Shown here: piece by piece, positions 1 to 64,000 of the stretch
How positions within the stretch are numbered: the stretch's first letter is position 1
Layout of the letters: every line of letters begins with the position of its first letter
Assembly: GCA_001782165.1 (NCBI GenBank)
Contig: MFNV01000002.1
Span: 81,002-145,001 of the forward strand
Direction of reading: 5' to 3'
From: Candidatus Levybacteria bacterium RIFCSPHIGHO2_01_FULL_41_15
GTDB taxonomy: Bacteria > Patescibacteriota > Microgenomatia > Levybacterales > UBA12049
Length of the DNA: 64,000 bases
Notes under the pieces: model-generated
What the model saw: only the letters and a program-made list of their open reading frames with translations
The model's database searches: none
What the model was told of the DNA's origin: nothing
Translations under genes and position numbers: made by a program

Positions 1-265
1 AAATCATATCGATAACCCACCTTTCTTCTTTTGTAATTAATTTCCCTTTTGAAATAAGAGAAATTACAAGAGTGGGTTGTGTTTTTTCCTTAAAACCAAC
101 CCTGACTAAAACAAACTTGCCGGAAGCAAGTTTAAAAAGTCTAACCAGTTCCTTTCCTTCAATGACCCAAGGTTGAAAAACATAATGAGTGAGAAAATAA
201 TCAAAATTATAAGGCTGAGATTTTTCAGGAATTGGAATTTTAAAAGTTTTTCTAACTAGCTTCAT
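1..265 (-). CDS. DNA-3-methyladenine glycosylase II (AlkA-like) family protein, N-terminal part; 3' end of gene lies outside window
   Basis: Reverse-strand ORF starting at ATG (rc of 263-265): MKLVRKTFKIPIPEKSQPYNFDYFLTHYVFQPWVIEGKELVRLF... resembles the N-terminal domain of AlkA/3-methyladenine-8-oxoG glycosylases. ORF runs off the window edge. Confidence 0.4.
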   Translation of the reverse strand, partial: MKLVRKTFKIPIPEKSQPYNFDYFLTHYVFQPWVIEGKELVRLFKLASGKFVLVRVGFKEKTQPTLVISLISKGKLITKEERWVIDMI

Positions 266-284
266 CTTCTTCTTTTTAAATACA

Positions 285-1292
285 TTATTCCTGGAGGGCG
301 CGGAAGATTATAGTAAGAACCGTTAGGAATGGGATGGAAAGAAGCGCTCCTAAGATTCCCAGCAAATTTCCTCCGATTAGGATTGCGGCAATTATAACAA
401 CAGGGTTAAGACCGACTGCGGCCTGCATGACCTTGGGAACCAAAATATTATTTTCAATCGCTTGTATTACTATGTAACCTGCTGCAACGGCTATTGCAAG
501 AGCCGGTGAAACCGTAAGGGCGACGATGATTGCCGGAATCGAAGATATAATAGGACCGATTGTAGGGATGATTTCCAAAAGACCGGCAAGAAATGCAAGA
601 GGAAGAGCGAATTTTATCCCGACCAAAGTTAAAAAAACCCAAGTAATAACTCCTATAAATAATGAAAGCACCAGTTGTCCTCTTACCCAATGACCCAGTT
701 TTAACTCGATTCTTTCAAAGACTTCCTGAGTCTTTTCCCTCTCCTCTTTCGGAAAAAGATTTACAATTAATTTTTCAAACCTGTCATGATACAAAAGCAA
801 ATAGAAGCTTACTACCAAGACAGTCAATACGGATAAAAACCCCCCGAAAACTTTGCCGGTAATAAAGATTATATTTTTGCCTAAGACTCCCAGAAATGAG
901 GAAATTGAATCGTTAATTACAGAATAGTCAATTCCTATTCCTATGGTTTTTGAAGCATTATGAAGAAGCTTCGGGAAGTTTACTGCAAGAGACTGAATTT
1001 GAGAAACAAAAAAAGGCAGGATAGGAAGAACTAGAAGAAGAATAAAGGCAAGAAGCAAAAGGTAAGTTATAGTTGCGGAAAGTGCGTGTGAAATATTTTT
1101 CTTTTTTAAAAATATGACTGCCGGCTGGAGAGATGTCATGAGGATATATGAAATAAAAAGAACAATCAAAATCTCTTTTATTCTAATCAAAAACCACCCC
1201 AGGACAATTAAAAAAAGGGCTGCAATAAATTGATTTCTTGATAAATAAGAAATAAAACCCTTCACAAACCTATTATAGCAAAATTCTAACAA
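285..1292 (-). CDS. AI-2E family transporter (UPF0118/PerM-like membrane protein)
   Basis: 335 aa polytopic membrane protein with the ...GQLVLSLFIGVITWVFLTLVGIKFALPLAFLAGLLEIIPTIGPIISSIPAIIVAL... block typical of PF01594. Confidence 0.65.
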   Translation of the reverse strand: MLEFCYNRFVKGFISYLSRNQFIAALFLIVLGWFLIRIKEILIVLFISYILMTSLQPAVIFLKKKNISHALSATITYLLLLAFILLLVLPILPFFVSQIQSLAVNFPKLLHNASKTIGIGIDYSVINDSISSFLGVLGKNIIFITGKVFGGFLSVLTVLVVSFYLLLYHDRFEKLIVNLFPKEEREKTQEVFERIELKLGHWVRGQLVLSLFIGVITWVFLTLVGIKFALPLAFLAGLLEIIPTIGPIISSIPAIIVALTVSPALAIAVAAGYIVIQAIENNILVPKVMQAAVGLNPVVIIAAILIGGNLLGILGALLSIPFLTVLTIIFRALQE

Positions 1293-1346
1293 GAAGTTTT
1301 TTGCTTTATTTTAAAATTTTGGTAAAATGTATTTGGTTTGTGCTTT

Positions 1347-1419
1347 GCGCCTGTAGCTCAACGGATAGAGCAGGTCGGTTCTAACGACAAGGTTGGGGGT
1401 TCGACTCCCTTCAGGCGCG
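1347..1419 (+). tRNA. tRNA-Arg(TCT)
   Basis: Cloverleaf GCGCCTG/TA/GCTC-AACGGAT-AGAGC/A/(G)GTCG-GTTCTAA-CGAC/AAGGTT/GGGGG-TTCGACT-CCCTT/CAGGCGC/G. Anticodon loop GTTCTAA gives UCU. CCA not encoded. Confidence 0.85.
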
Positions 1420-1521
1420 CACTAGAATTTAGAGTTCATAGTTTATAATTCAGAATTTAGACCTAATTTTATTAATTTTTTTAATTTTGAATTTTGAATT
1501 CTAGATTTTAAACTTAACATC

Positions 1522-2193
1522 ATGTTTCCGATCTCCGATGAAATAAAAGCAAGAAGATTCCCGTTTTTAAATATCCTTTTCATTGCGGTAACCGTTTATG
1601 TTTTTTTTCAGCAGATTACTTCTCCCCTCCCCGATTTTTTGATAGAAAAATATGCTCTTATCCCTTCTCTGGTAAACTTTTCCGATTTCGCAACTCTTAC
1701 ACCTTTCGTAACTGCAATATTTTTACACGGAGGATTTCTTCATATAGTTTCAAATATGTGGTTCCTTTGGGTATTTGGAGATAATGTGGAAGGTTATACG
1801 GGATTTTTCTTTTATCCTCTGGTTTATTTTGTCTCGGGAATCGCCGGGAATTTCGCCCAGTATATTTTTATGCCCGACTCCACGATCCCCATGCTTGGTG
1901 CATCAGGAGCAATAGCGGGTGTTTTGGGCGCGTATTATGTGCTTTTTCCGCATTCTCAAATACGGACTTTCATCCCTGTATTTGGGTTTCCTGCAATAAT
2001 AAATGTATCGGCAGGTTTTATGCTCGGATACTGGTTTATTCTCCAAATTATTTCAGGGGCAGGCTCTATAGGAGTTTCTTCTGATACTGGAGGAATTGCA
2101 TTCTGGGCGCACGTGGGAGGATTTTTGATGGGAGTTATATTTGGACTAATGTTTAGGAAGAAAGTTAAGGAAGAGATAAAATACAAAACTTGA
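1522..2193 (+). CDS. rhomboid family intramembrane serine protease
   Basis: GASGAIAGVLGAYYV (GxSG catalytic Ser) and AHVGGFLMGVIFG (catalytic His in TM6), about 6 TM segments, 223 aa. Confidence 0.85.
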   Translation: MFPISDEIKARRFPFLNILFIAVTVYVFFQQITSPLPDFLIEKYALIPSLVNFSDFATLTPFVTAIFLHGGFLHIVSNMWFLWVFGDNVEGYTGFFFYPLVYFVSGIAGNFAQYIFMPDSTIPMLGASGAIAGVLGAYYVLFPHSQIRTFIPVFGFPAIINVSAGFMLGYWFILQIISGAGSIGVSSDTGGIAFWAHVGGFLMGVIFGLMFRKKVKEEIKYKT

Positions 2194-2250
2194 CATTTTT
2201 AAATTAGTTATTGATTTTTATAAACTTAGTGGTACAATAAGCTGATTAAA

Positions 2251-2679
2251 ATGGCAGCAGAATCAAAACCCGGAACTGCACCCTCCGAACAACCTCAGTC
2301 CCTAACTTTTGAGGAAAGAATTGCTCAGGAAGGCAGAAGTCTGATCAGGAATGTTGGAAAAGCAAGATGGAGTCAGGAGGGAAAATCGCGCATTCCAGGG
2401 CTTCGTTCTACAGTTATGGTCGGTCTTGATATGAATAATACTCCAGCCGGATATTACTGGCTTGTTGAAGGAGAAGGGCCAAATTTGGAAAATCGAATAG
2501 TTTATTTGGAGTATGCAGAAAATGAAAGATCGCCCTCAAGAATTGTCGCGAGCATAAGACCAGACCTTTCCTTAAGAGCTGTTTTATCGGGTTCGGAAAC
2601 CAAGCCAAGCCCCCGCCAGCTTAATCGTATAAATTTAGTAGTTAAACACATTTCAGCAAAATATAATTCACCCGATTAA
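2251..2679 (+). CDS. hypothetical protein (hydrophilic, Pro/Ser/Glu-rich; elevated GC relative to neighbours)
   Basis: Uninterrupted 142-codon ORF with no recognisable motif. Local GC by eye about 47-50% versus about 35-38% in flanks. Confidence 0.35.
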   Translation: MAAESKPGTAPSEQPQSLTFEERIAQEGRSLIRNVGKARWSQEGKSRIPGLRSTVMVGLDMNNTPAGYYWLVEGEGPNLENRIVYLEYAENERSPSRIVASIRPDLSLRAVLSGSETKPSPRQLNRINLVVKHISAKYNSPD

Positions 2680-2703
2680 CCCGCCCGTTTTTTTTCTCCA
2701 AAA

Positions 2704-2712
2704 TGCTATAAT
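2704..2712 (+). promoter_or_regulatory. extended -10 element (TGcTATAAT) upstream of tRNA-His
   Basis: aaaTGCTATAATaag located about 75 nt upstream of the tRNA-His 5' end. The leader between them contains a CCGCC...GGCGGACA GC-rich hairpin. Confidence 0.35.
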
Positions 2713-2785
2713 AAGAAAAATCTTACATGGTGGATGTAGCTCCGCCGACGCCAAGGCTTTGGCGGACAAGTCAACAGTAGTAAAT

Positions 2786-2862
2786 GGTGATCGTAGCTCA
2801 ATGGTTAGAGCACTAGGTTGTGGACCTAGCGGTTGCCGGTTCGAGTCCGGTCGGTCACCCCA
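2786..2862 (+). tRNA. tRNA-His(GTG) with encoded G-1 and CCA
   Basis: G(-1) + GTGATCG/TA/GCTC-AATGGTT-AGAGC/A/CTAGG-TTGTGGA-CCTAG/CGGTT/GCCGG-TTCGAGT-CCGGT/CGGTCAC/C-CCA. Anticodon GUG. The extra 5' G pairing with C73 is the His hallmark. Confidence 0.9.
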
Positions 2863-2901
2863 AAGATTCTATAGTTAAAATTAACCCCTCTGAAAAATAT
2901 G

Positions 2902-5154
2902 TCAATCAAAGTTTGTTCTTTTAAGAAGTAAGGAATTCAGGACAACTGAAATCGAGGATGTTGCCATTGCCAAAGATGCAAATATCGGATTAAGAAGAAT
3001 CCCAAAAAAGGGATACAAAGCACCCATAGCAACAGGAATTAAACTTATATTATAACCAAAAGCCCAGAATAGATTTAATTTTATTGTTCTCATGGTTTTT
3101 TTAGAAAGTTCAATTGCTTTTGCTACAGATCTTAAGTCTTTATTTACAAGCGTTATATCCGCCGCTTCAATTGCTACATCTGTCCCCGAGCCAATAGCAA
3201 TTCCCACATCTGATGCGGCAAGTGCGGGAGCATCGTTTATCCCGTCTCCTACCATTGCAACTGTCTTTCCCTCTTTTTGAATGTTCCTCACCTCTTTTTC
3301 TTTATCCTCCGGTAGAACTTCCGAGAGCACTCTTTTTATTCCGACTTTTTGAGCTATCGCACTTGCGGTTCTTTGATTGTCTCCTGTAATCATTACAACT
3401 TCAATGCCTCTTTTATAAAGTGCTTTGACTCCTTCTGATGCAGTTTCTTTCAGGGTATCAGCTACAGCAATAAGACCCTTTAGTTCCTTGTTAACGGCAA
3501 GTATCATAACTGTTTTTCCCCCATTTTCAAGCGCCTCTACTTTATCTTCCTGTCCTTTAATTGAGATATTTTCTTTTTCCATTAGTTTCCGATTGCCTAA
3601 AAGAATGTTTTGTCTTTCGATAGTTCCCCTTACGCCAAATCCCGGAATTGCCTTAAACTGTGAAACTTTTTCAAGTTTCATGTTTTGCTCCTCGCTCTTT
3701 TTTACGATTGCTTCGGCAAGCGAATGTTCTGACCCTTTTTCCAAAGATGCCGCAAGTTGCAGCACCGACCTAGCAGGTCCGAAGCCTTTGACCTGCGAAG
3801 TCGAAACAATGTCTGTCACTTCAGGCTTCCCTTTTGTAAGGGTTCCAGTCTTGTCAAAAATTACCGTATCTATCTTATGAGCTGTTTCAAGGCTTTTTGC
3901 ATCTTTTATAAGAATTCCGTTCTCCGCTCCTCTACCTGTCCCTACCATAATAGCTGTCGGAGTTGCCAAGCCCATGGCGCAAGGGCAGGCGATGATAAGA
4001 ACTGCGACAGTATTAAGCATTGCAAACAGAAATGAAGGTGTGGGTCCTAGGATATACCAGAGGGCAAACGTAATGATTGCGAGTATGATTACAATTGGAA
4101 CGAAATAAGAGGAAACCAAGTCTGCCAATCGTTGAATCGGAGCCTTAGATCCCTGAGCCTCCTCTACAAGTTTTATAATTTGCGAAAGCATAGTTTCCTG
4201 TCCTACCTTGGTGGCTTTATAAACAAAAGTTCCGGTTTTATTGATGGTTGAGCCAATCACAGTATCCCCTTTTGTTTTATCAGACGGGATACTTTCTCCT
4301 GTTACCATTGATTCATCAACTGAGGAATCACCTTCCAAAATTTCTCCATCAACCGGTATCTTCTCACCCGGTCTTACCCTGATAACATCACCTATAACTA
4401 CTTGTTCTATAGGAATATCTACTTCTTTTCCCTTTCTTAATACTCTTGCTGTTTTAGCTTGCAGCCCAATTAATTTTTTGATTGCTTCAGATGTGCCAGC
4501 TTTAGCTTTGGCTTCAAAGTATCTACCCAATAAAATTAAACCAATAATAATAGTTGCTACGTCAAAATAAGGAGCAGGTTCAACCCCTATGTTTTTAACA
4601 ACCTGCGGAAAGACAGTAACAAAGGCAGAATAGAAATAAGCAACGGTTGTACCTATGGTAACAAGAGTATCCATGTTGGCAGTTCTGTGTTTGAGGGCAG
4701 GAATCGTGGCTCTGTAAAATTCAAATCCTGCCCAAAATTGTACAGGCGTTGCAAGAAGAAGTTGAATCCAAAAATTTTTCAAAATCAAAGGAGCAGTTTC
4801 TATAAGGGCCGGAAAGCTTCCCCAAACTAAGAATGTGCCTATGATAAGGCTTAAGCTTACTTTGTTTCTTAATTTTCTGATTTCTCTTAGTTTTTCTTTT
4901 TTTTCTTCATCTTCTATTGCCTCTCCTTGGTTTAAAATAGCTTCATATCCTACACTTGCTACTGCTGAAGAAAACTCTCTGTCCCCTGCTTTGTTAGGAT
5001 TATAGGTAACGGTTGCCTTTTCAGTTGCAAGATTTACATTAGCATCACTCACTCCCTCAATTTTTTTAAATGTTTCCTCAAGTATCCGCACGCATGATGC
5101 GCAATGCATGCCCTTTATTAAAAAGCTCCGCTTGGTCAATTGGTTGTTTAACAT
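2902..5154 (-). CDS. copA: copper-translocating P1B-type ATPase
   Basis: N-terminal HMA domain GMHCASC, CPC motif ([11 protein letters not shown]), DKTGTLT phosphorylation site, [10 protein letters not shown] hinge. 750 aa. Confidence 0.95.
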
Positions 5155-5179
5155 ATTTGATTATCTGAGTAGCTAAGAA

Positions 5180-5545
5180 TTAACCACCAACAATAATTTT
5201 TCCATGAAACATATTCATTCCGCAGGAAAATTTAAATTCTCCTTTTTCTTTAGGATTAATCTCAACCGTCACTTTCTGATTTAAGGGCAGAAACTTTCTG
5301 ATATTAAAATCCGGCAGTACAACTTCCTCCAGACAACCTGAAGGGTCTTTTCTTAAAAAATTTATCTTTGTCTTTTTTCCTTTTGAAACTTCGATAACTT
5401 CTGGCGAGTAACCTCCGTCTATTGTAATATCAATACTATCTTCAGTTACTTTGATGACCTTATCTTTCTTCATCAAAAAAAACCAGAAGGTAAATAAAGC
5501 TCCAATCAAAGATGCAAAAGCTACGATAGTTTTGTCAATACCCAT
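5180..5545 (-). CDS. cupredoxin-like copper-binding protein (EfeO-type cupredoxin domain), membrane-anchored
   Basis: N-terminal TM helix, then a beta-rich domain ending FSCGMNMFHGKIIV (Cys...Met...His Cu site). Lies directly upstream of copA in the same orientation. Confidence 0.5.
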   Translation of the reverse strand: MGIDKTIVAFASLIGALFTFWFFLMKKDKVIKVTEDSIDITIDGGYSPEVIEVSKGKKTKINFLRKDPSGCLEEVVLPDFNIRKFLPLNQKVTVEINPKEKGEFKFSCGMNMFHGKIIVGG

Positions 5546-5549
5546 AATC

Positions 5550-5561
5550 CCCCCTAGGGGG
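5550..5561. promoter_or_regulatory. perfect 12-bp GC palindrome CCCCCTAGGGGG (candidate CsoR-type copper-responsive operator) overlapping the RBS region of the cupredoxin-copA operon
   Basis: aatCCCCCCTAGGGGGat lies 5-16 nt upstream of the cupredoxin start codon on the minus strand and about 120 nt upstream of dinB on the plus strand. C-tract/G-tract inverted repeats are characteristic of CsoR operators. Confidence 0.35.
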
Positions 5562-5679
5562 ATAGTAGCATGGAACCAGAGTTTCAGTCAAGAGGTACAA
5601 AAAAATTTAAACAATCTTGATGTCAAAAGTATCCTTTTGTCGTATTGTTTTTTTTCGTATTTTGTTCTACTTTTGTATT

Positions 5680-6969
5680 ATGAATCAGACCTGCCTTTCG
5701 GCGAGGCAAGTAATTCTTCATATCGACTTTGATTCGTTTTTTGCAAGCGTTGAACAGGAATATAATTCTAAGCTTCGGGGAAAACCCATAGGGGTCACGG
5801 CTACAAACGGAAGAACCTGTATTATTGCATCAAGCCGTGAGGCAAAAAAATTGGGAATTAAGACAGGAAGCAGATCCTATGATGCATTTAAAATCTGCCC
5901 TAGTTTAATTCTTGTTCCTGCTGATTTTGTCAAATACTTTGAGGTCTCTAAAAAGTTTCTTAGGATTTCCCAAGATTTTACTCCCTTTATTGAACTCTTT
6001 TCAATTGATGAAGTATTTATGGATATTACCCCTACCCTCCATTTATTTAATGATAATCCCCACAGAATTATTTTTGAAATTAAAAAAAGGATAAAAGAAG
6101 AAATTGGGGAATTTATAACGGTATCCGTTGGTATTTCTCATAATAGGCTTTTGGCCAAACTTGCCTCAGGCCTTAAAAAACCGGATGGAATATTTGAGAT
6201 TAATAAAGCAAATTTAGATAAAGTTTATAAAAATGCAAAACTTACAGACGTCTGCGGGATAGGTGAGCGAATCGCCGACAGATTAAATAAACTAGGGATA
6301 TATAATCTTTTGGATCTAAGGAATGAAAATATTCATATTCTGGAAAAGGAATTTGGGAAAGTTTATTCTAATGTTCTCAAGAACATTGGAATAGGTTTTG
6401 ACGATTCGCAAGTTGTTCCCTACACATTGGCACCAGATGTAAAATCTGTAGGAAGAAATTATTGTTTGCCTGCCAATGAATTTAATAAAAGAAAAATTCT
6501 ACAAAATACTTATGAACTGTGGGAAGAAGTCTGTATTAAGCTTCGAAGACTGAATAAAAAAGCAAGGACAATAGGATTTTCTTTGCGCGGAAATATCAAT
6601 ATTCATAAGAGAAAAACTTTTAATTTCCATTTTGATGATTCTAGGCAGATTTTTAATTTATTCAATTCTCTTTTTGATGAGGATAAAAATATATTTAATA
6701 AGAAGGGTTCTTATATTAGACAAATAAGCGTTTGGGTTTCCTCTTTGGAAGACGCGAAAAATCTGACCCTCCCGCTTTTTGATACAAATTATAAAAATAA
6801 TAAACTTTTATCTGCGGTTGATAAAATTAATGAACGTTTTGGGGATCATACAATTCGAAACGGCTTTCTCCTCTACTCCGATAAGCTTACGACAGTCCCC
6901 AACGGCTACATGGCAGATAAATACGAAAGGACCAAGCTCGCAAGGGAGTCAACTTTGGCTCCTGCATAA
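5680..6969 (+). CDS. dinB: DNA polymerase IV (Y-family translesion polymerase)
   Basis: ILHIDFDSFFASVEQ catalytic motif, then SIDEVFMDIT, VSVGISHNRLLAKLAS and a little-finger region. Start moved from the longest ORF (5617) to the in-frame ATG at 5680. Confidence 0.85.
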   Translation: MNQTCLSARQVILHIDFDSFFASVEQEYNSKLRGKPIGVTATNGRTCIIASSREAKKLGIKTGSRSYDAFKICPSLILVPADFVKYFEVSKKFLRISQDFTPFIELFSIDEVFMDITPTLHLFNDNPHRIIFEIKKRIKEEIGEFITVSVGISHNRLLAKLASGLKKPDGIFEINKANLDKVYKNAKLTDVCGIGERIADRLNKLGIYNLLDLRNENIHILEKEFGKVYSNVLKNIGIGFDDSQVVPYTLAPDVKSVGRNYCLPANEFNKRKILQNTYELWEEVCIKLRRLNKKARTIGFSLRGNINIHKRKTFNFHFDDSRQIFNLFNSLFDEDKNIFNKKGSYIRQISVWVSSLEDAKNLTLPLFDTNYKNNKLLSAVDKINERFGDHTIRNGFLLYSDKLTTVPNGYMADKYERTKLARESTLAPA

Positions 6970-7764
6970 AAAGTTCATCTCGGAGAGAACTTTTTCTTCC
7001 TGATCGGGGTTTAATCCCAAAATACTAATTTGGGATGGGTTCAGGCATATGTTTTTGCAAAGGACAATTCCATGAAGAAGAAGCATTTGCTTTTGGGAAG
7101 CAGTTAAGGATCTTATTGAGGTTATAGGATAAAGTTTTGCCTCCTCAACAAGTTCTCTTAGGCTTGCCTTTTCTGGATAATCCCAGCTTATTACCGTAAT
7201 TCCGCAGCAAAGTGAATATTTGAGAGCATCAGAGCTGACTTTGGTATTTGTGGTAATTAAGGCATGGTCAAAATGGTGCTGATATCTTAAGTCATCGAAT
7301 CTTGCTTTAGTATACAAAGCTACATGAACATCGGATTTTATTCCTGCTCCGTTGTGGAATTTTGCCTCTACCATAATTCGTTTTCCCCCTTTTTCTGCAA
7401 TTACATCTATCTCATGAGTGACGCATTTGCCCGCAAGAATTTGTCTTACTTTTGTTTCATATCCTTGAGTTTTTAGAATTTCAGAAATGTAATCCTCAAA
7501 CGGATAACCCGTAGGACCGAGCTCCATAATTCCCTTTTTTAAATTATATTTTGTTGCCAGAAACGGAGATGGTGAAGCATCAAGAAATTCGATTATATGG
7601 TCGTAGATTTCTCCTGTTGTTATATTTTCATACAATTTTGATTTAACATGGGTTAATACCTGTTCCTGAATATCATACGGAATTCCTGCTCTTTCAATTG
7701 AATTCAGAACCTTTTCTTCGGAAAACGGCTCCTTTTCCCCTGAGGCCTTGAGAACTGTAACCAT
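6949..7764 (-). CDS. ATP-cone domain fused to Mrr-like (PD-(D/E)xK) restriction endonuclease domain plus about 100-aa C-terminal region of unknown function
   Basis: N-terminus VLKASGEKEPFSEEKVLNSIERAG... (ATP-cone as in NrdR/RNR). Middle VTHEIDVIAEKGGKRIMVEAKFHN is the D-x(n)-E-x-K nuclease motif of Mrr_cat. Convergent with dinB and overlaps it by 21 bp. Confidence 0.55.
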   Translation of the reverse strand: MVTVLKASGEKEPFSEEKVLNSIERAGIPYDIQEQVLTHVKSKLYENITTGEIYDHIIEFLDASPSPFLATKYNLKKGIMELGPTGYPFEDYISEILKTQGYETKVRQILAGKCVTHEIDVIAEKGGKRIMVEAKFHNGAGIKSDVHVALYTKARFDDLRYQHHFDHALITTNTKVSSDALKYSLCCGITVISWDYPEKASLRELVEEAKLYPITSIRSLTASQKQMLLLHGIVLCKNICLNPSQISILGLNPDQEEKVLSEMNFLCRSQS

Positions 7765-7806
7765 ATTATTATCGTAGATGTTTTTGGAATAGTTTTACAA
7801 GAGGTG

Positions 7807-10194
7807 CTATTTTATTAACTTTCTCTTGAAAGCAATATAATCTTTTTTTTCGTATAAAATCTCAAATCTGGTGTCTTGTTTTAATTTTTCCGCTAATTCT
7901 TTTTGCGCCTCAAGAGAGGGTTGGGCAAAGGGATCGTTAAGAAGAAAAACTACATAATCTGCCTCCCCTACTCCAATTGGAATAGTAAAAATTTTTTGCC
8001 TTTGGGACAAATGAGAACCAAGATTGTTGGTTGCCGCTACACTTGCCTGTCTTGGAATTTTTTCCAATACATTTTCTATCTCGTCCCTTTCGGTAAGCTG
8101 GTTTGTAAAGACAGCTATATTTGCTTTTTTGGAAAATGGAAGCGGTCCCAAAAGATAAGAAGAATAGACTGCAAATAAAATAAGATAGAGGCCAAAAATC
8201 CGAGTGGGAATTTTTTGGAATTTTTTCATAATAAATCTAACACTGTAGATGGAAGAAATAAATAAGAATGGAACTATAGTTGAATTGTAATGATAGTAAA
8301 TTTCTCTTAACTGGGAATTTGCGCTTAATAGATTTATAAAAAAATCAGGAAGGGCAAAGAGAATAAATGGACTTAAGAACGGTAAGAATCCCAAGTTTAG
8401 AGTCAATGTATATAAATAATAAAATGGATTTCCCTGAAGAATCAGCGAGACTGTTTTTATGGGCGAGAAAATAAAATTGCCGATTATACTAGAGGGAGAA
8501 TCCCCCAGCTCTGAATAGTAAGATAATGCAAAATGCTCCGAGCCTTTAACAGCAGGAATTATCCTTGCAACAAGAAGGTAAAAAATCAAAAAAGAGATTA
8601 AAGCTAATAGACCACCAATCCACTTTCTTTTCCCTTTTATAAAAAGGTAAGTTCCAAAGATTCCCGCGATAGGCCAAACGTTCTCTTTAGAAAGAACAGC
8701 AAGAAATAGAAAAGATAAAAATGGAATTAATCTTTTTTTTACCATAAGATAAAAAGCTCCAAGAAGTAGAGTCGTTGAAATTGTTACCGGATGAAAATCA
8801 TAGAGGTTAGCATGCTGAATGTGCGGATTAAAAAGATATGCAACGGAAAAGATAAGTGAAAGATTTTTATTTTTTAAAACCTCTTTTGATATCAAAAAAA
8901 TAAACAGTGCTCCAAATGCCAAAACTATGGATTGAAGCACAAGTAGCATCTTTGGATGCGACCAGATAAGATAAAGAGGAGAAATTAAGATTAATATAAA
9001 ATCTGAATGAAAGGAAAGACGTGAAATTATATTCGTTCCGTCCGGATTTGTAAACTGAAAAATTCTTCCGTTTATGGTATTCCAGACCGTCTGATCCATA
9101 TTCCCCAAATCAAATCTTCCCGTAAAAAAATTATCGTAACGAAGGAAACTTACCGATGTGAAATAAAATATATAGCCAAATATTAAAATACAAAGAATCG
9201 CTTCTCTTAAGTTTCTTTCTAAAAAATTCTCTGCTTTTAGAAAAAATTTGTTTTTTATGTTTCTTAAACCAGCTACAATCAGAACAAATAAAACTTCCGA
9301 GATAATTAATACAATTCTTGCAAATATCGAGGACAATCCTGCTATTTCAAGAGGAATAAGCTTGGCAAGTCCATATGTTATAAACCCTTCCCTTACTCCC
9401 AAGCCCATCGGAGCAATAACGGACAAAAAACTTACAAGGAAAGAAAGAGCGAAAAAACCGGTTAAGTATAGGCTTTTGTCAACCGGAAGATAGACAATTG
9501 AGGAAACTGCAAGATATGATGCGAAGGAAAAGGCAAAAAAAGAGGCGGAGGAGATGAAAACAAGAATAAAGTTTTCATATGGGTTAAATCTGGGAAGAAC
9601 AAGAAAAATATAATTAAACGGCTTGGGAAGATTAACTTTCCTGATTATTTTTTTGTTGAAGATATAGAGAGTTGTAAGAATAAGGGCCAATAAGATAATT
9701 AAAAAAGAAAAGATGCTGTTTTTAACAAGAGTTAAATATTGAAAAACAAAAGGAATCGAGAATAAAGAAATAATAAAAGCACCTGTGGCAATTAGACTGA
9801 TCTCCGAAAGAATCATACTCGCAATCGTTTCCTTATCTACTCCTTTTTTTGAGAAAGAAACGGTTTTGCCTAAATAGGACCAGATAAATCCCGGAACAAA
9901 TCTTCTAAACTCTGCCATGGTCCAGAGATATGAGGTTTCCTTAAAGGGGATGTTGTATCCATTGAAGATTAATAACTTTTGCCACGTTAGGGCTCTTAGA
10001 AAGAAAAATATAAGAAAGAAAAAAAATGAAGGAATAAGAAGGAATAAATTCGGAGTTATAAGGTAGGGAAAGACTTCATTAAAATTTGAGAATATTAGAT
10101 TCGTTAAGAAAACTAATGCGACAGCTGAAATTGGCCATCCCAAAAGGTATTTGAGACTTTTTAAGAAAACCTCCTTCCTTGATTTTTTATTCAT
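7807..10194 (-). CDS. large polytopic membrane protein: N-terminal flippase-like (UPF0104/LPG-synthase-TM-like) region fused to a DUF2079-like GT-C-type domain
   Basis: 795 aa, more than 20 predicted TM segments. C-terminal soluble tail ...[27 protein letters not shown]... resembles DUF2079 termini. Confidence 0.35.
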
Positions 10195-11380
10195 ATCGCA
10201 AGGCTTCGATTGGAGAAAGTTTCGAGGCTCTTATAGCAGGAGCCATTCCAAATACAACTCCTACTATAACAGAAAATCCAAAAGCGATAAATACAGACCA
10301 TATTGTAACTTGAGATACCAAAAGTCTTGCAAGGATCAATGATCCTGTTATGCCTAGCATTATGCCGATTACTCCTCCTGTTAAGGAAAGAATAACTGCC
10401 TCAAGAAGAAATTGCTTTAATATATCAGCTCTTCTTGCGCCAAGTGCTTTTCTAAGACCTATTTCACGGGTTCTTTCTGTAACTGAAACAAGCATTATGT
10501 TTGCAACACCGATGCCTCCAACTAGAAGGGAAATTGCCGCAATGCCGCCCAAAGCAAGCGATAAAATATTAGTTACATTGGTGACAATTTCAAGACTTGA
10601 TTCTGCAGTTTGTATAGTGAATTCATCTTTGGTCAACCGTTTAAGAAGAACACTGCTAATCTGGTCTTTTATAAATGGAATTTGAGATTCGTTGTTTGCC
10701 GAGATATAAATAGCATTGACTTGATTTACGCCAAACTGCCTTTTAGCCGAAGATAAAGGAATTATGACAGTATTGTCCTGATCGATTCCAAAAATTGCTC
10801 CGCGTTTCTTTAAAACACCGATGACAGTGTAAATGTTGTTTCCTATAAAAAATCTTTTGCCGACAGGTTCCTCAAGTTCAAATAGGTTATTTTTAACGGT
10901 CTGTCCTATTACGGCAACTTTTGCACCTGATAACTCCTGGCTTTGGGAAAAATATCTTCCATGCTCAACGACCGCGTTCTTGACAGTCTTAGTATAATTT
11001 GCAGTTGTCCCAAGTATAGATGTTTCCTCGTCATCTTTGTTTTGATACTTTGCAGTTGTTATTTGCTGAATGACAGGTGCAATGTCGGCCACATTCTTTA
11101 ACTTTACCGAAAGATTTTGGGAATCTTGGATCAGAAGTTTATTTACCATAACTCCTCCGGGGGTTCTTGCGCCTCCTAGTCTTCCGGGAATTATAAATAT
11201 TAAATTTGACCCAAATCCCTGTATCTGATTTGTTATATACGTCTGAAGCCCTGAAGCAATTGAAACCAGAAGAATAATTGCAAATACGCCTATTACAATT
11301 CCTAAAGTTGTTAAAAAACTTCGAAGCTTATTTGCCAATAGCGCTCTCCATGACAGTTTTAGAAGTTCGTTTAAGTCCAT
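10187..11380 (-). CDS. ABC transporter permease, MacB/FtsX family
   Basis: N-terminal TM, large periplasmic MacB_PCD-like domain, then C-terminal FtsX 3-TM bundle ([27 protein letters not shown]). 397 aa. Confidence 0.85.
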
Positions 11381-11382
11381 GT

Positions 11383-12057
11383 TTAGCTAATTTTTCCGTC
11401 AATAAGTTCAATAACTCTTTTTGCGTGTTTTGCGATATCTCTTTCGTGCGTTATGAGGATAATTGTTTTCCCTTCTCTATTCAATTTTTTTAACAAGCGC
11501 ATAACATCCTGTCCTGATTTTATATCCAGGTTTCCTGTTGGTTCGTCGGCCAAAATTAAATCGGGATTATTCATTAAGGCTCTTGCAATCGCAACTCTCT
11601 GTTGCTGTCCTCCTGAAAGCCGATTCGGTCTTTTGCTCTCTTGTTCAAGAAGGTCGAGTTTCAAAAGCAAGTTTCTTCCTTTTTCTTCCCTTGTTTTTTT
11701 ATCGACGCCGGCATAAATCCCTGGAAGGATAACATTTTCTAAAACCGTAGAACGAGGAAGAAGATTAAAGGATTGAAATACAAAACCTATTTTTCTGTTT
11801 CTTAGATCCGACAGTTCATCTTCTTTAAACTTTAAAACATCTGCTTCTTCAAGGATATATGAACCGTTTGTTGGAGTATCCAAAAGTCCGATAAGGTTCA
11901 TGAGGGTGGATTTTCCGGATCCCGACCTTCCTGTTATGGCGATAAACTCTCCCCGTTTTACCTTAAGGTAGATCCCCTTCAATACTTTTGTGACAACGTC
12001 ACCTATCACATAATCTTTGGTTATATTTATGAGATTTATTAACTCTTGATCTTTCAT
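11383..12057 (-). CDS. ABC transporter ATP-binding protein (MacB/LolD-type)
   Basis: Walker [13 protein letters not shown] signature [15 protein letters not shown], Walker [14 protein letters not shown]-loop ITHE. Confidence 0.95.
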
Positions 12058-12065
12058 CTCTCACT

Positions 12066-13169
12066 TTAACGTCTTAAGAATCTTCTCAAAAATGGGATTC
12101 TCAAATCCCCTTGTTTTGGTATTGAGCTTATATCGCTTGCAATTGTGTCGTTTTCTGACAGCCCTTCTGTAATTTCTGCTCTTGTATCGCTCTGAAGTCC
12201 TAGTTTTACTTTTTTTTGCGAGAACCCGGATTCTGTTTTTACATATACATTATCGTCTTCAATGGCCGATAAAGGAACTGATAAAACATTATTTTTTTCG
12301 CTTATGATAATTTCGGCATTTCCATTCATCCCAACCCGATATTTGTAATCTTTGTAATCAGGAGGTATCGGTATCTTTGCCGATACGGTGAAAGCATCAC
12401 CTCCCGTTGATGTGGTATGAGATACGTAATCGATGCCATCAATAGTTAAAGCAAGTGTTTCATCGGGATAGGAATCGAGAACTACTCTTACTGATTGTCC
12501 TACTTTTACTTTTCCTATATCCGCCTGGTCTACGTCCATCTCAAAATTTAACGAATTTAAATCTGTTACCATAAATGTCGTTGTTGTTGAAATATTTATA
12601 CCTTGGGTTTCTGCATCTGCTTTTGTAATCACTCCTGATATTGGAGTTATAAGAGCAGACTCTTCTCTAGCAAGATCTGCAAGTTCAACCGACTTTACGG
12701 ATTTATCAAGATCATATTGATTATTTTGAAGAATTCTTCTCATGCTTTCATTTAATGCACCCTCGATGGTTCTATTTTGATTATTTTCTTTTGTTTGGTC
12801 AAAGGTAAGTCTCTGTTTTGAATAATCAATGAGCGCAATTTCTAAATTTTTCTGCACAGTTCGCTCGTCCAACGCTCCGATTGTCTGATTGGCATAAACA
12901 TAGTCCCCCTTTTTAACCCCCAAATAAACCAGCTTTCCTGAGACCCTAAAGCTTAAATTTACCGTGTTACTAGAGTCAACGCTGCCTGTAATAGAGATTG
13001 TTTGAGAAATATTTTCTTTTCTTACTTTTTCTGTGGCAACCGGAGTCTGTTCTCCGGGCTTAAAGACAAATAAAATTACTATAAGGGCTAGTAAAATAAC
13101 AAATGAAATTATTTTATGGATTTTTACAAATTGGATCGCAAAATCAACCCATTTTCTAAAATTCTTCAT
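12066..13169 (-). CDS. efflux periplasmic adaptor / HlyD-family protein (MacA-like)
   Basis: N-terminal TM anchor, biotinyl-lipoyl-like (VKKGDYVYANQTIGAL) and beta-barrel segments. Operon with the ABC ATPase and permease. Confidence 0.7.
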   Translation of the reverse strand: MKNFRKWVDFAIQFVKIHKIISFVILLALIVILFVFKPGEQTPVATEKVRKENISQTISITGSVDSSNTVNLSFRVSGKLVYLGVKKGDYVYANQTIGALDERTVQKNLEIALIDYSKQRLTFDQTKENNQNRTIEGALNESMRRILQNNQYDLDKSVKSVELADLAREESALITPISGVITKADAETQGINISTTTTFMVTDLNSLNFEMDVDQADIGKVKVGQSVRVVLDSYPDETLALTIDGIDYVSHTTSTGGDAFTVSAKIPIPPDYKDYKYRVGMNGNAEIIISEKNNVLSVPLSAIEDDNVYVKTESGFSQKKVKLGLQSDTRAEITEGLSENDTIASDISSIPKQGDLRIPFLRRFLRR

Positions 13170-13241
13170 AACGTAACTGAAGATTATACCACAGAAGGAA
13201 TAATAGTGCTATGGGATACGAAGTTTATGATAAATTTTTTG

Positions 13242-13314
13242 CGCGCCTGAAGGGAGTCGAACCCCCAACCCCTTCGTCCGAAGCGAAGTGCTCTATCCAT
13301 TGAGCTACAGGCGC
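13242..13314 (-). tRNA. tRNA-Arg(TCG)
   Basis: rc: GCGCCTG/TA/GCTC-AATGGAT-AGAGC/A/CTTCG-CTTCGGA-CGAAG/GGGTT/GGGGG-TTCGACT-CCCTT/CAGGCGC/G. Anticodon UCG. Body is nearly identical to the Arg(TCT) gene at 1347. Confidence 0.85.
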
Positions 13315-13368
13315 ACGGTTTACACTGAGCGATTCGGTTGAGCTCATCGTCGAAGCCTTGCCGAAGTG

Positions 13369-13441
13369 TGAGCCGCCGGCGAGTCGAACGCCGAACCGAT
13401 TCCTTAAGAGGGAATTGCTCTGCCAGTTGAGCTAGCGGCCC
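13369..13441 (-). tRNA. tRNA-Lys(CTT)
   Basis: rc: GGGCCGC/TA/GCTC-AACTGGC-AGAGC/A/ATTCC-CTCTTAA-GGAAT/CGGTT/CGGCG-TTCGACT-CGCCG/GCGGCTC/A. Anticodon CUU. Confidence 0.85.
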
Positions 13442-13450
13442 GTCCGCTAA

Positions 13451-13479
13451 ATTATACTATAAGAGCTATATCATAACAA
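13451..13479 (-). promoter_or_regulatory. sigma70-like promoter (TTGTTA-17-TATAAT) for the tRNA-Lys/tRNA-Arg pair
   Basis: On the minus strand TTGTTAtgatatagctcttatagTATAATttagcggac immediately precedes tRNA-Lys G1. TSS predicted within a few nt of the mature 5' end. Confidence 0.45.
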
Positions 13480-13509
13480 CATTTACCTTCCTTCATATCC
13501 GACTACAAT

Positions 13510-13672
13510 CATTTTGTTAATCAGGTAGCGAAGTTGTTTCACCTTTAAGGTGACGAGCAAAACAGGTAGCGAGGCTATTTTAGTACCGTAGACTGTTCTA
13601 CTGTACAAAAACACGGGTAGCGAGACTTAAGACAGTGAAGCTGTTTCACCTCAAGGTGTTGGAATATAAAAC
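13510..13672. repeat. three imperfect direct repeats (41 and 51 bp apart), each with core CRGGTAGCGAR followed by a hairpin
   Basis: Cores at about 13522 (CAGGTAGCGAAG), 13563 (CAGGTAGCGAGG) and 13614 (CGGGTAGCGAGA). Hairpins: TCACC-TTTAA-GGTGA; GTACCGTAGA-ctgt-TCTACTGTAC; CACC-tcaa-GGTG. Confidence 0.5.
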
Positions 13673-13679
13673 GTTTAGC

Positions 13680-14345
13680 TTACCTTCGTAGTTTAATGTA
13701 GTTTTTAATCACTGATATAACATTATTAAGATCGCATGTCACAGATGCTCCGGCGTTTAAAAGTTCTTCCCTCGAGTGATTAGTTAGAACTCCAATTGGA
13801 ATAGCGCCAAATTCTTTTGCGATTTTCATATCCGCAGGGCTATCTGCAACAAAGATAGTTAAATTTGGTTTTCGTTCTTGGATTATCTGTCTAAAATGAT
13901 CAGCTTTTGAGCTGTTTCGACCACCAGTGCCCAATATTAAATCAAAATTGTGCGAAACACCGTTGAGATTTGCTAAATATTTAATTTCTTCTGTGGGAAT
14001 ACCGCTTGATATAAAAGTAAAATTAAAGTTAGTACGGGCAAATTTGAGAAGTTCCAGCGCCCCATCTAATAGCTTAACTTGCGGATAATATTTACTCTTC
14101 AATAAATTGCTGTATTCTGATTCAATAACTTCGTAGGTCTCATCTGCTAATTTCTTGCCAGAATGGTTTTCATAGAAATGATCAAATTTATATCTCCTTG
14201 AGGTTCCGCCTTTCTCCATCCAAAACCTTGATGCTTCATCTTTATCAACTCCCCATTCTCTATAAAGAAGTTCGCCGAATGCCGATGCTTTTTGAGGCTC
14301 AATATTAATAATTACTCCGTCATAATCTGTTCCAAAGATTTTCAT
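13680..14345 (-). CDS. HAD-superfamily hydrolase (phosphatase-like)
   Basis: N-terminal MKIFGTDYDGVI (DxDG nucleophile motif), later S/T and K/D-D motifs. 221 aa. Confidence 0.65.
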   Translation of the reverse strand: MKIFGTDYDGVIINIEPQKASAFGELLYREWGVDKDEASRFWMEKGGTSRRYKFDHFYENHSGKKLADETYEVIESEYSNLLKSKYYPQVKLLDGALELLKFARTNFNFTFISSGIPTEEIKYLANLNGVSHNFDLILGTGGRNSSKADHFRQIIQERKPNLTIFVADSPADMKIAKEFGAIPIGVLTNHSREELLNAGASVTCDLNNVISVIKNYIKLRR

Positions 14346-15016
14346 AGGAACTTATTTAAATTAAATGAGGTGCGGTGGATATCAGAGAGACCGTATTTTC
14401 TCATAGCCTTTTGATGATATTTGGTTCCATAACCTTTGTTACGGGAAAATCCGTATCCCGGATATTTTCTATTGAGTTTTTTCATTAATTTATCTCTATA
14501 AACCTTTGCAATAATTGATGCGGCGGCAATAGAAATGCTTTTTTGGTCACCTTTAATTATACCTTTTTGGTGGGAAAGCCCTACCCCGCGGATATAGCGG
14601 ATATGAAACCCGTCTGCTAAGACAAAAATAAGTGACCTGTTCTTCGCTTGGTTTGTTGTTCGCTTTATGGTAGCCATAATACATTTTCTCATTGCTTTTT
14701 GGGTTGCTTTTCCGATTCCAATTTTGTTTATCGTTGATATCCCTACTTTGGAAATAGCAAATGAGAGAACCTTTCTTTTTATTTCTTCTGAAAGAATCTT
14801 ACGGAGTTTTGGGGCAACAAGCTTTGAATCATTTATCTTTGAAAGTAGTCCGCCGTCAAGTTTATAGCCCTTTTTAAATATAACAGCGGCGGCAACAACT
14901 GGCCCTGCAAAGCATCCCCTTCCTACCTCATCCACCCCTATCACATAGACAATTCCTTTTCTCCACAGCTTTTTTTCCTCAGAAAAATTTGGAAATTTCA
15001 TAGAGTTATTATACAA
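14342..15016 (-). CDS. rnhB: ribonuclease HII
   Basis: VIGVDEVGRGCFAGPVVAAAVIF (DEVGRG active site), LADGFHI, SIAAASIIAKVYRD. Confidence 0.9.
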   Translation of the reverse strand: MYNNSMKFPNFSEEKKLWRKGIVYVIGVDEVGRGCFAGPVVAAAVIFKKGYKLDGGLLSKINDSKLVAPKLRKILSEEIKRKVLSFAISKVGISTINKIGIGKATQKAMRKCIMATIKRTTNQAKNRSLIFVLADGFHIRYIRGVGLSHQKGIIKGDQKSISIAAASIIAKVYRDKLMKKLNRKYPGYGFSRNKGYGTKYHQKAMRKYGLSDIHRTSFNLNKFL

Positions 15017-15040
15017 TTTTAATATTAATCTAAAAAATAC

Positions 15041-15445
15041 ATGAGGACAATCATAAGAAACATTGTTTTCTATTCATTTTCTTTATTCGCTCTGACTCAA
15101 ATTATTTCTGGAGTTAAAATTACAGGAGGAATTGAGACTTTTGTTTTGGGAGGAGCGGTATTGTCTATAATGTTTCTTATAATAAAACCAGTGCTTGACC
15201 TTATTGCTCTGCCTTTTAATTTACTTACGCTTGGAACGTTTTCTTTTCTTTCAAATACTGTGATTCTTTACCTTCTTACTCTTTTTGTTCCCGAAATTAA
15301 GGTAACGTCCTTTTTATTCAAAGGTTTTTCCTATTCAGGATTTATAATTCCCCGAACAGAAGTAAATCAAGTTTTTGCCCTTATAGTGTCAGGACTTACT
15401 CTATCTGCTATAATTACTTTCCTGACATGGTTAATAAGAAAATAG
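15041..15445 (+). CDS. small 4-TM membrane protein (DUF360/phage-holin-superfamily-IV-like)
   Basis: 134 aa, four hydrophobic helices, no enzymatic motif. Confidence 0.35.
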   Translation: MRTIIRNIVFYSFSLFALTQIISGVKITGGIETFVLGGAVLSIMFLIIKPVLDLIALPFNLLTLGTFSFLSNTVILYLLTLFVPEIKVTSFLFKGFSYSGFIIPRTEVNQVFALIVSGLTLSAIITFLTWLIRK

Positions 15446-16380
15446 TTTGTCTTGGAGGCGGGGTGGGAACTGCCAATCTCCTCCGTGGTATTAAGGAGTA
15501 TTTCAACGATATTACCGTAGTCGTTTCAATGGCGGATGACGGAGGCTCTGCGGGAAGATTAAGGCGATATTACAAAACTTTTCCCACGGGTGATATTATA
15601 AATTGTTTGATTGCGCTATCGGAAGCAGACCGTACATTAATAGATCTTCTTAAGTACAGGTTTAAAGGACGAAGATATGGCCCTGATAATTTACTGCCCG
15701 GACAAAAACTTGGAAATCTTATTCTTGTCGCCTTGAGTTCAATAAAAGAGGATTTCAACAAAGGGCTTTTGGAGATTCAAAGGATATTTAAGACAAAAGG
15801 TAAAATTTACCCTTCTACCACAACCCCAATATCCATCTGGGCAAAAACATCCACAGGCCATATCGTAACAAGGGAAGAGAATATAGATCTTGGCAGATTC
15901 AAGGGGCAGATCAAAAAGCTCTTTATAAGACCCAAGAATCCCGATGTAGATGAAAAGGTACGCAAGTCTATAAGAAACGCAGATATAATAATAGCAGGCC
16001 CTGGAGATCTTTATACTACAATTCTTCCCGTTCTTATGGTACCGTCCATCCTTGGGGATATCAAAAAATCAAATGCAGAAAAGTTATTTGTTGTAAATGT
16101 AGCGAATAAGCCGTTTGAAACACCAAGATACACAATAGAAGACTTTGCGCAGGCTATAAAAAAGCACTGCGGAGATATCATTTTTAATACCTTTTTGATA
16201 AATAATAACCAAAAGCCTGAAATCCCACAACAGTGGCGACATCAATATAAATATGTACCTCTTTTAAATGGGCAGAATAGGTACCCCTTCAAAGTAATCG
16301 AAGATGATGTGGTTTATGAAGGTTTTCCTCTCTATCACGATTCGGAAAAACTTGCAAAAGCAATTGCAAAGAATATATAA
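15427..16380 (+). CDS. YvcK/CofD-like protein (UPF0052; gluconeogenesis factor family)
   Basis: IVCLGGGVGTANLLRGIK and VVSMADDGGSAGRLRR...PTGDIINCLIAL match the UPF0052/CofD signature. Confidence 0.75.
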   Translation: MVNKKIVCLGGGVGTANLLRGIKEYFNDITVVVSMADDGGSAGRLRRYYKTFPTGDIINCLIALSEADRTLIDLLKYRFKGRRYGPDNLLPGQKLGNLILVALSSIKEDFNKGLLEIQRIFKTKGKIYPSTTTPISIWAKTSTGHIVTREENIDLGRFKGQIKKLFIRPKNPDVDEKVRKSIRNADIIIAGPGDLYTTILPVLMVPSILGDIKKSNAEKLFVVNVANKPFETPRYTIEDFAQAIKKHCGDIIFNTFLINNNQKPEIPQQWRHQYKYVPLLNGQNRYPFKVIEDDVVYEGFPLYHDSEKLAKAIAKNI

Positions 16381-16388
16381 TTTTATTT

Positions 16389-16601
16389 ATGTTTTTTATA
16401 AAATTTATCCAAATTATAATACCGATTGCTTTAATAGGAACAATACTTCTTCAAGTTCAGGGATCGGGGTTGTCAAGGACTTTCGGCGGAGGCGGAGAAT
16501 TTTATCGAAGCAAACAAAGTATAGAAAAAATATTGATTTGGGCAACCGTTGTTCTTGCTTTTTTGTTTGGACTCATATCTCTGCTTTTTTCCGCTAAATA
16601 A
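16389..16601 (+). CDS. secG: preprotein translocase subunit SecG
   Basis: 70 aa, two TM helices flanking LLQVQGSGLSRTFGGGGEF (SecG LLQ...GGG motif). Confidence 0.65.
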   Translation: MFFIKFIQIIIPIALIGTILLQVQGSGLSRTFGGGGEFYRSKQSIEKILIWATVVLAFLFGLISLLFSAK

Positions 16602-16616
16602 TATAAAATTGTTTTT

Positions 16617-17972
16617 ATGATCGTATTCAGACGGCGCCTGATTTTTTGGCTGATCAGAGCATATTTTAAGAAATGGGGAAAAACAATTCTTGTTTTCTTT
16701 ATACTTGGGCTTCTCGTATTTTTTGCGCTCAGATATTTTGTAAGAATAATACCTTCGGCTTTTCCTTTTCTTTCAAGAGAAACTGTGGGAATTGCGGGTA
16801 CATATACAATTAATGACCTTCCTCCCTCAATTTTTTACAAAATTTCAAGAGGGCTTACATTTGTTGACAAAGGTAGCGTCGTAAGACCCGATATTGCAAA
16901 AAGCTGGAAAATCGGGAACAATGGAAAGGAGTACACGTTTTATTTAAAAAATAATATCTACTTTGCAGACGGAACTCATTTTACATCAAAATATATAAAC
17001 TACAACTTCAAAGATACGCAGGTTAAAAGGCCCGATGACTATACGATTACCTTCGTCCTTAAAGAACCATACTCGCCTTTTCCTGTCACAGTAGCAAGAC
17101 CTATTTTTAAAAAGGGATTTGTCGGTGTAGGAGATTATCGGGTTAAATATATAAAATTTAATGGAGATTTTGTATCCTCTATTGATCTTGTGTCAAATTT
17201 TGAACCACCTCATATTATAAGATATCAATTTTTTCCTACTGAGGAGGCTTTAAAAATGGGCTTTGTTGTGGGTGATGTTTCAAGAGCTTTAGGAATTCAT
17301 GACCCCTTGTTTAAAGGAAAAAAATTAACTTCATTCAAGTCTGTAAAATCCTCAAGATCACTTGATGAGAAAAAACTGGTGACAGTTTTCTATAATACAA
17401 AAGATCCCACTCTTTCTGATAAAAGGGTGCGGGAAGCTTTTTTTTATGCAATGCCCGATGCTTTTGAGGATGGAGAACGGAATTCTTCCCCCTTTTCCCC
17501 AAGTTCATGGGCAAGTACGGGAACCAAAATTTCTCTTCAGGATTTAGTGCATGCCAGGGAACTCATATCTTCCTCGGAATCCGCATCGAAATCCTCAGGT
17601 CTTACATTTACGCTTAAGACTCTCCCCCAGCACAGAAAAACCGCAAATATTATTAAAGAGAACTTCAAAAAAATTAATGCCATTCTTAAAATTGAGGAAG
17701 TTGATTCAGTTCCATCTCAATTCCAACTTTTTTTGGGAGATTACAACCTGCCCAAAGATCCCGATCAGTATACCTTATGGCACTCAGAACAAACAAGTAA
17801 TATAACGGGGTACAAGAATCTTAGAATTGATAAGCTTCTTGAAGACGGCAGAAGAGTCTCTGACATTAACGAAAGGAAGAAAATTTACACTGATTTTGAA
17901 AAGTATCTTCTTGATGATCCGCCGGCTTCTTTTCTCTATCTTCCCTATACTTATACTATTTTCAGAGACTAG
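16617..17972 (+). CDS. extracellular solute-binding protein, family 5-like (peptide/nickel SBP fold), membrane-anchored
   Basis: N-terminal TM, then VRPDIAKSWKIGNNGKEYTFYLKNNIYFADGTHFTS (SBP_bac_5 signature region). No cognate permease nearby. Confidence 0.55.
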   Translation: MIVFRRRLIFWLIRAYFKKWGKTILVFFILGLLVFFALRYFVRIIPSAFPFLSRETVGIAGTYTINDLPPSIFYKISRGLTFVDKGSVVRPDIAKSWKIGNNGKEYTFYLKNNIYFADGTHFTSKYINYNFKDTQVKRPDDYTITFVLKEPYSPFPVTVARPIFKKGFVGVGDYRVKYIKFNGDFVSSIDLVSNFEPPHIIRYQFFPTEEALKMGFVVGDVSRALGIHDPLFKGKKLTSFKSVKSSRSLDEKKLVTVFYNTKDPTLSDKRVREAFFYAMPDAFEDGERNSSPFSPSSWASTGTKISLQDLVHARELISSSESASKSSGLTFTLKTLPQHRKTANIIKENFKKINAILKIEEVDSVPSQFQLFLGDYNLPKDPDQYTLWHSEQTSNITGYKNLRIDKLLEDGRRVSDINERKKIYTDFEKYLLDDPPASFLYLPYTYTIFRD

Positions 17973-19246
17973 GACTTAACTGTTTTTGAAAAGATCGTTC
18001 TGTGGTATGAAACGGCAAACCTGTGGGCTTCATCCCGAATTCTCATTACTAAATGTAAAGCTTTGGAGTTCTTTGGTAATTTAATTACGGCAAAATCCGA
18101 TGTTACTATTGTTTCTTCTCTTTTTGCAATTCCGATTAGAGGAATATCAAGATTTTTTCTTTTGAATACTTTTTGAGCAGAAGATACCTGTCCTTTCCCT
18201 CCATCTATTATTATCAAATCTGGAAATGGCCATTCCCTATGATTTAGTCTGCGCGATACAACTTCTGAAATCATCGCAAAGTCATTTGGTTTTCCTTTTG
18301 TAAATCTTATCTTAAATCTTCTATAAAGTGATGTTTCTTTTTCTCCGTTTATAAAAACAACCATGGAGCCTGTGGAAAACTTTCCTGAGATATTTGATAT
18401 GTCGAAAGATTCGATTCTTTTAAGTGAGGAGACTTGCGACTCTGTGTTTTTAAGTTCTTTTTTTAAGACCAACAGCTCTTCATTTTTTATATCTTCTTTT
18501 AGATTGGGATTAACTTGAGAGTCAAAAGAGGGATAAGAAGGACTTGTAGCAATTAGAATCGAGTTTATTTTTTCCTGAAGATTATTTGCTTTTTCATATT
18601 CTTCCTTTTTGCTTTCCGTATCTCTTTCTTTTTCTAAATCTCTTAGTACTTTTTTTGTTCCCCCCGATAGAAAGTTAATTATATGATTTATGTTTTTTCT
18701 ATATTTCTTTTTAAGATTTTCACTGTCAAAAACAGGCGGGCATGGACATAACCTCAGATGGTTATAAAGACAGATTCTTTTCGGGTGGCTTAGAGCAGAT
18801 TGAAAGGGAAATATTTTCCTGATTGTTTTTAAAACAAGCCTCATAGCCCCTGTATTAGGATAAGGACCAAAATAAATTGAGTTTTTGTCGTCTTGTCTTC
18901 TTGCTATAAGGACCTTAGGATACTTATCTTTTTTGGTAATTCTGATAAGGGGATATACTTTTCCGTCTGTAAGTCGTAAATTGTAGAAAGGTAAATATTT
19001 TTTTATGTAATTTGCTTCAAGAAGGAGAGCTTCTATTTCGGAGTGAGCTTTTACTGCTTTTACTTTATGTGTTTTTTTTATGAGGATTCGGGTTTTTTCT
19101 CCTAAGCTTTTACGGTTGGCAAAATAACTTGTGACCCTTTTTTTTAGGTTATTTGCTTTTCCGACATAAAGGACACTACCCTTTTTGTCCAAAAAAAGGT
19201 ATATTCCAGGATTTGAAGGCAAGTGCTGATATAAAAATTGCGACAA
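17969..19246 (-). CDS. uvrC: excinuclease ABC subunit C, short form lacking C-terminal (HhH)2 domain
   Basis: N-terminal GIY-YIG (PGIYLFLDKKGSVLYVGKANNLKKRVTSYF), C-terminal RNase-H-like endonuclease (LIIIDGGKGQVSSAQ...RDEAHRFA). 425 aa. 5' end overlaps the upstream ORF by about 70 nt. Confidence 0.75.
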   Translation of the reverse strand: MSQFLYQHLPSNPGIYLFLDKKGSVLYVGKANNLKKRVTSYFANRKSLGEKTRILIKKTHKVKAVKAHSEIEALLLEANYIKKYLPFYNLRLTDGKVYPLIRITKKDKYPKVLIARRQDDKNSIYFGPYPNTGAMRLVLKTIRKIFPFQSALSHPKRICLYNHLRLCPCPPVFDSENLKKKYRKNINHIINFLSGGTKKVLRDLEKERDTESKKEEYEKANNLQEKINSILIATSPSYPSFDSQVNPNLKEDIKNEELLVLKKELKNTESQVSSLKRIESFDISNISGKFSTGSMVVFINGEKETSLYRRFKIRFTKGKPNDFAMISEVVSRRLNHREWPFPDLIIIDGGKGQVSSAQKVFKRKNLDIPLIGIAKREETIVTSDFAVIKLPKNSKALHLVMRIRDEAHRFAVSYHRTIFSKTVKS

Positions 19247-21011
19247 TTAATATTCCTCCTCCTACAACCAACCCCCATTTACTAAAGAGAATCGGGTAAA
19301 TTCTTACTCTGCGTTCAAACAAATTTGATCCAAGGCCAATTCTAATAAGATCTGTTCTATTTGTCAAAGGATTTGCCGCCTCAAACGATAAAGGCAAGAC
19401 TAAATTTCCGTATGGAGGTATAGGTTTTAAGTAAATATTTTGTAAATTGGGCTTGAGATAATAAGATCTGACTGTAATTTTTTGGGGAAAAGAGAGCAGT
19501 GTTCCCGTATTTTCCAGCGTAATATTTCCCATAAGGGGAAGTCCTGCTGTCAGATTTTTGGGGATGTTGTCTGAAATTTCAAGGGTCGGGCTGGTGTGTG
19601 CAAATTCATTAGCAAAACTGACTCTTACATCTTTAACTTTTTCATTCCCCGGCAGTTTATACCCGCCTGCAGGAACCGGATAGGTACTGTCGTGCCCTTT
19701 TATTACAAACGCAATGTGGTCAAAATCAAGAGTCTCAAAATAATCTATTCCGCCGGTTGTATTCCCCCAAGTAGGATCAACCATAATCCACGCGGCTTTT
19801 TCTCTATCATAGTATTCAGGCCAGGCATGCAAAACATCCTTTACCAAAGACAAAGGCCTTTCTCTGGTATTTTGAGTATAGGCGTATCCGTCCACCTCTC
19901 TTGCCGGAATTCCTGAAGCTCTTGCCAATGCAATAAAAAGATCTGTAAATTCAAGACACACTGCGGATTCAGGTTTTTGAAGCACTCCGGCGGCGCCTAT
20001 TCTGGGTTTTTCAGTCTCAACTCTTGAATAATCGTATTTTAATTTTTTAACAACGTACTCATATATAGATTTCGGGTTTTTAAGGTTTCTTGACAGCTGT
20101 TTGATTTCGTTATTTGATATCTGCCAATACTTGTCTTCCTTTAGGTAGCTTTGCAGTTGTTCTTCGGTGTAGTTTTGCTTTTCAGGAAAAAGAGAGATTT
20201 TGACTTTTGCCTTCAAGGATACATCAAGCCTTTGAGAGGAGGAAAGAGTATATTGTGCAAGCCAATTTCCATCCTCATCTATCGTTACGTTTGAAGGCTT
20301 AGGGTTAATGCTGTCTATCTCAACTTCCTGATACCCTGTATTAGGAGGAAGAGCTATTTCTGTTTTAATAGGAAAAAGGTTTTTATTATAGAGGTGATAG
20401 GTCAAATCTAATTTATAAATCTGCTCATTTCCAAACGTAATTGAAATACCCGAATTCCCAAGCTGGTCTTTTGAAAAGGTGTAAATGTTTTCATTTTTCT
20501 TAAGTCCATCTGAAAGGCTGGGTTTGACAAAACTTGGAGAGCCAAAAGAGGAAGGGACGGAAACATAAACACTAAAGTCTGATAAATCAGATTGGCTTAA
20601 AAAACCTGGTATATTTACTTCCCATATTTTGCCTACTTTTCTGGCAACTTCATTAGTATCAAAAGCAATTGTAAAATTTAGCTTGTTTCCAAGACCCGTT
20701 ATCCTGTCATTGAAAATAACATTTATTTCCTGTCCTTCGGAGGTTTTAGAAACACTCTTAAGAATATTGCCTCCTAAGTCAGATGCTCTCGGATTTTTAG
20801 GATCATCAAAACCCACGTTTATTTTGTAAGAAGATGCATAATATGATGAAGTTTTATTCGTAAGGGCAACTTTTATCTCAACACGGGTATTTCCGTTTTC
20901 TGAAACCGCATATGATATGTCATAATCCGCATCAAAATTTGAAGATGCCGATGTTTTCCCAGGCAGAAAAAGGAGGAATAGAAGCAAGAATACCAATAAT
21001 ATTTTTTTCAC
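19176..21011 (-). CDS. secreted, C-terminally membrane-anchored transglutaminase-like (Cys-His-Asp) domain protein
   Basis: Signal peptide MKKILLVFLLLFLLFLPGKTSA. Core CLEFTDLFIALARASGIPAREVDGYAY...LHAWPEYYD...WIMVDPTW (C/H/D triad). C-terminal TM WGLVVGGGILIVAIFISALAF. Confidence 0.7.
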   Translation of the reverse strand: MKKILLVFLLLFLLFLPGKTSASSNFDADYDISYAVSENGNTRVEIKVALTNKTSSYYASSYKINVGFDDPKNPRASDLGGNILKSVSKTSEGQEINVIFNDRITGLGNKLNFTIAFDTNEVARKVGKIWEVNIPGFLSQSDLSDFSVYVSVPSSFGSPSFVKPSLSDGLKKNENIYTFSKDQLGNSGISITFGNEQIYKLDLTYHLYNKNLFPIKTEIALPPNTGYQEVEIDSINPKPSNVTIDEDGNWLAQYTLSSSQRLDVSLKAKVKISLFPEKQNYTEEQLQSYLKEDKYWQISNNEIKQLSRNLKNPKSIYEYVVKKLKYDYSRVETEKPRIGAAGVLQKPESAVCLEFTDLFIALARASGIPAREVDGYAYTQNTRERPLSLVKDVLHAWPEYYDREKAAWIMVDPTWGNTTGGIDYFETLDFDHIAFVIKGHDSTYPVPAGGYKLPGNEKVKDVRVSFANEFAHTSPTLEISDNIPKNLTAGLPLMGNITLENTGTLLSFPQKITVRSYYLKPNLQNIYLKPIPPYGNLVLPLSFEAANPLTNRTDLIRIGLGSNLFERRVRIYPILFSKWGLVVGGGILIVAIFISALAFKSWNIPFFGQKG

Positions 21012-21112
21012 TTAGAATAAGTATATAATTAAAAGCTTAAAACTGAAAGCTGAAAGCTAAAAGCTTAAAACTTTTTAAATTAAATAAGTAGCCAGGATAT
21101 AAAAAAACGAAA

Positions 21113-23998
21113 CTACAGAATTCTTTTTAAGAATTGTCCAGTATATGAATCAGGAACGTTAATAATGTCTTTTGGGGTTCCTTTTGCAATTACCTTTCCT
21201 CCTTTTTCGCCTCCTTCGGGGCCTAAATCAATTACAAAGTCAGCATTTTTGATAATATCCATGTTGTGTTCAATGACTATAACAGTATTGCCTTGATCAA
21301 CAAGCTTTCTTAATACATTTAGAAGCTTTTGAAGATCGGCAAAATGAAGACCCGTTGTAGGTTCATCAAGAAGATACAGGCTGTCTTTCCCTTTTTTTGA
21401 AAGTTCTGTTGCAAGCTTTACTCTTTGAGCTTCTCCTCCTGAGAGCGTTGGAGCAGGTTGCCCAAGCTTTATATAGGAAAGTCCTACATCATTTAATGTT
21501 AAGAGCTTATGAAAAAGTCCGGGGACAAAAGAAAAAAACTCGAAAGCTTCTGAGACACTCATCGAAAGAACCTCAGCAATATTCTTCCCGCTAAATTGTA
21601 CTTCTAAGGTTTCAAAGTTGTATTGTTTTCCTTCACAAAGTTCGCATTTTATATAAACATCAGGCAGAAATTGCATTCCTATTTTTATCTGTCCTTCTCC
21701 CTGACAAGTTTCGCATCTTCCTCCTTTTACATTAAAAGAAAATCTGCCTTGTTTATAGCCTCTTATCTTTGCTTCTTTGGTTTTGGAGAATAAGTCTCTT
21801 ATATAAGTAAAGCATCCGGTATATGTTGCGGGGTTGCTTCTTGGTGTCCTTCCTATTGGTGATTGATCAATAAGAAAAACATGTTTTATATTCTCATACC
21901 CCTCAAGTCCTTGGAAATCTCCGGGCTTTTCTCTGTGGAACGGATTTTTTATCTGCATTAAGCCATGATAGAGAATGTCATTGACGAGAGTTGACTTACC
22001 GCTTCCCGACACCCCCGTTATTACGATAAATTTTTTAAGCGGAAATTCTACATTTATGTTTTTAAGATTATGCTCTTTTGCCTTCAAGATTCTTAAGACC
22101 CTGTTTGACGAAATTCCGTTTGTTGTTTTTATATCGATTTTTTTTCTTCCCGAAAGATAAGCGCCGGTTAATGAATTCGGGTCGTTTTTAATTTGTTCAA
22201 CTGGTCCTTTTGATACAATTTCTCCACCTTTTTCTCCTGCTCCCGGACCAAAGTCCAAGATAAAATCCGATTTCTCCATAGTTTCCTTATCATGCTCAAC
22301 TACGATTACTGTATTCCCAAGATCTCTAAGTTTTTTAAGCGTCATAATCAGTTTATTATTGTCCCGAGGATGAAGGCCGATTGACGGTTCGTCCAAAACA
22401 TATAAGACTCCGGTCAGTCCTGATCCTATCTGTGACGCAAGTCTTATTCTCTGAGCTTCTCCTCCAGCTAAGGTTTGTGCACCCCGTGATAATGTGAGGT
22501 AATCAAGTCCGACATCCATTAAGAAGGTAAGTCTGTCTTTAATCTCTTTTATTATTAATTTTCCTATTTCTTCTTCTCTTTTTGAAATTTTGCCAACTAA
22601 GGTTTTCATGAAGTTTAGGGAATCAGAAATTGCCATGTCTGACACTTCCACTATAGATTTCCCATCAATTGTAACTGATAGTGCCTGCCTTTTAAGTCTG
22701 CCCCCGTGGCACAAAGAGCAAATCTCGTATCTCATAAATCTCTCAATCTGCGATTTCATAAATGGAGATTCTGTTGCTGTGTATTTTTGTTTTATTTCAT
22801 GAAGAACCCCCGAAAAAGGCTCATATATCACAGTTGATCTTCCCCAACGGTTCTTTCCTTTTACTTCGTATTCTTTATCTCCGGTCCCGTCTATAAGAAG
22901 TTTCTTTTTATCCTCCGGAATTTCTGAGAATCTTTTGGTAAGAGGTATACCGTTTTTCTCGCAGAAGGTTATAAAAGTTCTTGAAAACCAAGTATCCTGA
23001 TAGTAAATATTTGGGAATGGGAGAATCCCCCCTTCTGATATCGAAAGATTATTATTAAAAACAAGATCTTTATCAACAGAAAGAACAGTTCCTAAGCCAT
23101 TGCAGGTAGGACATGCACCATGAGGAGTATTAAATGAAAAAATTCTAGGTTCTATCTCAGGAAGCGATATTCCGCACGTTGGACAGGCAAATTTTTCCGA
23201 GAAAAGTTCGTCTTCCATTTTCTTTGGTTTGTCAGGAAGACTGAACCCGGGATCTTTTATTATGGAAGCTATGAGCTCGCCGTTTCCAAATTTTAGTGCT
23301 TTTTCAGCATCGTCTGAAATCCTAAGTCTGTCTGTGTCTTTTGTAAGAACAAGTTCATCTATAACAATTTCAATCGTATGCTTGTTTGTTTTAATGAGAA
23401 CAAAATTATCATCAAGGGAGAAAATCTCCCCGTCTATTCGTACTTTTTTGTATCCTCTTTTTTTAATATCCTGGAAAAGCTGCGAGTATTCTCCCTTTCT
23501 GTCTTTTACAATCGGGGAAAGGATCAAAAGTTTTATCCTGGCAAGCTTTATATTTAAATTTTGTTTTTTGAGAAGCTCAAAAATAGAATCAACTATCTGG
23601 TCTTTGGACAAATGTGCTATTTCTCTTGCGCAATTTGGGCAATGTGGATGGCCTACTCGCGCAAAAAGAAGCCTTAGGTAATCATAAATTTCAGTGACTG
23701 TTCCAACAGTTGATCTTGGGTTATGAGAGGTAGATTTTTGATCTATGGATATCGCAGGAGAGAGACCCTCGATTAAATCTACATCGGGTTTTTTCATAAT
23801 TCCCAAGAATTGCCGGGCATATGATGATAAGCTTTCTACATATCTTCTCTGCCCTTCCGCATAAATAGTGTCAAAAGCCAAAGAAGATTTCCCGCTTCCG
23901 GAAAGACCTGTAAAAACAACAAGCTTGTTTTTGGGAATCTCTACATTTATAGACTTTAAATTATGCTCTCTCGCACCTTTTATAATTATCTTATCCAT
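21113..23998 (-). CDS. uvrA: excinuclease ABC subunit A
   Basis: Two ABC ATPase modules ([10 protein letters not shown] / [10 protein letters not shown]; LSGGEAQR x2), zinc-finger CxxC pairs. Start moved to ATG giving [15 protein letters not shown] (canonical UvrA N-terminus). Confidence 0.97.
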
Positions 23999-24120
23999 AT
24001 AAATCAATCTTTTATTATAGAGGAAAAAAAGAAGCGAGACAATCGTTTATCTAGAAATCAATCCGGGGTCTATGTTTGGCTCAACCGGAATTTTTATTTC
24101 AATCTCCAAAAATTTGATAT

Positions 24121-24195
24121 TGGTGAGCCGTACAGGATTCGAACCTGTGACCAATTGCTTAAAAGGCAACTGCTCTACCGCTGAGCTAACGGCCC
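24121..24195 (-). tRNA. tRNA-Lys(TTT), CCA encoded
   Basis: rc: GGGCCGT/TA/GCTC-AGCGGT-AGAGC/A/GTTGC-CTTTTAA-GCAAT/TGGTC/ACAGG-TTCGAAT-CCTGT/ACGGCTC/A-CCA. Anticodon UUU. Confidence 0.85.
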
Positions 24196-24360
24196 TACTA
24201 GCCACCGCTACGTTCAGGCGTTAGCGGGGTGGGTCCGTTAACACCTGAAGCAAAATGGCTATGATATTATAACCCAGTTTTTAAAAATCGTCTACCCTTT
24301 ACAACAAATAGGCGCAAAAGGACTTACCCACTTGTAAAACTATATCAGCGTGTGTACAAC

Positions 24361-24387
24361 TTGACAAGATTATCTAAATTCTATAAT
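24361..24387 (+). promoter_or_regulatory. sigma70-like promoter (TTGACA ... TATAAT) plus strong RBS AAGGAGGTGA for the downstream membrane-protein gene
   Basis: TTGACAagattatctaaattcTATAATc followed by gaaAGGAGGTGAtaaaATG at 24423. Confidence 0.5.
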
Positions 24388-24422
24388 CTTTTCTTAGACA
24401 CTGTCCGAAAGGAGGTGATAAA

Positions 24423-25082
24423 ATGCCAAACATTGGCGAAACATTAGTAACCTCTATTAACATAGGTCTTTCAGCTCTTGTTGCCTTTGTCCCTAAGTTT
24501 GTTCTGGGATTAATAATTCTTCTCATCGGTATTATCGTAGCTTCAATTCTCAAACAAGTCGTTCTTGAATTATTCAAGGCTCTTAGAATTGAATCATTTC
24601 TTAAGAAATACGGGGTGCCAGAGGCAAAAGATGAGTTTGCATGGTCAAGTATTCTGGCAGAAATCGTTCGCTGGTTTGTGATAATTATATTTTTACTGCC
24701 GACAGCAGACGTGTGGGGGCTTCCAAGAGTCGATGTTGTACTAAATCAGGTAATTCTCTACCTACCGAACGTGTTTGTAGCGGTAATTATTATATTGGTA
24801 GGATTTGTAGTGGCAAGACTTGCGCATGACGTGATCCTCGCTTCAACAAAAGGAATATCAGCAGAAACATCAAGAACGGTTGCCTCAATTACGAGATGGG
24901 CAATCAGTATTTTTGTAATTTTGGCTGCGCTAAATCAGCTTGGTGTTGCGTCGGATCTTATAAAAATACTCTTCACGGGATTTGTTGCGATGCTTGCGAT
25001 TGCAGGAGGAATAGCATTTGGGCTGGGCGGCCAGAGCAGCGCAAGGGATATAGTCGAAGATATAAGAGGAAAGCTTAAATAG
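24423..25082 (+). CDS. membrane protein with conserved-TM-helix repeats (MscS-associated TM_helix family-like)
   Basis: 219 aa, repeated about 50-aa modules each with a long hydrophobic helix (e.g. LGLIILLIGIIVASIL / VAVIIILVGFVVARLA / IFVILAALNQLGVASD). Confidence 0.4.
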   Translation: MPNIGETLVTSINIGLSALVAFVPKFVLGLIILLIGIIVASILKQVVLELFKALRIESFLKKYGVPEAKDEFAWSSILAEIVRWFVIIIFLLPTADVWGLPRVDVVLNQVILYLPNVFVAVIIILVGFVVARLAHDVILASTKGISAETSRTVASITRWAISIFVILAALNQLGVASDLIKILFTGFVAMLAIAGGIAFGLGGQSSARDIVEDIRGKLK

Positions 25083-25131
25083 ACGGTAATTGTTGGCCTT
25101 TATATTAAATGATATAATTGGTGGTGAAAAC

Positions 25132-25205
25132 GCCGCCATCGTCTAGTGGCCCAGGACATCTGGTTTTCAGCCAGAGAATCAGGGGTTCGAATCCCCTTGG
25201 CGGTA
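25132..25205 (+). tRNA. tRNA-Glu(TTC)
   Basis: GCCGCCA/TC/GTCT-AGTGGCCCA-GGAC/A/TCTGG-TTTTCAG-CCAGA/GAATC/AGGGG-TTCGAAT-CCCCT/TGGCGGT/A. Anticodon UUC. Glu-type D-arm. Confidence 0.85.
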
Positions 25206-25272
25206 CTAAATTCCCCCCGATAGCAATTTTGAGACGCTTTATTTTATTTAGTTTGTAGTATGATGATTTTTT

Positions 25273-26457
25273 ATGCTTCGGATTTTTAACTCGCAAAGTC
25301 GTAAAAAAGAAAAATTTAAACCCATTAAAGACAAAGAAGTTTCCATATACGTCTGCGGTATGACTCCATACGATATCGCCCATCTAGGCCATGCTTTTAC
25401 CTATGTATTCTTTGACGTATTAGTCCGGTATCTCGCATTTAGTGGATACAAAGTTAACTACACGCAAAATGTAACCGACGTAGATGATGATATTCTGAGG
25501 ACTGCCAAGATAGAAAATAAAAACTGGAAGAAACTTGGGGATTTTTGGACAAAAAAATTTACGCAAGACATGGAGTACTTAAACGTTCTTCCTCCCACTC
25601 ACTTTGTAAAAGCGACCGGTTCAATGAAACGCATTAAAAAAATAATTCAAAAACTCCTTGATAAAAATTACGCATACTCAAGTGGTGGAAATATTTATTT
25701 TGATATCGCTGCATTTAAAAATTACGGGAAACTTTCGAGATACAGCAGGCATCAAATGATAGCCCTTTCAAGGGAAAGAGGAGGAGATCCGTCGGATCCA
25801 AACAAAAAAAATCCCCTTGACTTTGTCCTCTGGCAGAAGTCAAAAAAAAATGAACCGGCATGGATTGCTCCTTTTGGGACAGGCAGGCCGGGCTGGCACA
25901 TTGAATGCTCGGCAATGGTTAATCAGTTCTTAGGCGACAGGGTTGACATACACGGAGGTGGAAAGGATCTTATTTTTCCCCACCATGAGAGTGAGATAGC
26001 CCAGTCAGAAAGCTACACAGACAAAACCCCCTTTGTAAAGTACTGGATGCATACAGCAATGATATTGTGTAACGGGGAAAAGATGTCTAAATCACTCGGA
26101 AACCTCATCATGATAAATGAGCTTCGCAAGTATTACTCAGGAGATGATATAAGATGGTATCTCTTGAGCAATTACTACAGAAAGCCGTTTGAGTATGACG
26201 AATATGATCTTAAGGAGAGCAAAAAAAAACTGCTATTGGTAAAAGAGGCGCTTGAAGACAAAAAAGGCACCATTGGAAACTTTAAATCTGATATGAAAAC
26301 ATTTGAAGCACTTATGGACGATGACTTAAGTACTCCAGAAACCCTAAAATTTGTCTTGGAACTTGCAAAGAAGGTAAAGAAAACGGCAGGTAAAAATAAA
26401 ATTGCTTTTCAAGAAACTTTAGGAAGCGTAACAAGCACCCTCGGTTTCCGGTTTTAG
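25273..26457 (+). CDS. cysS: cysteine--tRNA ligase
   Basis: N-terminus MLRIFNSQSRKKEKFKPIKDKEVSIYVCGMTPYDIAHLGHAFTYVFFD parallels E. coli CysS. WHIECSAM, DIHGGGKDLIFPHHESE and KMSKSLGN motifs present. 394 aa. Confidence 0.85.
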   Translation: MLRIFNSQSRKKEKFKPIKDKEVSIYVCGMTPYDIAHLGHAFTYVFFDVLVRYLAFSGYKVNYTQNVTDVDDDILRTAKIENKNWKKLGDFWTKKFTQDMEYLNVLPPTHFVKATGSMKRIKKIIQKLLDKNYAYSSGGNIYFDIAAFKNYGKLSRYSRHQMIALSRERGGDPSDPNKKNPLDFVLWQKSKKNEPAWIAPFGTGRPGWHIECSAMVNQFLGDRVDIHGGGKDLIFPHHESEIAQSESYTDKTPFVKYWMHTAMILCNGEKMSKSLGNLIMINELRKYYSGDDIRWYLLSNYYRKPFEYDEYDLKESKKKLLLVKEALEDKKGTIGNFKSDMKTFEALMDDDLSTPETLKFVLELAKKVKKTAGKNKIAFQETLGSVTSTLGFRF

Positions 26458-26498
26458 CCTCTTTTTTTGAAGCTAAAATATGATATAATCTATAGAAT

Positions 26499-27020
26499 AT
26501 GGAGGTAAATCAACTCAAAAACGGTCTTTATCAAAGCGTGACTCACGGTCAGCTTGAGATAAATGAGGTTATCGATAATATTAGGTTGTTTCTTGAAAAT
26601 GAGCCGGAGGCCGCTTATAGCTTGGTTATAGGTACAGATTCTCATGAAAAACCTGGAAAAATTAACGGTACCAAAACCATAAGCTTGGTAACTGCTATCC
26701 TGGTGCACAGGAAAGGATTTGGGGGGAAATATTTCTGGAAAAGAACAACAGCTTTTAACATCCACAATCTTAGGGAGAAAATATATGCAGAAACTATGAG
26801 TTCTTTAAACTTTGCATCAGGATTTGTCCCTCTTCTTAAGAAAAAACTGAATGGAAACGTACCTTCTTACAACCTTGAGATTCACATTGATGTAGGAGAG
26901 CACGGAGATACCAGGGACATGATAAAAGAAGTCGTTGGTATGGTAACAGGCAATGGATTTGTAGCAAAAACAAAACCAGACGCTTATGGCGCGTCGTATG
27001 TTGCGGATAAGCACACCTAA
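26499..27020 (+). CDS. DUF458/YkuK-like RNase-H-fold protein
   Basis: 173 aa. SLVIGTDSHEK...TISLVTAILVHRKGFGG pattern resembles the YkuK family. Confidence 0.4.
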   Translation: MEVNQLKNGLYQSVTHGQLEINEVIDNIRLFLENEPEAAYSLVIGTDSHEKPGKINGTKTISLVTAILVHRKGFGGKYFWKRTTAFNIHNLREKIYAETMSSLNFASGFVPLLKKKLNGNVPSYNLEIHIDVGEHGDTRDMIKEVVGMVTGNGFVAKTKPDAYGASYVADKHT

Positions 27021-27061
27021 CCTAATTTGAAATTTCAAATTTAAAATTTTAAATTGACATT

Positions 27062-27436
27062 ATGGAGTGGGAAGAAGCAAAGGATGTTGAGAAAGATATA
27101 GAGCAATTACTTAAATCTATTTCGCTTCCCCACTTAAAGGCCTCCCGTATTTTTTGTTTCCGAACCCATGGGTCAAAATCCAGGTCCTATGCGCGAATAT
27201 GGTCAATGCCGAAGATTTTTCAAAAAGCTTTGTCAATTGAGCCTGCTTATGTAATTGAAGTTTTGGGAAAATACTATGACCGGCTGCCCGATGATAACAA
27301 AAAGAAAATTCTTATTCACGAACTCCTTCATATACCAAAGAATTTTTCAGGGTCACTCCTTCCCCACCGGTCAAGGGGAAGACACCTTGGTTCGATCGTA
27401 AATAAACTTTTTAAAGAATATAAAAATTCTATATGA
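27062..27436 (+). CDS. small putative zinc metallopeptidase (HExxH; SprT/DUF45-like)
   Basis: 124 aa with HELLHIPKNFSGSLLPHR (HExxH plus downstream His). Confidence 0.4.
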   Translation: MEWEEAKDVEKDIEQLLKSISLPHLKASRIFCFRTHGSKSRSYARIWSMPKIFQKALSIEPAYVIEVLGKYYDRLPDDNKKKILIHELLHIPKNFSGSLLPHRSRGRHLGSIVNKLFKEYKNSI

Positions 27437-28116
27437 TATTTGTAATTCATGGAGACAATCTTGAGGAATCAAGATACTATTATCAGGACATCAAAAAAAA
27501 TCTGAAAGAGCCGGTTTTTTTTGAAGGAGAAAGCTTAAGCTCGGTTAATCTTATTGAATTTTTCAACAGCAAAAATTTATTTCATGACTCCAGGGATTTA
27601 ATAATAGAAAATCTTCTTTCAAAAAAGAAATTTTCGAAAGAACTTGAGGAAATTGTTTCCATAATGAATAAAAATGAAAATTCTTCAGATATTGTTTTAT
27701 GGGAAGAAAAAGAGGTAGGTAAAAAAATGCTTGGACTTTTTTCAAAGGCAAAAGTATCTCTTTTTAAGTACCCTCAAATTATTTTTAATTTTCTCGATTC
27801 AATAAAGCCTGGAAACGGAAAAAATCTTATTTTTCTGTTTCATAAACTTATTGAGCAAACTCCAATTGAGCTGATTATTTATATGTTTGTCCGCCAAATA
27901 AGAATTCTAATAGCTATATCGGATAGATCGGATATTGATGAAGTAAAAACAATGGCACCTTGGATTAAAAGTAAATACCAGAAACAAGCGTTTTTATTTA
28001 CAAGAGAGTATCTTACTAAATTATATAGAGAAATATTTATGGTTGATCTTTCTATTAAAACCGGGAAGGTAAATTCCGCAACGGCAGCCATTGACTTTCT
28101 CCTTCTTGATATTTAA
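27433..28116 (+). CDS. holA: DNA polymerase III delta subunit-like (short)
   Basis: N-terminus MIFVIHGDNLEE... and the PIELIIYMFVRQIRILIAI helix resemble HolA. Only 227 aa, so assignment is tentative. Confidence 0.45.
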   Translation: MIFVIHGDNLEESRYYYQDIKKNLKEPVFFEGESLSSVNLIEFFNSKNLFHDSRDLIIENLLSKKKFSKELEEIVSIMNKNENSSDIVLWEEKEVGKKMLGLFSKAKVSLFKYPQIIFNFLDSIKPGNGKNLIFLFHKLIEQTPIELIIYMFVRQIRILIAISDRSDIDEVKTMAPWIKSKYQKQAFLFTREYLTKLYREIFMVDLSIKTGKVNSATAAIDFLLLDI

Positions 28117-28125
28117 TATTTTAGT

Positions 28126-29520
28126 ATGCCGCATCTTAAGAGGACCATGTTCCGTGAATATGATCTTCGCGGACGAGAGTCAGACGATGAGCTCAACGAC
28201 ACCTCCTTGTATTATCTAGGCCGCGGATTTGGAGCATTTCTTAAAAAAAGAAATTTAAATGAAACTGTTGTCGGCCATGACGCAAGAGCAACATCGGAAA
28301 GTTTCCACGCAAGTATGGTAAAGGGCCTCATTGAATCGGGAATCAATGTTACTGATATTGGAACCGTTACTACGCCTATGAGCTATTGGTCCCAGTATTT
28401 CCTCAGCATAAAGGGTTTGGTGATGATTACGGCAAGTCATAATCCTGCCGGATGGAACGGAGTTAAATTTGGAACTGATTTTTCATATACTTTATTGACC
28501 GACGAACTTGCGGAGCTTTATGATATTGTAGCAAAAGAAAATTTTGTAAACGGGCAGGGGAAAACTACCAAAAAAGATATTAAAGAGAAATATATAAATG
28601 ATTTACTTTCAAAAGCATTTATAACAAAAAAATTTAGAGTATTGGTAAACACAGGGAATGGAACCGCGGGTTTTTTTGCTCCTGAGCTTTTAAGAAAAGC
28701 AAGGTGTGAAGTTGTTGAACATTTTACCAAAGTTGATCCGACCTACCCAAACTACACCCCCAACCCAGACGGTTTATCAATGATGGAAGATACAGGGAGA
28801 GAAACAGTAAAAAATAAGTGTGATCTTGGTTTTGCCATTGACGGCGATGGGGACAGATTAGGTATGGTAGATGAAAAAGGAAATATAATCTGGCCGGACA
28901 GATATATTATTCTCCTTTCACGCTTGGTATTATCAAAGCACCCCGGAGCAAAAATCGTTTTTGATGTAAAGGTATCAGAAGCGTTGCCTGAGGATATAAG
29001 AGCCCATGGAGGAATTCCAATAATGTGGAAAACAGGCCACTCTTATATAAAAGCAAAGCTTTCGGAGGAAAAAGCTGCAATGGCAGGAGAGATGAGCGGA
29101 CATATTTTCTTTGTTGACGATTTTTACGGATTTGATGATGCTTTTTTTGCAGCACTTAAAATTCTTGAATATCTTTCCTCCCAAAACAAACCTCTTTCTG
29201 AGATTATTTCCTCAACTCCCTACTATGTCTCGACTCCAACAATCCAGGTGAAGACAACCGACGAAGACAAGTATAATGTTGTTGAGAAAATAACTAAAGA
29301 ATTTAAAGAGGAGGGATATAAAATTATCGATATAAACGGGGCACGAGTTTACTTAAATAGTGGATGGGGACTGGTGCGCGCATCCTCTAATACACCAACT
29401 TTAGTTTTAAGATTTGAGGCAAAGACAGAGGAAGAACTGGACAAAATAAAATTATTGTTTAAAAAGAAACTGGATAGATTCGATGTTGTTAGTAAAAACT
29501 GGGACACTTCAGGGCACTAA
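28126..29520 (+). CDS. phosphomannomutase/phosphoglucomutase (alpha-D-phosphohexomutase)
   Basis: Active-site TASHNPAGWNGVKF, metal loop AIDGDGDRLGMVD, sugar-binding GEMSGHIFF. 464 aa. Confidence 0.85.
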   Translation: MPHLKRTMFREYDLRGRESDDELNDTSLYYLGRGFGAFLKKRNLNETVVGHDARATSESFHASMVKGLIESGINVTDIGTVTTPMSYWSQYFLSIKGLVMITASHNPAGWNGVKFGTDFSYTLLTDELAELYDIVAKENFVNGQGKTTKKDIKEKYINDLLSKAFITKKFRVLVNTGNGTAGFFAPELLRKARCEVVEHFTKVDPTYPNYTPNPDGLSMMEDTGRETVKNKCDLGFAIDGDGDRLGMVDEKGNIIWPDRYIILLSRLVLSKHPGAKIVFDVKVSEALPEDIRAHGGIPIMWKTGHSYIKAKLSEEKAAMAGEMSGHIFFVDDFYGFDDAFFAALKILEYLSSQNKPLSEIISSTPYYVSTPTIQVKTTDEDKYNVVEKITKEFKEEGYKIIDINGARVYLNSGWGLVRASSNTPTLVLRFEAKTEEELDKIKLLFKKKLDRFDVVSKNWDTSGH

Positions 29521-29522
29521 TT

Positions 29523-30569
29523 ATGATTGATCTTACAAACATGGAAGAGATAAAAAAATTGGATCCAAAGAATGTCTATGAATCGACAGAGATGTTTGTT
29601 GATCAATGCGAGCAAATATGGACAGATGTTAAAAATATAACGTACCCGCAGGAATATAATCAGATTAAAAACGTTGTCATTTGCGGAATGGGTGGATCAT
29701 CATATGGCGGAAGAATAATTCAAAATCTTTTTAAAGAAACTTTAACAATTCCCGTTTACATCAATGATGATTATAATCTTCCTGCCTATGTTGGAAGATC
29801 TTCGCTTGTTTTACTTAGTAGTTATTCCGGCACAACAAAAGAGGTACTTTCAGCAGGTAAAATAGCATTAGCTAAGGATGCAAAGGTAACATGGATAGCA
29901 AGTAATAATTCATTAGCGAAGCTCTTAAACATAGATAGCTTACCAGGAGTTGTTTTTGATCCCCGATACAACCCTTGTGGTCAACCTCGCTTAGGCACTG
30001 GCTATAGTATCTTAGGTGCTATAGCAATTCTTAATCAAATTGGTTTAGTGCGGATCGAAGATAGAGTTATCCAGCGGACAATTGATGAACTGCGAAGAGA
30101 AAAAGAAAAGATTAAATCGCAAGCAATAGAATTTGCAAAAAAGATTTTTGAGGGTATACCCGTTATTTTTGCTGCGGAGTTCCTAAAAGGAAATGCCTAC
30201 GTACTACGCAATCAAATAAACGAAACAGCAAAAAGTTTTTCTTCATTTAACGAATTGCCTGATCTTAACCATCATCTAATGGAAGGGCTAAAAAATCCAA
30301 CAGATAAAAAACTTATTGTGCTTTTTTTGTCTTCAGATCTTTATTCAGATGATTTGAAAAAGCGAATTACCCTAACAAAAGAAGTTGTCAAAAAAAACAG
30401 CATTCCAGTATTGGAGTATCAACCGCAAGGACGAGAAAAAATTTCCCAGATTCTCGATTTGCTTTTTTTTGGTGGATACCTAGCACTATATTTGTCATTT
30501 CTATATGGGCAGGATCCGGGTCTTATTCCATGGGTTGATTATTTTAAAACAGAGCTTTCTAAAAAGTAG
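29523..30569 (+). CDS. bifunctional phosphoglucose/phosphomannose isomerase (archaeal-type SIS-domain PGI/PMI)
   Basis: VVICGMGGSSYGGRII SIS motif, two SIS-like halves, 348 aa. Adjacent to the phosphohexomutase. Confidence 0.65.
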   Translation: MIDLTNMEEIKKLDPKNVYESTEMFVDQCEQIWTDVKNITYPQEYNQIKNVVICGMGGSSYGGRIIQNLFKETLTIPVYINDDYNLPAYVGRSSLVLLSSYSGTTKEVLSAGKIALAKDAKVTWIASNNSLAKLLNIDSLPGVVFDPRYNPCGQPRLGTGYSILGAIAILNQIGLVRIEDRVIQRTIDELRREKEKIKSQAIEFAKKIFEGIPVIFAAEFLKGNAYVLRNQINETAKSFSSFNELPDLNHHLMEGLKNPTDKKLIVLFLSSDLYSDDLKKRITLTKEVVKKNSIPVLEYQPQGREKISQILDLLFFGGYLALYLSFLYGQDPGLIPWVDYFKTELSKK

Positions 30570-30615
30570 CTTGAATTTTACCTCTTATTAAACATAAAAT
30601 AATATATACCTGTCT

Positions 30616-31884
30616 ATGTCAAAAATCAAAAGCATAACAGCTCGGGAAATACTGAATTCAAAAGGGATACCCACAGTAGAAGCAATAGTTACGTTGTCAA
30701 ACGGAGTTGTAGCTTCTGCATCAGTGCCGGGAAGGACATCGGTCGGGGGATTTGAGGCAGCCGAAATAACAGACGGTGATCCACAGAGGTTCAACGGTAA
30801 AGGAGTCAAAAAAGTTGTGTCAAATGTAGTAGATATCATATCACCAAAACTTATAGGACTGGAATCAGATAAACAGCAGGAAATTGACAGAATTATGATA
30901 GAACTTGACGGAACCCAGAATAAATCAAGACTTGGAGTAAATAGCATTCTTCCGGTCTCTATGGCTATTGCTAAGGCTTCGGCCAGAAACTATCTCCTGC
31001 CTCTTTTTGCTTACTTAAAAGAGCATATTAACAAACAAAATTTGGCGCTTAAGATTCCTACTCCTTGTTTTAATATCTTCAACGGGGGAAGAATTGCGGG
31101 GGGGAATCTTGACTTTCAGTCTTTTCTTCTTATTCCGGCAACTTCAAAGGGCTATCCTGAAGCACTCCAAATAGGAGTAAACACTTACAGTCTTATTAAA
31201 TCAGCCTTAGAGTTTAAAAACTTGCCTACTCTTATAGGCGATGAAGGGGGATTCGGGCCCAGTCTCCCAAGCAATGAGGATGGCTTTAATATTCTAAAGC
31301 AAACAATTGAAAACACTTCCCTAAGACTTGGCTTTGATGTTTTCTTAGGACTTGACGCATCAGCAAACAATTTCTATTCGGAAAAGAAATATAAAATTAA
31401 GGACAGCGTAATGCAGCTTACGACTCAGGACCTTATTGACTATTATTCTCAGTTAGATAAGAAGTTCCGCATATTATATCTTGAAGACCCCTTATACGAG
31501 GAGGATTGGGACGGATGGGCTGAGCTTTCTGAGAAAATTTCTCAAAATACCATAATCGTAGGCGATCACCTAACATCAACTAATCCCTTTAGACTCCAGA
31601 CTGCATTAGACAAGAAGGCAATATCGGGTATCGTGATAAAACCCAGTCAGGTAGGGACGGTTATGGAATCTTTGGCGGTAATCGAAGTAGCGCGTCAAGC
31701 CGGTCTTAAAATTATTGTTTCATCGACAAGTGCGGAGACTACAGATGATTTTATTGCAGATTTTTCTGTCGCGGTATCAGCCGATTATGTCAAATTCGGC
31801 GCGCCCTCAAGGGGAGAGAACGTTTCAAAATATAACAGGCTTCTTGCAATAAATGATGAAATTAAAAACCTTAAATCAACTTAA
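30616..31884 (+). CDS. eno: enolase (phosphopyruvate hydratase), divergent
   Basis: N-terminal SITAREILNSKGIPTVEA, IKPSQVGTVMES (KxNQIGT), C-terminal KFGAPSRGENVSKYNRLLAINDEI. The canonical SHRSGETED loop reads SSTSAETTD. Confidence 0.75.
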   Translation: MSKIKSITAREILNSKGIPTVEAIVTLSNGVVASASVPGRTSVGGFEAAEITDGDPQRFNGKGVKKVVSNVVDIISPKLIGLESDKQQEIDRIMIELDGTQNKSRLGVNSILPVSMAIAKASARNYLLPLFAYLKEHINKQNLALKIPTPCFNIFNGGRIAGGNLDFQSFLLIPATSKGYPEALQIGVNTYSLIKSALEFKNLPTLIGDEGGFGPSLPSNEDGFNILKQTIENTSLRLGFDVFLGLDASANNFYSEKKYKIKDSVMQLTTQDLIDYYSQLDKKFRILYLEDPLYEEDWDGWAELSEKISQNTIIVGDHLTSTNPFRLQTALDKKAISGIVIKPSQVGTVMESLAVIEVARQAGLKIIVSSTSAETTDDFIADFSVAVSADYVKFGAPSRGENVSKYNRLLAINDEIKNLKST

Positions 31885-32583
31885 CACAATTGTAAATTCT
31901 CCCTTGGGATTATTTTTGCCGTAGAAATTAAGAAATTCAGATATTTTTCTTTTTTTTGTCTCTTCATGGATTTTCGTCATTTCACGAGCTATAACTATTT
32001 CTATATCACCAAAAATTTCTTTAATTTCGGATAGGGTTTTGAGTAGCTTATGAGGAGCCTCATAGAAAATTATGGTAAATTTTAAATATTTTTTTGCCTT
32101 AAGGATACTTTTAAAAAATCTACTTCTATTCCCCTTTTTCCGAGGAGGGTAACCTGCAAAGAGAAATTTATCTGTCGGAAGACCTGAAGAAACAAGTGCC
32201 GAAATCAAAGCTGAAGGACCCGGAATTGATATGATTTTTATGCCGCAATTTATGCATTCTCTGACGAGCTTAAATCCGGGATCCGAAATTGCAGGGGTTC
32301 CCGCATCAGAGATAAGAGATATCTTCAGTCCGTTTTTAAGGCCGTTTATCAGTTGGCTTATTCTTTTCATTTCAATTTGTTCATAGTATGAAATAAGCTC
32401 GGGGCTTTTCCGGTTCTCTCCATAAATCTTTTGATAAATAGGTTTTATAGAGTTTAACAGTATCCCCGCTCTTCTGGTGTCCTCACAAGCTATTAAATCA
32501 GACTCAAGCAGAGTTTTTACCGCACGAAGAGAAATATCTTCCAAATTTCCTATTGGAGTTGCCACTAAATAAAGAATTCCCAT
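31876..32583 (-). CDS. rsmI: 16S rRNA (cytidine1402-2'-O)-methyltransferase
   Basis: MGILYLVATPIGNLEDISLRAVKTLLESDLIACEDTRRAGILL (RsmI tetrapyrrole-methylase-like signature). Confidence 0.88.
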   Translation of the reverse strand: MGILYLVATPIGNLEDISLRAVKTLLESDLIACEDTRRAGILLNSIKPIYQKIYGENRKSPELISYYEQIEMKRISQLINGLKNGLKISLISDAGTPAISDPGFKLVRECINCGIKIISIPGPSALISALVSSGLPTDKFLFAGYPPRKKGNRSRFFKSILKAKKYLKFTIIFYEAPHKLLKTLSEIKEIFGDIEIVIAREMTKIHEETKKRKISEFLNFYGKNNPKGEFTIVLS

Positions 32584-32618
32584 GAGGTAATTAAATCTAT
32601 TTTAGAAAAATAAAACAA

Positions 32619-33266
32619 TTAAAACTTTCTTACAAGACCAACAACCTTACCCTGAAGAATAAGTTTGTTTGGGTATATAGGATCCATCTGTGAATTGGCG
32701 GGCTTTAATACTACTCTTCCGTCTTCTTTATAATATTTTTTTAATGTTGCGAGGTTATCATCGACTATTGCAACTACTATATCCCCATTTGCTATATCAA
32801 TTTCTTTCTCAATAACCACATAATCTCCATCAAGTATCCCATCTTCTATTAAAGACGAACCTTTTATCTTAAGCACATAGGCAGTTCTTTTTCCGGAAAG
32901 AAGTGAAGCTGAAACCTGAAAAGTTGCGTTCGGATCTGTGTGGGGCTCCAGAGGTTTTCCCGCAGCTATATAGCCCATCAAAGGAAGATCTATAGAAGGC
33001 TGAACTCCCAGAAAATTCATTTTTACCTTGTCTTCAATAATCTTAAGAACCCTGGTATTTCCTTCTACTTTCTGCACATACCCTTTCTCCACCAAGGATC
33101 TTATGAGAGCGTGGATTGTCGATTTGCTTCTGTGATTGGTCGCCTTTGCAAGCTCAGAAAGAGTCGGAGAATATCCGTATTGGGCTTGAAATTGCGCAAG
33201 ATATTCCAGAAGCTCCCTTTCTTTCTTATATAGAACACCGGCCATACGTTCCGCTCCGCTCAGCAT
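32619..33266 (-). CDS. lexA: LexA repressor (SOS regulator, S24 peptidase)
   Basis: N-terminal wHTH (LSELAKATNHRSKSTIHALIRSLVEKGYV), AAG cleavage site (YIAAGKP), Ser/Lys dyad region (KGSSLIEDGI...ATLKKY). Confidence 0.85.
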   Translation of the reverse strand: MLSGAERMAGVLYKKERELLEYLAQFQAQYGYSPTLSELAKATNHRSKSTIHALIRSLVEKGYVQKVEGNTRVLKIIEDKVKMNFLGVQPSIDLPLMGYIAAGKPLEPHTDPNATFQVSASLLSGKRTAYVLKIKGSSLIEDGILDGDYVVIEKEIDIANGDIVVAIVDDNLATLKKYYKEDGRVVLKPANSQMDPIYPNKLILQGKVVGLVRKF

Positions 33267-33369
33267 GTTGAGTAAAATCGAAGCATATGAAATTTATACG
33301 AAAAATACACAAACTTATCAAGATGACAAATCTACTCAAAATACCTCAATAATGTTAAAATGAATCACC
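33267..33369. promoter_or_regulatory. divergent lexA / uvrB promoter-operator region
   Basis: 103-bp AT-rich spacer between divergently transcribed lexA and uvrB. Contains TATACGAAAAATACACAAAC, similar to TCGTAT-containing sequence upstream of dinB. Confidence 0.3.
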
Positions 33370-35373
33370 ATGAAATTTAAATTAATTTCAAACTTTTCTC
33401 CGACAGGAGATCAACCCCAAGCTATAAAAAAGCTCTCTGAAAACATTGGAAACAATACAAGGCATCAGGTTCTTCTTGGCGTGACAGGTTCGGGAAAAAC
33501 TTTCACTCTTGCGAATTTGATTGAGAAAGTCCAAAAGCCCACTCTTGTTATCTCTCATAACAAAACCCTTGCGGCGCAACTTTATCAAGAATTTAGGGAT
33601 TTTTTTCCAAATAATGCGGTTTGTTACTTCGTTTCTTATTATGATTATTACCAACCCGAGGCATATATTCCCCAGACAGATACATATATTGAAAAAGAAA
33701 CAGAAATAAACGAGGAAATAGATAAGCTTAGATTGTCGGCAACCGCAAATCTTTTAGCAAGAAACGATGTAATTGTGGTTGCATCCGTTTCCTGCATTTA
33801 TAATTTGGGATCACCTGTTGAATACGGTAAGTTTATTCTTGAGGCAAGAAAAGGAATGAGGGCATCATTGAGAAGCCTTGTGCTAAGACTTGCGGACCTT
33901 CAGTATGAAAGAAATGAATACACTGTAAAACGCGGAGTCTTCAGAGTAAGAGGCAGCAGCATTGATCTTTTCCCTTCATATTCCGACTTTGGGTTAAGAT
34001 TGGAAACCAAAGAAGACTTTCTGACAGGTATTCAAGAATTTGATCCTCTGACCGGAAATACTATCGCATCACCTCAGGCTTCTGTGATATACCCTGCAAA
34101 GCACTATATGACAGACCCTAAGACTTACGGGCAAGTTTTTAAAGAAATTAAAAAAGACCTTAAAAACAGAGTTTTAGAATTGCGAAATCAGGGAAAAGAG
34201 CTTGAAGCTCATAGACTTATTCAAAGAACCAATTTTGATCTTCAGATGATACGAGAGGTAGGATATGTAAACGGAATAGAAAATTATTCAAGGTACTTTG
34301 AAGGAAGAAATCCGGGAGAACCTCCTTATACCCTTCTTGATTATTTTGATCAAGGACGCCCCAGTAAAGACTGGCTTTGCATAATAGATGAATCGCATAT
34401 CAGTCTACCCCAAATCCGGGGAATGTATAGAGGCGATAGGGCAAGAAAAGAAGTTCTTATAGATTATGGATTTAGGCTTGCCTCAGCTCTTGATAACAGG
34501 CCCCTAAAATTTGAAGAATTCAATCGAAAAATGCCGCAATTTATCTATGTAAGCGCAACCCCCTCAGATTATGAGCTGTCTTTGGCAAAAGAATATAAAA
34601 ACGGAGTAGTCCAACAATTAATAAGGCCGACCGGACTCATCGATCCGAAGATCACCATTAAACCTGCTAAGGGACAGATTAATGGTCTCATATCAGAAAT
34701 TAAAAAAAGGGCAAAAAAGAAGGAGAGAACTTTGGTTACAACACTTACCAAAAGGATGGCAGAAGATTTGTCATCGTTTCTTGAGGCAAAAGGATTAAAA
34801 ATTTCGTACCTTCATTCCGATATTGCAACCTTAGACCGTCAGGATGTGTTGGATAAACTTCGCCTCGGTGATTACGATGTAATAGTCGGAATAAATCTCT
34901 TAAGAGAAGGCCTTGATCTTCCCGAAGTCTCATTGGTAGCAATTCTTGATGCGGACAAAGAGGGATTCCTAAGGAGCAAAACGTCTTTGATTCAAACAAT
35001 GGGAAGAGCGGCAAGACACATAAATGCCGAGGTTATATTGTATGCGGATAATATAACTTCTTCTATGAGTAGAGCAATAAAAGAAGTTAAGAGAAGAAGA
35101 GCTATTCAAATTGCTTACAATAAAAAACATAACATAAAACCTAAAGGAATAAAAAAAGAAATTAGGGCAAAACTTGTTGAAAAAGAAGAGGTCGAGGATA
35201 AGGATCTTGATGTCCTTCTTTCTCTGTCTTCAAAAGAAGTCATGCTTGCGGATGAGAAAGAAATCCTAATCCGCAAACTCACATCTGAAATGAGAAAGTC
35301 GGCAAGAGAACTTGATTTTGAAAAAGCCGCAAGGATAAGAGATAGAATTAGGATTCTAAAGGAAGACTACTGA
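33370..35373 (+). CDS. uvrB: excinuclease ABC subunit B
   Basis: Helicase motifs GVTGSGKT and DESH, beta-hairpin region, C-terminal UVR domain (EKAARIRDRIRILKE). 667 aa. Confidence 0.97.
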   Translation: MKFKLISNFSPTGDQPQAIKKLSENIGNNTRHQVLLGVTGSGKTFTLANLIEKVQKPTLVISHNKTLAAQLYQEFRDFFPNNAVCYFVSYYDYYQPEAYIPQTDTYIEKETEINEEIDKLRLSATANLLARNDVIVVASVSCIYNLGSPVEYGKFILEARKGMRASLRSLVLRLADLQYERNEYTVKRGVFRVRGSSIDLFPSYSDFGLRLETKEDFLTGIQEFDPLTGNTIASPQASVIYPAKHYMTDPKTYGQVFKEIKKDLKNRVLELRNQGKELEAHRLIQRTNFDLQMIREVGYVNGIENYSRYFEGRNPGEPPYTLLDYFDQGRPSKDWLCIIDESHISLPQIRGMYRGDRARKEVLIDYGFRLASALDNRPLKFEEFNRKMPQFIYVSATPSDYELSLAKEYKNGVVQQLIRPTGLIDPKITIKPAKGQINGLISEIKKRAKKKERTLVTTLTKRMAEDLSSFLEAKGLKISYLHSDIATLDRQDVLDKLRLGDYDVIVGINLLREGLDLPEVSLVAILDADKEGFLRSKTSLIQTMGRAARHINAEVILYADNITSSMSRAIKEVKRRRAIQIAYNKKHNIKPKGIKKEIRAKLVEKEEVEDKDLDVLLSLSSKEVMLADEKEILIRKLTSEMRKSARELDFEKAARIRDRIRILKEDY

Positions 35374-35729
35374 CTGATATTTTTTACAAGCTCTATGCTT
35401 TCCAAACTTTTATCATGGTAAAGTTTTACCGAAACAGCATCTATCCGAAGGCTGTCAGGAAGATTCTTGTTCATAGTTTTATAAAAAACCGCAGTTTTTG
35501 TAATGCTTCTTAGTTTCCAAGGTGTTATTGACTCAAGGGGGGTTCCATATAGATTTCCTATCCTGGTTTTCACTTCAACAAAAACCAGGGACTCTTTTTC
35601 AATAGCAACGATATCCAGCTCTCCGTATCCTTTTCGGAAATTCCTTTCTATTATTCTGTAGCCCTTTTTTTGAAGATATTTGCAGGCTAAATCTTCGCCT
35701 ATTTTGGCTATGGGATTTGCAACCCTCAT
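35367..35729 (-). CDS. yraN: YraN family endonuclease (UPF0102)
   Basis: GEDLACKYLQKKGYRIIERNFRKGYGELDIVAIEKESLVFVEVKTR matches UPF0102. Confidence 0.85.
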   Translation of the reverse strand: MRVANPIAKIGEDLACKYLQKKGYRIIERNFRKGYGELDIVAIEKESLVFVEVKTRIGNLYGTPLESITPWKLRSITKTAVFYKTMNKNLPDSLRIDAVSVKLYHDKSLESIELVKNISQ

Positions 35730-35731
35730 TT

Positions 35732-36016
35732 TTAAGACTTTCTTAGATACGTCAACTTTGCTCTTCTCACTCTTTTTTTAGGATGGGACTTTACCGCCAC
35801 TTTCTCCAAAGAAGGAGAGTCTAACGGCCATATCCTTTCAACAGCCACATCTGCGACAATTTTTCTTACTGTAAATGTCTTATCTTCTCCCCTTCCTCTT
35901 ATCTTAAGAACAGTGCCTTCAAAAATTTGGGTCCTTATTTTTGAGTCCTCTTTAATTTTTTGATAAACTTTTACAATGTCCCCTGGTGCAAAATTCAAAT
36001 CTATCATAAGGATCAA
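35732..36016 (-). CDS. rplS: 50S ribosomal protein L19
   Basis: FAPGDIVKVYQKI...QIFEGTVLKIRGRGEDKTFTVRKI...VERIWPLDSP...RRAKLTYLR. Confidence 0.9.
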   Translation of the reverse strand: MILMIDLNFAPGDIVKVYQKIKEDSKIRTQIFEGTVLKIRGRGEDKTFTVRKIVADVAVERIWPLDSPSLEKVAVKSHPKKRVRRAKLTYLRKS

Positions 36017-36039
36017 TTATAGCTTAAGCTTAGGTCTTT

Positions 36040-37845
36040 TTACAAGCCCGCTTTGTTCGCCTTGTGCCGGAGAGTGCTGGAGAGGCAGGCTTCAATAAAG
36101 GCAAGAAAAATTGGATGAGGAGTTAAGGGTCTGCTTTTATACTCTGGATGACCCTGTGTTCCAAGATAGAATGGGTGTTTGTCTTTGGGCAATTCTATAA
36201 TCTCAGCAAGTTTTTCTACAACCGATCTTGCCGAAATCATCAATCCATTTTTTTCAAAATCACCCGTATATTTATCGTTAAACTCATACCTATGTCTATG
36301 TCGCTCTGATGTAAGGTTTTTACTTTTATTAACAAACCCATTGTATTTGTCATATATTTCATAAGCTCTTGTGCCTTTTTTGACTATCGCATCCCATGCT
36401 CCAAGCCGCATGGTTCCTCCGTAGGCCCTTTTTTCCATATTTTTTTTTTGCTTGGGCATAAGGTGTATAACCGGATATTTTGTAAACTTGTTGTTTTCGG
36501 TAGTGTTTGCGTCTTTGAATCCTAAAACATCTCTTGCAAAAGAAACTACTGCAAGCTGCATTCCGTAGCAGAGTCCAAGGTAGGGAATTTTGTTTCTTCT
36601 GGCAAAGCCTGCGGCAATTATCATTCCCTCTGCTCCCCGCTTTCCCCAACCGATAGGAATTATTATGCCGTCCGGTTTATCTATAATTTGTTTCAAAGCT
36701 TCTTCCTTCTTGTTCTCCGAAGTTTTAGCGTAGAAGGATTCTATTTTTTCAGCATCAATCCATTTTGTTTTAACATCTGTGTTAAGATTCCATGCCGCAT
36801 GGTCTATAGCATCAAATAAAGCCGCGTATGAGTCTTTAAGCTGATAATCTCCTGTTCCGAAATATTTTCCCACAATCGCTATCTCTATGATCTTTTTTTT
36901 CTTTTTTTTGAGTCTCTCAAGTAAATTGCTCCATTTAACAAGATCGGGTTTTCTGATCTTAAGGCTTAATTTTTTCATAATTTTTTCATCAAGGCTCTGG
37001 GAATGAAGGATCATTGGAATTTCATAAATCGTTGGGATGTCGGGGCTTGAAATTATGTCTTCTGTATGCATGTTGCAGAAAAGCGCGAGTCTGTCTTTTC
37101 TTCTTTGATCAAGAAGTTTCTCAGACCTTGTAACAATAAAATCCGGTTGAATACCCATTGAGTTGAGCATTTTTACTGAAAGTTGAGTTGGCTTTGTCTT
37201 GGGTTCGCCTAAGTGGCCGGGGGTAGGAACATAAGTTACATGAACATGAACAACATCGCCGGGCTTTTTCAAAGTAAGAATTCTTGCCGCCTCATAGTAA
37301 AGGACGTTTTGATACTCTCCTGCTGTTCCTCCCAGTTCTATTATCGCGATATCCGAATTATTTTTTTTAACCAACCTATCAATTTTTTCTACCACCTCAT
37401 CGGTAATATATGGAATTGCCTCGACATCTTCACCATTGTATTCAAATCTTCTTTCTCTATCGATAACGGTTTTGTATATAAGACCCATTGTGACAAAGTT
37501 ATTTCTTCCCATATCCTCATGAAGAAACTTTTCATAGCTTCCTATATCCATATCCGCTTCAGTTCCGTCCTCGCAAAGAAAAGGATCCCCATGCTCGATG
37601 GGATTTATGGTACCCGCGTCAATGTTTAAATAGTTTTCAAACTTTATTGGAGAAACTTTATATCCTGCAGATTTCAGAAGAAAGGCAATAGAGGCTACTG
37701 TAGTTCCTTTGCCGATTCCCGAAATTACTCCTCCTGAGACAAAAATATACTTAGTTCTGAGCTTGCCTGTAGTGAGCTTGTCGAATCTATTTGATAGGGG
37801 CACAATTAATACTATCAAAACTATCCAGGCCCCGTCAATGGGCAT
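36040..37845 (-). CDS. pyrG: CTP synthase
   Basis: N-terminal synthetase domain (KYIFVSGGVISGIGKG), C-terminal GATase with GLCYGMQLAVV catalytic Cys and HPEY. 601 aa. Confidence 0.95.
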   Translation of the reverse strand: MPIDGAWIVLIVLIVPLSNRFDKLTTGKLRTKYIFVSGGVISGIGKGTTVASIAFLLKSAGYKVSPIKFENYLNIDAGTINPIEHGDPFLCEDGTEADMDIGSYEKFLHEDMGRNNFVTMGLIYKTVIDRERRFEYNGEDVEAIPYITDEVVEKIDRLVKKNNSDIAIIELGGTAGEYQNVLYYEAARILTLKKPGDVVHVHVTYVPTPGHLGEPKTKPTQLSVKMLNSMGIQPDFIVTRSEKLLDQRRKDRLALFCNMHTEDIISSPDIPTIYEIPMILHSQSLDEKIMKKLSLKIRKPDLVKWSNLLERLKKKKKKIIEIAIVGKYFGTGDYQLKDSYAALFDAIDHAAWNLNTDVKTKWIDAEKIESFYAKTSENKKEEALKQIIDKPDGIIIPIGWGKRGAEGMIIAAGFARRNKIPYLGLCYGMQLAVVSFARDVLGFKDANTTENNKFTKYPVIHLMPKQKKNMEKRAYGGTMRLGAWDAIVKKGTRAYEIYDKYNGFVNKSKNLTSERHRHRYEFNDKYTGDFEKNGLMISARSVVEKLAEIIELPKDKHPFYLGTQGHPEYKSRPLTPHPIFLAFIEACLSSTLRHKANKAGL

Positions 37846-37955
37846 TTTTCAACTCATTCCGTAAAACTCTCTCCGCTTTTTTCTATGGGTAACTTAAGTT
37901 ATATTATTTGTGTTAAAATTAAAAACTGAAACAAAATTTTGTAGTATAATCGCCT

Positions 37956-38267
37956 ATGAATGAGAGAAACAGGAGACTATTTGAGCGTGGCAAATCGTAT
38001 GTTTTGACTGCAAAATTAGTTTACGGGATGTATGTATTTATTACCGTAGCTTCTACAACTGCAATTGCCGTTTCCATCCCTTCTTCGGTTTTGGAGGTTC
38101 TTCCTAAATGGGCAAATATTGCGTTGGCAACTTCAGGCGGTTTGAATTTACCCAGCTTAACCGTAGCTTTACCCAAAATGAGAAGATGGATAAAAAATGC
38201 AGACAAGGAAATTAAAGATTTTAAAAGAACTCATATTAATGTTCCGGCCGGGTCCCAAAACAACTAG
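37956..38267 (+). CDS. hypothetical small protein (one predicted TM helix)
   Basis: 103-aa ORF preceded by a tttgtagTATAAT -10-like element. No recognisable motifs. Confidence 0.3.
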   Translation: MNERNRRLFERGKSYVLTAKLVYGMYVFITVASTTAIAVSIPSSVLEVLPKWANIALATSGGLNLPSLTVALPKMRRWIKNADKEIKDFKRTHINVPAGSQNN

Positions 38268-38347
38268 ATCCACTCATTTAAAATTCTTAAGAAAATGGGA
38301 ATAATTAAAAAATAAAAAATTATTCTGATTTGCTATAATAATTAAGC

Positions 38348-52024: not shown

Positions 52025-52528
52025 ATGGAAATCATCAAGAATTTTGGGATAGATCCTCTCCTTTTAATCGCCCAGATAGTTAATTTTCTAATAATATTTT
52101 ACATATTAAAAAGGTTTGCCCTAAAACCAATACTTGATATTCTCAAGAAACGAGAAAATACAATAAAGGAGGGACTGAGGGAGGCAGAAGAAGGCAAAAA
52201 GGTACTTGAAGAGGCTTACATTAAAGAAAAAGAAATTCTTAAAAAAGCTCAATCAAGGTCGGAAAAAATAATAGAAGATACCCAAATCCAGGCTTTAGAA
52301 ATTATAAAAGGCGCTGAAGAAAAGACAAAAAAGCAGACAGAACTGATGCTGATATCAGCAAAGGAACAGATGGAAAAGGAGTCTAAAGAAACAGAAAAGA
52401 GAATAGCAATGAGAGTAAGCGATATGGCCTTAGATTTCTTGGAAAAATCTCTAAAAAACCTTTTTGGGGAGAAAGAGCAAAAACAGCTTATGCAAATCGC
52501 CATAAAAAAAATAAAAAAGTCTGACTAA
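52025..52528 (+). CDS. atpF: F0F1 ATP synthase subunit b
   Basis: Single N-terminal TM then long charged coiled-coil. Operon position. Confidence 0.8.
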   Translation: MEIIKNFGIDPLLLIAQIVNFLIIFYILKRFALKPILDILKKRENTIKEGLREAEEGKKVLEEAYIKEKEILKKAQSRSEKIIEDTQIQALEIIKGAEEKTKKQTELMLISAKEQMEKESKETEKRIAMRVSDMALDFLEKSLKNLFGEKEQKQLMQIAIKKIKKSD

Positions 52529-52530
52529 AA

Positions 52531-52890
52531 ATGCATAAAAAAATTAAAATACTTGCACAAAAAAGTTTTGTAAGTGGTCGACTTGATTCTAATCTGGTTA
52601 AACTTGTTGCGTCAAAACTTAAAAAAAAAGAGCTGAAGTTTTACTTAAAGACGTTGAAAAATGTTGAACAAAAAAATACGGTTAAAGTTTATTCGCCATT
52701 AAAAACTGAGAAAACAACAACTTATGAAAGACAATTTAGAGGCATTTTCCCAAATAAAAGGATTGAATTCATTTATAGCCCCCACTTAATTGCGGGATTA
52801 AGAATAATAGACAACGATATCGTCTACGAAATGAGCCTGAAAGATTCCTTAGAAAATCTTATAATGCACATAGAAAATACTTATGAGTAA
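52531..52890 (+). CDS. atpH: F0F1 ATP synthase subunit delta (OSCP), truncated 119-aa form
   Basis: Operon position between atpF and atpA. C-terminal [24 protein letters not shown] resembles the delta C-terminal segment. Confidence 0.55.
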
Positions 52891-54406
52891 AAACGAAGAG
52901 ATTATTAAGGAACTTGAGAAGAGTCTTGCGACTTTTTCCCAGGAAAAAAGATTTAAAAATGTCGGGTTAGTCGAAAGAAACAGCGACGCAGTTGTAGTTG
53001 CCTCAGGTCTTTCTCAGTCTTTCATAGGAGAGCAAGTCGCTTTTGATAACGGCTCAAAGGGGGTAATCCTAGGCCTTGAGGAGGATTTTGCATCCATCAT
53101 TCTTTTAGGGGAAGGTACGGATATAACAGAGGGAGATAAAATAAGAACTACGGGCAAAATTTTAAGCGTAGTTGTTGAAGATAAACTGATCGGAAGGGTA
53201 ATATCTCCGTTGGGAACACCGCTTGATGGTAAACCCGCCTTAAAAACCGGGAAAATAATGCCTCTTGAAAAAATTGCCCCCGGAGTTATAGAAAGGGAAC
53301 CTGTAAATACTCCTCTTAAAACCGGCATCAAGTTAGTAGATGCCGTAATACCCATAGGAAGAGGGCAAAGAGAACTTATAATAGGCGACCGGGGGCTTGG
53401 TAAAACAGCAATCGCAATTGATGCGATTATCAATCAAAAACCCACAAAGGAATCTAAGCTAAAGCCTGTTATATGTATCTATGTCCCGATAGGACAAAAG
53501 CAAAGCACGGTAGCTCAGGTAATTGCAAGATTGAAGGAATTCGAAGCTATGGAGTACACGATAGTTGTATCTGCTTGTGCATCTGATCCTGCTGCCCTTC
53601 AGTATCTTGCACCCTATGCAGGAATTGCAGTTGCGGAATATTTTCTTGAAAAAGGACAGGATTGTCTTGTAGTTTATGACGATCTTTCAAAACATGCATG
53701 GGCATACAGACAAATTTCGCTTGTTTTAAGACGCCCTGCCGGCCGAGAAGCTTATCCGGGTGATATATTTTACCTTCATTCAAGGTTACTTGAACGCGCG
53801 GTCAAGCTCAATGAAGAGCACGGAGGGGGATCAATAACAGCCCTTCCAATTGTTGAAACTCAAGCAAATGATATCTCAGCATATATACCCACTAATATTA
53901 TTAGTATCACAGACGGGCAGATTTATCTTGAATCAAGCCTTTTTAATGCGGGGGTAAGACCTGCAATTAATGTAGGCAATTCAGTGTCCCGGGTTGGGGG
54001 TGCTGCTCAGACTTCGGGAATCAAGTCAGTCTCAGGAAAGATGAGACTTGATCTTGCTCAGTACAGGGAGCTTGCAGTTTTTGCTCAATTTGGCTCAGAA
54101 CTTGATCAGACAACACTAACTCAACTAGAAAGAGGAAAAAGAATCACGGAAATTCTAAAACAACCCCAATACAGCCCCCTACCTGAGTCTCTTGAAATTT
54201 TAAGCATTTGGACCGTTACAAATGGGTATTTAGATGATATACCTGTTGAATCTATAAAAAAGTTTGAGACAGGGTTCCATAAATTTGTTCAAAGAAATCA
54301 CCAAGATATCATCAAAGCTCTAGAGGATGGAGAAAAGCCAAAAGAAGAAACAATAAAAAAAATGATAAAAGCAATAACCGAATTTAAGAAAACATTTAAT
54401 TCCTAA
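52883..54406 (+). CDS. atpA: F0F1 ATP synthase subunit alpha
   Basis: Walker A GDRGLGKT, 507 aa, typical alpha. Confidence 0.97.
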
Positions 54407-54407
54407 T

Positions 54408-57082
<2,675 letters not shown>

Positions 57083-57086
57083 TTGA

Positions 57087-57713
57087 TTAAGTTATACATA
57101 ATGGTTCGTTTCGTGTACAACATGGACACTCCTCAGGCTTATACAAATCTAATTTTAAAGTAATAAGAGCATCTATCTTATCCACCCCAACATCTTCCGG
57201 GCGTACATCGCCTCGATTACACAAAACAGCAACTCCAACAACAACTCCACCAACTCCTTGCACTGCGCTGATAATATCTCTAATTGACTTACCCGTAGTT
57301 AACACATCATCTACGATTAGAGCATTTTTGCCCTCAACGAGCTCGCTTAATTCGTTATTGCGAAACCGCATCCTTCCTTCTATCTTTTCGACAAACACTG
57401 CTAGAACTTCTCTGCTATTCATCCTTGATAAATGAGTTGCCGTTTTGTCCGATAAAATTACTCCACCTACTGCGGGCGCTACTACTATTCCTATGTCTTT
57501 ATCTTTAAAATCTTGTGCGATCATTTCGCAAAGATCTGAAGTATCTTTTGTATACGGATAAATTAAAGTCTTTTCCACAAATTTACTTGTATGAAGTCCT
57601 GATGCCAGCCGGAAATGGCCTTCTTGAATTACCCCAGCTCTTTCAAATATCTGTCTTACTTTTTCTTCTCGAGCTCTTTTTTCACGAGGATCTCCTTCTA
57701 GAAAGTTTGACAT
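57087..57713 (-). CDS. pyrE: orotate phosphoribosyltransferase-like type I PRTase
   Basis: GHFRLASGLHTSKFVEK (OPRT N-terminal pattern), PRPP loop ALIVDDVLTTGKSI. Unusual Cys-rich tail EECPCCTRNEPLC. Confidence 0.65.
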   Translation of the reverse strand: MSNFLEGDPREKRAREEKVRQIFERAGVIQEGHFRLASGLHTSKFVEKTLIYPYTKDTSDLCEMIAQDFKDKDIGIVVAPAVGGVILSDKTATHLSRMNSREVLAVFVEKIEGRMRFRNNELSELVEGKNALIVDDVLTTGKSIRDIISAVQGVGGVVVGVAVLCNRGDVRPEDVGVDKIDALITLKLDLYKPEECPCCTRNEPLCIT

Positions 57714-57825
57714 ACAAAACGAGACAGAGCAGAACTATTATATATTCATAGTTTTTATTGTCAATAGTTGCTCTTGAGGGTTAAATTTCATAAAATAGAC
57801 TTGTTGTCGAGTCAAACTCGGCTTC

Positions 57826-58006
57826 GCCGGAGTAACTCAGTGGTAGAGTAGCTCTTTCGCCCGCCTGCCATAGCTTGCCAGGATAGCTCAGCTGGTAGAG
57901 CAAGGCTTTCGTAAAGCCGAGGTCGTGGGTTCAAATCCCACTCCTGGCTCAGGCAAGCGGCGGACAGGTAAAGAGCAAGTCGTGGGTTCAAGTCCCACCT
58001 CCGGCT
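57826..58006 (+). tRNA. interrupted 'host' tRNA (Thr-like identity; anticodon depends on splice sites) carrying a 116-nt anticodon-loop intervening sequence that contains tRNA-Thr(CGT)
   Basis: 5' half GCCGGAG/TA/ACTC-AGTGGTA-GAGT/A/GCTCT (57826-57855). 3' half AGAGC/AAGTC/GTGGG-TTCAAGT-CCCAC/CTCCGGC/T (57972-58006). 7/7 acceptor, 4/4 D, 5/5 anticodon, 5/5 T stem pairs. T-arm nearly identical to the nested tRNA-Thr. Confidence 0.6.
57877..57949 (+). tRNA. tRNA-Thr(CGT), nested inside the intervening sequence of the host tRNA
   Basis: GCCAGGA/TA/GCTC-AGCTGGT-AGAGC/A/AGGCT-TTCGTAA-AGCCG/AGGTC/GTGGG-TTCAAAT-CCCAC/TCCTGGC/T. Anticodon CGU. G1-C72 and C2-G71 are Thr-type. Confidence 0.85.
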
Positions 58007-58059
58007 CACATTCTGTACTAAGTTTAATTGAAGTAACTCGTACTGAGTTTTATCGAAGT

Positions 58060-58776
58060 ATGAATAGGAATAAATATTCCCGCCTTTCAAAGCGGCTTGA
58101 AAAGCAGTCTCAAAAAAACCTAATATTAAGTGCTCTTGGAATACTTGTAGTTATTTTCCTTCTTGTGAAATTCGGAATTCCCCTTCTTGTAAATTTTTCC
58201 GTATTTATAGGAAGCTTGGGCAAAGCTGATGAGACCGTTAAAACCGAAACCGAAAGCTTTGTAACTGCGCCCATACTCGATATACCTTTTACTGCCACAA
58301 ACAGTGCTCAAACAAGAATAACAGGGCAGTCAACAGCAGAATCCACAGTTTCAGTTTATCTTAACGGTTCCCTTTTTGAAAAAAACGAAGTTGAGAAGGA
58401 TGGAATTTTCTCTTTTTTAATAACTTTAAATGATGGAGAAAATAGAATAAAAGCAAAAGCTGAGAAAGATAATAAAGAAAGCGACTTCTCTGATGAGCTT
58501 ATTATTATTTATCAGAATAAACCTCCATCTCTTGAGATAAAGTCGCCAACAGAAGGCCAAAAATTTGAAAAAGATCAGAACACGGTTATTGTTACCGGAA
58601 AAACAGATTCGGGAACAAGAGTAACTGTTAACAGCTTTTGGGCGCAGATTGATGAGGAAAATAATTTTTCATACAATCTGACTCTTCATGATGGAGATAA
58701 CGAAATAAAAATAATCGCAGAAGACAAAGCTGGCAATAAAACAGAAAAAAATATAAAGGTCAATTATTCTCCGTAA
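58060..58776 (+). CDS. membrane-anchored protein with two Ig-like (Big-like) beta-sandwich repeats
   Basis: Start moved to ATG at 58060 (the longer ORF overlaps the tRNA genes). TM LILSALGILVVIFLLV. Two about 90-aa repeats ending ...DGENRIKAKAEKD / ...DGDNEIKIIAEDKAGN. Confidence 0.4.
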   Translation: MNRNKYSRLSKRLEKQSQKNLILSALGILVVIFLLVKFGIPLLVNFSVFIGSLGKADETVKTETESFVTAPILDIPFTATNSAQTRITGQSTAESTVSVYLNGSLFEKNEVEKDGIFSFLITLNDGENRIKAKAEKDNKESDFSDELIIIYQNKPPSLEIKSPTEGQKFEKDQNTVIVTGKTDSGTRVTVNSFWAQIDEENNFSYNLTLHDGDNEIKIIAEDKAGNKTEKNIKVNYSP

Positions 58777-58793
58777 GTCCTTTAATGAATTGA

Positions 58794-60361
58794 ATGAATA
58801 GGAAAGTTTTTATTCCACTTTGTGTATTCATTTTATCTAGGCTTATCTTTATTAACTATCTCCCTGTTTTTTTTGATGCCCCGGAATATTTAGACAGATT
58901 TTTCAACCCTGATTACTTTAAGGCAATAATTTCCGGACATCTCCCTCTTCATATCGGGTACATCTTACTATATTGGCCAATATTCCGCTGCGCTATTTTT
59001 TTTGGGTTTAATCCTTCTCTAACAATCATTGTTGCTCAGATCTTATTATCTACCATTGGCATTTACTGCTTTTATCGTTTTATTGAAATAGTAACAAATA
59101 GAAGGATTGCCTTTATTGGATCACTTATCGCAACACTTACTCCATTGTACTGGATAATGAACGTCTCAATCATGACTGAGTCAACATATATAAATTTTTT
59201 TCTAATATCAATATTTTTTTAGCAAAATATGGAAAAGAGGAGGAACACTCTAGGATTACTCTTTTTGCTGGCTGTATATTTTTTGCCTTATCATTTCTCA
59301 CTCACCCCCTTGTCATACTATGGTTACCATTTTTAATATCTGTAATATATTTTTTTAAGAAAGAAAAGATTTTTATTACCCTTCCTGCGGTAATTATCGC
59401 CGTCATTCTAGCGGGTTTATTAAATAGTTTCTTTATTGCAAACGCCTTGAATATATCTTTTCAAAACGGAATATATAAATACTTATTTGGTCAAGGAATA
59501 GCCTTTACACCAACCATTCATTCATTTTTGACGTTAATAAGACTTATTAGAAACGCTGTTATTCCGCTCTTACAAAATAATAATTCTGTTATATTCTTTT
59601 TGGGTGCAATTTCGCTTATTCTGAAATTTAAGGATAGTAAAAAATTATTCACCGTTGGGTTTTTATGGATTATCCCAGCTCTTATTGTAAATCAATGGTT
59701 TGACTTCGACGCTCTCCTTTTTGGCCGTCATGCTGCAATCACAGGGTTTGGATTTGCATTTTTTGCCGCAATATTTTTAGAAAAAAGAAGAATATTATGC
59801 CTTTTGGTAATTTTATATGTACTGGCCTCTTCCCTACCAGCTTTGACTCTTTTAAAGCAGCCCATACCTTATCTTACCGAACAAAAATTTGTTCAACAAC
59901 TTCCTAAAGGGCTTTTGATTGAAAGTCATTTCGCACGTCCTCAGGTTCAAGGGTATTATAATGGCGAAATTATATTTACAAACGAAACAACTTTAAGTAA
60001 GAAAGAGATAGGGAGAATAATCGATAGATACCTAGATAATAACAAACCTATATTTGTTACCTCCCAAGCGCTATCTGATCCATATGGATTGTATTCGGGA
60101 CCATTTCTCCATATGATATCACTTTCTTACGTTAGGGGATATTTCCTAGAAGATGTAATCAGGCTGTATTCGCTGAACGAATACGCAACGATTGATAAAG
60201 ACGCAGGCCTTACGATATACAAAGTAATTGAGAAAACTAATTCTTCCTACCCAAACATTCAAAAATTAAAAAATAATAGACGTCAAATAGATTATTTTGA
60301 CCCTTTAAGTCGATTAATAACATCATTAAGCATATTATTATTTACTCGTTATTATCCATAA
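58794..60361 (+). pseudogene. GT-C superfamily membrane glycosyltransferase (ArnT/PMT-like) interrupted by a frameshift at a T7 homopolymer (two ORFs 58794-59222 and about 59180-60361 overlap)
   Basis: N-terminal ORF (142 aa, frame 0) and downstream ORF (frame -1, open from 59180) overlap across ATATTTTTTTAGC (T7 at 59214-59220). Joined they give an about 520-aa polytopic protein. Confidence 0.55.
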
Positions 60362-61532
60362 TCCCCGCTACTATCCACACCCAAAACATAATGAATGAGT
60401 AAAACAAGCCATTTATGAATAGACTCCCCACAAAAATAGAGACTGTTGACGGAATAAACAAAGATAATTTTTTATTTGATTTTATCAGCTTATACCAAAT
60501 AGATAAGTATAGGATTAGTCCAATGATTCCAGTGGTTGCAAGAATAAATAAATAACTATTGTCCGTAGTCGCATCCGCATGACTTGTCACAGAAATTTTG
60601 CTGCCATATCTCTGTCTTGCAAATTTATAGCTATTAAAACCCACTCCAAATACTGGGTTGTCCTTGAAAATATTAAAAGCTAATCTCGCAGAGTCAAACC
60701 TTGCCTCAGAAGATACTATCCTTAAGAAATTAGTTCCTTCGGTCTTGTAAGCTTTTGGGAGAAGAAAAGTTAAAACAACAAATAAAAAAACTAAGATAAC
60801 TATGTAGATTGGTCTTCTTTTGAGAATAAAAAACATCACAGCCCCAACTATAAGCATTATGAATGCACTTCTTGAGTAAGTTAAAAGTATCGCAAGAAAT
60901 GTACAGACTGAAAGAAAAGAGTAAATAAGCAATTTTTTTTTGTTTTTCAAATTTTCGAATATCAAATCCAACAAAAAAAGGAAATACAATACAAAAAAAG
61001 CTCCGGCAAAATTGGGATCTAAAAAAACTGAAAACATCCTGTATAAATGCTCATCCCAACCCAAATAGAAAAGATTTCTTAAACTTTGATAGAAAGTAAA
61101 TTGTATAAATCCTGCTGTCACAATAATCGCGCCAATGAAAATAAGATATGATTTAATTGTGTCTTTAAACTCTCGATCAAAACTACTGACTATTGTAAAA
61201 AGACTTGCATACCCAACCCACCTTAATAAATATGCAAACGAGACGATACCTTGGTTTAAATCCAAAAATTTTAGATTTATTAAAAGGGTCCATAAACAGT
61301 AAATAGAAAAAATAAGTGCTGGAGCATAAATGGTTTTTGATATTCTTTTCTTCAGGAATGAATATATCAACCAAAAGCCAAAAGTTAACGCAACTGTAAG
61401 ATCTAATAATTTTGTTTCAATTCCAAAAATTGAAAAACGAATAAGTTCACCAAAAACAAAAGAAACCAAACAAACTATAATAAGAACTTTTAGTACATTG
61501 ATGTTTACTATTTCTTTTGCCATAATTGCCAA
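60342..61532 (-). CDS. O-antigen ligase/polymerase (Wzy_C)-like polytopic membrane protein
   Basis: 396 aa, about 10-12 TM helices. Central loop LTYSRSAFIMLIVGAVMFF resembles the O-antigen ligase domain. Confidence 0.5.
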   Translation of the reverse strand: MAIMAKEIVNINVLKVLIIVCLVSFVFGELIRFSIFGIETKLLDLTVALTFGFWLIYSFLKKRISKTIYAPALIFSIYCLWTLLINLKFLDLNQGIVSFAYLLRWVGYASLFTIVSSFDREFKDTIKSYLIFIGAIIVTAGFIQFTFYQSLRNLFYLGWDEHLYRMFSVFLDPNFAGAFFVLYFLFLLDLIFENLKNKKKLLIYSFLSVCTFLAILLTYSRSAFIMLIVGAVMFFILKRRPIYIVILVFLFVVLTFLLPKAYKTEGTNFLRIVSSEARFDSARLAFNIFKDNPVFGVGFNSYKFARQRYGSKISVTSHADATTDNSYLFILATTGIIGLILYLSIWYKLIKSNKKLSLFIPSTVSIFVGSLFINGLFYSFIMFWVWIVAGIMDNNE

Positions 61533-62254
61533 AGCTTTCCGCGGACTAGAAATGAATGAAAGCTCATCATAAGAGCATATATTAAACCCCGTATCCCGTC
61601 TAGAAAACCGAGCTTCAAAAAATAATTGAGAATAAATTTTCCTTTAGTATAAATAATAATCTCTAAAAATCCTGATCTGACTTTTTTTTCAAAGAGTTCT
61701 TTTGCCCGGAGATTGGTATAAAAATTAATTTCCGTAAGGAATTCATTTACTGTTTGATGAGGATAATGATAGAGTGAATTTTCTAATTTCCCCACTTTTC
61801 CTTTAATCTTCCATTCCTCGTGAATCTTCCCCTCCCATTTTCCCTGTAATTTTCTTGCAAGTCGCAGAAGCCAAATATTTCCCGTCTCCCCATGCTTCAA
61901 TTCCTTACCCCATGTGAAATCTCTTCTCTTAATATAAAACCCGCTGCATTGGTTAATTGGATTATTGGTTAATCCGATTATTTCTTCGCAAAGCGAAGGA
62001 GTTACTCTCTCATCTGCGTCTACAAAGAATACCCACTCATTTTTCGCCTTTTCCAAACCAAAATTCCTCTGAGAAAAGAAATCACCGTTTAAATCTCTTC
62101 TGAAGACTTTCGCGCCCAGCTCTTCAGCTATTTCTCTCGTCTTATCAGTTGAATTATCGTCAATTAAGATTATTTCATCACACCACTTAACACTCTTGAT
62201 ACAATCTTCTATATTTTTTTCCTCATTTTTAGTTAAAATAACAGCAGATATCAT
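61508..62254 (-). CDS. family 2 glycosyltransferase
   Basis: MISAVILTKNEEKNIEDCIKSVKWCDEIILIDDNSTDKT and DADE motifs (GT-A fold). 248 aa. Confidence 0.85.
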   Translation of the reverse strand: MISAVILTKNEEKNIEDCIKSVKWCDEIILIDDNSTDKTREIAEELGAKVFRRDLNGDFFSQRNFGLEKAKNEWVFFVDADERVTPSLCEEIIGLTNNPINQCSGFYIKRRDFTWGKELKHGETGNIWLLRLARKLQGKWEGKIHEEWKIKGKVGKLENSLYHYPHQTVNEFLTEINFYTNLRAKELFEKKVRSGFLEIIIYTKGKFILNYFLKLGFLDGIRGLIYALMMSFHSFLVRGKLWQLWQKK

Positions 62255-64000
62255 TTTTTCTCTATTATTATACCCTTTGATGTTTCGGAAATTATAATTT
62301 TAGTTTTTACACTTTCGCGGCTTGCAGGATGACTCTTCCACCACAACAAGTATTCATAATTCATGGTAAAACTCTCAAACTGGCTTCCTTCACCCTTACC
62401 TAATAAATTGTATTCCTGATCTTGAGTCAGAGCTATTATTCTTCCTACCGCATTCAATCTATTTTTAAACGACAATCCCTCATTGATACGAGAATTATTT
62501 TTAAAAAGCGGGTAGACATTAAAGCTTACTAAAATGATTAAAAATGTAATACCAATAAGTTTAAATGTATTGCTCACTATCAGTTTATTGAAAACTAATC
62601 CCGCAATTATAATAATCGGAGGAAAAAAAATTGGAAGGTATGCCTCAGAGGAAGTTTTTGCGATCAAAAATCCCAAAAATGAAATTATAAAATAAATTCC
62701 GATTAATAGATAACCTAATTGAATTTTTTTCTTTCCGATATCTTTATATAGAATAAAAAAGAAAAGCGAAAAAGATATTATCAATAAAATTAAGGCGATC
62801 TGATAACTTTCTGCAAAAATTAATCTTCCGTAAGACTCAAGAAAAAAATTTAGAACCGTAAGATAACTCGATTGTTCAGTTATTGAACCGACGCCGGGGA
62901 GCCCAAAAAATTTTAAAAACTTATATCCTATCCAAGCTATGAATTTAAAGGTTTGCGGAAATCCGTGATTAAAATCATAAATCAAAATTGGCAACATCGG
63001 AACGATAAATCCAATTATCGATAAGAGTATTATTTTAGGATTTTTAAGTTTGGATACAAATTGCTTTTTTTTATAAATACCGTATACCATAAATAAAACC
63101 AGAACTATCCATAGGGAAGTTGTGGATAGTTCAAGATTATAAAGAATAGAAAGCACAAGAATGACAGCGGGAAAAAACATGGCTTTTCCCGAAAGCCATT
63201 TATAAATAAACAGGATAAATAATAAAGAAAAAAAGGGAATCAAAGTAGTATGATAGGGCATTCTCGAGTGCAAAACGGTAAGAGGTGATACCGCATAAAG
63301 CAAACCTGATACGAGTCCTGTTTGTCTTGAAAACAGTATTGTACCCACTCTATATATTAGGAACGTTGACAGAACACTAAAAATCGCCGTAAAATAGGCG
63401 GGAGCGACAGGATTAAAATTTGAAATTAAAAAGATTAAACTTAGAATATACGTCCACAAAGGACCCTGATGAAGCCAAGTGTGGCTTGACGTAATTCCAA
63501 CCAGAGGAATGTTTCCTGTCAATAATAAATCTCGCGCAGACAGATAAAACCATCCCTGATCTCCTATAAATTCCATGGTTGACCCTAGTTTATAGAAACG
63601 GAGAAGCGCTGCAAGAAAAAGGATGATTGTTAAAAATAAAAGATTTTTATTAAATCGAAAAAATAACTTTAATATTAAAGCAAGAAACGAGCCATACCAT
63701 TTTTTAAAATAGTAAAACCTGCTCTTTGAAAATATTTCTTTTATGTCATTTCTTTTTTTTGTACTTATCCCACCAAAATGAATAATTTTTGCATCTGGGA
63801 CAGAATAATTTCGATAACCTTTAATTTTTAATCTTTTGCACAAATCTGCTTCTTCAAAAAAAAGAAAAAATTCTTCATCAAATCCTCCAATTTCATCAAA
63901 AACTTTCTTTTTTATCATTAAGGATGTTCCGGGAACTACGTCCATTTCTCGCACCGCTTTTCTGTCCCAATCTTTATAAAAAAAATTTTCGGCTATCCAA
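62251..64000 (-). CDS. fusion of GT2 C-terminal region with GT-C (ArnT/PMT_2-like) polytopic domain; 5' end beyond window
   Basis: Visible N-terminal portion ...GGFDEEFFLFFEEADLCKRLKIKGY is the typical GT2 C-terminal segment, followed by >12 TM helices. Reading frame continues to the window edge. Confidence 0.5.
   Translation of the reverse strand, partial: WIAENFFYKDWDRKAVREMDVVPGTSLMIKKKVFDEIGGFDEEFFLFFEEADLCKRLKIKGYRNYSVPDAKIIHFGGISTKKRNDIKEIFSKSRFYYFKKWYGSFLALILKLFFRFNKNLLFLTIILFLAALLRFYKLGSTMEFIGDQGWFYLSARDLLLTGNIPLVGITSSHTWLHQGPLWTYILSLIFLISNFNPVAPAYFTAIFSVLSTFLIYRVGTILFSRQTGLVSGLLYAVSPLTVLHSRMPYHTTLIPFFSLLFILFIYKWLSGKAMFFPAVILVLSILYNLELSTTSLWIVLVLFMVYGIYKKKQFVSKLKNPKIILLSIIGFIVPMLPILIYDFNHGFPQTFKFIAWIGYKFLKFFGLPGVGSITEQSSYLTVLNFFLESYGRLIFAESYQIALILLIISFSLFFFILYKDIGKKKIQLGYLLIGIYFIISFLGFLIAKTSSEAYLPIFFPPIIIIAGLVFNKLIVSNTFKLIGITFLIILVSFNVYPLFKNNSRINEGLSFKNRLNAVGRIIALTQDQEYNLLGKGEGSQFESFTMNYEYLLWWKSHPASRESVKTKIIISETSKGIIIEKK

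Follow-up and report, generated by a model that had tools for sequence, protein, structure and literature searches.

The minus-strand open reading frame at bp 6949-7764 of the window (the whole 64-kb stretch of Candidatus Levybacteria DNA analyzed here) is a real gene, as the earlier note had proposed. Its 271-amino-acid product is identical to GenBank OGH23710.1/OGH35298.1, a Candidatus Levybacteria "hypothetical protein". The gene is convergent with dinB and overlaps it at the stop-proximal end of the nuclease open reading frame, also as described earlier. The features of the locus are as follows:

6949-7764, minus strand: nuclease gene, 271-aa open reading frame (ATP-cone, PD-(D/E)xK nuclease, and (HhH)2-like domain)
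7546-7758, minus strand: ATP-cone sensor domain, residues 3-73 (Pfam PF03477)
7492-7542, minus strand: sensor-nuclease linker, residues 75-91, LKxxIMxLGPTGYPFED, with invariant G83-P84-x-G86-x-P88-F89-E90
7213-7509, minus strand: PD-(D/E)xK (Mrr_cat) nuclease core, Pfam residues 86-184 (PF04471)
7405-7407, 7366-7368, and 7360-7362, minus strand: predicted catalytic residues D120, E133, and K135, respectively, of the PD-(D/E)xK motif
6952-7179, minus strand: C-terminal AF1548-like domain, residues 196-271, with a five-helix Rad51-N-terminal/(HhH)2/SAM-like fold
5680-6969, plus strand: dinB (Y-family polymerase), convergent, with a 21-bp 3' overlap with the nuclease gene
7807-10194, minus strand: LPG_synthase_TM + DUF2079 membrane protein gene, upstream of the nuclease gene on the same strand, with a 42-bp gap

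The assignment of the N-terminal region to the ATP-cone family is upheld by its HMM match, predicted fold, and conserved residues. Residues 3-73 score 32.6 bits against PF03477, a modest value that passes the gathering score of 25.8, and the predicted fold (AlphaFold2 model of the whole protein; pLDDT 92.4, pTM 0.85) is a helical bundle with a small beta-sheet lid that can be superposed on the cones of the ribonucleotide reductases (RNRs) and NrdR. Sequence similarity to NrdR is weak (profile E~0.01), and the protein is not itself an NrdR; it scores 15.2 bits with the equivalog model TIGR00244, whose cut-off is 124.65, and has no N-terminal Cys4 Zn ribbon. Nevertheless, K6, E12, P13, F14, K18, and T50 align with E. 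coli NrdR K53, E59, P60, F61, K65, and S105, and of the latter K53, E59, F61, K65, and S105 are adenine/phosphate contacts. In the family alignments K6 is invariant and conservation reaches at least 90% at F14, K18, and T50; the cone is retained in nearly all family members. The canonical KR dipeptide is KA in the Levybacteria cone and KS at the same position in E. coli NrdR; archaeal members keep KR. An equivalence between the family's Y73 and NrdR Y131, the ATP/dATP discriminator, was considered and dropped, as Y73 pairs with F127 in the profile alignment.

No other segment of the protein is as conserved as the linker that follows; mean pairwise identities are 61-65% there, 43-58% in the nuclease, and 33-45% in the cone. 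The linker contains E90 (bp 7495-7497), which is predicted to be the acidic residue that the N-terminal helix contributes to the active site. The nuclease domain with its D-E-K motif is likewise confirmed, by its HMM score (28.3 bits for residues 86-184 against a gathering score of 21), its predicted fold, and its conserved residues; E90, D120, E133, and K135 are invariant in the family alignments (A2 and A7). The domain is thus a putative DNA nuclease with a predicted active site of E90/D120/E133/K135. The counterparts of D120, E133, and K135 in PDB entry 1Y88 are D38, E51, and K53 (PMC1874628). The label "Mrr-type" given to it previously is correct for the catalytic-domain family and goes no further, since the N-terminal DNA reader of Mrr is missing by Pfam.

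The C-terminal region had been called uncharacterized, which proves to be wrong; it is a known domain of solved structure. Residues 92-263 match 1Y88 (AF1548 of Archaeoglobus fulgidus) with E=2e-32, and the last ~75 amino acids have a Rad51-N-terminal/(HhH)2-like fold, with non-sequence-specific DNA binding and/or dimerization as the predicted role. This sequence and structural homology over both the nuclease and the C-terminal domain (PF22357) places the protein in the AF1548 family. AF1548 itself (PF04471 + PF22357; COG1787) is a structural-genomics entry without assigned function, and it has no ATP-cone, linker, or linker Glu, whereas the Levybacteria protein has all three. These parts are absent because a 1-nt deletion has split a 265-aa ATP-cone gene, of which the 174-aa AF_1548 is the downstream (3') piece; orthologs without this break are 265 aa long and have a canonical cone. 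WP_287793228.1 is an example of an intact ortholog from Archaeoglobus/Ferroglobus. Thus, the sole structure for the family is that of the truncated product of a frameshifted gene, which hid the sensor domain. Since the A. fulgidus lineage tolerates a cone-removing frameshift, the intact protein cannot be indispensable in all lineages.

Members of the family, which comprises more than 4,700 clusters at 90% identity, typically share this three-domain architecture, and it occurs in Patescibacteria, in Bacteroidota such as Mariniflexile and Flagellimonas, and in many Archaea. The family is abundant in Patescibacteria and DPANN-type archaea (a genome scan used a 15-sequence family alignment as query) and is kept in the reduced genomes of CPR and DPANN. 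To judge from its sequence, the encoded protein, which lacks a signal peptide, is a cytoplasmic, standalone three-domain AF1548-family enzyme, and this family is catalogued and widely conserved without functional characterization: we found no functional study of an ATP-cone-nuclease fusion, AF1548, 1Y88, or COG1787 in the literature. A mention of COG1787 in Prochlorococcus concerns no more than a copy-number correlation. Database relatives carry names such as "restriction endonuclease".

The nuclease gene ends a tightly packed string of genes, HlyD-ABC-MacB-DUF2079-nuclease (bp 6949-13169), and no terminator-like site is present in the 42-bp gap behind the DUF2079 gene; consensus scans for promoters and terminators around the nuclease gene gave nothing above chance. 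Among 23 loci of the Levybacteria clade, the DUF2079 gene adjoins the nuclease gene on the same strand in 18, and dinB adjoins it on the opposite strand in 13 and is a conserved downstream neighbor in that clade only. The argument from a DNA-damage locus is therefore weak, since dinB adjacency is the only part of it that is conserved. The window contains no GAAC-N4-GTTC (SOS) box, and no clear palindrome is common to the regions upstream of lexA/uvrB and dinB. Synteny is clade-specific, with the order DUF2079-nuclease-dinB in Levybacteria and entirely different neighbors in other clades, and about 160 related loci have no universal partner gene; as no partner is conserved across phyla, context gives no firm role. 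Upstream MscS, CorA/DUF389, and permease-Usp genes in a first set of archaeal loci, and DUF2079, MgtC, and P-type ATPase genes in bacteria, had raised the idea of a membrane-transport or Mg2+ partner. This was rejected, as none recurs in a set of 79 metagenome loci, and the transport-gene neighbors are clade-local synteny. In Bacteroidota the neighbors include a beta-CASP nuclease (6-9 loci), Usp, Hsp20, PFK, and 2-hydroxyacid dehydrogenase, and the Usp/Hsp20/PFK/beta-CASP cluster looks like a stress or energy-limitation response.

The cognate DNA methyltransferase that adjoins type I, II, or III restriction nucleases is missing here, and the restriction-modification reading was rejected. The earlier note's remark that no methyltransferase is adjacent holds for the 64-kb window and for the ~160 related loci, which do not display the consistent adjacency that would mark an ordinary restriction-modification component. 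No DNA methyltransferase family is among the 25 most frequent Pfam families of the immediate neighbors (sets of 77, 78, 68, and 61 proteins, in which any family outside these 25 has at most one or two members per set), and no combination of amino- or C5-methyltransferase motifs is present in 778 open reading frames within three genes on either side at related loci. A phage origin was also discarded, as viral contigs yielded no relative. Gene order is stable, and divergence follows that of housekeeping neighbors in three separate clades. Such behavior is that of a chromosomal maintenance gene passed on vertically, not of a restriction-modification or mobile defense module.

On balance, it seems rather probable that the AF1548-family protein is a standalone, vertically inherited, ATP/dATP-gated nuclease of chromosomal maintenance rather than of restriction or mobile defense. 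The ATP-cone would bind adenine nucleotides, ATP and/or dATP, and the highly conserved linker would lead straight from it into the PD-(D/E)xK nuclease, with the C-terminal Rad51-N/(HhH)2-like domain gripping DNA by its backbone and reading neither sequence nor modification. By analogy with RNRs and NrdR, nucleotide in the cone would alter the quaternary structure or the cone-linker-nuclease geometry, and this change would switch DNA cleavage on or off and so couple cutting to the dNTP/energy state of the cell. In RNRs (NrdA, NrdD, NrdB of L. blandensis) and NrdR the effector is a reductase or a Zn-ribbon DNA-binding domain, whereas here it would be a nuclease. A nucleotide-gated nuclease is a plausible and the leading model; that Mrr_cat relatives are mostly restriction enzymes and the placing of COG1787 in the defense category count against it. 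Its most likely task is to process DNA, either without sequence specificity or with specificity for structure, during repair or turnover, and the physiological role may lie in repair or processing, in salvage, or in defense. Given its size, its age, and its retention in the tiny genomes of CPR bacteria and DPANN-like archaea, the family probably has a basic function.

Salvage is the alternative that fares best, and we consider it unlikely. The nuclease would degrade imported or dispensable DNA for deoxynucleotide precursors at low dATP, in energy starvation, or in dormancy, an RNR logic in reverse. To our knowledge, all characterized ATP-cone proteins (RNRs and NrdR) serve dNTP homeostasis, and Patescibacteria and DPANN-type archaea, in which the family abounds, generally lack de novo nucleotide synthesis. 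Neighbors include YfbR-like 5'-deoxynucleotidase/HD_3 (3 loci), dCTP deaminase/dUTPase (2 loci), and thymidine/AMP-phosphorylase-like proteins with PRPP synthetase (2-3 loci), and the stress-like cluster of Bacteroidota would also fit. However, these associations are limited to a few loci of particular clades, Bacteroidota and Archaeoglobi synthesize their own nucleotides, a nuclease lacking a signal peptide would face its own chromosome, and a PD-(D/E)xK endonuclease alone releases no mononucleotides.

A solitary defense nuclease, whose cone would sense a phage-induced dNTP surge or ATP depletion and unleash non-specific cleavage in abortive infection or methyltransferase-free restriction, is more doubtful still. 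Restriction enzymes dominate the Mrr_cat family, the fold is near those of the cOA-activated Can2, Card1, and Cdn1 and the modification-dependent AspBHI and MspJI, COG1787 has been filed under defense (PMC3424549), and one relative (L007) adjoins SNF2/PLD/HTH genes that resemble a defense island. PADLOC gives a local match to the Mrr-like nuclease domain of ZorD (E=1.5e-6), but this best match in PADLOC-DB v2 covers only the nuclease tail (profile positions 950-1055 of 1071), no system is matched, and no Zorya genes lie nearby. The type III CRISPR ancillary nucleases Can2, Card1, and Cdn1 carry a CARF sensor, whereas the Levybacteria protein has an ATP-cone and an extra (HhH)2-like domain; only its nuclease half matches the CARF/SAVED effectors (Can2, Card1, Cap4) structurally, PADLOC matches to Csx1 and CARF_PDDEXK are weak (E~0.01), and neither Cas nor cyclase families recur among neighbors at related loci. 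The protein has no DNA-modification reader, its immediate neighbors are mostly housekeeping, stress, or transport genes with no recurring defense-type family, and retention in reduced genomes also argues against defense. Vertical inheritance, housekeeping contexts, and the lack of a viral or defense-island signal lean away from this role.

It is quite improbable that the protein is a constitutive structure-specific nuclease (Hjc/NucS/YraN-like) whose cone serves structure or oligomerization and no longer senses nucleotides, as (near) invariance of the NrdR adenine-contact residues across bacteria and archaea is unexpected for a purely structural domain; the cone's near-universal retention also speaks against this reading. 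NucS/EndoMS and archaeal Hjc have no nucleotide sensor, NucS possesses an N-terminal DNA-binding domain of its own together with a PCNA motif, and the Levybacteria protein belongs to neither at the sequence level (Hjc HMM, E=0.23). The resemblance to XPF/Mus81/UvrC-type nucleases is an analogy of architecture only; their nuclease domains belong to other subfamilies (ERCC4 and, in UvrC, GIY-YIG/RNase H). Least probable by far is an ordinary restriction endonuclease (a type II R subunit or type IV Mrr ortholog), which the Mrr_cat match and database names might suggest and which the neighborhood data effectively refute; vertical inheritance and an (HhH)2-type domain that confers no sequence specificity also oppose it. 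E. coli Mrr shares the catalytic-domain family and the lack of a methyltransferase, but its N-terminal winged helix reads modified DNA, whereas the Levybacteria protein has no Mrr_N winged-helix Pfam hit, begins with an ATP-cone, and has a predicted (HhH)2-like DNA-binding domain at its C-terminus.

The ATP-cone is the textbook dATP/ATP switch for dNTP supply and has been studied only in reductases and the repressor NrdR; with a nuclease on this switch, DNA cleavage too would come under nucleotide-pool sensing. A bolder extension of the gated-nuclease model, which we offer tentatively and regard as somewhat doubtful, would rank the family with RNRs and NrdR as a third functional class of ATP-cone protein: an ancient dATP/ATP-switched nuclease, conserved from Archaeoglobi, Korarchaeota, Bathyarchaeia, and DPANN to Patescibacteria and Bacteroidota, through which dNTP pool size would act directly on DNA cleavage. 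If so, cleavage would serve to process stalled forks or intermediates of repair, or else to degrade DNA for salvage. At ~270 aa, soluble by its looks, and present in cultured Bacteroidota and Archaeoglobales, the protein lends itself to an inexpensive test of the hypothesis.

The gene placed by the earlier note at window positions 6949-7764 (-) is a real, intact ORF that starts with ATG, encodes 271 amino acids and reads as it was quoted; its product has the same sequence as GenBank entries OGH23710.1/OGH35298.1, annotated "hypothetical protein" in Candidatus Levybacteria MAGs. The reported overlap with the convergent dinB gene is present and amounts to 21 bp. The mechanical ORF listing begins dinB at TTG (5617; 450 aa), and gene calls on identical contigs begin it at ATG (5680; 429 aa, 5680-6969); the IMS domain of the 450-aa form starts at residue 36. 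The nuclease gene is the last of five tightly packed minus-strand genes (6949-13169), whose gaps of 8, 2, -8 and 42 bp give the string an operon-like appearance, and a scan of 6700-8100, a segment that includes the gap between the DUF2079 and nuclease genes, turned up no terminator-like site. Features of the window are as follows.

12066-13169 (-), HlyD-like gene, first of the string
11383-12057 (-), ABC ATPase, second of the string
10187-11380 (-), MacB-type permease, third of the string
7807-10194 (-), LPG_synthase_TM+DUF2079 fusion (795 aa), directly upstream of the nuclease gene
6949-6951 (-), TGA stop codon of the nuclease gene, inside the 3' end of dinB
6967-6969 (+), stop codon of dinB, convergent with the nuclease gene
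32619-33266 (-), lexA (LexA_DNA_bind + Peptidase_S24), divergent from uvrB
39404-41182, Pol X-family polymerase
47794-51021, DnaE

The case for a DNA-damage locus is weak: dinB adjoins the nuclease gene, and uvrC, uvrA, lexA and uvrB lie 10-26 kb away among other genes (RNase HII, CofD, CysRS, glycolytic genes and others). The ORF beside uvrA (24423-25082, +) is not lexA; its product is a membrane protein that has a mechanosensitive-channel TM helix.

Both domains that had been proposed score above their Pfam cut-offs, the ATP-cone at residues 3-73 (E=1.2e-7; 32.6 bits, cut-off 25.8) and Mrr_cat at residues 86-184 (E=2.1e-6; 28.3 bits, cut-off 21). AF1548-like_C matches residues 212-262 below threshold, no NCBIfam model scored above cut-off, and the sole PADLOC match is to the nuclease tail of ZorD. 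The C-terminus, earlier taken for an uncharacterised Cys-containing region, is instead a known domain: residues 92-263 match Archaeoglobus fulgidus AF1548 among PDB sequences (1Y88; E=2.1e-32, ~50% identity), and the family profile matches 1Y88 at E=4e-55. This match, a confident AlphaFold2 model built with 29 homologues as input (pLDDT 92.4, pTM 0.85) and a Foldseek comparison in agreement identify the tail (residues 196-271) as a Rad51-N/(HhH)2-like module. Such modules serve in DNA-backbone binding or dimerisation in XPF/Mus81/UvrC-type nucleases; the window protein is analogous to XPF/Mus81-type enzymes in its nuclease-(HhH)2 order and is not a member of that group.

A 1-nt deletion has split the gene to which AF_1548 belongs: AF_1548 is the downstream 174-aa piece, and intact orthologues encode 265 aa. 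In the database, the protein closest to 1Y88 in sequence comes from Archaeoglobus sp. (P0271/WP_287793228.1, 265 aa, 99% identical) and has a canonical cone, MLRVRKRDGRLEEF...; A. fulgidus contigs encoding AF_1548 have a 47-aa ATP-cone ORF just upstream. Nucleotide alignment of the frameshifted with the intact Archaeoglobus gene (L172:1229-2025 vs L088:6001-6798) finds one G missing at ORF position 116, which shifts the frame; what remains of the cone, and the linker, can be read in the +2 frame. Since this version occurs in 19 contigs, the frameshift is probably genuine in that lineage. Because AF1548 is a fragment, sensor, linker and linker Glu are all missing from 1Y88, the one structure solved for this family, and the cone is therefore nowhere mentioned in the analyses that predicted AF1548 as a nuclease (PMC1821046, PMC1874628) or grouped 1Y88 with Mrr_cat/COG1787 (PMC3424549).

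Along with its three domains, the window protein has conserved functional residues and a conserved linker (residues 75-91, between cone and nuclease). Among 56 diverse representatives, the invariant positions include K6 and G9 (cone), G83-P84-x-G86 and F89-E90 (linker), and E118, D120, E133, K135, R155, D158 and N173 (nuclease), while conservation reaches at least 90% at F14, K18, T50 and P88; the pattern in 14 archaeal members matches. In E. coli NrdR the adenine is covered by K53, E59 and K65, the hydrophobic pocket consists of V51, F61, L66 and I108, N6 is read by the P60 carbonyl, and S54/S105 contact phosphate (bioRxiv 10.1101/2025.03.28.645925). HMMER alignments place the NrdR nucleotide-contact positions at V4, K6, E12, P13, F14, K18, V19, T50 and I53 of the window protein. 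That it has "KA" where "KR" is canonical does not disqualify it as a cone, since E. coli NrdR has "KS" there and archaeal family members retain "KRDGR". Mean pairwise identity is 61-65% in the linker, 43-58% in the nuclease, 33-45% in the cone and 31-39% in the tail; that the linker is better conserved than cone or nuclease and ends in the catalytic-helix Glu is as expected of a sensor-effector coupling element. C114 (7423-7425) and C186 (7207-7209) are at least 90% conserved in bacterial and archaeal members, H137 is nearly invariant, and archaeal members have H or Q at the position of H117; these four may form a structural or metal-binding cluster by the active site.

The family is broad and old. 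There are 4,709 relatives at E<=1e-3 in a 90%-identity database and 1,090 related clusters in a 50%-identity library (435 at E<=1e-30), the best 150 of which are nearly all 265-295 aa and align end to end. Scanning species-representative genomes with a sequence pattern gave relatives in at least 594, including Patescibacteria (Levy-, Gottesman-, Davies-, Paceibacteria, Kaiser-, Zambryski-, Wildermuthbacteria and "Saccharibacteria"-labelled MAGs), Bacteroidota such as the cultured Mariniflexile aquimaris and Flagellimonas flava, and one Anaerolineales MAG; at least 560 further stretches came from a metagenome scan, and the viral contigs searched yielded none. An AF1548-core query found archaeal relatives in Archaeoglobus, Geoglobus, Ferroglobus, Korarchaeota, Bathyarchaeia, Aenigmarchaeota, Altiarchaeales and Nanoarchaeota, and its matches are nearly all 260-290 aa with PF03477, PF04471 and PF22357.

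On balance we lean toward a gated maintenance nuclease. The cone would bind ATP/dATP, and binding would alter assembly or the geometry of cone, linker and nuclease, on the pattern of RNR and NrdR; this change would gate a Mg2+-dependent endonuclease that may hold DNA through the (HhH)2-like module without sequence specificity. Can2/Card1, which likewise join a ligand sensor to a PD-(D/E)xK nuclease, would be functional analogues; the window protein is not one of them.

ORFs were called and clustered in 80 bacterial loci. In the Levybacteria-type clade (23 loci, 50-77% identity), DUF2079 lies upstream on the same strand in 18 and convergent dinB downstream in 13, and the outer flanks vary. Loci with DUF2079-nuclease-dinB synteny and 50-77% identical proteins (L008, L011, L012, L018, L020, L021, L027, L028) include several MAGs titled "uncultured Gammaproteobacteria bacterium", probably taxonomic mislabels. 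Paceibacteria-type loci (~17) have MnmA, MltG, a sigma-like protein, AlaRS, family-4 UDG and a Cas4/RecB-like PD-(D/E)xK protein as neighbours; in a Paceibacteria-type clade MgtC follows the homologue (5 loci). In three Archaeoglobales genomes the overlapping or abutting upstream gene is MscS, CorA or a permease-Usp fusion (transport genes upstream or downstream at L088:5193-6035; L090:4958-6001, 6783-7721; L091:3722-5998), and in Ferroglobus a DUF389 gene abuts downstream. This membrane-transport pattern did not recur in the wider metagenome set, whose 79 loci have no recurrent partner gene at all.

A role in salvage or turnover when nucleotides or energy are limiting is the strongest alternative, though an unlikely one. 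Bacteroidota same-strand clusters, which resemble a gene cluster for stress or energy limitation, include a beta-CASP metallo-beta-lactamase in 6-9 loci, Usp paralogues, Hsp20, PFK, 2-hydroxyacid dehydrogenase and P-type cation ATPases, and in 2-3 loci a thymidine/AMP-phosphorylase-like protein and PRPP synthetase; these associations are clade-specific. The clusters noted at nine loci (L038, L040, L042, L060, L063, L070, L077, L085, L086; ~3000-11000) contain 1-3 Usp genes and a beta-CASP/RMMBL nuclease immediately downstream.

A solitary defence nuclease, to which the ZorD match might point, is less likely still. R-M, CRISPR, CBASS, viral or known defence-system context is absent, and inheritance is core-like: within clades the nuclease (~54% pairwise identity) equals DinB (54%) and MnmA (55%) and tracks its neighbours' identity (Spearman 0.46-0.64), a pattern that marks vertical co-inheritance with housekeeping genes rather than a mobile defence gene. 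A constitutive junction or repair nuclease with an inert cone is improbable, the cone residues that align with the NrdR adenine contacts being invariant or nearly so. An ordinary restriction enzyme, despite the Mrr-type domain, is the least credible reading: as the earlier note held, the window gene has no adjacent methyltransferase, and in related loci there is no DNA methyltransferase family among the top-25 Pfam families listed for 284 immediate neighbours and no MTase motif combination among 778 ORFs within +-3 genes of relatives.

Our literature search found no paper describing or testing the ATP-cone-nuclease architecture. The protein is best described as catalogued but uncharacterised, combining two known kinds, ATP-cone allostery and ligand-gated PD-(D/E)xK nucleases; a gated maintenance nuclease is a clean, cheap-to-test hypothesis on a large conserved family, though not one to startle a specialist. 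The architecture already appears in public annotation as "ATP cone domain-containing protein" and "Restriction endonuclease/ATP cone domain".

Follow-up and report, generated by a model that had tools for sequence, protein, structure and literature searches.

Between the 3' end of a HAD-family hydrolase gene and two tRNA genes of Candidatus Levybacteria bacterium RIFCSPHIGHO2_01_FULL_41_15, a member of the candidate phyla radiation (CPR), lies an array of about 160 bases (13510-13672 of the 64,000-nt stretch analysed here, called the window) in which an 11-nt box recurs beside hairpins. This module is real, selected-looking, very narrowly distributed, and dispensable, and it belongs to the broad class of intergenic repeats made of stem-loops and a box. 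The explanation that fits best, which we put forward tentatively on comparative grounds, is that it may act at the RNA level, as stem-loops and a single-stranded recognition box at the 3' end of the upstream transcript.

Boxes and hairpins of the array

A sequence-only reading of the window had described three repeats with cores at 13522, 13563, and 13614, spaced 41 and 51 bp apart, each with an inverted repeat, between a HAD hydrolase gene and the promoter of tRNA-Lys/Arg. These elements were recovered as described: the cores (CAGGTAGCGAA, CAGGTAGCGAG, and CGGGTAGCGAG, respectively) and all three inverted repeats were located (Table 1), and both flanking features were found at the expected places. 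The length given for the repeats, about 45 bp, had to be revised, as only 18-21 nt align between units, with 67-83% identity, and Tandem Repeats Finder reported nothing. The idea of repeat-plus-hairpin units stands insofar as each box copy adjoins an inverted repeat, but the repeated part amounts to 11-21 nt per unit and the hairpin sequences are unrelated. Contrary to the statement that no ORF covers the region, a 43-aa ORF with a GTG start overlaps it, though it is not conserved in the related locus L013 and has no Pfam match. Its two boxes are read in different frames, and a coding repeat was therefore rejected.

Table 1. Coordinates of the array and its neighbours, in minus-strand order
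Feature	Position	Strand	Sequence	Remarks
HAD-family hydrolase gene	13680-14345	-		PF00702, PF13419; the array comes after its stop codon
Hairpin A	13647-13658	-	CACC-ttga-GGTG (plus strand CACC-tcaa-GGTG)	21 nt past the HAD stop; then AAACAGC
Decayed fourth box	13629-13640	-	CTTCACTGTCTT	After GGTGAAACAGC; repeat family D1, third copy, 67% identity
Box U3b	13614-13624	-	CTCGCTACCCG	Exact core match
Hairpin B	13576-13613	-		Whole 38-nt U3b-U2 segment, an imperfect palindrome
Hairpin B core	13583-13606	-	GTACaGTAGA-acag-TCTACgGTAC (plus strand GTACCGTAGA-ctgt-TCTACTGTAC)	
Box U2	13563-13573	-	CTCGCTACCTG	Exact core match
Hairpin A'	13539-13553	-	TCACC-ttaaa-GGTGA (plus strand TCACC-TTTAA-GGTGA)	Then linker AACAAC and box U1; fold z = -2.25
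Box U1	13522-13532	-	TTCGCTACCTG	Copy closest to the tRNA-Lys promoter; within the 23-nt block GGTGAAACAACYTCGCTACCTGA
43-aa ORF	13483-13614	-		GTG start
tRNA-Lys/Arg promoter	13479-13451	-	TTGTTA-17-TATAAT	Context, outside the array
tRNA-Lys(CTT)	13368-13441	-		Downstream of the array
Hairpin X copy	13333-13357	-	GGCTTCGACGATGAGCTCAACCGAA	In the tRNA-Lys/tRNA-Arg spacer; homologous to the box-adjoining hairpin in L013 and L054
tRNA-Arg(TCG)	13241-13314	-		Downstream of the array

The sense strand of the hydrolase and tRNA genes is the minus strand, on which the array unit reads hairpin, GAAACARC linker, box. The box itself has the minus-strand consensus YTCGCTACCYG (11 nt, C-rich) and is present in three intact copies and a decayed one. 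Read in this direction, the HAD stop codon and 21 nt are followed by hairpin A (CACCttgaGGTG), AAACAGC, the decayed box, aagt, and box U3b; then come hairpin B, GC, box U2, and ttttgctcg; and the array closes with hairpin A' (TCACCttaaaGGTGA), AACAAC, and box U1, 42 nt from the tRNA promoter. The decayed box, which had been overlooked in the sequence-only reading, has a context (GGTGAAACAACTTCGCTACCTG) that parallels that of U1. On the two strands of the 64 kb, GGTAGCGA has exactly three matches, all inside the array and within a span of 100 bp (shuffle mean, 0.57 per window). No one-mismatch copy of the 11-mer exists elsewhere in the window, and two-mismatch matches are at chance level (27 versus 20.9 expected).

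The three hairpins of the window are mutually unrelated in sequence, beside one and the same box. GUGAAAC comes after two of them and UAAAAU after the third, and the linkers, which contain the box, measure 28-40 nt. Hairpin B folded alone reached -11.3 kcal/mol (z = -3.0), with equally stable structures in 2 of 200 shuffles, and hairpin A folded alone was no more stable than shuffles. The fold of the whole 181-nt region was no better than that of shuffles on the minus strand (z = -0.93) or the plus strand (z = -0.27).

No intrinsic terminator, i.e. a G+C-rich stem-loop directly followed by a U-tract, was found on either strand of 13500-13680; the hairpins are followed by AAACA, UAAAA, or CGAGC instead. 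Nor does a hairpin followed by GAAAC recur behind other genes of the window, as a general terminator signal would. Over 20 kb of the window (4001-24000), hairpins with a U-tract numbered 15, compared with 16.7 in shuffles, which is no enrichment. The source genome may thus not rely on canonical intrinsic terminators, and because these are not enriched, non-canonical stem-loops at transcript 3' ends are plausible.

ARAGORN and the Rfam tRNA model, run on 12900-14000, found the two annotated tRNAs only, and the array itself gave no tRNA-like match. A relic of a tRNA 5' end was rejected, the match to positions 4-14 of tRNA-Lys being 8/11 and within chance. A fragment or mimic of 23S rRNA was also discarded: there is an exact match of 8-10 nt, but the array as a whole aligns at chance level. 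We also dismissed a likeness to parS, as TGTTTCAC corresponds to what we take to be one half-site only, with no second half adjacent to it. Within about 10 kb on either side of the array, we found no gene for a regulator or DNA-binding protein and no cas genes or domains. The neighbourhood of the array in the window was also free of transposase and recombinase genes, and neither the window nor the related loci indicated a candidate binding protein.

The module in related genomes

Independent assemblies yielded ten contigs of the same species with this region. Nine are identical over it; in the tenth (L006), the differences are confined to an error-laden end, an odd tail that looks like low-quality sequence. 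No strain variation was seen among them over the region. Seven of the ten (in the set L002, L004-L010) stop inside tRNA-Lys or the array at the same few positions (about 13412-13550 of the window). For the breaks inside tRNA-Lys, a probable cause is that its sequence is identical in co-occurring relatives such as the L013 species, which comes from the same sample (ERZ27254767).

In more distant relatives, the locus has the gene order SBP, SecG, CofD, holin-like, RNase HII, HAD, a variable part, tRNA-Lys/Arg, MFP (the membrane-fusion protein of an efflux pump, encoded downstream of the tRNAs), ABC, and FtsX. The segment from HAD to the tRNAs is very fluid, and a GT5 glycosyltransferase gene is present or absent at the locus; none was found anywhere in the window. 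The promoter block (G/A)TTGTTAT-N16-TATAGTATA is kept in L013, L015, L017, L054, and L058.

In the search for the repeat in the rest of the window and in related genomes, which the sequence-only reading had called for, only two related genomes, L013/L046 (one species) and L054, had the box at this locus. It is absent from seven related loci with a conserved promoter or MFP operon (L015/16, L017/18, L052, L053, L056/57, L058, and L059), and because these have the tRNA promoter or the MFP operon without the box, the element is dispensable. By way of the HAD protein, we reached L013 with the box and L015 and L017 without it; L049 and L050 were uninformative. By way of the MFP protein, the box was found in L054 only, and L052, L053, and L056-L059 lacked it. 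A scan of genome contigs with the HAD protein yielded two distant loci, without synteny. There were no dispersed copies of the exact box or of hairpin X (see below) in the 64-kb window, and none off the syntenic site in about 115 kb of related loci. Scans with the extended box gave 15 matches in a viral collection, all apparently due to chance and devoid of hairpin context, and 15 in metagenomes, where the sole true relative was L046; the chance matches in both were mostly inside genes of unrelated organisms. Searching phages and plasmids by blastn returned nothing.

Compared with the window, L013 has HAD and MFP proteins that are 64 and 58% identical (i.e. about 40% divergence), and the MFP of L054 is 69% identical. 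In L013, the GT5 gene comes after HAD, and 11 nt past its stop codon there is a decayed box (CCACTACTTG), followed by AAAG, a hairpin that we call X (GCTTCGGCcgtgagctcaGCCGAAC), GGTGAAACAAC, an intact box identical to U2, and then 26 nt to the tRNA-Lys promoter. The L013 sequence GGTGAAACAACCTCGCTACCTGA is identical to the U1 block of the window at 22 of 23 positions, and this block and the promoter are the only ones that can be aligned between the two genomes upstream of the tRNA. In L054, an intact box (TCGCTACCTG) stands 13 nt past the stop codon of the GT5 gene. Behind it come AAAG, hairpin X in a longer form, and AGTGAAATCA; a second and a third hairpin, with GUAAAA and UAAAAC as linkers, then lead to a decayed box (CCTCTCCACCTC). 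Here the module occupies the gap between two convergent genes, GT5 and, on the opposite strand, a DUF5678 gene, whose 3' ends face each other, and the tRNA-Lys promoter is about 740 nt away. The modules of L013 and L054, folded alone, were no better than shuffles.

Each relative thus has one intact and one decayed box around one or more hairpins. The base of hairpin X and its flanks are identical between L013 and L054 at 33 of 33 positions, compared with 79% for the third codon positions of the adjacent GT5 gene. The module has a constant orientation and begins close behind the co-directional gene upstream, 20 nt past the stop codon in the window, 11 nt in L013, and 13 nt in L054. From the box to the -35 element of the tRNA promoter there are 42 nt in the window and 26 nt in L013, as against about 740 nt in L054. 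Judging by the layouts of the two relatives, in which an intact and a decayed box come behind a stop codon, the ancestral unit would be box-hairpin(s)-box directly behind the stop codon, and the window would hold an expanded local version of it behind HAD.

A further copy of hairpin X is found in the window, on the minus strand of the spacer between tRNA-Lys and tRNA-Arg (13315-13367); compared with the spacers of L013 and L054, it is an insert of about 27 nt, followed by TCGCT. Two substitutions in this copy break pairs and are not compensatory, and it is not flanked by boxes. From the alignment, we also infer that, at hairpin A', the junction of TCACCTTAAAGG with TGAAAC resembles the L054 sequence TCGCTACCTGAAAGG-hairpin X-GTGAAA minus hairpin X.

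The same locus shows other rearrangements. In L054 (2177-2350) and L053 (2031-2300), tRNA-Lys is followed by one or two units of 85-100 nt, respectively, each of which repeats at its end the final 17 nt of tRNA-Lys, with CCA on the last copy only. The first 24 nt of these units (CACTTCGRCAAG..CTCAGTGTAAAC) are homologous to the tRNA-Lys trailer of the window and L013, and Rfam reported no ribozyme or intron in them. The E. coli tyrT distal repeats (rtT region) also contain copies of a tRNA 3' end. They share with the present locus the presence of repeated noncoding units at a tRNA gene, which in L053 and L054 end in a copy of the tRNA-Lys 3' end, but differ in that the window array lies upstream of the tRNA promoter and is without significant tRNA-derived sequence. 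In L058, a 583-aa ORF (229-1991) with a Resolvase N-terminal domain, of the large serine recombinase type, abuts an inverted tRNA-Lys(CTT), and tRNA-Lys is also inverted relative to tRNA-Arg in L015/L016. To judge from these arrangements, the locus appears to be a recombination hot spot in the clade.

Possible roles of the array

We tentatively favour a module acting in RNA at the end of the upstream transcript, a reading that is possible rather than probable. We infer transcription of the minus strand, formation of the hairpins, and reading of the box as RNA. The stem-loops would end the HAD mRNA (in the relatives, the glycosyltransferase mRNA) or protect it at its 3' end, and would insulate it from the separately promoted tRNA-Lys/Arg unit, and the single-stranded box would be the recognition site of a putative RNA-binding protein or endonuclease. 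A structured RNA or 3'UTR element was among the options of the sequence-only reading, and it is the one that best fits the comparative data, with the module just after a stop codon and in the same orientation, though at the level of a candidate. Degenerate terminators, another of these options, are unsupported in the canonical sense, no U-tract being present on either strand; a non-canonical role at transcript 3' ends may still apply. In keeping with a role in RNA, the L054 module sits between convergent gene ends, where no promoter is expected; the exact box is kept in at least one copy per genome beside unrelated hairpins; and hairpin X recurs on the same strand in the transcribed tRNA-Lys/Arg spacer. 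Against it, neither the 181-nt region nor hairpin A nor the L013 and L054 modules fold better than shuffles, the changes in the window copy of hairpin X break pairs, the module is present in three genomes only, and an exact 11-mer at roughly helical spacing (41/51 bp) resembles DNA-binding sites. The same orientation in three syntenic loci may reflect shared descent rather than independent evidence.

REP/BIME-type extragenic palindromes form stem-loop arrays at mRNA 3' ends, which stabilise the upstream mRNA. Like them, the hairpins of the array lie right behind a stop codon, have no U-tract, and stand beside a short conserved sequence, and the plus-strand box contains GTAG, as REP does. A genome with REP elements has, however, tens to hundreds of them, dispersed and often paired in inverted orientation, while here there is one cluster in 64 kb, with all repeats direct, and the relatives have it at the syntenic site only. 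The many dispersed copies that define a REP element or MITE were thus lacking in the 64-kb window and in the 115 kb of relatives.

On another reading, the boxes would be sites in double-stranded DNA, an operator or iteron array at which a regulator of the tRNA-Lys/Arg promoter binds, and the hairpins would be incidental. Three exact direct repeats indeed precede a well-conserved promoter, and their spacing puts them on roughly one helical face; L013 has a box 26 nt upstream of the same promoter, and conservation of an exact 11-mer is typical of protein-DNA sites. Comparable arrays of activator sites or repeats are the three FIS sites upstream of E. coli rrnB P1 and plasmid iterons, with which the array shares three direct repeats at roughly integral helical turns, here upstream of a tRNA promoter. 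The likeness ends with the distance between array and promoter, which is not fixed (42, 26, and about 740 nt), with the relatives, most of which have the promoter without the repeats, and with the lack of a known cognate protein. The array has at least three regularly spaced direct repeats, as expected of an operator, but not a conserved position relative to the promoter in orthologous loci: between the window and L013, the distance differs by 16 bp, about 1.5 helical turns, and the intact box of L054 is far from the promoter, between convergent gene ends. Seven related loci with the promoter lack the box, the 10 kb or so to each side of the array contain no gene for a DNA-binding protein, and a hairpin adjoins the box in every genome. 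The iteron-like sites that the sequence-only reading had also proposed are weakened by the unfixed distance and by the seven box-less loci, and we regard an operator as unlikely. The RNA module fits better than an operator because the position behind the stop codon and the orientation are kept and the distance to the promoter is not.

It is likewise improbable, in our estimation, that the array is a functionless scar of a recombination hot spot, left by palindromes that were inserted or copied beside a preferred target box, with duplication of the box. In favour of this, the segments between boxes are largely palindromic and flanked by near-identical 11-bp direct repeats; in both relatives, hairpin X stands between two boxes, of which one is decayed, and in the window hairpin X appears to have been cleanly inserted (about 27 nt) into a further site as well, the tRNA spacer. 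The locus is also highly rearranged (presence or absence of GT5, inversion of tRNA-Lys in L015 and L058), the 583-aa ORF with the Resolvase N-terminal domain abuts tRNA-Lys in L058, and the tRNA 3' end is duplicated in L053 and L054. What weighs on the other side is that no dispersed box or hairpin X was found in the 64 kb, in about 115 kb of relatives, or in the viral, plasmid, and phage collections, that the copy of hairpin X in the tRNA spacer has no flanking boxes, and that three unrelated palindromes would have had to use the same 11-mer target. No transposase or recombinase gene is near the array in the window. Moreover, at least one exact box persists per genome despite about 40% divergence of the flanking proteins, which argues for selection.

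Other readings turn to the plus strand and to known RNA families. With Rfam, no family other than tRNAs scored above threshold, either in E-value mode (window region, L013, L053, and L054) or in gathering mode (whole window). Matches below threshold were to Gut-1 (L054 only), CRISPR-DR43, and sR39. We consider it very unlikely that a plus-strand small RNA starts from 13482-13509 and carries three modules of GGUAGCGA plus a hairpin that mimic the 23S rRNA around position 1929, or that the minus-strand boxes are antisense to that site. A promoter-like sequence, TTTACC-16-TACAAT (13482-13509), does end 10 nt before the first repeat; it matches at 9/12 positions, such matches occur at chance density, and no equivalent is visible in L013. 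In E. coli 23S rRNA, GGTAGCGA occurs once, at position 1929 (1929-1936); U1 agrees with AGGTAGCGAAaTT at 12 of 13 positions, and behind it, as in the rRNA, comes a 5-bp hairpin. Nevertheless, the alignment of the array with 23S rRNA is at chance (34 of 200 shuffles were as good), and the conserved flanks of the box (CA before, RG after) do not follow the rRNA. The window and L013 also matched the archaeal C/D sRNA sR39, through its guide, at 10.9 and 8 bits versus a family threshold of 50; these weak matches are explained by the identity of GGTAGCGA with 23S 1929-1936. There is no C box, and CUGA is found after U1 only among the intact boxes of the window, as well as after the intact boxes of L013 and L054.

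Gut-1 (RF01706) consists of three hairpins joined by GUGAAAU, is reported from human gut metagenomes only, and is treated as a free-standing noncoding RNA (Weinberg et al. 2010, PMC2864571). The L054 array matched its full model at 29.7 bits (E = 3e-4 to 2e-3; gathering threshold 50), and neither the window, at E <= 10, nor L013 gave a match. The linkers around the three hairpins of L054 are UGAAAU, GUAAAA, and UAAAAC, to be compared with GUGAAAU. What is shared is the tandem arrangement of small hairpins, purine-rich linkers of the GUGAAAU type (two window hairpins are followed by GUGAAAC), and the noncoding nature; the window linkers are, however, far longer and carry the 11-nt box, which Gut-1 lacks, and the score is under the threshold. 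As far as the sequences indicate, the likeness is thus one of architecture, not membership. It would be a highly speculative step, and we think the odds are strongly against it, to see in these arrays a CPR family of multi-hairpin RNAs related to Gut-1, whose box, the complement of the universally conserved 23S 1928-1937, would pair with rRNA or, on the other strand, mimic it, and whose part at tRNA loci might be that of a guide, a decoy, or an assembly factor.

We give almost no credence to an orphan array of processed RNA repeats, such as a type III antitoxin or a degenerate CRISPR array. The three units of 41-51 nt and a match of hairpin A to CRISPR-DR43 could be taken for it, as could the ToxI repeat, which also has AGGTGA and GCTACCT. 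Yet the units are not near-identical, sharing 11-21 nt (at least 23 nt for a CRISPR repeat), and the CRISPR-DR43 score (18.3 bits, E about 1) falls short of the family threshold, 35. Neither strand has a toxin-like ORF after the array: downstream are the tRNA genes on the minus strand and HAD antisense on the plus strand, not the toxin gene that a type III antitoxin would precede, and no cas genes lie within about 10 kb.

tRNA genes of the window and significance

Elsewhere in the window, two tRNA genes are nested in others. tRNA-Thr(CGT) (57877-57950, plus strand; region 57826-58008) lies in the anticodon loop of an outer tRNA gene, which it splits into a 5' half, GCCGGAGTAACTCAGTGGTAGAGTAGCTCT, and a 3' half, AGAGCAAGTCGTGGGTTCAAGTCCCACCTCCGGCTCA. 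The sequences on either side of the inner gene (CGCCCGCCTGCC and GGCAAGCGGCGG) are complementary, and deletion of the insert of about 118 nt produced a sequence called by ARAGORN as tRNA-Thr(GGT); the outer gene as it stands was called by neither ARAGORN nor Rfam. tRNA-Gly(CCC) (38400-38472, plus strand; region 38340-38530) is flanked by the two halves of another tRNA-like gene, whose anticodon loop it likewise occupies. Deletion of this tRNA with 10-22 nt on each side left valid cloverleaves, with an anticodon that depends on the junction chosen. Rfam reported no group I intron at the nested genes, and the other seven tRNAs of the window are not nested. A published survey of tRNA introns in Patescibacteria describes group I introns only. 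These nested genes may deserve more attention than the array.

The locus of the array shows how fluid tRNA neighbourhoods are in these genomes. To our knowledge, transcript ends and the processing of mRNA and tRNA are essentially uncharted in CPR bacteria. Confined to three genomes and one locus, the array is of value mainly as a small, well-delimited test case. It might give the orphan Gut-1 motif its first relative with a genomic context, and if it is true that the module acts in RNA, it would be among the very few cis-acting RNA signals described for CPR bacteria.

Follow-up and report, generated by a model that had tools for sequence, protein, structure and literature searches.

Here we describe a short element that carries an intact tRNA gene and that sequence comparison places exactly between anticodon nucleotides 35 and 36 of a resident tRNA gene sharing the anticodon of the cargo. 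The nested design was seen three times, with tRNA-Thr(CGT) and tRNA-Gly(CCC) in a 64-kb window (the whole stretch of DNA analyzed here) from Candidatus Levybacteria, a member of the CPR/Patescibacteria, and with tRNA-Thr(CGT) in a second Levybacteria genome, L042. The reading that we favor, and regard as reasonably probable, is that of a non-autonomous palindromic element of 105-109 nt that brings in a same-anticodon replacement tRNA, with the host gene dead and the guest working. On this view bacterial tRNA genes would be replaced by a route not described before, and the nested cases do not look like spliced introns. In agreement with the first-pass annotation, which knew of no described case, a literature search found no published description of such an arrangement.

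At the tRNA-Thr locus, positions 57826-57859 and 57969-58006 of the window are the two halves of a perfect tRNA-Thr, and an intact tRNA-Thr(CGT) at 57877-57949 sits in the insert between them; all are on the plus strand, as are the other features given below. The 5' half (57826..57859, host positions 1-35) comprises the acceptor 5' strand, the D arm, the 5' strand of the anticodon stem and the loop nucleotides TTCG; as far as 57855 it reads GCCGGAG-TA-ACTC-AGTGGTA-GAGT-A-GCTCT. The 3' half (57969..58006, positions 36-73) runs from the loop nucleotides TAA through the 3' strand of the anticodon stem, the variable loop, the T arm and the acceptor 3' strand to the discriminator T, the part from 57972 to 58006 reading AGAGC-AAGTC-GTGGG-TTCAAGT-CCCAC-CTCCGGC-T. 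When the halves are joined, every stem is fully paired (acceptor 7/7, D 4/4, anticodon 5/5, T 5/5), which bears out the original observation: the anticodon loop of one perfectly folding tRNA contains a whole second tRNA gene, a tRNA-Thr(CGT). The predicted fold of the 181-nt stretch is a cloverleaf inside a cloverleaf (-83.1 kcal/mol, z = -5.6). Upstream of the host, a consensus scan identified a promoter-like site, TTGTCA-18-TAAATT (57758..57787), where a single transcript running through the host 5' half, the guest and the host 3' half presumably begins; the relative L001/L002 shows conservation of this region. A leader hairpin, CGAGT-CAA-ACTCG (57808..57820), lies just 5' of the host and is identical in the L001/L002 leader.

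The insert itself (57860..57968, 109 nt) has a G+C content of 61%, versus 36.8% for the genome. It begins with a 5' terminal arm, CCCGCCTGC(C) (57860..57869), which matches the family motif exactly, and continues with a short leader, ATAGCTT (57870..57876), the guest tRNA-Thr(CGT) (57877..57949), a trailer, CAGGCAAGCG (57950..57959), the GGCA part of which can pair with TGCC of the 5' arm, and a 3' terminal arm, GCGGACAGG (57960..57968), with one mismatch to the family motif GCGGGCAGG. The GC-rich arms reported earlier on either side of the guest are confirmed. Called by ARAGORN and scoring 67.1 bits against the Rfam tRNA model, for which the gathering threshold is 29, the guest has the cloverleaf, conserved nucleotides and score of a canonical bacterial tRNA gene and is presumed to be functional. 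The leader matches a recurrent wAAGCTw found 3' of the 5' arm in other copies of the element and also resembles the TATAATAGCTTGC leader of L013 and L015, and its origin is ambiguous: ATAGCTT may be a relic of a donor promoter, but copies of the element that lack a tRNA have a similar wAAGCTw 3' of their 5' arm. A scan of the genome contig collection for the leader pattern returned no match.

The identity of the host was established from its orthologues. In about 50 Levybacteria species the tRNA-Thr(CGT) gene of the syntenic locus has no interruption, and the synteny is conserved across the Microgenomates; the nested arrangement is present in 2 of about 50 related species and absent from about 48. 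In L001/L002 the intact tRNA-Thr(CGT) is flanked by the same leader and trailer, and the intact genes of L044 (70.0 bits) and L055 match the joined host at 100% identity, confirming the proposal that it is a Thr isoacceptor. These comparisons show the host to be the resident gene of the locus. Since the host loop in the intact orthologues is TTCG|TAA, the host anticodon is CGT, the same as that of the guest, and the insert comprises the 109 nt from 57860 to 57968, between anticodon positions 35 and 36; the boundaries set in this way coincide exactly with the termini of the arm motif. The first-pass annotation had instead delimited an intervening sequence of 116 nt (57856-57971) beginning TTTCGC, while the stretch from 57856 actually begins TTCGCCCGCC, and its four candidate host anticodons (UGU, GGU, UCG and UCU) did not include the right one. 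Orthologues rule out a host of the Thr(GGU), Thr(UGU) or Arg type. An uninterrupted host in relatives, with the present copy disrupted, had been named beforehand as an outcome that would speak against a working host, and this is essentially what the ~50 species present. The perfect host cloverleaf was inherited from a very conserved gene and so is no evidence of continued function. Among L001/L002 and the genome-contig loci whose contigs reach the tRNA locus, no close relative shares the insertion. The nearest relatives range from 61% (downstream protein) to 82% (phosphoribosyltransferase) identity, and the contig of the 82% relative (L005) stops short of the tRNA locus.

The second nested gene of the window, a tRNA-Gly(CCC) inside a tRNA-Gly(CCC), occupies 38348-38526, so that the hosts of nested genes account for 2 of the 9 tRNA loci of the window. 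A TATAAT box (38334..38339), presumed to be functional, lies 8 nt upstream of the host 5' end. The host 5' half (38348..38381) reads GCGGAGT-TA-GTAC-ACCGGCA-GTAT-A-CTACC-TTCC and the 3' half (38490..38526) CAA-GGTGG-AGAA-GCGAG-TTCGATT-CTCGT-ACTCCGT-T. Between them lies the second copy of the element (38382..38489, 108 nt), with the layout TCCGCCTGC-ATTTGCCAT-[guest]-CAAATTAT-GGCGGGCAGG and placed unambiguously between host positions 35 and 36. Its guest, an intact tRNA-Gly(CCC) at 38400..38472, is likewise called by ARAGORN, scores 67.2 bits against the same Rfam threshold and has the features of a canonical bacterial tRNA gene. The joined host is called as tRNA-Gly(ccc) with four G.U pairs, G1.U72 among them. 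Its junction, ...CTACCTTCC|CAAGGTGG..., is unique to the source organism; the Thr host sequence is identical in other Levybacteria. The third case, in L042, was found together with the L075 locus by a BLAST search of the arms against all fetched loci. Across the three cases the inserts are 109, 108 and 105 nt long, of which 71-73 nt are tRNA, and the predicted folds keep every host helix.

Standard tools do not report the hosts: ARAGORN, with its intron option included, and Rfam report only the guest. Since the intron mode of ARAGORN (-i, -i0,200) was silent on the Thr host, a deletion scan was written in which each of 87 tRNAs was removed with 0-40 nt on either side, across 469 kb. A spanning host tRNA was exposed in 3 cases only (0 of the 84 others), and the nested arrangement is not due to chance. 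Once the host is joined in silico, ARAGORN calls a tRNA for every version. An assembly artefact is ruled out, as the Thr 181-mer is present, byte for byte, in no fewer than five independent assemblies (NCBI, JGI and three from ENA) and the same design recurs at two further loci.

The ends of the element are conserved as 5'-(C/T)CCGCCTGC ... GCGG(G/A)CAGG-3' and form an imperfect inverted repeat, with 7 of 9 positions matching between the 5' CCCGCCTGC and the reverse complement of the 3' end (CCTGCCCGC). They are terminal inverted repeats like those of MITEs, and they are the boundaries of the insertion in each of the three nested cases. Occurrence of the arm motif is far from random: 0.025 occurrences of the 9-mer are expected per 64 kb, and the 469 kb contain 8 arm pairs, against a mean of 0.3 in block shuffles, all of them within 75 nt of a Thr-CGT or Gly-CCC gene. 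Across the 469 kb, 7 elements were counted in 5 loci. Some copies have no tRNA, namely two in tandem in L075, exactly between C56 and G57 of the T loop, one in an old tRNA fragment of L060 and one in the D loop of L010; in other genomes, stand-alone arm elements measure 36-70 nt. Insertions into otherwise intact tRNA genes are all at loop apices.

There is no target-site duplication, as joining the flanks restores the loop (TTCGTAA or TTCCCAA) to its intact form, save that in the Thr cases the placement of one G is ambiguous, and no copy was found outside tRNA genes in the 469 kb of loci examined. For both reasons, mobility is inferred from the distribution of copies only. Relative to the cargo the arms occur in both orientations, L042 having the opposite of that in the window. 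Read on the tRNA strand, the flanking sequence is TTCG or TTCC, and for the inverted element of L042 it is TTTA on the element's own strand, which argues against a fixed oriented target. Both arm orientations are also awkward for a simple transposon with captured cargo. No mobilizing enzyme is encoded in the element or in the 64-kb window: a Pfam search of its ~50 ORFs found no transposase (Y1 included), integrase, reverse transcriptase, RAYT, TnpA, RtcB or EndA. Neither an ORF nor a repeat of host sequence is present in the Thr insert, which thus lacks both the integrase and the attL/attR of an integrase-type element. A phage origin was considered and rejected; matches to the arm pattern in viral contigs (80 of 113 checked) are at chance level and come from GC-rich phages with a median of 64% G+C, and no tRNA lies between the arms in any of the viral matches checked (80 of 113 loci).

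Sequence identities show the cargo to be of a foreign lineage. The Thr guest is 95-96% identical to genes on Woesebacteria-like contigs (L007, L008, L009, L010, L013 and L015) versus 82% to its own host, and the L042 guest shares 85% identity with the L075 type versus 72% with its host. Decayed host shells were found in other Microgenomates, and the states observed may plausibly be arranged as a decay series. The Thr host of the window is untouched, the L042 host has an extra 42-nt insert in the D loop, and the Gly host shows G1.U72 and U28.G42. In L013 a degenerate shell surrounds a gene of the guest type, L010 has only 5' fragments, and L015 has a clean guest-type gene, resident types being retained in L111 (an 87% relative of L015) and in L112 and L113 (77% relatives).

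A replacement cassette would act as follows. Insertion would kill the host gene, because it parts C34-G35 from U36, and the host promoter would keep driving a single transcript. RNase P, together with the enzymes of 3'-end maturation (either RNase Z or exonucleases, followed by the CCA-adding enzyme), would free the guest, which would take over decoding, leaving the host halves as by-products. The match of anticodons could arise because, in a genome with a single gene for each anticodon, an insertion must replace what it destroys in order to survive, or because the element somehow seeks out its own kind; the frequent dispensability of C34 isoacceptors may help. Over time the host shell would decay and then be deleted, the outcome being a clean horizontal replacement of a tRNA gene. 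The flawless host cloverleaf of the window Thr locus and of L042 and the placement of insertions at loop apices count against replacement; the same pattern would be expected of an intron acting at the RNA level.

Such an intron, in effect a new kind of bacterial tRNA intervening sequence, is the foremost alternative, and we judge it rather unlikely. The element would be excised at the base of the arm helix and the halves ligated, one transcript yielding two functional tRNAs, by machinery new to bacteria, such as an endonuclease with an RtcB-type ligase or a trans-acting ribozyme. Intron-rich rRNA and tRNA genes are known in the CPR, the host cloverleaf is perfect in the window Thr locus and in L042 despite the insertion, and a conserved helix adjoins both junctions. 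The constant 35/36 site is also the favored site of the group I introns of Patescibacteria tRNA genes; those introns come after U35, have the size of complete ribozymes and undergo self-splicing in vitro (Nakagawa et al. 2026, PMC13011429). The last nucleotide of the nested inserts is G in all three, and the nucleotide at -1 is G35 in the Thr cases (or C34 if the ambiguous G is shifted) and C35 in the Gly case; a C can thus be read before the 5' junction, which would fit the relaxed -1/omega rule for group I introns of U (rarely C) at -1 and a terminal G (bioRxiv 10.1101/2020.01.27.920355). Nevertheless, the inserts have no catalytic core, 71-73 of their 105-109 nt being tRNA. [quoted passage not shown]

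A bulge-helix-bulge (BHB) intron was ruled out by an explicit test. In the hBHBh' motif a 4-bp helix stands between two 3-nt bulges that contain the splice sites (PMC4090602), and in all allowed junction registers of the three nested cases the central helix forms 2 of 4 pairs and the flanking helices 0-2 of 3. Together with the window's lack of an endonuclease or ligase, these results leave nothing pointing to the excision and ligation of host halves that had been suggested earlier. Several further observations oppose splicing. An intron would have no reason always to match the anticodon of its host, just 2 of about 50 species have the arrangement, degeneration is plain in related shells, and the flipped arm orientation is hard to square with recognition of a directional motif at the RNA level. 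The Gly host, moreover, has G1.U72 at an identity pair for GlyRS. The specific proposal that CPR bacteria splice tRNA through the 35/36 arm helix, giving guest and re-joined host from one precursor and making up a third, protein- or trans-RNA-dependent class of bacterial tRNA splicing, is likewise rather unlikely.

There is also a small chance of one-off illegitimate recombination or patch repair after horizontal transfer, whereby foreign tRNA fragments were captured in breaks of the homologous resident genes, no dedicated mobile element was involved and the arms are incidental filler or processing stems. The tRNA-Thr(CGT) gene is a hot spot of rearrangement (a 3' island in L057, a duplicated 3' fragment in L075, the clean allelic replacement seen in L015 versus L111), and the synteny of the Microgenomates would favor homologous replacement. 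Against such accidents stand three independent insertions with the same terminal 9-mers, size (105-109 nt) and site (35/36), the same arms standing alone as 36-70-nt elements in other genomes, and motif pairs numbering 8 where ~0.3 are expected by chance. Least probable is a role for the host halves themselves once the guest has been removed. Bound to each other through the acceptor, anticodon and arm helices, the two pieces might make up a tRNA-like RNA that serves as a decoy or regulator, acting for instance on RNase P, the CCA-adding enzyme, ThrRS or GlyRS, or that supplies stable tRNA halves: all host helices persist in the predicted folds and the architecture resembles the split tRNA halves of Nanoarchaeum with their GC-rich complementary extensions, but the arrangement is not conserved among relatives, related shells decay, and a discontinuous anticodon makes decoding impossible.

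The replacement cassette has partial counterparts among known systems. Integrative elements that target tRNA genes (phages and islands) likewise hit a tRNA gene and bring a replacement sequence, so that decoding is kept, and in L057 a classical island of this kind occupies the 3' end of the corresponding tRNA-Thr(CGT) gene, with a repeat of that end. These, however, span kilobases and have a gene for an integrase of the tyrosine or serine type; they restore a hybrid gene and produce direct repeats of the tRNA segment, whereas the nested element is ~108 nt, has no enzyme gene and no host repeat, and places a whole independent tRNA inside the host. Split tRNAs of Nanoarchaeum equitans are also broken in the anticodon loop and have GC-rich complementary extensions; they are made from separate transcription units and joined by a splicing endonuclease and a ligase. 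GC-rich extensions are found here as well, CCCGCCTGC(C) pairing with GCGGACAGG / GGCA..GGCGG in the predicted folds. The nested halves, in contrast, are not separate genes: the distance between them is 109 nt, they share a strand and a single promoter-like site, and on what is presumably one transcript they bracket another tRNA contiguously, with no joining machinery evident.

Short, non-coding elements richer in G+C than the genome, such as REP/REPIN sequences, PATEs derived from IS200/IS605, MITEs, Rickettsia palindromic elements and mitochondrial GC clusters are similar in having imperfect inverted-repeat ends and no target duplication and in sometimes lying in tandem or inside RNA genes. 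For PATE or REP/RAYT elements the absence of duplication fits, but their fixed oriented target is not seen. We know of no small palindromic mobile element with tRNA cargo or with a preference for the anticodon loop of a matching isoacceptor. Archaeal BHB introns likewise place a second functional small RNA in an intervening sequence in or near the anticodon loop, as in the tRNA-Trp intron that nests a box C/D small RNA (PMC4090602). The nested element differs in having no BHB, in occurring in a bacterium, in lying at 35/36 and not 37/38, and in carrying a full tRNA with the anticodon of its host. With the Patescibacteria group I introns it shares the phylum, the unusual insertion position and the terminal G, but its 5' junction comes after G35 or C35, it lacks a ribozyme core, and most of it is tRNA.

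If the replacement reading is true, these loci represent a new form of horizontal tRNA gene replacement, in which a cassette of ~108 nt destroys the resident gene and delivers a foreign gene of the same anticodon in one step. The later stages of replacement, decay of the shell and then clean replacement, would be visible in related genomes, and the idea of "introns-late by mobile element" would become directly testable. Should the host instead be re-joined, an RNA-splicing chemistry new to bacteria would be revealed. As annotation tools report the guest only, and 2 of the 9 tRNA loci in the window are affected, nested tRNA genes may be systematically overlooked in the CPR.

At 57826-58006, the two anticodon-stem strands of an outer tRNA-Thr, the host, lie 116 nt apart, its 5' part reading GCCGGAG-TA-ACTC-AGTGGTA-GAGT-A-GCTCT and its 3' part AGAGC-AAGTC-GTGGG-TTCAAGT-CCCAC-CTCCGGC-T. 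Reading of the sequence bore out this layout, as proposed in the first-pass annotation, except that the intervening stretch starts with TTCGCCCGCC and not with TTTCGC. The only call made at this locus by ARAGORN, with intron options included, was the inner tRNA-Thr(CGT), or guest, at 57877-57950 (67.1 bits, Rfam tRNA); when the host halves were joined in silico, as had been suggested, a tRNA was called for every joined version. The 181-nt locus is predicted to fold as one cloverleaf within the anticodon arm of another (-83.1 kcal/mol, z = -5.6). On the minus strand, back to back with the promoter-like site of the tRNA, a perfect sigma-70 consensus (TTGACA-16-TATAAT, 12/12; 57764-57737) faces the phosphoribosyltransferase gene. 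A mechanical ORF list contains ORFs that cross the tRNA region on both strands (57925-58776 and 57812-58090); the true start of the downstream gene is most likely the ATG at 58060, in agreement with all its homologues.

The comparison of orthologous loci, also suggested earlier, revealed an uninterrupted tRNA-Thr(CGT) at the same site in relatives. The phosphoribosyltransferase beside the locus shares 99% identity with a Candidatus Levybacteria RIFCSPLOWO2_01_FULL_38 protein (CPR/Patescibacteria, Microgenomates), and in a relative with 76% protein identity (L001/L002; L numbers denote loci of related genomes) the intact gene lies between the same leader, ...CATAAAATAGACTTGTTGYCGAGTCAAACTCGGCTT, and the same trailer, CACATTCTGTACT..., as in the window. 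An alignment of the Ig-like membrane protein encoded downstream served to collect 76 loci from species-representative genomes. ARAGORN, run on 57 Microgenomates loci, called a tRNA in 51; of these, 49 are tRNA-Thr(CGT), all holding the syntenic position except the guest of L042. When joined as ...GCTCT-TTCG|TAA-AGAGC..., the window host halves match the intact L044 (70.0 bits) and L055 genes at 100% identity; for six further genes the identity is 93-94%. Because L044 and L055 match the joined halves, the host anticodon is CGT, the same as that of the guest. Comparison with the intact orthologues likewise delimits the insert as 109 nt (57860-57968) between tRNA positions 35 and 36, or equally 34 and 35, one G being ambiguous. 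It also follows that the flawless host cloverleaf simply reflects how highly conserved the resident gene is.

Several other features of these loci were recorded. In several intact Levybacteria tRNA-Thr(CGT) genes (L001 666-738, L027, L030, L031), the T-stem 50-64 pair is non-Watson-Crick (GCGGG or GAGGG vs CCCCC). In relatives, pyrF (OMP decarboxylase) separates the phosphoribosyltransferase gene from the tRNA-Thr locus (L001 851-2472, L005 254-1815); the window (57087-57826) is without pyrF, with 112 nt between the two. Upstream of the membrane-protein gene in the Levybacteria-like L025 (1-242), just ...ATCGGGCTCA remains, a possible tRNA 3' end; its tRNA-Thr(CGT) seems lost or relocated, uncertainly so, as the contig begins 242 nt upstream.

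The Thr guest is of a foreign type, being 95-96% identical to stand-alone guest-type genes versus just 82% to its own host. Its anticodon arm, used as query in a metagenome scan, yielded 12 contigs, on which the guest type (GCCAGGA...) stands alone, 5' of the same membrane-protein gene, and the proteins are nearest to those named Woesebacteria. The type is patchy: it is present in L015, while the 87% relative L111 and the 77% relatives L112 and L113 have the resident type, as do the closest relatives of L010 (L101, L105, L109).

BLAST of the insert's arms against all fetched loci uncovered an independent case in a second Levybacteria species, a tRNA-Thr(CGT) nested in a tRNA-Thr(CGT) with the arms inverted (1733-1952 of L042; JACOXT010000003.1, Candidatus Levyibacteriota NC_groundwater_160). 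Its host 5' part, GCCAACG-TA-GCTC-AGTGGAA-[42-nt D-loop insert]-GAGC-A-AGTGT-TTCG, is followed by the insert, CCTGCCCGC-AGAATATA-[tRNA-Thr(CGT), yet another type]-CAGCTTA-GGCAGGCGGG, and by the 3' part, TAA-ACACT-AGGTC-GTGGG-TTCGATT-CCCAC-CGTTGGC-T; once joined, the host shares 97% identity with the intact L043 gene, and the guest is 85% identical to the L075 tRNA. The 42-nt D-loop insert is a double hairpin (CGGAGGCCGAAGGCCGAGTTCGCTTGCTTGACAAGCGTGGGT) unrelated to the arm element. A census of the arm motif revealed a third case, in the window itself and absent from the first-pass annotation: a tRNA-Gly(CCC) at 38400-38472 within a host tRNA-Gly(CCC) at 38348-38526, whose halves (38348-38381 and 38490-38526) are split at TTCC|CAA by a 108-nt insert (38382-38489; TCCGCCTGC-ATTTGCCAT-[guest]-CAAATTAT-GGCGGGCAGG), with the same terminal arm motif and 35/36 insertion point as the Thr case. 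When each of the 87 tRNAs in 469 kb was deleted in turn, a host emerged for exactly the three nested cases and for 0 of the 84 others.

Each of the three inserts (109, 108 and 105 nt) opens with base 1 of (C/T)CCGCCTGC, or of the reverse complement of that motif, and closes with the final base of GCGG(G/A)CAGG; none shows a duplication at the insertion site. The motif is far from random: by chance, 0.025 occurrences of the 9-mer would be expected per 64 kb; eight arm pairs were counted, where block shuffles averaged 0.3, and each of the eight has a Thr-CGT or Gly-CCC gene within 75 nt. Copies lacking a tRNA also occur. In L075 (1760-1965), the 3' part of an intact tRNA-Thr(CGT) is repeated 25 nt beyond the gene, and two tandem GC-rich hairpins (36 and 40 nt) interrupt the T loop of this duplicate precisely at the C56/G57 junction. 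L010 has a tRNA fragment with a 70-nt copy in its D loop. A hairpin-only copy at L060 1860-1930 lies within an apparent older tRNA 5' remnant (CCTAAGTAAC|element|TCAGTGGCAG), directly 5' of the current tRNA-Thr(CGT). Both window cases and L075 have the element in one orientation with respect to the tRNA strand; L042, L060 and L010 have it inverted.

Related loci look as if a single process had been caught at later stages. The Thr host of the window is unaltered, that of L042 has gained the second insert (D loop), and the Gly host of the window contains G1.U72 and U28.G42; the two remaining G.U pairs of this Gly host also occur in the intact resident-type L007 gene. Degenerate resident-type shells surround guest-type tRNA-Thr(CGT) genes in L013 (oriented 4757-5015, reverse strand) and L010 (oriented 733-990). 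The L013 shell comprises a 5' part, GCCGATGTAGCTCAATGGTA-[D-loop hairpins]-GAGCAGTTTG-TTTAC, and a 3' part, CAAAG...TCCTTCTATCGGCT, with T arm and anticodon gone; in L010 just two 5' fragments are left, 5' of the guest-type gene. In L015 the guest-type gene stands alone, directly 3' of the TATAATAGCTTGC leader that also precedes the L013 shell. L013 and L010 have in common a D-loop hairpin, CCCGACAAA...TTTTGACGGG, that lies outside the CCCGCCTGC family.

These loci are most economically read as copies of a non-autonomous insertion element with palindromic ends and a tRNA gene as cargo, sited in the anticodon loop of a resident gene of the same anticodon. The main alternative, a genuinely new splicing system, would have the host restored by ligation: after release of the guest by RNase P and 3' processing the host halves would still be paired, with C34-G35 parted from U36 by the arm helix, and decoding by the host would therefore be impossible without ligation. 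No RtcB, EndA, reverse transcriptase, integrase or transposase was found in a Pfam scan of ~50 window ORFs, which showed housekeeping genes only. The one nuclease-like protein of uncharacterised role in the window is of the UPF0102/YraN family (PD-(D/E)xK fold; 35367-35729, minus strand); since this family is widespread in bacteria, we claim no link to the element. Insertions into otherwise intact tRNA genes sit at loop apices and the cargo is seen in both orientations, two features for which the insertion reading does not readily account; a new splicing system, although improbable, therefore retains a small chance. A bulge-helix-bulge as defined in PMC4090602 is absent from the nested cases: whichever allowed register is taken, the central helix has 2/4 pairs. 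Even at E<=10, the nested loci of the window matched neither group I nor group II introns nor any Rfam family besides tRNA, and the nine Rfam matches over the whole window are all tRNA. An assembly artefact is ruled out for the Thr arrangement by five matching assemblies (one NCBI, one JGI, three ENA), across which the 181-mer and 2.5-4.5 kb of surroundings are identical (0-1 mismatch).

The insertion reading has partial parallels among known systems. Archaeal introns nesting a small RNA and the Nanoarchaeum split tRNAs look alike, but the insert lacks the bulge-helix-bulge of the former and the host halves are not the separate genes of the latter. REP, PATE and MITE elements have similar ends, and we know of none with tRNA cargo. 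Patescibacteria group I introns share position 35/36 (PMC13011429), but the insert has no ribozyme. Like tRNA-targeting integrative elements, the insert delivers damage and repair together, but it has none of their defining features. Integrating elements also use tRNA-Thr(CGT) as attachment site, as shown by a classical small island at its 3' end in L057 (1134-1320), where ~100 nt separate the gene from a second copy of its final 15 nt (CACCTTCGGCTCAAA), with an ORF of ~200 aa (to about 1936) beyond. Full-text literature searches brought up no account of one tRNA gene lying inside another, in keeping with the first-pass annotation. We classify the insert with small palindromic insertion elements or self-compensating tRNA-gene insertions.

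In the proposed mechanism, insertion would inactivate the host gene, the host promoter would drive transcription of the guest, and the normal tRNA end-processing enzymes would release it to supply the decoding function. Both host kinds, Thr-CGT and Gly-CCC, are C34 isoacceptors, which are often dispensable. The anticodon match may reflect some form of targeting, or else survivorship, whereby self-compensating insertions alone would persist where there is one gene per anticodon.

Follow-up and report, generated by a model that had tools for sequence, protein, structure and literature searches.

Rickettsia palindromic elements (RPEs) and MITEs are short, non-coding insertions that are GC-rich compared with their genome and whose terminal inverted repeats form a hairpin. 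They occur in many copies across a lineage and show insertion polymorphism between relatives, and RPE copies are tolerated in frame in protein genes as well as in RNA genes. Archaeal tRNA genes with bulge-helix-bulge (BHB) introns, including multi-intron and split genes (e.g. the intron transposition of Thermoproteales), are interrupted at several loop positions by inserts with shared ends, the removal of which restores the cloverleaf. In the BHB, a 4-bp helix separates two 3-nt bulges that hold the splice sites, and the host encodes a splicing endonuclease (EndA) and an RNA ligase. Group I introns of tRNA genes have a conserved catalytic core (P3–P9), are typically ca. 200 nt or more in length, are preceded by U at −1, which forms a G·U pair in P1, and end in G. 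Integrase-type genomic islands, which are flanked by att direct repeats, target tRNA genes as well, and the element preserves the function of the gene with a copy of the displaced 3′ end. In GIY-YIG homing cassettes, a gene is disrupted, its replacement arrives with the element, and displaced fragments remain; for example, a GIY-YIG ORF in the mitochondrial atp6 of Allomyces brings a replacement gene end. In Patescibacteria, group I introns interrupt tRNA genes at position 35/36 (PMC13011429), and SegB of phage T4, which lies in a tRNA cluster, is an example of intronless homing by a GIY-YIG enzyme (PMC2330249).

The window, a 64-kb stretch of DNA from a Candidatus Levybacteria genome (Patescibacteria/CPR), contains a tRNA-Thr(CGT) and a tRNA-Gly(CCC) gene that are each split between nt 35 and 36, by inserts of 109 and 108 nt, respectively. 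Each insert starts with YCCGCCTGC, ends with GGCGGRCAGG, and contains a complete tRNA of identical anticodon. All features of the two loci are on the + strand. The outer tRNA-Thr(CGT) has its 5′ half (positions 1–35) at 57826–57859 and its 3′ half at 57969–58007, as located by ARAGORN runs on the spliced gene and, after masking of the inner tRNA, on the window. The insert between them (57860–57968) is bounded by the 5′ terminus CCCGCCTGCC (57860–57869) and the 3′ terminus GGCGGACAGG (57959–57968), and the inner tRNA-Thr(CGT) at 57877–57950 (ARAGORN; Rfam RF00005, 67.1 bits) is likely the working gene. Deletion of the 109 nt joins GCUCUUUCG to UAAAGAGC and gives a perfect tRNA-Thr(CGT) cloverleaf with the anticodon of the inner tRNA.

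The Gly locus is built in the same way. The halves of the outer tRNA-Gly(CCC) are at 38348–38381 and 38490–38527 (ARAGORN), the insert at 38382–38489 has the termini TCCGCCTGCA (38382–38391) and GGCGGGCAGG (38480–38489), and the inner tRNA-Gly(CCC) is at 38400–38472 (ARAGORN; Rfam, 67.2 bits). Removal of the 108 nt joins CUACCUUCC to CAAGGUGG, again restoring a perfect cloverleaf with the anticodon of the inner tRNA. An extended −10-like element, TGCTATAAT, was read directly at 38331–38339, 8 nt upstream of the outer gene, having been missed by a two-hexamer promoter scan; it is probably the sole promoter for both nested Gly genes, and an identical 9-mer precedes the tRNA-His locus (2704–2712). 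With introns allowed, ARAGORN reported the outer genes only after the inner tRNAs had been masked, and its intron boundary was often off by one nucleotide, which produced wrong anticodons. Boundaries between N35 and the initial Y, and between the final CAGG and N36, are those that give matching anticodons everywhere.

The ends, 5′-YCCGCCTGCC ... GGCGGRCAGG-3′, form an imperfect 10-bp inverted repeat. The 10-bp helix of CCCGCCTGCC with GGCGGGCAGG contains one C·A mismatch and one U·G pair, and both positions are invariant in the register-0 helix of the ends. Conservation of the ends in sequence implies a specific recognising factor. An extension of the helix beyond the 10-mers was not adopted, as the 45% pairing seen there, against 22–39% in shifted registers, supports it weakly. 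Counts in the window exceed those expected from shuffling: CCGCCTGC has three copies against 0.35, GGCGGRCAGG has two (38480 and 57959) against 0.04, and CCGCC...GGCGG arms no more than 120 nt apart occur six times against 0.4. Two of the CCGCCTGC copies are at the Gly (38383) and Thr (57861) loci, and the third, at 19663 within a transglutaminase-like ORF, looks like a chance match. Five of the six arm pairs lie at tRNA loci, one of them being the acceptor stem of tRNA-Glu. The sequence-only reading had placed motif sequences at the Thr, Gly, and His loci, all of which were found at those positions, and the distance that it gave between the motif helix and the anticodon stem agrees with ours (5 nt on the 5′ side and 8 nt on the 3′ side). 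The motif and the nesting are hence confirmed.

Relatives carry the outer genes at the same loci in uninterrupted form. An uninterrupted tRNA-Thr(CGT) is present in four Levybacteria loci (L008–L011) with synteny around the ATP synthase operon, the gene in three of these, those of L008 and L011 included, being 92–93% identical to the outer Thr gene of the window, and an uninterrupted tRNA-Gly(CCC) is present in three loci (L164–L166) with synteny around the gene for PolX, a family X DNA polymerase. Both inserts are thus shown to be lineage-specific gains into an ancestral gene. The outer tRNA-Gly is 93% identical to its uninterrupted counterpart in L165; it has G1:U72, and A5:U68 where L165 has G:C. 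When the outer Thr gene is compared with its L011 orthologue, all four substitutions fall in the T-arm beside the insert, three of them to the base that the inner tRNA has. The cluster resembles a conversion tract, being a single case that gene conversion from inner to outer tRNA explains as well as co-conversion of the flank does.

We then scanned 185,579 species genomes for the motif, with a pattern that demanded part of a T-loop between the ends and that had been tightened beforehand, after chance matches in viral contigs. The scan returned 72 loci. In sixty of them, the halves of a tRNA gene enclose an intact inner tRNA of the same anticodon, and the other 12 are chance matches in GC-rich ORFs. 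In viral contigs, all seven matches to the motif-plus-T-loop pattern were due to chance, in GC-rich phage ORFs without a tRNA. The nested loci lie in AT-rich genomes, 49 of the 60 being labelled as CPR groups, have exact junctions, and cover at least 13 anticodons. The unit is ca. 100–135 bp long and usually sits at nt 35/36, occasionally at 34/35 or in the T-loop. Together with the two elements of the window, the inner tRNA is intact in 62 of 62, under a pattern that itself required part of the T-loop; for the same reason, the pattern covers no copies that lack cargo and interrupt the anticodon loop of a tRNA gene present once, which would speak for splicing. Among 58 assessable outer genes (the window's two included), 35 fold once the insert is simply taken out, every one of them with the anticodon of the inner tRNA. 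These data show that the nested architecture recurs across the phylum with anticodons always matching, and the anticodon shared by inner and outer tRNA is the central regularity of the nested units.

Across genomes, inner tRNAs are about as similar to each other as outer tRNAs are. This supports neither a single, recently spreading lineage of inner tRNAs nor a recent horizontal spread of whole cargo-bearing units. A function as DNA-uptake sequence was discarded, as few 10-mers occur elsewhere than at tRNA genes. The insert is preceded by G in Thr and C in Gly, and C, G, or A at other loci, so the target is not sequence-specific, as it would be for an IS91-type GTTC site. All inserts have a terminal G. 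Inside the termini, the Gly, Thr, and Arg elements have a scaffold in common (ATAGCCTG...GGCGAT), and in one case the termini are reversed (CCTGCCCGCC...GGCAGGCGGG) around a tRNA-Arg(TCG) cargo that remains on the same strand.

Degeneration, truncation, or further GC-hairpin inserts affect many of the outer genes. Decay takes the form of a mutated anticodon (L047 and L070), an 8-nt loop (L061), truncation (L015, L016, and L050), or broken stems (L012, L023, and L052), and extra GC hairpins occur in outer D- or T-loops of L022, L026, L032, L057, L063, L067, and L083. GC palindromes are also found in frame within long ORFs. The thioredoxin reductase (TrxB) homologue of L071 has in-frame insertions at residues 96–129 and 303–361 relative to solved TrxR structures in the PDB, the second of which contains CCCGCCTGC...GGCGGGCAGG, and more in-frame copies are in ORFs of L075 and L077. 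These copies suggest that the element type acts as DNA rather than as spliced RNA.

On this basis, we favor, with a probability of roughly 0.6, that the motif marks the ends of a small GC-rich palindromic DNA insertion which encloses a cognate tRNA and resides in a tRNA gene of the same anticodon. The nesting, the empty sites, the conversion-like tract, the recurrence, the decay of outer genes, the ORF copies, the flipped termini, the shared scaffold, the lack of a BHB or of an Rfam intron or ribozyme match, and the GIY-YIG ORFs next to tRNA fragments support it. Against it speak the 35 outer genes that still fold as perfect cloverleaves, the conserved ends with the recognising factor that they imply, the missing target-site duplication, the lack of a transposase or nuclease gene in the 64-kb window, the likeness of inner tRNAs across genomes, which is no greater than that of outer tRNAs, and the rarity of the motif around independently sampled GIY-YIG genes. 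The insertion would inactivate the outer gene, and the inner tRNA, transcribed from the promoter of the outer gene and freed by ordinary RNase P and 3′-end processing, would take over its function. While the inner tRNA folds, the GC-rich helix of the termini may hold the two outer halves apart from it. As a selfish gene-replacement cassette, the unit would persist and spread; homologous recombination, in which the conserved tRNA halves serve as homology arms, is the most likely route. A structure-specific or homing-type nuclease, for instance a small GIY-YIG enzyme, may start such events. The flipped termini and the scaffolds common to several tRNA classes suggest that a palindrome already inserted may receive the cargo at its center.

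Compared with RPEs and MITEs, the element shares the short, non-coding, GC-rich form, the hairpin-forming terminal inverted repeats that recur (in 60 genomes and the window), the presence or absence at orthologous sites (the Thr and Gly sites being empty in L008–L011 and L164–L166), and the RPE hallmark of in-frame copies in protein genes. It differs in that its arms enclose a complete tRNA gene, a form seen only inside a tRNA gene of the same anticodon, in its insertion at the centers of hairpin loops, and in that the exact junctions lack a target-site duplication and no transposase or other nuclease gene is encoded in the 64-kb window. Group I introns in Patescibacteria tRNA genes (PMC13011429) have the phylum, the 35/36 point, and the final G in common with it. 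The 108/109-nt inserts, however, are mostly tRNA (73–74 nt) and have no P3–P9 core; neither locus has a group I (RF00028) or other ribozyme match in Rfam at E ≤ 1, only tRNA and sub-threshold tRNA-like hits; and the preceding base is G or C instead of U, with fixed ends unrelated to the exon. A group I identity was hence rejected. The archaeal introns resemble the inserts in their several loop positions, their shared ends, and the restored cloverleaf, but here the host is bacterial, the ends are intron-internal and do not form an exon–intron helix, a cognate tRNA is part of the insert, and the outer genes decay. Minimum free energy and centroid folds of both 181–183-nt precursors contain no BHB, the junctions lying in a continuous irregular helix, which rules against a BHB identity and against the relaxed helix-bulge-helix geometry that had been suggested. 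Like genomic islands, the element targets a tRNA gene and preserves its function; unlike them, it is ca. 110 bp long without an ORF or integrase, has no att-type direct repeats at its junctions, and brings a complete tRNA instead of a 3′ segment. The sequence-only reading had proposed either a tRNA-processing signal or a mobile intron-like element targeting anticodon loops. The mobile element comes close to our findings, given the absence from orthologous loci and the recurrence of the termini in 60 genomes. The processing signal and the intron-like character are not supported, in view of the missing BHB, the missing group I or ribozyme match, the in-frame TrxB copy, the flipped termini, and the decay of outer genes.

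Perfect tRNAs left by exact removal of the insert at 35 of 58 assessable loci would also be produced by a new kind of bacterial tRNA intron, in which a protein or a trans-acting RNA recognises the end helix, cuts at its base, and ligates the halves, so that one transcript yields two tRNAs of the same anticodon, the inner one from the excised intron. Such an intron would account for ends conserved like a splice-site consensus with an invariable final G, for inserts centered in the anticodon loop or T-loop with extra hairpins in outer D- and T-loops as in multi-intron archaeal tRNAs, and for the compensatory G:C to A:U change in the outer Gly gene relative to L165, and group I introns at 35/36 are known in the phylum (PMC13011429). 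Yet a cargo that is always the cognate tRNA would be needless if splicing restored the outer gene, and many outer genes are degenerate, truncated, or anticodon-mutated while every recovered inner tRNA is intact. The termini are kept in frame in TrxB and other ORFs, and flipping them alters an RNA helix while leaving a DNA element the same. Folds and Rfam show neither a BHB nor a ribozyme, and the 64-kb window encodes no splicing endonuclease or RNA ligase. We therefore regard an intron as unlikely. Its specific form, a protein-dependent tRNA splicing in Patescibacteria that recognises the CCCGCCUGCC/GGCGGGCAGG helix with its fixed C·A and U·G positions, cuts inserts out of anticodon, D-, and T-loops, and rejoins the halves, with inserts moving like archaeal introns, is a shade more doubtful still; if true, the nested units would be two-for-one tRNA genes and the first case of protein-dependent tRNA splicing in bacteria. 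Chance similarity, an assembly artefact, or ordinary tandem duplication without a shared element is hardly credible: the motifs are short and GC-rich, and 12 of 72 genome hits and 7 of 7 viral-contig hits arose by chance, but sixty loci in AT-rich genomes share nesting, anticodon, and exact junctions, the window counts are far above the shuffled expectation, and four independent assemblies of the species agree in every base of a 347-bp Thr region, which is thus no assembly artefact.

The insert could instead be a homing-endonuclease cassette or its ORF-less remnant, where a nuclease cuts the intact tRNA gene and repair proceeds from an allele with insert and replacement; the motif would then be a residue of the cassette or its landing site. 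The fetched CPR loci contain eight small GIY-YIG ORFs (PF01541), all of which abut tRNA genes or fragments. Most of them follow the order tRNA fragment, GIY-YIG, complete tRNA, fragment, with the pieces on either side of the ORF belonging to the same tRNA; some are within ca. 600 nt of nested tRNAs (L012, L027, L054, and L064), and others are in His, Glu, and Gln loci having partial tRNA copies. The copy in L027 sits at 35/36 of a tRNA-Gly(TCC) gene and immediately follows a hairpin region, TCCGCC...GGCGGGCAAGG. Among 80 metagenome loci picked by the GIY-YIG gene alone, with three closer sequences as the eight-sequence alignment was too divergent, ca. 48 have a same-strand tRNA within ca. 180 nt, and at least 16 have an exact 12–34-nt partial tRNA copy in the flank, usually across the ORF from the tRNA. 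The conversion-like T-arm tract of the outer Thr gene and the precedent of T4 SegB (PMC2330249) fit as well, and these loci, like homing cassettes, combine a disrupted gene with an incoming replacement and displaced fragments. The window elements, by contrast, have no ORF and nest a whole tRNA at the loop center, and no small GIY-YIG gene is in the 64-kb window. The motif is rare around the independently sampled GIY-YIG genes (six hits in 275 kb), so the link is weak and circumstantial, and a tight one was rejected. The CPR proteins, of 80–116 residues, comprise the catalytic domain only, without a known DNA-binding domain; cleavage of tRNA genes is a putative activity of theirs. A homing cassette is thus improbable, if marginally less so than an intron. 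The co-occurring nuclease or ligase gene that the sequence-only reading suggested looking for is absent from the window, while small GIY-YIG genes, weakly linked, are present in related loci, inside tRNA genes that are disrupted or duplicated in a similar way.

The open-access literature searched contains no case of a tRNA gene with a complete tRNA of identical anticodon nested at its anticodon; within it, the architecture appears to be new. If the palindromic insertion is as proposed, a small selfish element can hit an essential gene that a minimal genome has only once, since it brings the replacement with it. The nested loci offer a living example for the origin of interrupted, split, or replaced tRNA genes, and they point to two candidates, a factor that recognises the conserved ends and the small GIY-YIG nucleases found within tRNA genes. 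Standard tRNA finders report the inner gene only, and the outer genes and their turnover are therefore invisible in CPR annotations.

Aside from the two nested loci, a GGCGGG-first hairpin is located near tRNA-Asp, at 39229–39246 and not at 39237–39254 as earlier read. Its arms are in the opposite order to those of the element, with the G-arm first; a relation is hence unproven, and the hairpin was not counted as part of the element. The tRNA-His leader (2729–2770, + strand), 16 nt upstream of the complete tRNA-His (2787–2862), is probably a remnant of a related element. It contains a 14-nt partial copy of the tRNA-His 5′ end, GGTGGATGTAGCTC (2729–2742), and a CCGCC...GGCGG hairpin (2742–2765) with an ACAAG tail to 2770. 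An orthologous tRNA-His locus was not found in relatives, where the neighboring copper-ATPase gene is in a different context. The layout of the leader matches that of L075 (6617–6989), in which the partial and the complete tRNA-His are separated by a GIY-YIG ORF.

The tRNA-Thr(CGT) and tRNA-Gly(CCC) genes of the window are each interrupted by an insert that itself contains a complete tRNA. A canonical tRNA-Thr(CGT) cloverleaf results once 57860-57968 is cut out, and a canonical tRNA-Gly(CCC) cloverleaf once 38382-38489 is cut out; with the inner tRNAs masked, ARAGORN itself reports both outer genes. The insertion point lies between nucleotides 35 and 36 at both loci, and each inner gene shares its anticodon with the outer one. 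Four independent assemblies from different samples agree exactly in the sequence of the Thr region. Read by eye, TGCTATAAT is found 8 nt ahead of the outer Gly gene and recurs as an identical 9-mer before the His locus, and TTGCTC-17-TAAAAT is located upstream of the outer Thr gene, as it is in relatives; a two-hexamer promoter scan flagged neither arrangement. As no obvious promoter was seen inside either insert and these promoter-like sequences precede the outer genes, we infer that the inner tRNAs would be transcribed from the outer-gene promoters. A listed 283-aa ORF with a GTG start (57925-58776) overlaps the nested Thr locus. It is probably spurious at its 5' end; the ATG at 58060, the start used in relatives, is the most likely first codon of the Glucodextran_B/Ig-like protein.

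The insert ends follow the consensus 5'-CCCGCCTGCC-A-N-N-G-C ... R-Y-GGCGGGCAGG-3'. The two 10-mers pair end to end into a helix that begins with a pair between the two terminal nucleotides of the insert. The C.A at pair 3 and the U.G at pair 7 are invariant, both positions being fixed by our search pattern, and pairing past the 10-mers is modestly above controls (45% vs 22-39% in shifted registers). In the folds of both window precursors, an irregular terminal helix runs on from the outer anticodon stem. These folds contain no bulge-helix-bulge (BHB), and the relaxed helix-bulge-helix geometry proposed in the sequence-only reading is thus not borne out. An Rfam search of both loci at E<=1 gave nothing beyond the inner tRNAs and sub-threshold tRNA-like matches.

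The window, of 32-40% G+C, encodes UvrA, UvrB, DnaE, F-type ATP synthase, and CTP synthase and is bacterial; its ATP synthase beta subunit (the atpD product) matches a protein of Candidatus Levybacteria bacterium RIFCSPLOWO2_01_FULL_38, a member of the Patescibacteria (CPR), at 100% identity. ARAGORN and Rfam each find nine tRNAs. Three copies of CCGCCTGC (0.35 expected) and two of GGCGGRCAGG (0.04 expected) were counted. Each motif is present at the Thr and Gly loci, where they had been correctly placed from the sequence; the third CCGCCTGC copy, at 19663, is within a transglutaminase-like ORF. Six CCGCC...GGCGG pairs at most 120 nt apart were counted against 0.4 expected, five of them at tRNA loci, including one that is the acceptor stem of tRNA-Glu. 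The tRNA-His region (2729-2862) has in its leader, as had been claimed, a partial copy of a tRNA-His 5' end, here 14 nt from a different tRNA-His, followed by a CCGCC...GGCGG-ACAAG hairpin. Copy and hairpin follow the promoter-like TGCTATAAT (2704-2712), precede the complete tRNA-His, and are probably what is left of a resident gene that was displaced. The hairpin described near tRNA-Asp does exist, only at 39229-39246 and with its arm order reversed, and nothing found ties it to the element.

The Thr and Gly inserts are gains. In four related Levybacteria contigs (L008-L011), the gene order of the ATP synthase operon neighbourhood is kept, and all four have one uninterrupted tRNA-Thr(CGT) at the matching intergenic position. 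The genes of L008 and L011 are 92-93% identical to the outer gene of the window vs 75% to the inner one. L009 has the same tRNA-Thr sequence as L008, so that three of the four closely match the outer gene; the identity of L010 to the outer gene is only 74%. Relative to L011, the outer Thr gene has four substitutions; all fall in the T-arm adjoining the insert, three agree with the inner tRNA, and the cluster looks like a conversion tract. An uninterrupted tRNA-Gly(CCC) is likewise found in three relatives (L164-L166), between a LysM gene and its upstream neighbours. Its strand is opposite to that of the nested copy in the window (38348-38527), which implies that the change went together with either a local inversion or replacement of the segment. 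Identity to the outer gene is 93% for the L165 gene, and the L164 gene resembles the inner gene (76%), indicating that both tRNA-Gly types circulate as residents at this locus. Neither insert is present at these orthologous loci.

We scanned one-genome-per-species GTDB for T33 and both ends with a T-loop between them, and 72 loci matched. At 60 of these (0.29-0.60 G+C), an intact tRNA lies between tRNA halves or fragments. The finding is confirmed, and the nested arrangement is far broader than was visible from the window. The remaining 12 are chance matches in ORFs, all at loci of 0.60-0.70 G+C (Sphingomonas, Brevundimonas, and others). Labels of 49 of the 60 are CPR: Saccharibacteria, Parcubacteria lineages, and Microgenomates lineages, among the latter a further Levybacteria genome (L077). 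Labels of the remaining 11 are non-CPR or unspecific, and their contig G+C is likewise low to moderate; we suspect that these contigs were placed in wrong genome bins. Contigs with nested tRNAs whose records name Gammaproteobacteria, Pseudomonadales, Desulfotomaculum, Methyloversatilis, Ignavibacteria, or Bdellovibrionales (L012, L014, L022, L027, L042, L053, L070, L082, L018, L054, L066, and L074) have a CPR-like, low to moderate G+C and are probably misbinned or mislabelled CPR. The main motif occurs with the anticodons Thr CGT/TGT, Gly CCC/TCC, Arg TCT/CCT, Ile GAT/TAT, Ala CGC/TGC, Glu CTC, Trp CCA, and Met CAT, and variant motifs extend the list to Val TAC, Arg TCG, and Cys GCA. The junction is mostly 35/36; it is 34/35 in Glu, and lies in the T-loop (56/57) in L028 and L074.

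Two readings of the insert were compared: a true bacterial tRNA intron, removed by splicing, and an insertion at the DNA level that would put the outer gene out of function. Among the 60 loci and the two of the window, 35 outer genes fold on simple removal of the insert, with the inner anticodon in 35/35. The inner tRNA is intact in 62/62 elements, the pattern having forced just part of its T-loop, and many outer genes are damaged; both points favour DNA insertion. Specifically, the anticodon is mutated in L047 (AAT vs GAT) and L070, the loop has 8 nt in L061, the 3' or 5' portion is absent in L015, L016, and L050, stems are mismatched in L012, L023, and L052, and extra GC-hairpin inserts occupy D- or T-loops in L022, L026, L032, L057, L063, L067, and L083. 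The cargo is cognate to the outer gene in every case, which is needed for compensation and superfluous under splicing, and so favours DNA insertion. The same holds for a nested tRNA-Arg(TCG) (L074) whose ends are reverse-complemented with the cargo still on the strand of the outer gene: flipping leaves a DNA element unchanged and alters an RNA helix. Members of the same palindrome family (CCTGCCTGCC/GGCAGGCAGG and CCCGCCTGC...GGCGGGCAGG) also occur in frame within long ORFs. A thioredoxin reductase (TrxB) homologue in L071 (1283-2494) aligns with solved thioredoxin reductases as three blocks, between which lie two in-frame insertions, of 34 and 59 residues (aa 96-129 and 303-361 vs PDB structures), that coincide with two GC-rich palindromic elements, one bounded by CCCGCCTGC...GGCGGGCAGG. 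These behave like the Rickettsia palindromic elements, for which in-frame insertion into ORFs is known.

We therefore favour DNA insertion, and regard a mobile, palindrome-bounded insertion that replaces the resident tRNA as the best explanation (probability about 0.6). The mobile-element part of the earlier proposal comes close to this; a true bacterial tRNA intron is a less likely but live minority reading. A scaffold inside the ends (ATAGCCTG...GGCGAT) is common to Gly, Thr, and Arg elements, and inner and outer genes are near-identical outside the acceptor stem at some loci (89% in L042, 86% in L077). Together with the flipped ends, this suggests a two-step origin of the mobile insertion: insertion of the palindrome, in one orientation or the other, would be followed by a cognate tRNA copy being installed at its centre or homogenised through gene conversion.

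A co-occurring nuclease or ligase had been proposed as a further lead. Neither a small GIY-YIG gene nor an RNA ligase or splicing endonuclease is encoded in the 64-kb window. We found eight small GIY-YIG ORFs (PF01541, 80-116 aa) in the CPR loci that were retrieved, and 8/8 adjoin tRNA genes or fragments: Glu(TTC) and Gly(TCC) in L027 (3205-3627 and 6647-6970), Gly(CCC) in L012 (2064-2396), Gly(TCC) in L064 (5837-6235), Gly(TCC) and His in L075 (2191-2529 and 6661-6909), Gln in L015 (7262-7630), and one in L054 (1105-1413). Most share a layout of a tRNA fragment, the GIY-YIG ORF, a complete tRNA, and a fragment; in most, the fragment and the complete tRNA on either side of the ORF belong to one and the same tRNA. 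The L027 Gly(TCC) copy lies at 35/36, immediately after a TCCGCC...GGCGGGCAAGG hairpin region, and the L075 His locus, with a CCTGCCTGCCGGCAGGCAGG hairpin in its partial copy, parallels the ORF-less His leader of the window. The end of the tRNA D-arm copy directly supplies the GIY-YIG start codon in L012 and L075. Among 80 independent metagenome loci (L084-L163) selected on the GIY-YIG gene alone, ca. 48 have a same-strand tRNA within ~180 nt, and for at least 16 the flanks contain an exact partial copy (12-34 nt) of the neighbouring tRNA, mostly across the ORF. In CPR, the small GIY-YIG units thus look like a general mini-cassette directed at tRNA genes. Matches to the 10-mer motif are rare around these GIY-YIG genes (6 in 275 kb). 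In L128 (~3050-3500), layered tRNA-Cys(GCA) fragments divided by CCCGCC...GGCGGG-type hairpins surround one intact copy, suggesting repeated rounds of invasion. We conclude that GIY-YIG cassettes and motif-bounded nested tRNAs are separate phenomena that sometimes coincide, and that each remodels CPR tRNA genes. At L027 ~3150-3700, two partial tRNA-Glu(TTC) copies have, at 35/36, a ~95-nt insert that lacks tRNA cargo and has other ends (TCCCGG...CCGGGA). Between these copies lie the GIY-YIG ORF and an intact tRNA-Glu identical to their exons.

Among the nearest works are one study that reportedly deals with insertions in CPR rRNA genes (PMC11270868) and another said to concern T4 SegB (PMC2330249). 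We found no description of cognate nested tRNAs or of the end motif in open-access full text. Also among the nearest are a description of group I introns at 35/36 in Patescibacteria tRNAs (PMC13011429) and the tFind preprint, which covers group I introns only. In L088 (725-1039), ARAGORN calls a Thr(TGT) tRNA with a 242-nt anticodon-loop insert, which resembles a group I intron-containing tRNA-Asn(GTT) misannotated likewise (PMC13011429). Dispersed between the housekeeping genes of the window are genes for a protein with ATP-cone and Mrr-type restriction endonuclease domains (6949-7764), a holin-like protein (Phage_holin_4_2, 15041-15445), and a phage-type metallopeptidase domain protein (27062-27436).

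Follow-up and report, generated by a model that had tools for sequence, protein, structure and literature searches.

A reproducible one-base frameshift, probably young and inactivating, in a predicted GT-C glycosyltransferase gene of a Candidatus Levybacteria population

A gene predicted to encode a GT-C glycosyltransferase is broken into two overlapping reading frames by the absence of one base from a run of T's in the Candidatus Levybacteria DNA analyzed here (the whole stretch of 64 kb, hereafter the window). The explanation that we consider probable is a real, fixed, and young frameshift that most likely inactivated an accessory GT-C gene in one clonal Candidatus Levybacteria population. 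The initial annotation had offered phase variation, pseudogenization, and sequencing or assembly error as options, and pseudogenization is the best fit to a lesion that is reproducible, absent from orthologs, and apparently both fixed and recent. The identity of the gene, the site and nature of the lesion, and its recurrence across assemblies are established by the analysis, as is the intact state of the orthologs; loss of function and recency are what we infer from them.

The first of the two frames (ORF1) begins with an ATG and encodes 142 amino acids (Table 1). The frame at -1 to it follows a TGA at 59177 to 59179, is open from 59180 to its stop at 60359 to 60361, and is clearly coding, as its 393 stop-free codons have a probability of about 2e-15 at the off-frame stop frequency of the 64-kb window (0.082 per codon). 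The frames overlap by 43 bp, and one additional T in either of the two tracts within the overlap gives a single ORF of 522 amino acids, which bears out the earlier description of an overlap of this length in which a one-T change fuses the frames. The tracts had been given as T6 (59195 to 59200) and T7 (59214 to 59220); the second was correct, and the first is actually also a T7, at 59195 to 59201. The downstream frame lacks ATG, GTG, and TTG throughout its first 89 codons, the longest start-less lead among the long ORFs of the window. The 304-amino-acid ORF reported by gene callers, which begins at the first TTG of that frame, is probably an annotation artifact whose start is not real. The 20 nt 5' of this TTG show nothing like a Shine-Dalgarno sequence, and a start there would drop residues 143 to 218, which form conserved helices. 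A search for an internal promoter or terminator between the two halves gave nothing above chance. Two other overlapping ORF pairs in the window were considered as split genes and set aside, one at 15029 to 16380 (holin-like and CofD) and one at 17969 to 21011 (UvrC and transglutaminase-like). Both are pairs of unrelated genes and give no hint of frameshifting across the genome.

TABLE 1 Features of the interrupted GT-C gene and its surroundings (positions in the window)
Feature	Coordinates	Strand	Remark
Ig-like-domain protein (Big_6, Big_13, Glucodextran_B), secreted or anchored	58060..58776	+	17 nt upstream of GT-C start
N-terminal GT-C part (ORF1)	58794..59222	+	142 codons, then TAG 59220-59222 made by the frameshift; partial PMT_2 match
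Other overlap tract, T7, not the lesion site	59195..59201	+	Fusion here gives NFFSNINIFLAK
Frameshift site, T7, one base short versus orthologs	59214..59220	+	1-nt gap versus sister species
C-terminal 380 codons, -1 frame (open from 59180)	59221..60361	+	Remaining membrane helices and C-terminal alpha/beta domain
304-aa ORF reported by gene callers	59447..60361	+	First TTG of the -1 frame
Wzy_C membrane protein (O-antigen ligase/polymerase-like), convergent	60342..61532	-	Wzy_C, 76 bits
GT2 glycosyltransferase of the cluster	61508..62254	-	Glycos_transf_2, 89.9 bits
Second GT-C, GT2-PMT_2 fusion	62251..63954	-	736 aa in complete copies; continues toward window end

The fused protein matched the Pfam family PMT_2 (PF13231) at 30.6 bits, above the cutoff of 26.1, through an alignment that crosses the junction (residues 69 to 206); ORF1 alone scored 20.7 bits, under that cutoff. 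Against Glyco_transf_22 the fused protein scored 23.8, exactly the cutoff. It has 88 homologs, nearly all of them 510 to 545 amino acids long in a single frame, and those with a source name come mostly from Candidatus Levybacteria metagenome-assembled genomes (MAGs). A confident AF2 model of the fused protein built on an 80-sequence alignment (pLDDT 90.9, pTM 0.91) has a multi-helix membrane domain that gives way, at about residue 370, to an alpha/beta domain, and the junction falls within helix 129-148, not in a loop. When the model was compared with the PDB by Foldseek, all 19 matches at an E value of 1e-3 or below were GT-C enzymes, with TM-scores of about 0.39 to 0.54; they included STT3/OST, ALG9, ALG12, ArnT, DPY19, PglB/AglB, and AftD. 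In the 80 sequences D28 is invariant and E31 is at least 90% conserved; both lie between helix 3-17 and helix 29-37, where they would correspond to the first-loop acidic residues and presumably act in catalysis. Other family-invariant residues fall on both sides of the break, in the N-terminal part R16, G48, H49, H53, P117, and W120 in addition to D28, and in the C-terminal part R253, P295, R312, P359, P383, A426, P430, Y431, Y434, G436, P437, and L444. The PMT_2 score above cutoff, the fold, the restriction of the Foldseek matches to GT-C enzymes, and D28/E31 together support the prediction of a GT-C glycosyltransferase. The PMT_2 match across the junction, the homologs, the model, and the Foldseek result likewise agree with the initial annotation that the two ORFs are halves of one ArnT/PMT-like polytopic protein of about 520 amino acids.

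The gene lies within a glycan gene cluster made up of the Ig-domain surface protein, the Wzy_C protein, the GT2 enzyme, and the GT2-PMT_2 fusion listed in Table 1. The pairing of an Ig-domain protein with the GT-C gene also occurs in a sister species (74% amino acid identity, syntenic, and sharing some samples with the window type) and in L021 and L036; among relatives it persists to about 51% identity and no further.

Ortholog peptides across the junction read NFFLIS[I/L]FFL[A/V]KYGK, the product of a fusion at the second tract, and this identity places the lesion there. The first tract was rejected as the lesion site, the peptide that would result, NFFSNINIFLAK, being found in no ortholog. 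At the nucleotide level the sister species has CTT TTT TTC TTA GTG where the window has ATA TTT TTT -TA GCA, which is the sole gap of the aligned region, and with one T restored the window and sister proteins align over 522 codons without any gap. The intact form expected at the site is ATA TTT TTT TTA or TTT TTC TTA, coding for I-F-F-L. Judged by this alignment, the lesion is a single 1-nt deletion in the F-F-L codon string within predicted membrane helix 129-148. The sister species carries the gene intact on at least 24 contigs, some of them from the same samples as the window type, and 15 species-representative genomes have a single frame at the site and no internal stop. No long T run is retained there in these genomes or in the roughly 80 single-frame relatives. 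The homologous codons in these 15 species vary in sequence and mostly hold interrupted or short T runs, so the tract itself is not conserved. The initial annotation had allowed that orthologs might also be split; at this site they are intact.

The exact 142-amino-acid product is recorded on 17 public contigs and under three NCBI protein accessions. Both tracts were T7 in all 12 loci read, which came from eight assembly records (JGI 3300002502, GCA_001788045.1, ERZ28563625, ERZ28563803, ERZ27254763, ERZ27254845, ERZ27254846, and ERZ4903137). Some of these records may reassemble the same reads, so that truly independent data sets number fewer than eight, and the window-type loci, about 100% identical, are essentially one clone. 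Loci L011 and L012 were found via the downstream ORF, in a look-up still biased toward split gene calls. A 5.8-billion-cluster protein database held no intact window-type gene call, the best full-length match being at 74%. A scan of JGI metagenome contigs with a variable-tract DNA pattern, which does match the window, found no intact allele, and a protein-based scan of JGI contigs for an intact window-type allele returned solely the 74% sister species. Contig look-up for the exact products P0001 and P0002 found none, and a search with ORF1 alone for other N-terminal fragments gave two matches from nine candidates, which is uninformative on recurrence. One sequence does cross the junction: P0002, a protein-level assembly (Plass/SRC, run SRR3989344), gives INFFLISIFFLAKYGKEEEH as one frame, and the residues flanking the junction on either side are of the window type. 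It is a chimera, sister-type at residues 1 to 114 and window-type at residues 133 to 398, with two private substitutions of the G>T type. Its read-through means that at least one read with an extra base exists, as a minor allele or an error, and P0002 may rest on a single erroneous read.

These observations bear on two of the competing explanations. That the consensus is simply wrong, the true genome having T8 and an intact gene, draws on homopolymer indels being a classic error type, on the gene having no other defect, and on the read-through of P0002. However, the recurrence of T7/T7 over 12 loci in eight records, from at least two distinct biosamples and on contigs with both scaffold-style and k141-style names, makes a chance assembly error very unlikely; in addition, the T8 runs of the same gene at 58867 to 58874 and 58996 to 59003 were assembled in frame, and the co-occurring sister species (T7-C-TT at the site) was assembled intact in the same samples. 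We therefore regard the error option of the initial annotation as highly improbable. Its phase variation option, in which slipped-strand mispairing would toggle the tract between an off state (T7) and an on state (T8) and so vary the surface glycan, finds some encouragement in the surface-glycan cluster in which the gene lies, in the homopolymer that houses the lesion, and in the read or reads with a restoring base implied by P0002; poly-A/T runs of at least 7 near frameshifts also serve as an indicator in PMC3711429. The tract, however, is short and ordinary. The window holds 137 A/T runs of 7 or longer (88 of exactly 7, 41 of 8, 7 of 9, and 1 of 10), within the GT-C gene there are two runs of T8 and three of T7, the third T7 being at 59350 to 59356, and a T7 is not overlong against this background. 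It is also unconserved, with broken runs in most orthologs, and its position is 27% of the way along the gene, within a membrane helix. Every assembled locus had T7, no intact allele of the strain was seen in the protein database or the JGI contigs searched, and P0002 is a chimera with G>T-type changes typical of read errors. Toggling of this kind is not supported and, in our judgment, improbable.

Apart from the missing base, the gene has the appearance of one under constraint. Measured against the sister species, the whole gene has a dN/dS ratio of 0.14 (N-terminal part, 0.08; C-terminal part, 0.17), and neighboring genes give 0.13 to 0.17. There are no further indels over the 522 codons, and all 19 family-invariant residues are retained on both sides of the break. 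Such absence of decay means that the lesion is very recent or that the gene is still selected, and continued expression through slippage would explain it no less well than a lesion of very recent date; clonal data cannot separate the two, since assemblies that are about 100% identical give no measure of evolution since the lesion. In one variant contig (L001) the C-terminal part differs by two substitutions, both nonsynonymous, with no synonymous change alongside them; one of the two, D503Y, alters a residue that is almost invariant in the family. These changes, which may be errors, are weakly suggestive of relaxed constraint.

Three further lesions occur in the family. A short sister-species contig (L013) differs from the consensus at 1 base in 2911, a C>A change that turns Ser139 into TAA four codons before the window frameshift and that may be an artifact. 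In L036, a 51%-identical lineage, there is an in-frame TGA at about residue 160, where relatives have Cys. We set aside selenocysteine at this codon, as nothing about this membrane-helix site points to redox chemistry and one substitution suffices to turn TGY into TGA. The 38% relative L037 is without a canonical start and has a stop near codon 8. All of these are point mutations and not tract changes, those in L013 and L036 being nonsense codons. Together the three suggest that the gene is dispensable and lost now and then in the family.

Two other explanations accept the frameshift as real and differ on what becomes of the protein. Some full-length enzyme might still be made, so that the allele would be one of low expression and not dead, by either of two routes: RNA polymerase could sometimes add an extra U on the A7/U7 run, or a ribosome paused with UAG in the A site could let the P-site tRNA-Phe slip back by one, from UUU to UUU, and read on as UUA-GCA. 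Both routes would yield exactly the ancestral I-F-F-L-A-K-Y-G. The sequence AUA UUU UUU UAG is suited to the second, as seven U's abut the stop and perfect P-site re-pairing one base back, in the -1 frame, restores the orthologous peptide; the 380 downstream codons show no decay, and PMC1088944 and PMC5009743 describe A/T-run frameshifts as decodable by transcriptional slippage with an efficiency that depends on the organism. Against this, the frame transition is conserved in no relative and so is not a programmed event. The other marks of programmed frameshifting are equally absent from the junction: the downstream 96 nt fold no better than shuffled sequences (z = 0.23), no Shine-Dalgarno-like element lies just upstream, and the run of 7 nt is short of the 9 at which selection against slippage is typically evident, in addition to which AT-rich genomes may suppress slippage (PMC1088944). 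The canonical tandem-slip heptamer is also imperfect in the zero frame (A UUU UUU). Low-level, unprogrammed rescue at U7-UAG may occur, but as an account of the gene we consider it unlikely. The other explanation is a functional split, in which the 142-amino-acid piece and a separately initiated C-terminal piece would form an active two-chain GT-C enzyme. Three independent lesions fall within residues 139 to 160 (142 in the window, the sister-species nonsense at 139, and the TGA of L036 at about 160), neither part has decayed, and a GAGGAGG at 59237 to 59243 stands 11 nt before an in-frame ATT at 59255. However, translation seldom starts at ATT, the sister species does not share the GAGGAGG, and no in-frame ATG, GTG, or TTG precedes 59447, where a start would delete conserved helices. 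The break lies within a helix and not a loop, about 80 relatives are single-chain, and the sister-species nonsense is a lone C>A on one short contig. The clustering of the three lesions may be coincidence or artifact, and a working two-chain enzyme is very hard to credit. More far-reaching versions of these ideas, either that U7-UAG is read through at a useful rate, so that the frameshift attenuates expression of a surface-glycan enzyme in this member of the candidate phyla radiation, or, secondly, that the clustered lesions at 139 to 160 reflect recurrent selection to truncate or split the GT-C protein at one membrane helix, are decidedly unlikely.

Under the preferred reading, that of a recent inactivating frameshift, an ancestral TTT TTY TTA (F-F-L, in a membrane helix) would have lost one base in the T run, shifting the frame in a 522-codon gene, and the change would have become fixed in one essentially clonal population of Candidatus Levybacteria, an uncultured groundwater bacterium. 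The T run would represent Phe codons in a genome of 33 to 36% GC, with a raised chance of deletion and no dedicated switch. Translation from the normal start would end at the TAG after 142 residues, giving a fragment that keeps D28 but in which some two thirds of the membrane domain, along with the entire C-terminal domain, are missing, and the remaining 380 codons would have no usable start in their own frame. With this truncation and no downstream start, most likely no enzyme is produced, or slippage yields only trace amounts. The lesion would be young, as the gene has no other defect and looks fully constrained everywhere else. Frame transitions that are not shared by homologs have been classed as indel mutations or errors (PMC3711429), and in that framework this "singleton" transition counts as an indel mutation and as neither recoding nor conserved phase variation.

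The main consequence is one of annotation. The pieces now stand in public records as two distinct hypothetical proteins (OGH23754.1 and relatives, UniRef A0A1F7HJU2), and a single frameshifted GT-C gene should be recorded instead. Two co-occurring Levybacteria populations would also differ, at strain level, in their capacity for surface glycans, the enzyme being intact in one and broken in the other; pressure from phages or host interactions is expected to produce variation of this kind. As a feature it is ordinary and opens no new mechanism. Were reads or RNA to reveal tract heterogeneity or read-through, this uncultured group would gain its first case of a contingency or recoding site.

The predicted enzyme resembles the GT-C enzymes that use lipid-phosphate sugars (PMT_2; CAZy GT39/GT83-like, such as ArnT, PMT, and STT3/PglB) in having a polytopic membrane domain at the N terminus and a soluble domain at the C terminus, with the invariant D28 and the nearly invariant E31 after the first helix. 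It differs in that sequence identity to solved GT-C structures is only 9 to 14%, in that the clade is almost confined to Levybacteria-type MAGs and has its own C-terminal motifs (ESHFARPQV and SQALSDPYGLYSGP), and in that the gene is interrupted in this genome. Contingency loci based on homopolymers are well known in surface glycosylation, for example, the poly-G tracts in LOS and capsule genes of Campylobacter and Haemophilus. The locus in the window is like them in being a surface-glycan gene with a homopolymer frameshift reversible by one base; unlike them, its tract is short, not overlong for the genome, and unconserved, and no on/off polymorphism appears among the assemblies. It is also like the genes rescued by slippage, as PMC1088944 and PMC5009743 present them (Thermus dnaX, insertion sequence elements, and endosymbiont genes), in having an A/T run at the transition where an added RNA base would restore the ancestral protein, but the run here is 7, not 9 or longer, and the arrangement is unconserved. 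It is likewise close to the "singleton fs-gene" class of GeneTack (PMC3711429), frameshift pseudogenes at homopolymer runs of AT-rich bacteria, with one poly-T indel, intact homologs, and halves recognizable by BLAST and Pfam. It stands apart from those singletons in that error is here largely excluded by replication over assemblies and in that the gene shows as yet no sign of having decayed further.

A nonsense lesion in the GT-C glycosyltransferase gene occurs in the co-occurring sister species, where on one 2.9-kb contig (L013; ERZ909588, SRR1658462) a C>A change, the single base that distinguishes this locus from eight other sister-species loci, turns Ser139 into a TAA stop four codons from the frameshift site of the window. 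Either a genuine loss-of-function allele or an artefact of the 8-oxoG type may account for this base. A 51%-identical orthologue on a 17.5-kb contig (L036; JGI 3300014502) carries an in-frame TGA at about residue 160, where relatives have Cys, and is called as two same-frame genes of 159 and 355 aa; this is the third lesion in the family that lies inside residues 139 to 160. In a 38%-identical orthologue (L037), the conserved N-terminus, SRFFFINPQPVFFDSPEYL..., is present in frame, but a stop follows after some 8 codons, and ATG, GTG and TTG are all lacking until residue ~53. The start of this gene is either damaged or noncanonical.

Two assemblies of window-type loci (L011 and L012) break within the N-terminal part of the gene; here the two co-occurring species show their strongest conservation, with a dN/dS of 0.08. 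The Plass protein-level assembly P0002 switches from sister type to window type within an identical stretch, at residues 115 to 132. Assembly confusion between strains is the likely cause of both the breaks and the switch, and recombination is a further possible one.

A database variant of the 142-aa N-terminal ORF (P0094; 145 aa, "MNWMNRK...") starts three codons upstream and decodes a TGA as Trp; it looks like an annotation artefact that arose when some pipeline annotated the organism with genetic code 4. Farther into the coding sequence is a strong Shine-Dalgarno-like GAGGAGG, 11 nt 5' of an ATT that belongs to the downstream frame. The segment codes for K-E-E-E, and the motif is not preserved in the sister species, which has GAAAAAAAT.

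Features in and around the GT-C gene and elsewhere in the window
Feature	Sequence	Position	Strand
Ser139 nonsense change	L013	580 (homologous to about window 59208)	
In-frame TGA	L036	2480-2482	
N-terminal region	L037	600-984	
N-terminal part with assembly breaks	window	58794-59190	
Beginning of L011	window	58874	
Beginning of L012	window	58946	
Start of P0094	window	58785-58796	
TGA decoded as Trp	window	58791-58793	
GAGGAGG segment	window	59237-59257	
tRNA-Thr(CGT)	window	57877-57950	
Mechanical ORF, GTG start	window	57925-58776	
UvrC-like/transglutaminase-core pair	window	17969-21011	-
Second GT-C gene of the cluster	window	62251-63999	-

Upstream, a mechanically called ORF of 283 aa overlaps the tRNA-Thr(CGT) gene. 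For this Ig-domain protein, a start at 58060 (238 aa), the choice of most public gene calls, is more likely than the GTG.

Elsewhere, a transglutaminase-core protein of 610 aa is encoded by a gene whose end shares 71 nt with a short UvrC-like gene; the UvrC-like product has 424 aa and combines GIY-YIG and RNase H-like endonuclease domains. The pair was examined solely to rule out another frameshifted gene. In the second GT-C gene of the cluster, a GT2 domain is fused to a PMT_2 membrane domain, and complete copies are 736 aa long.
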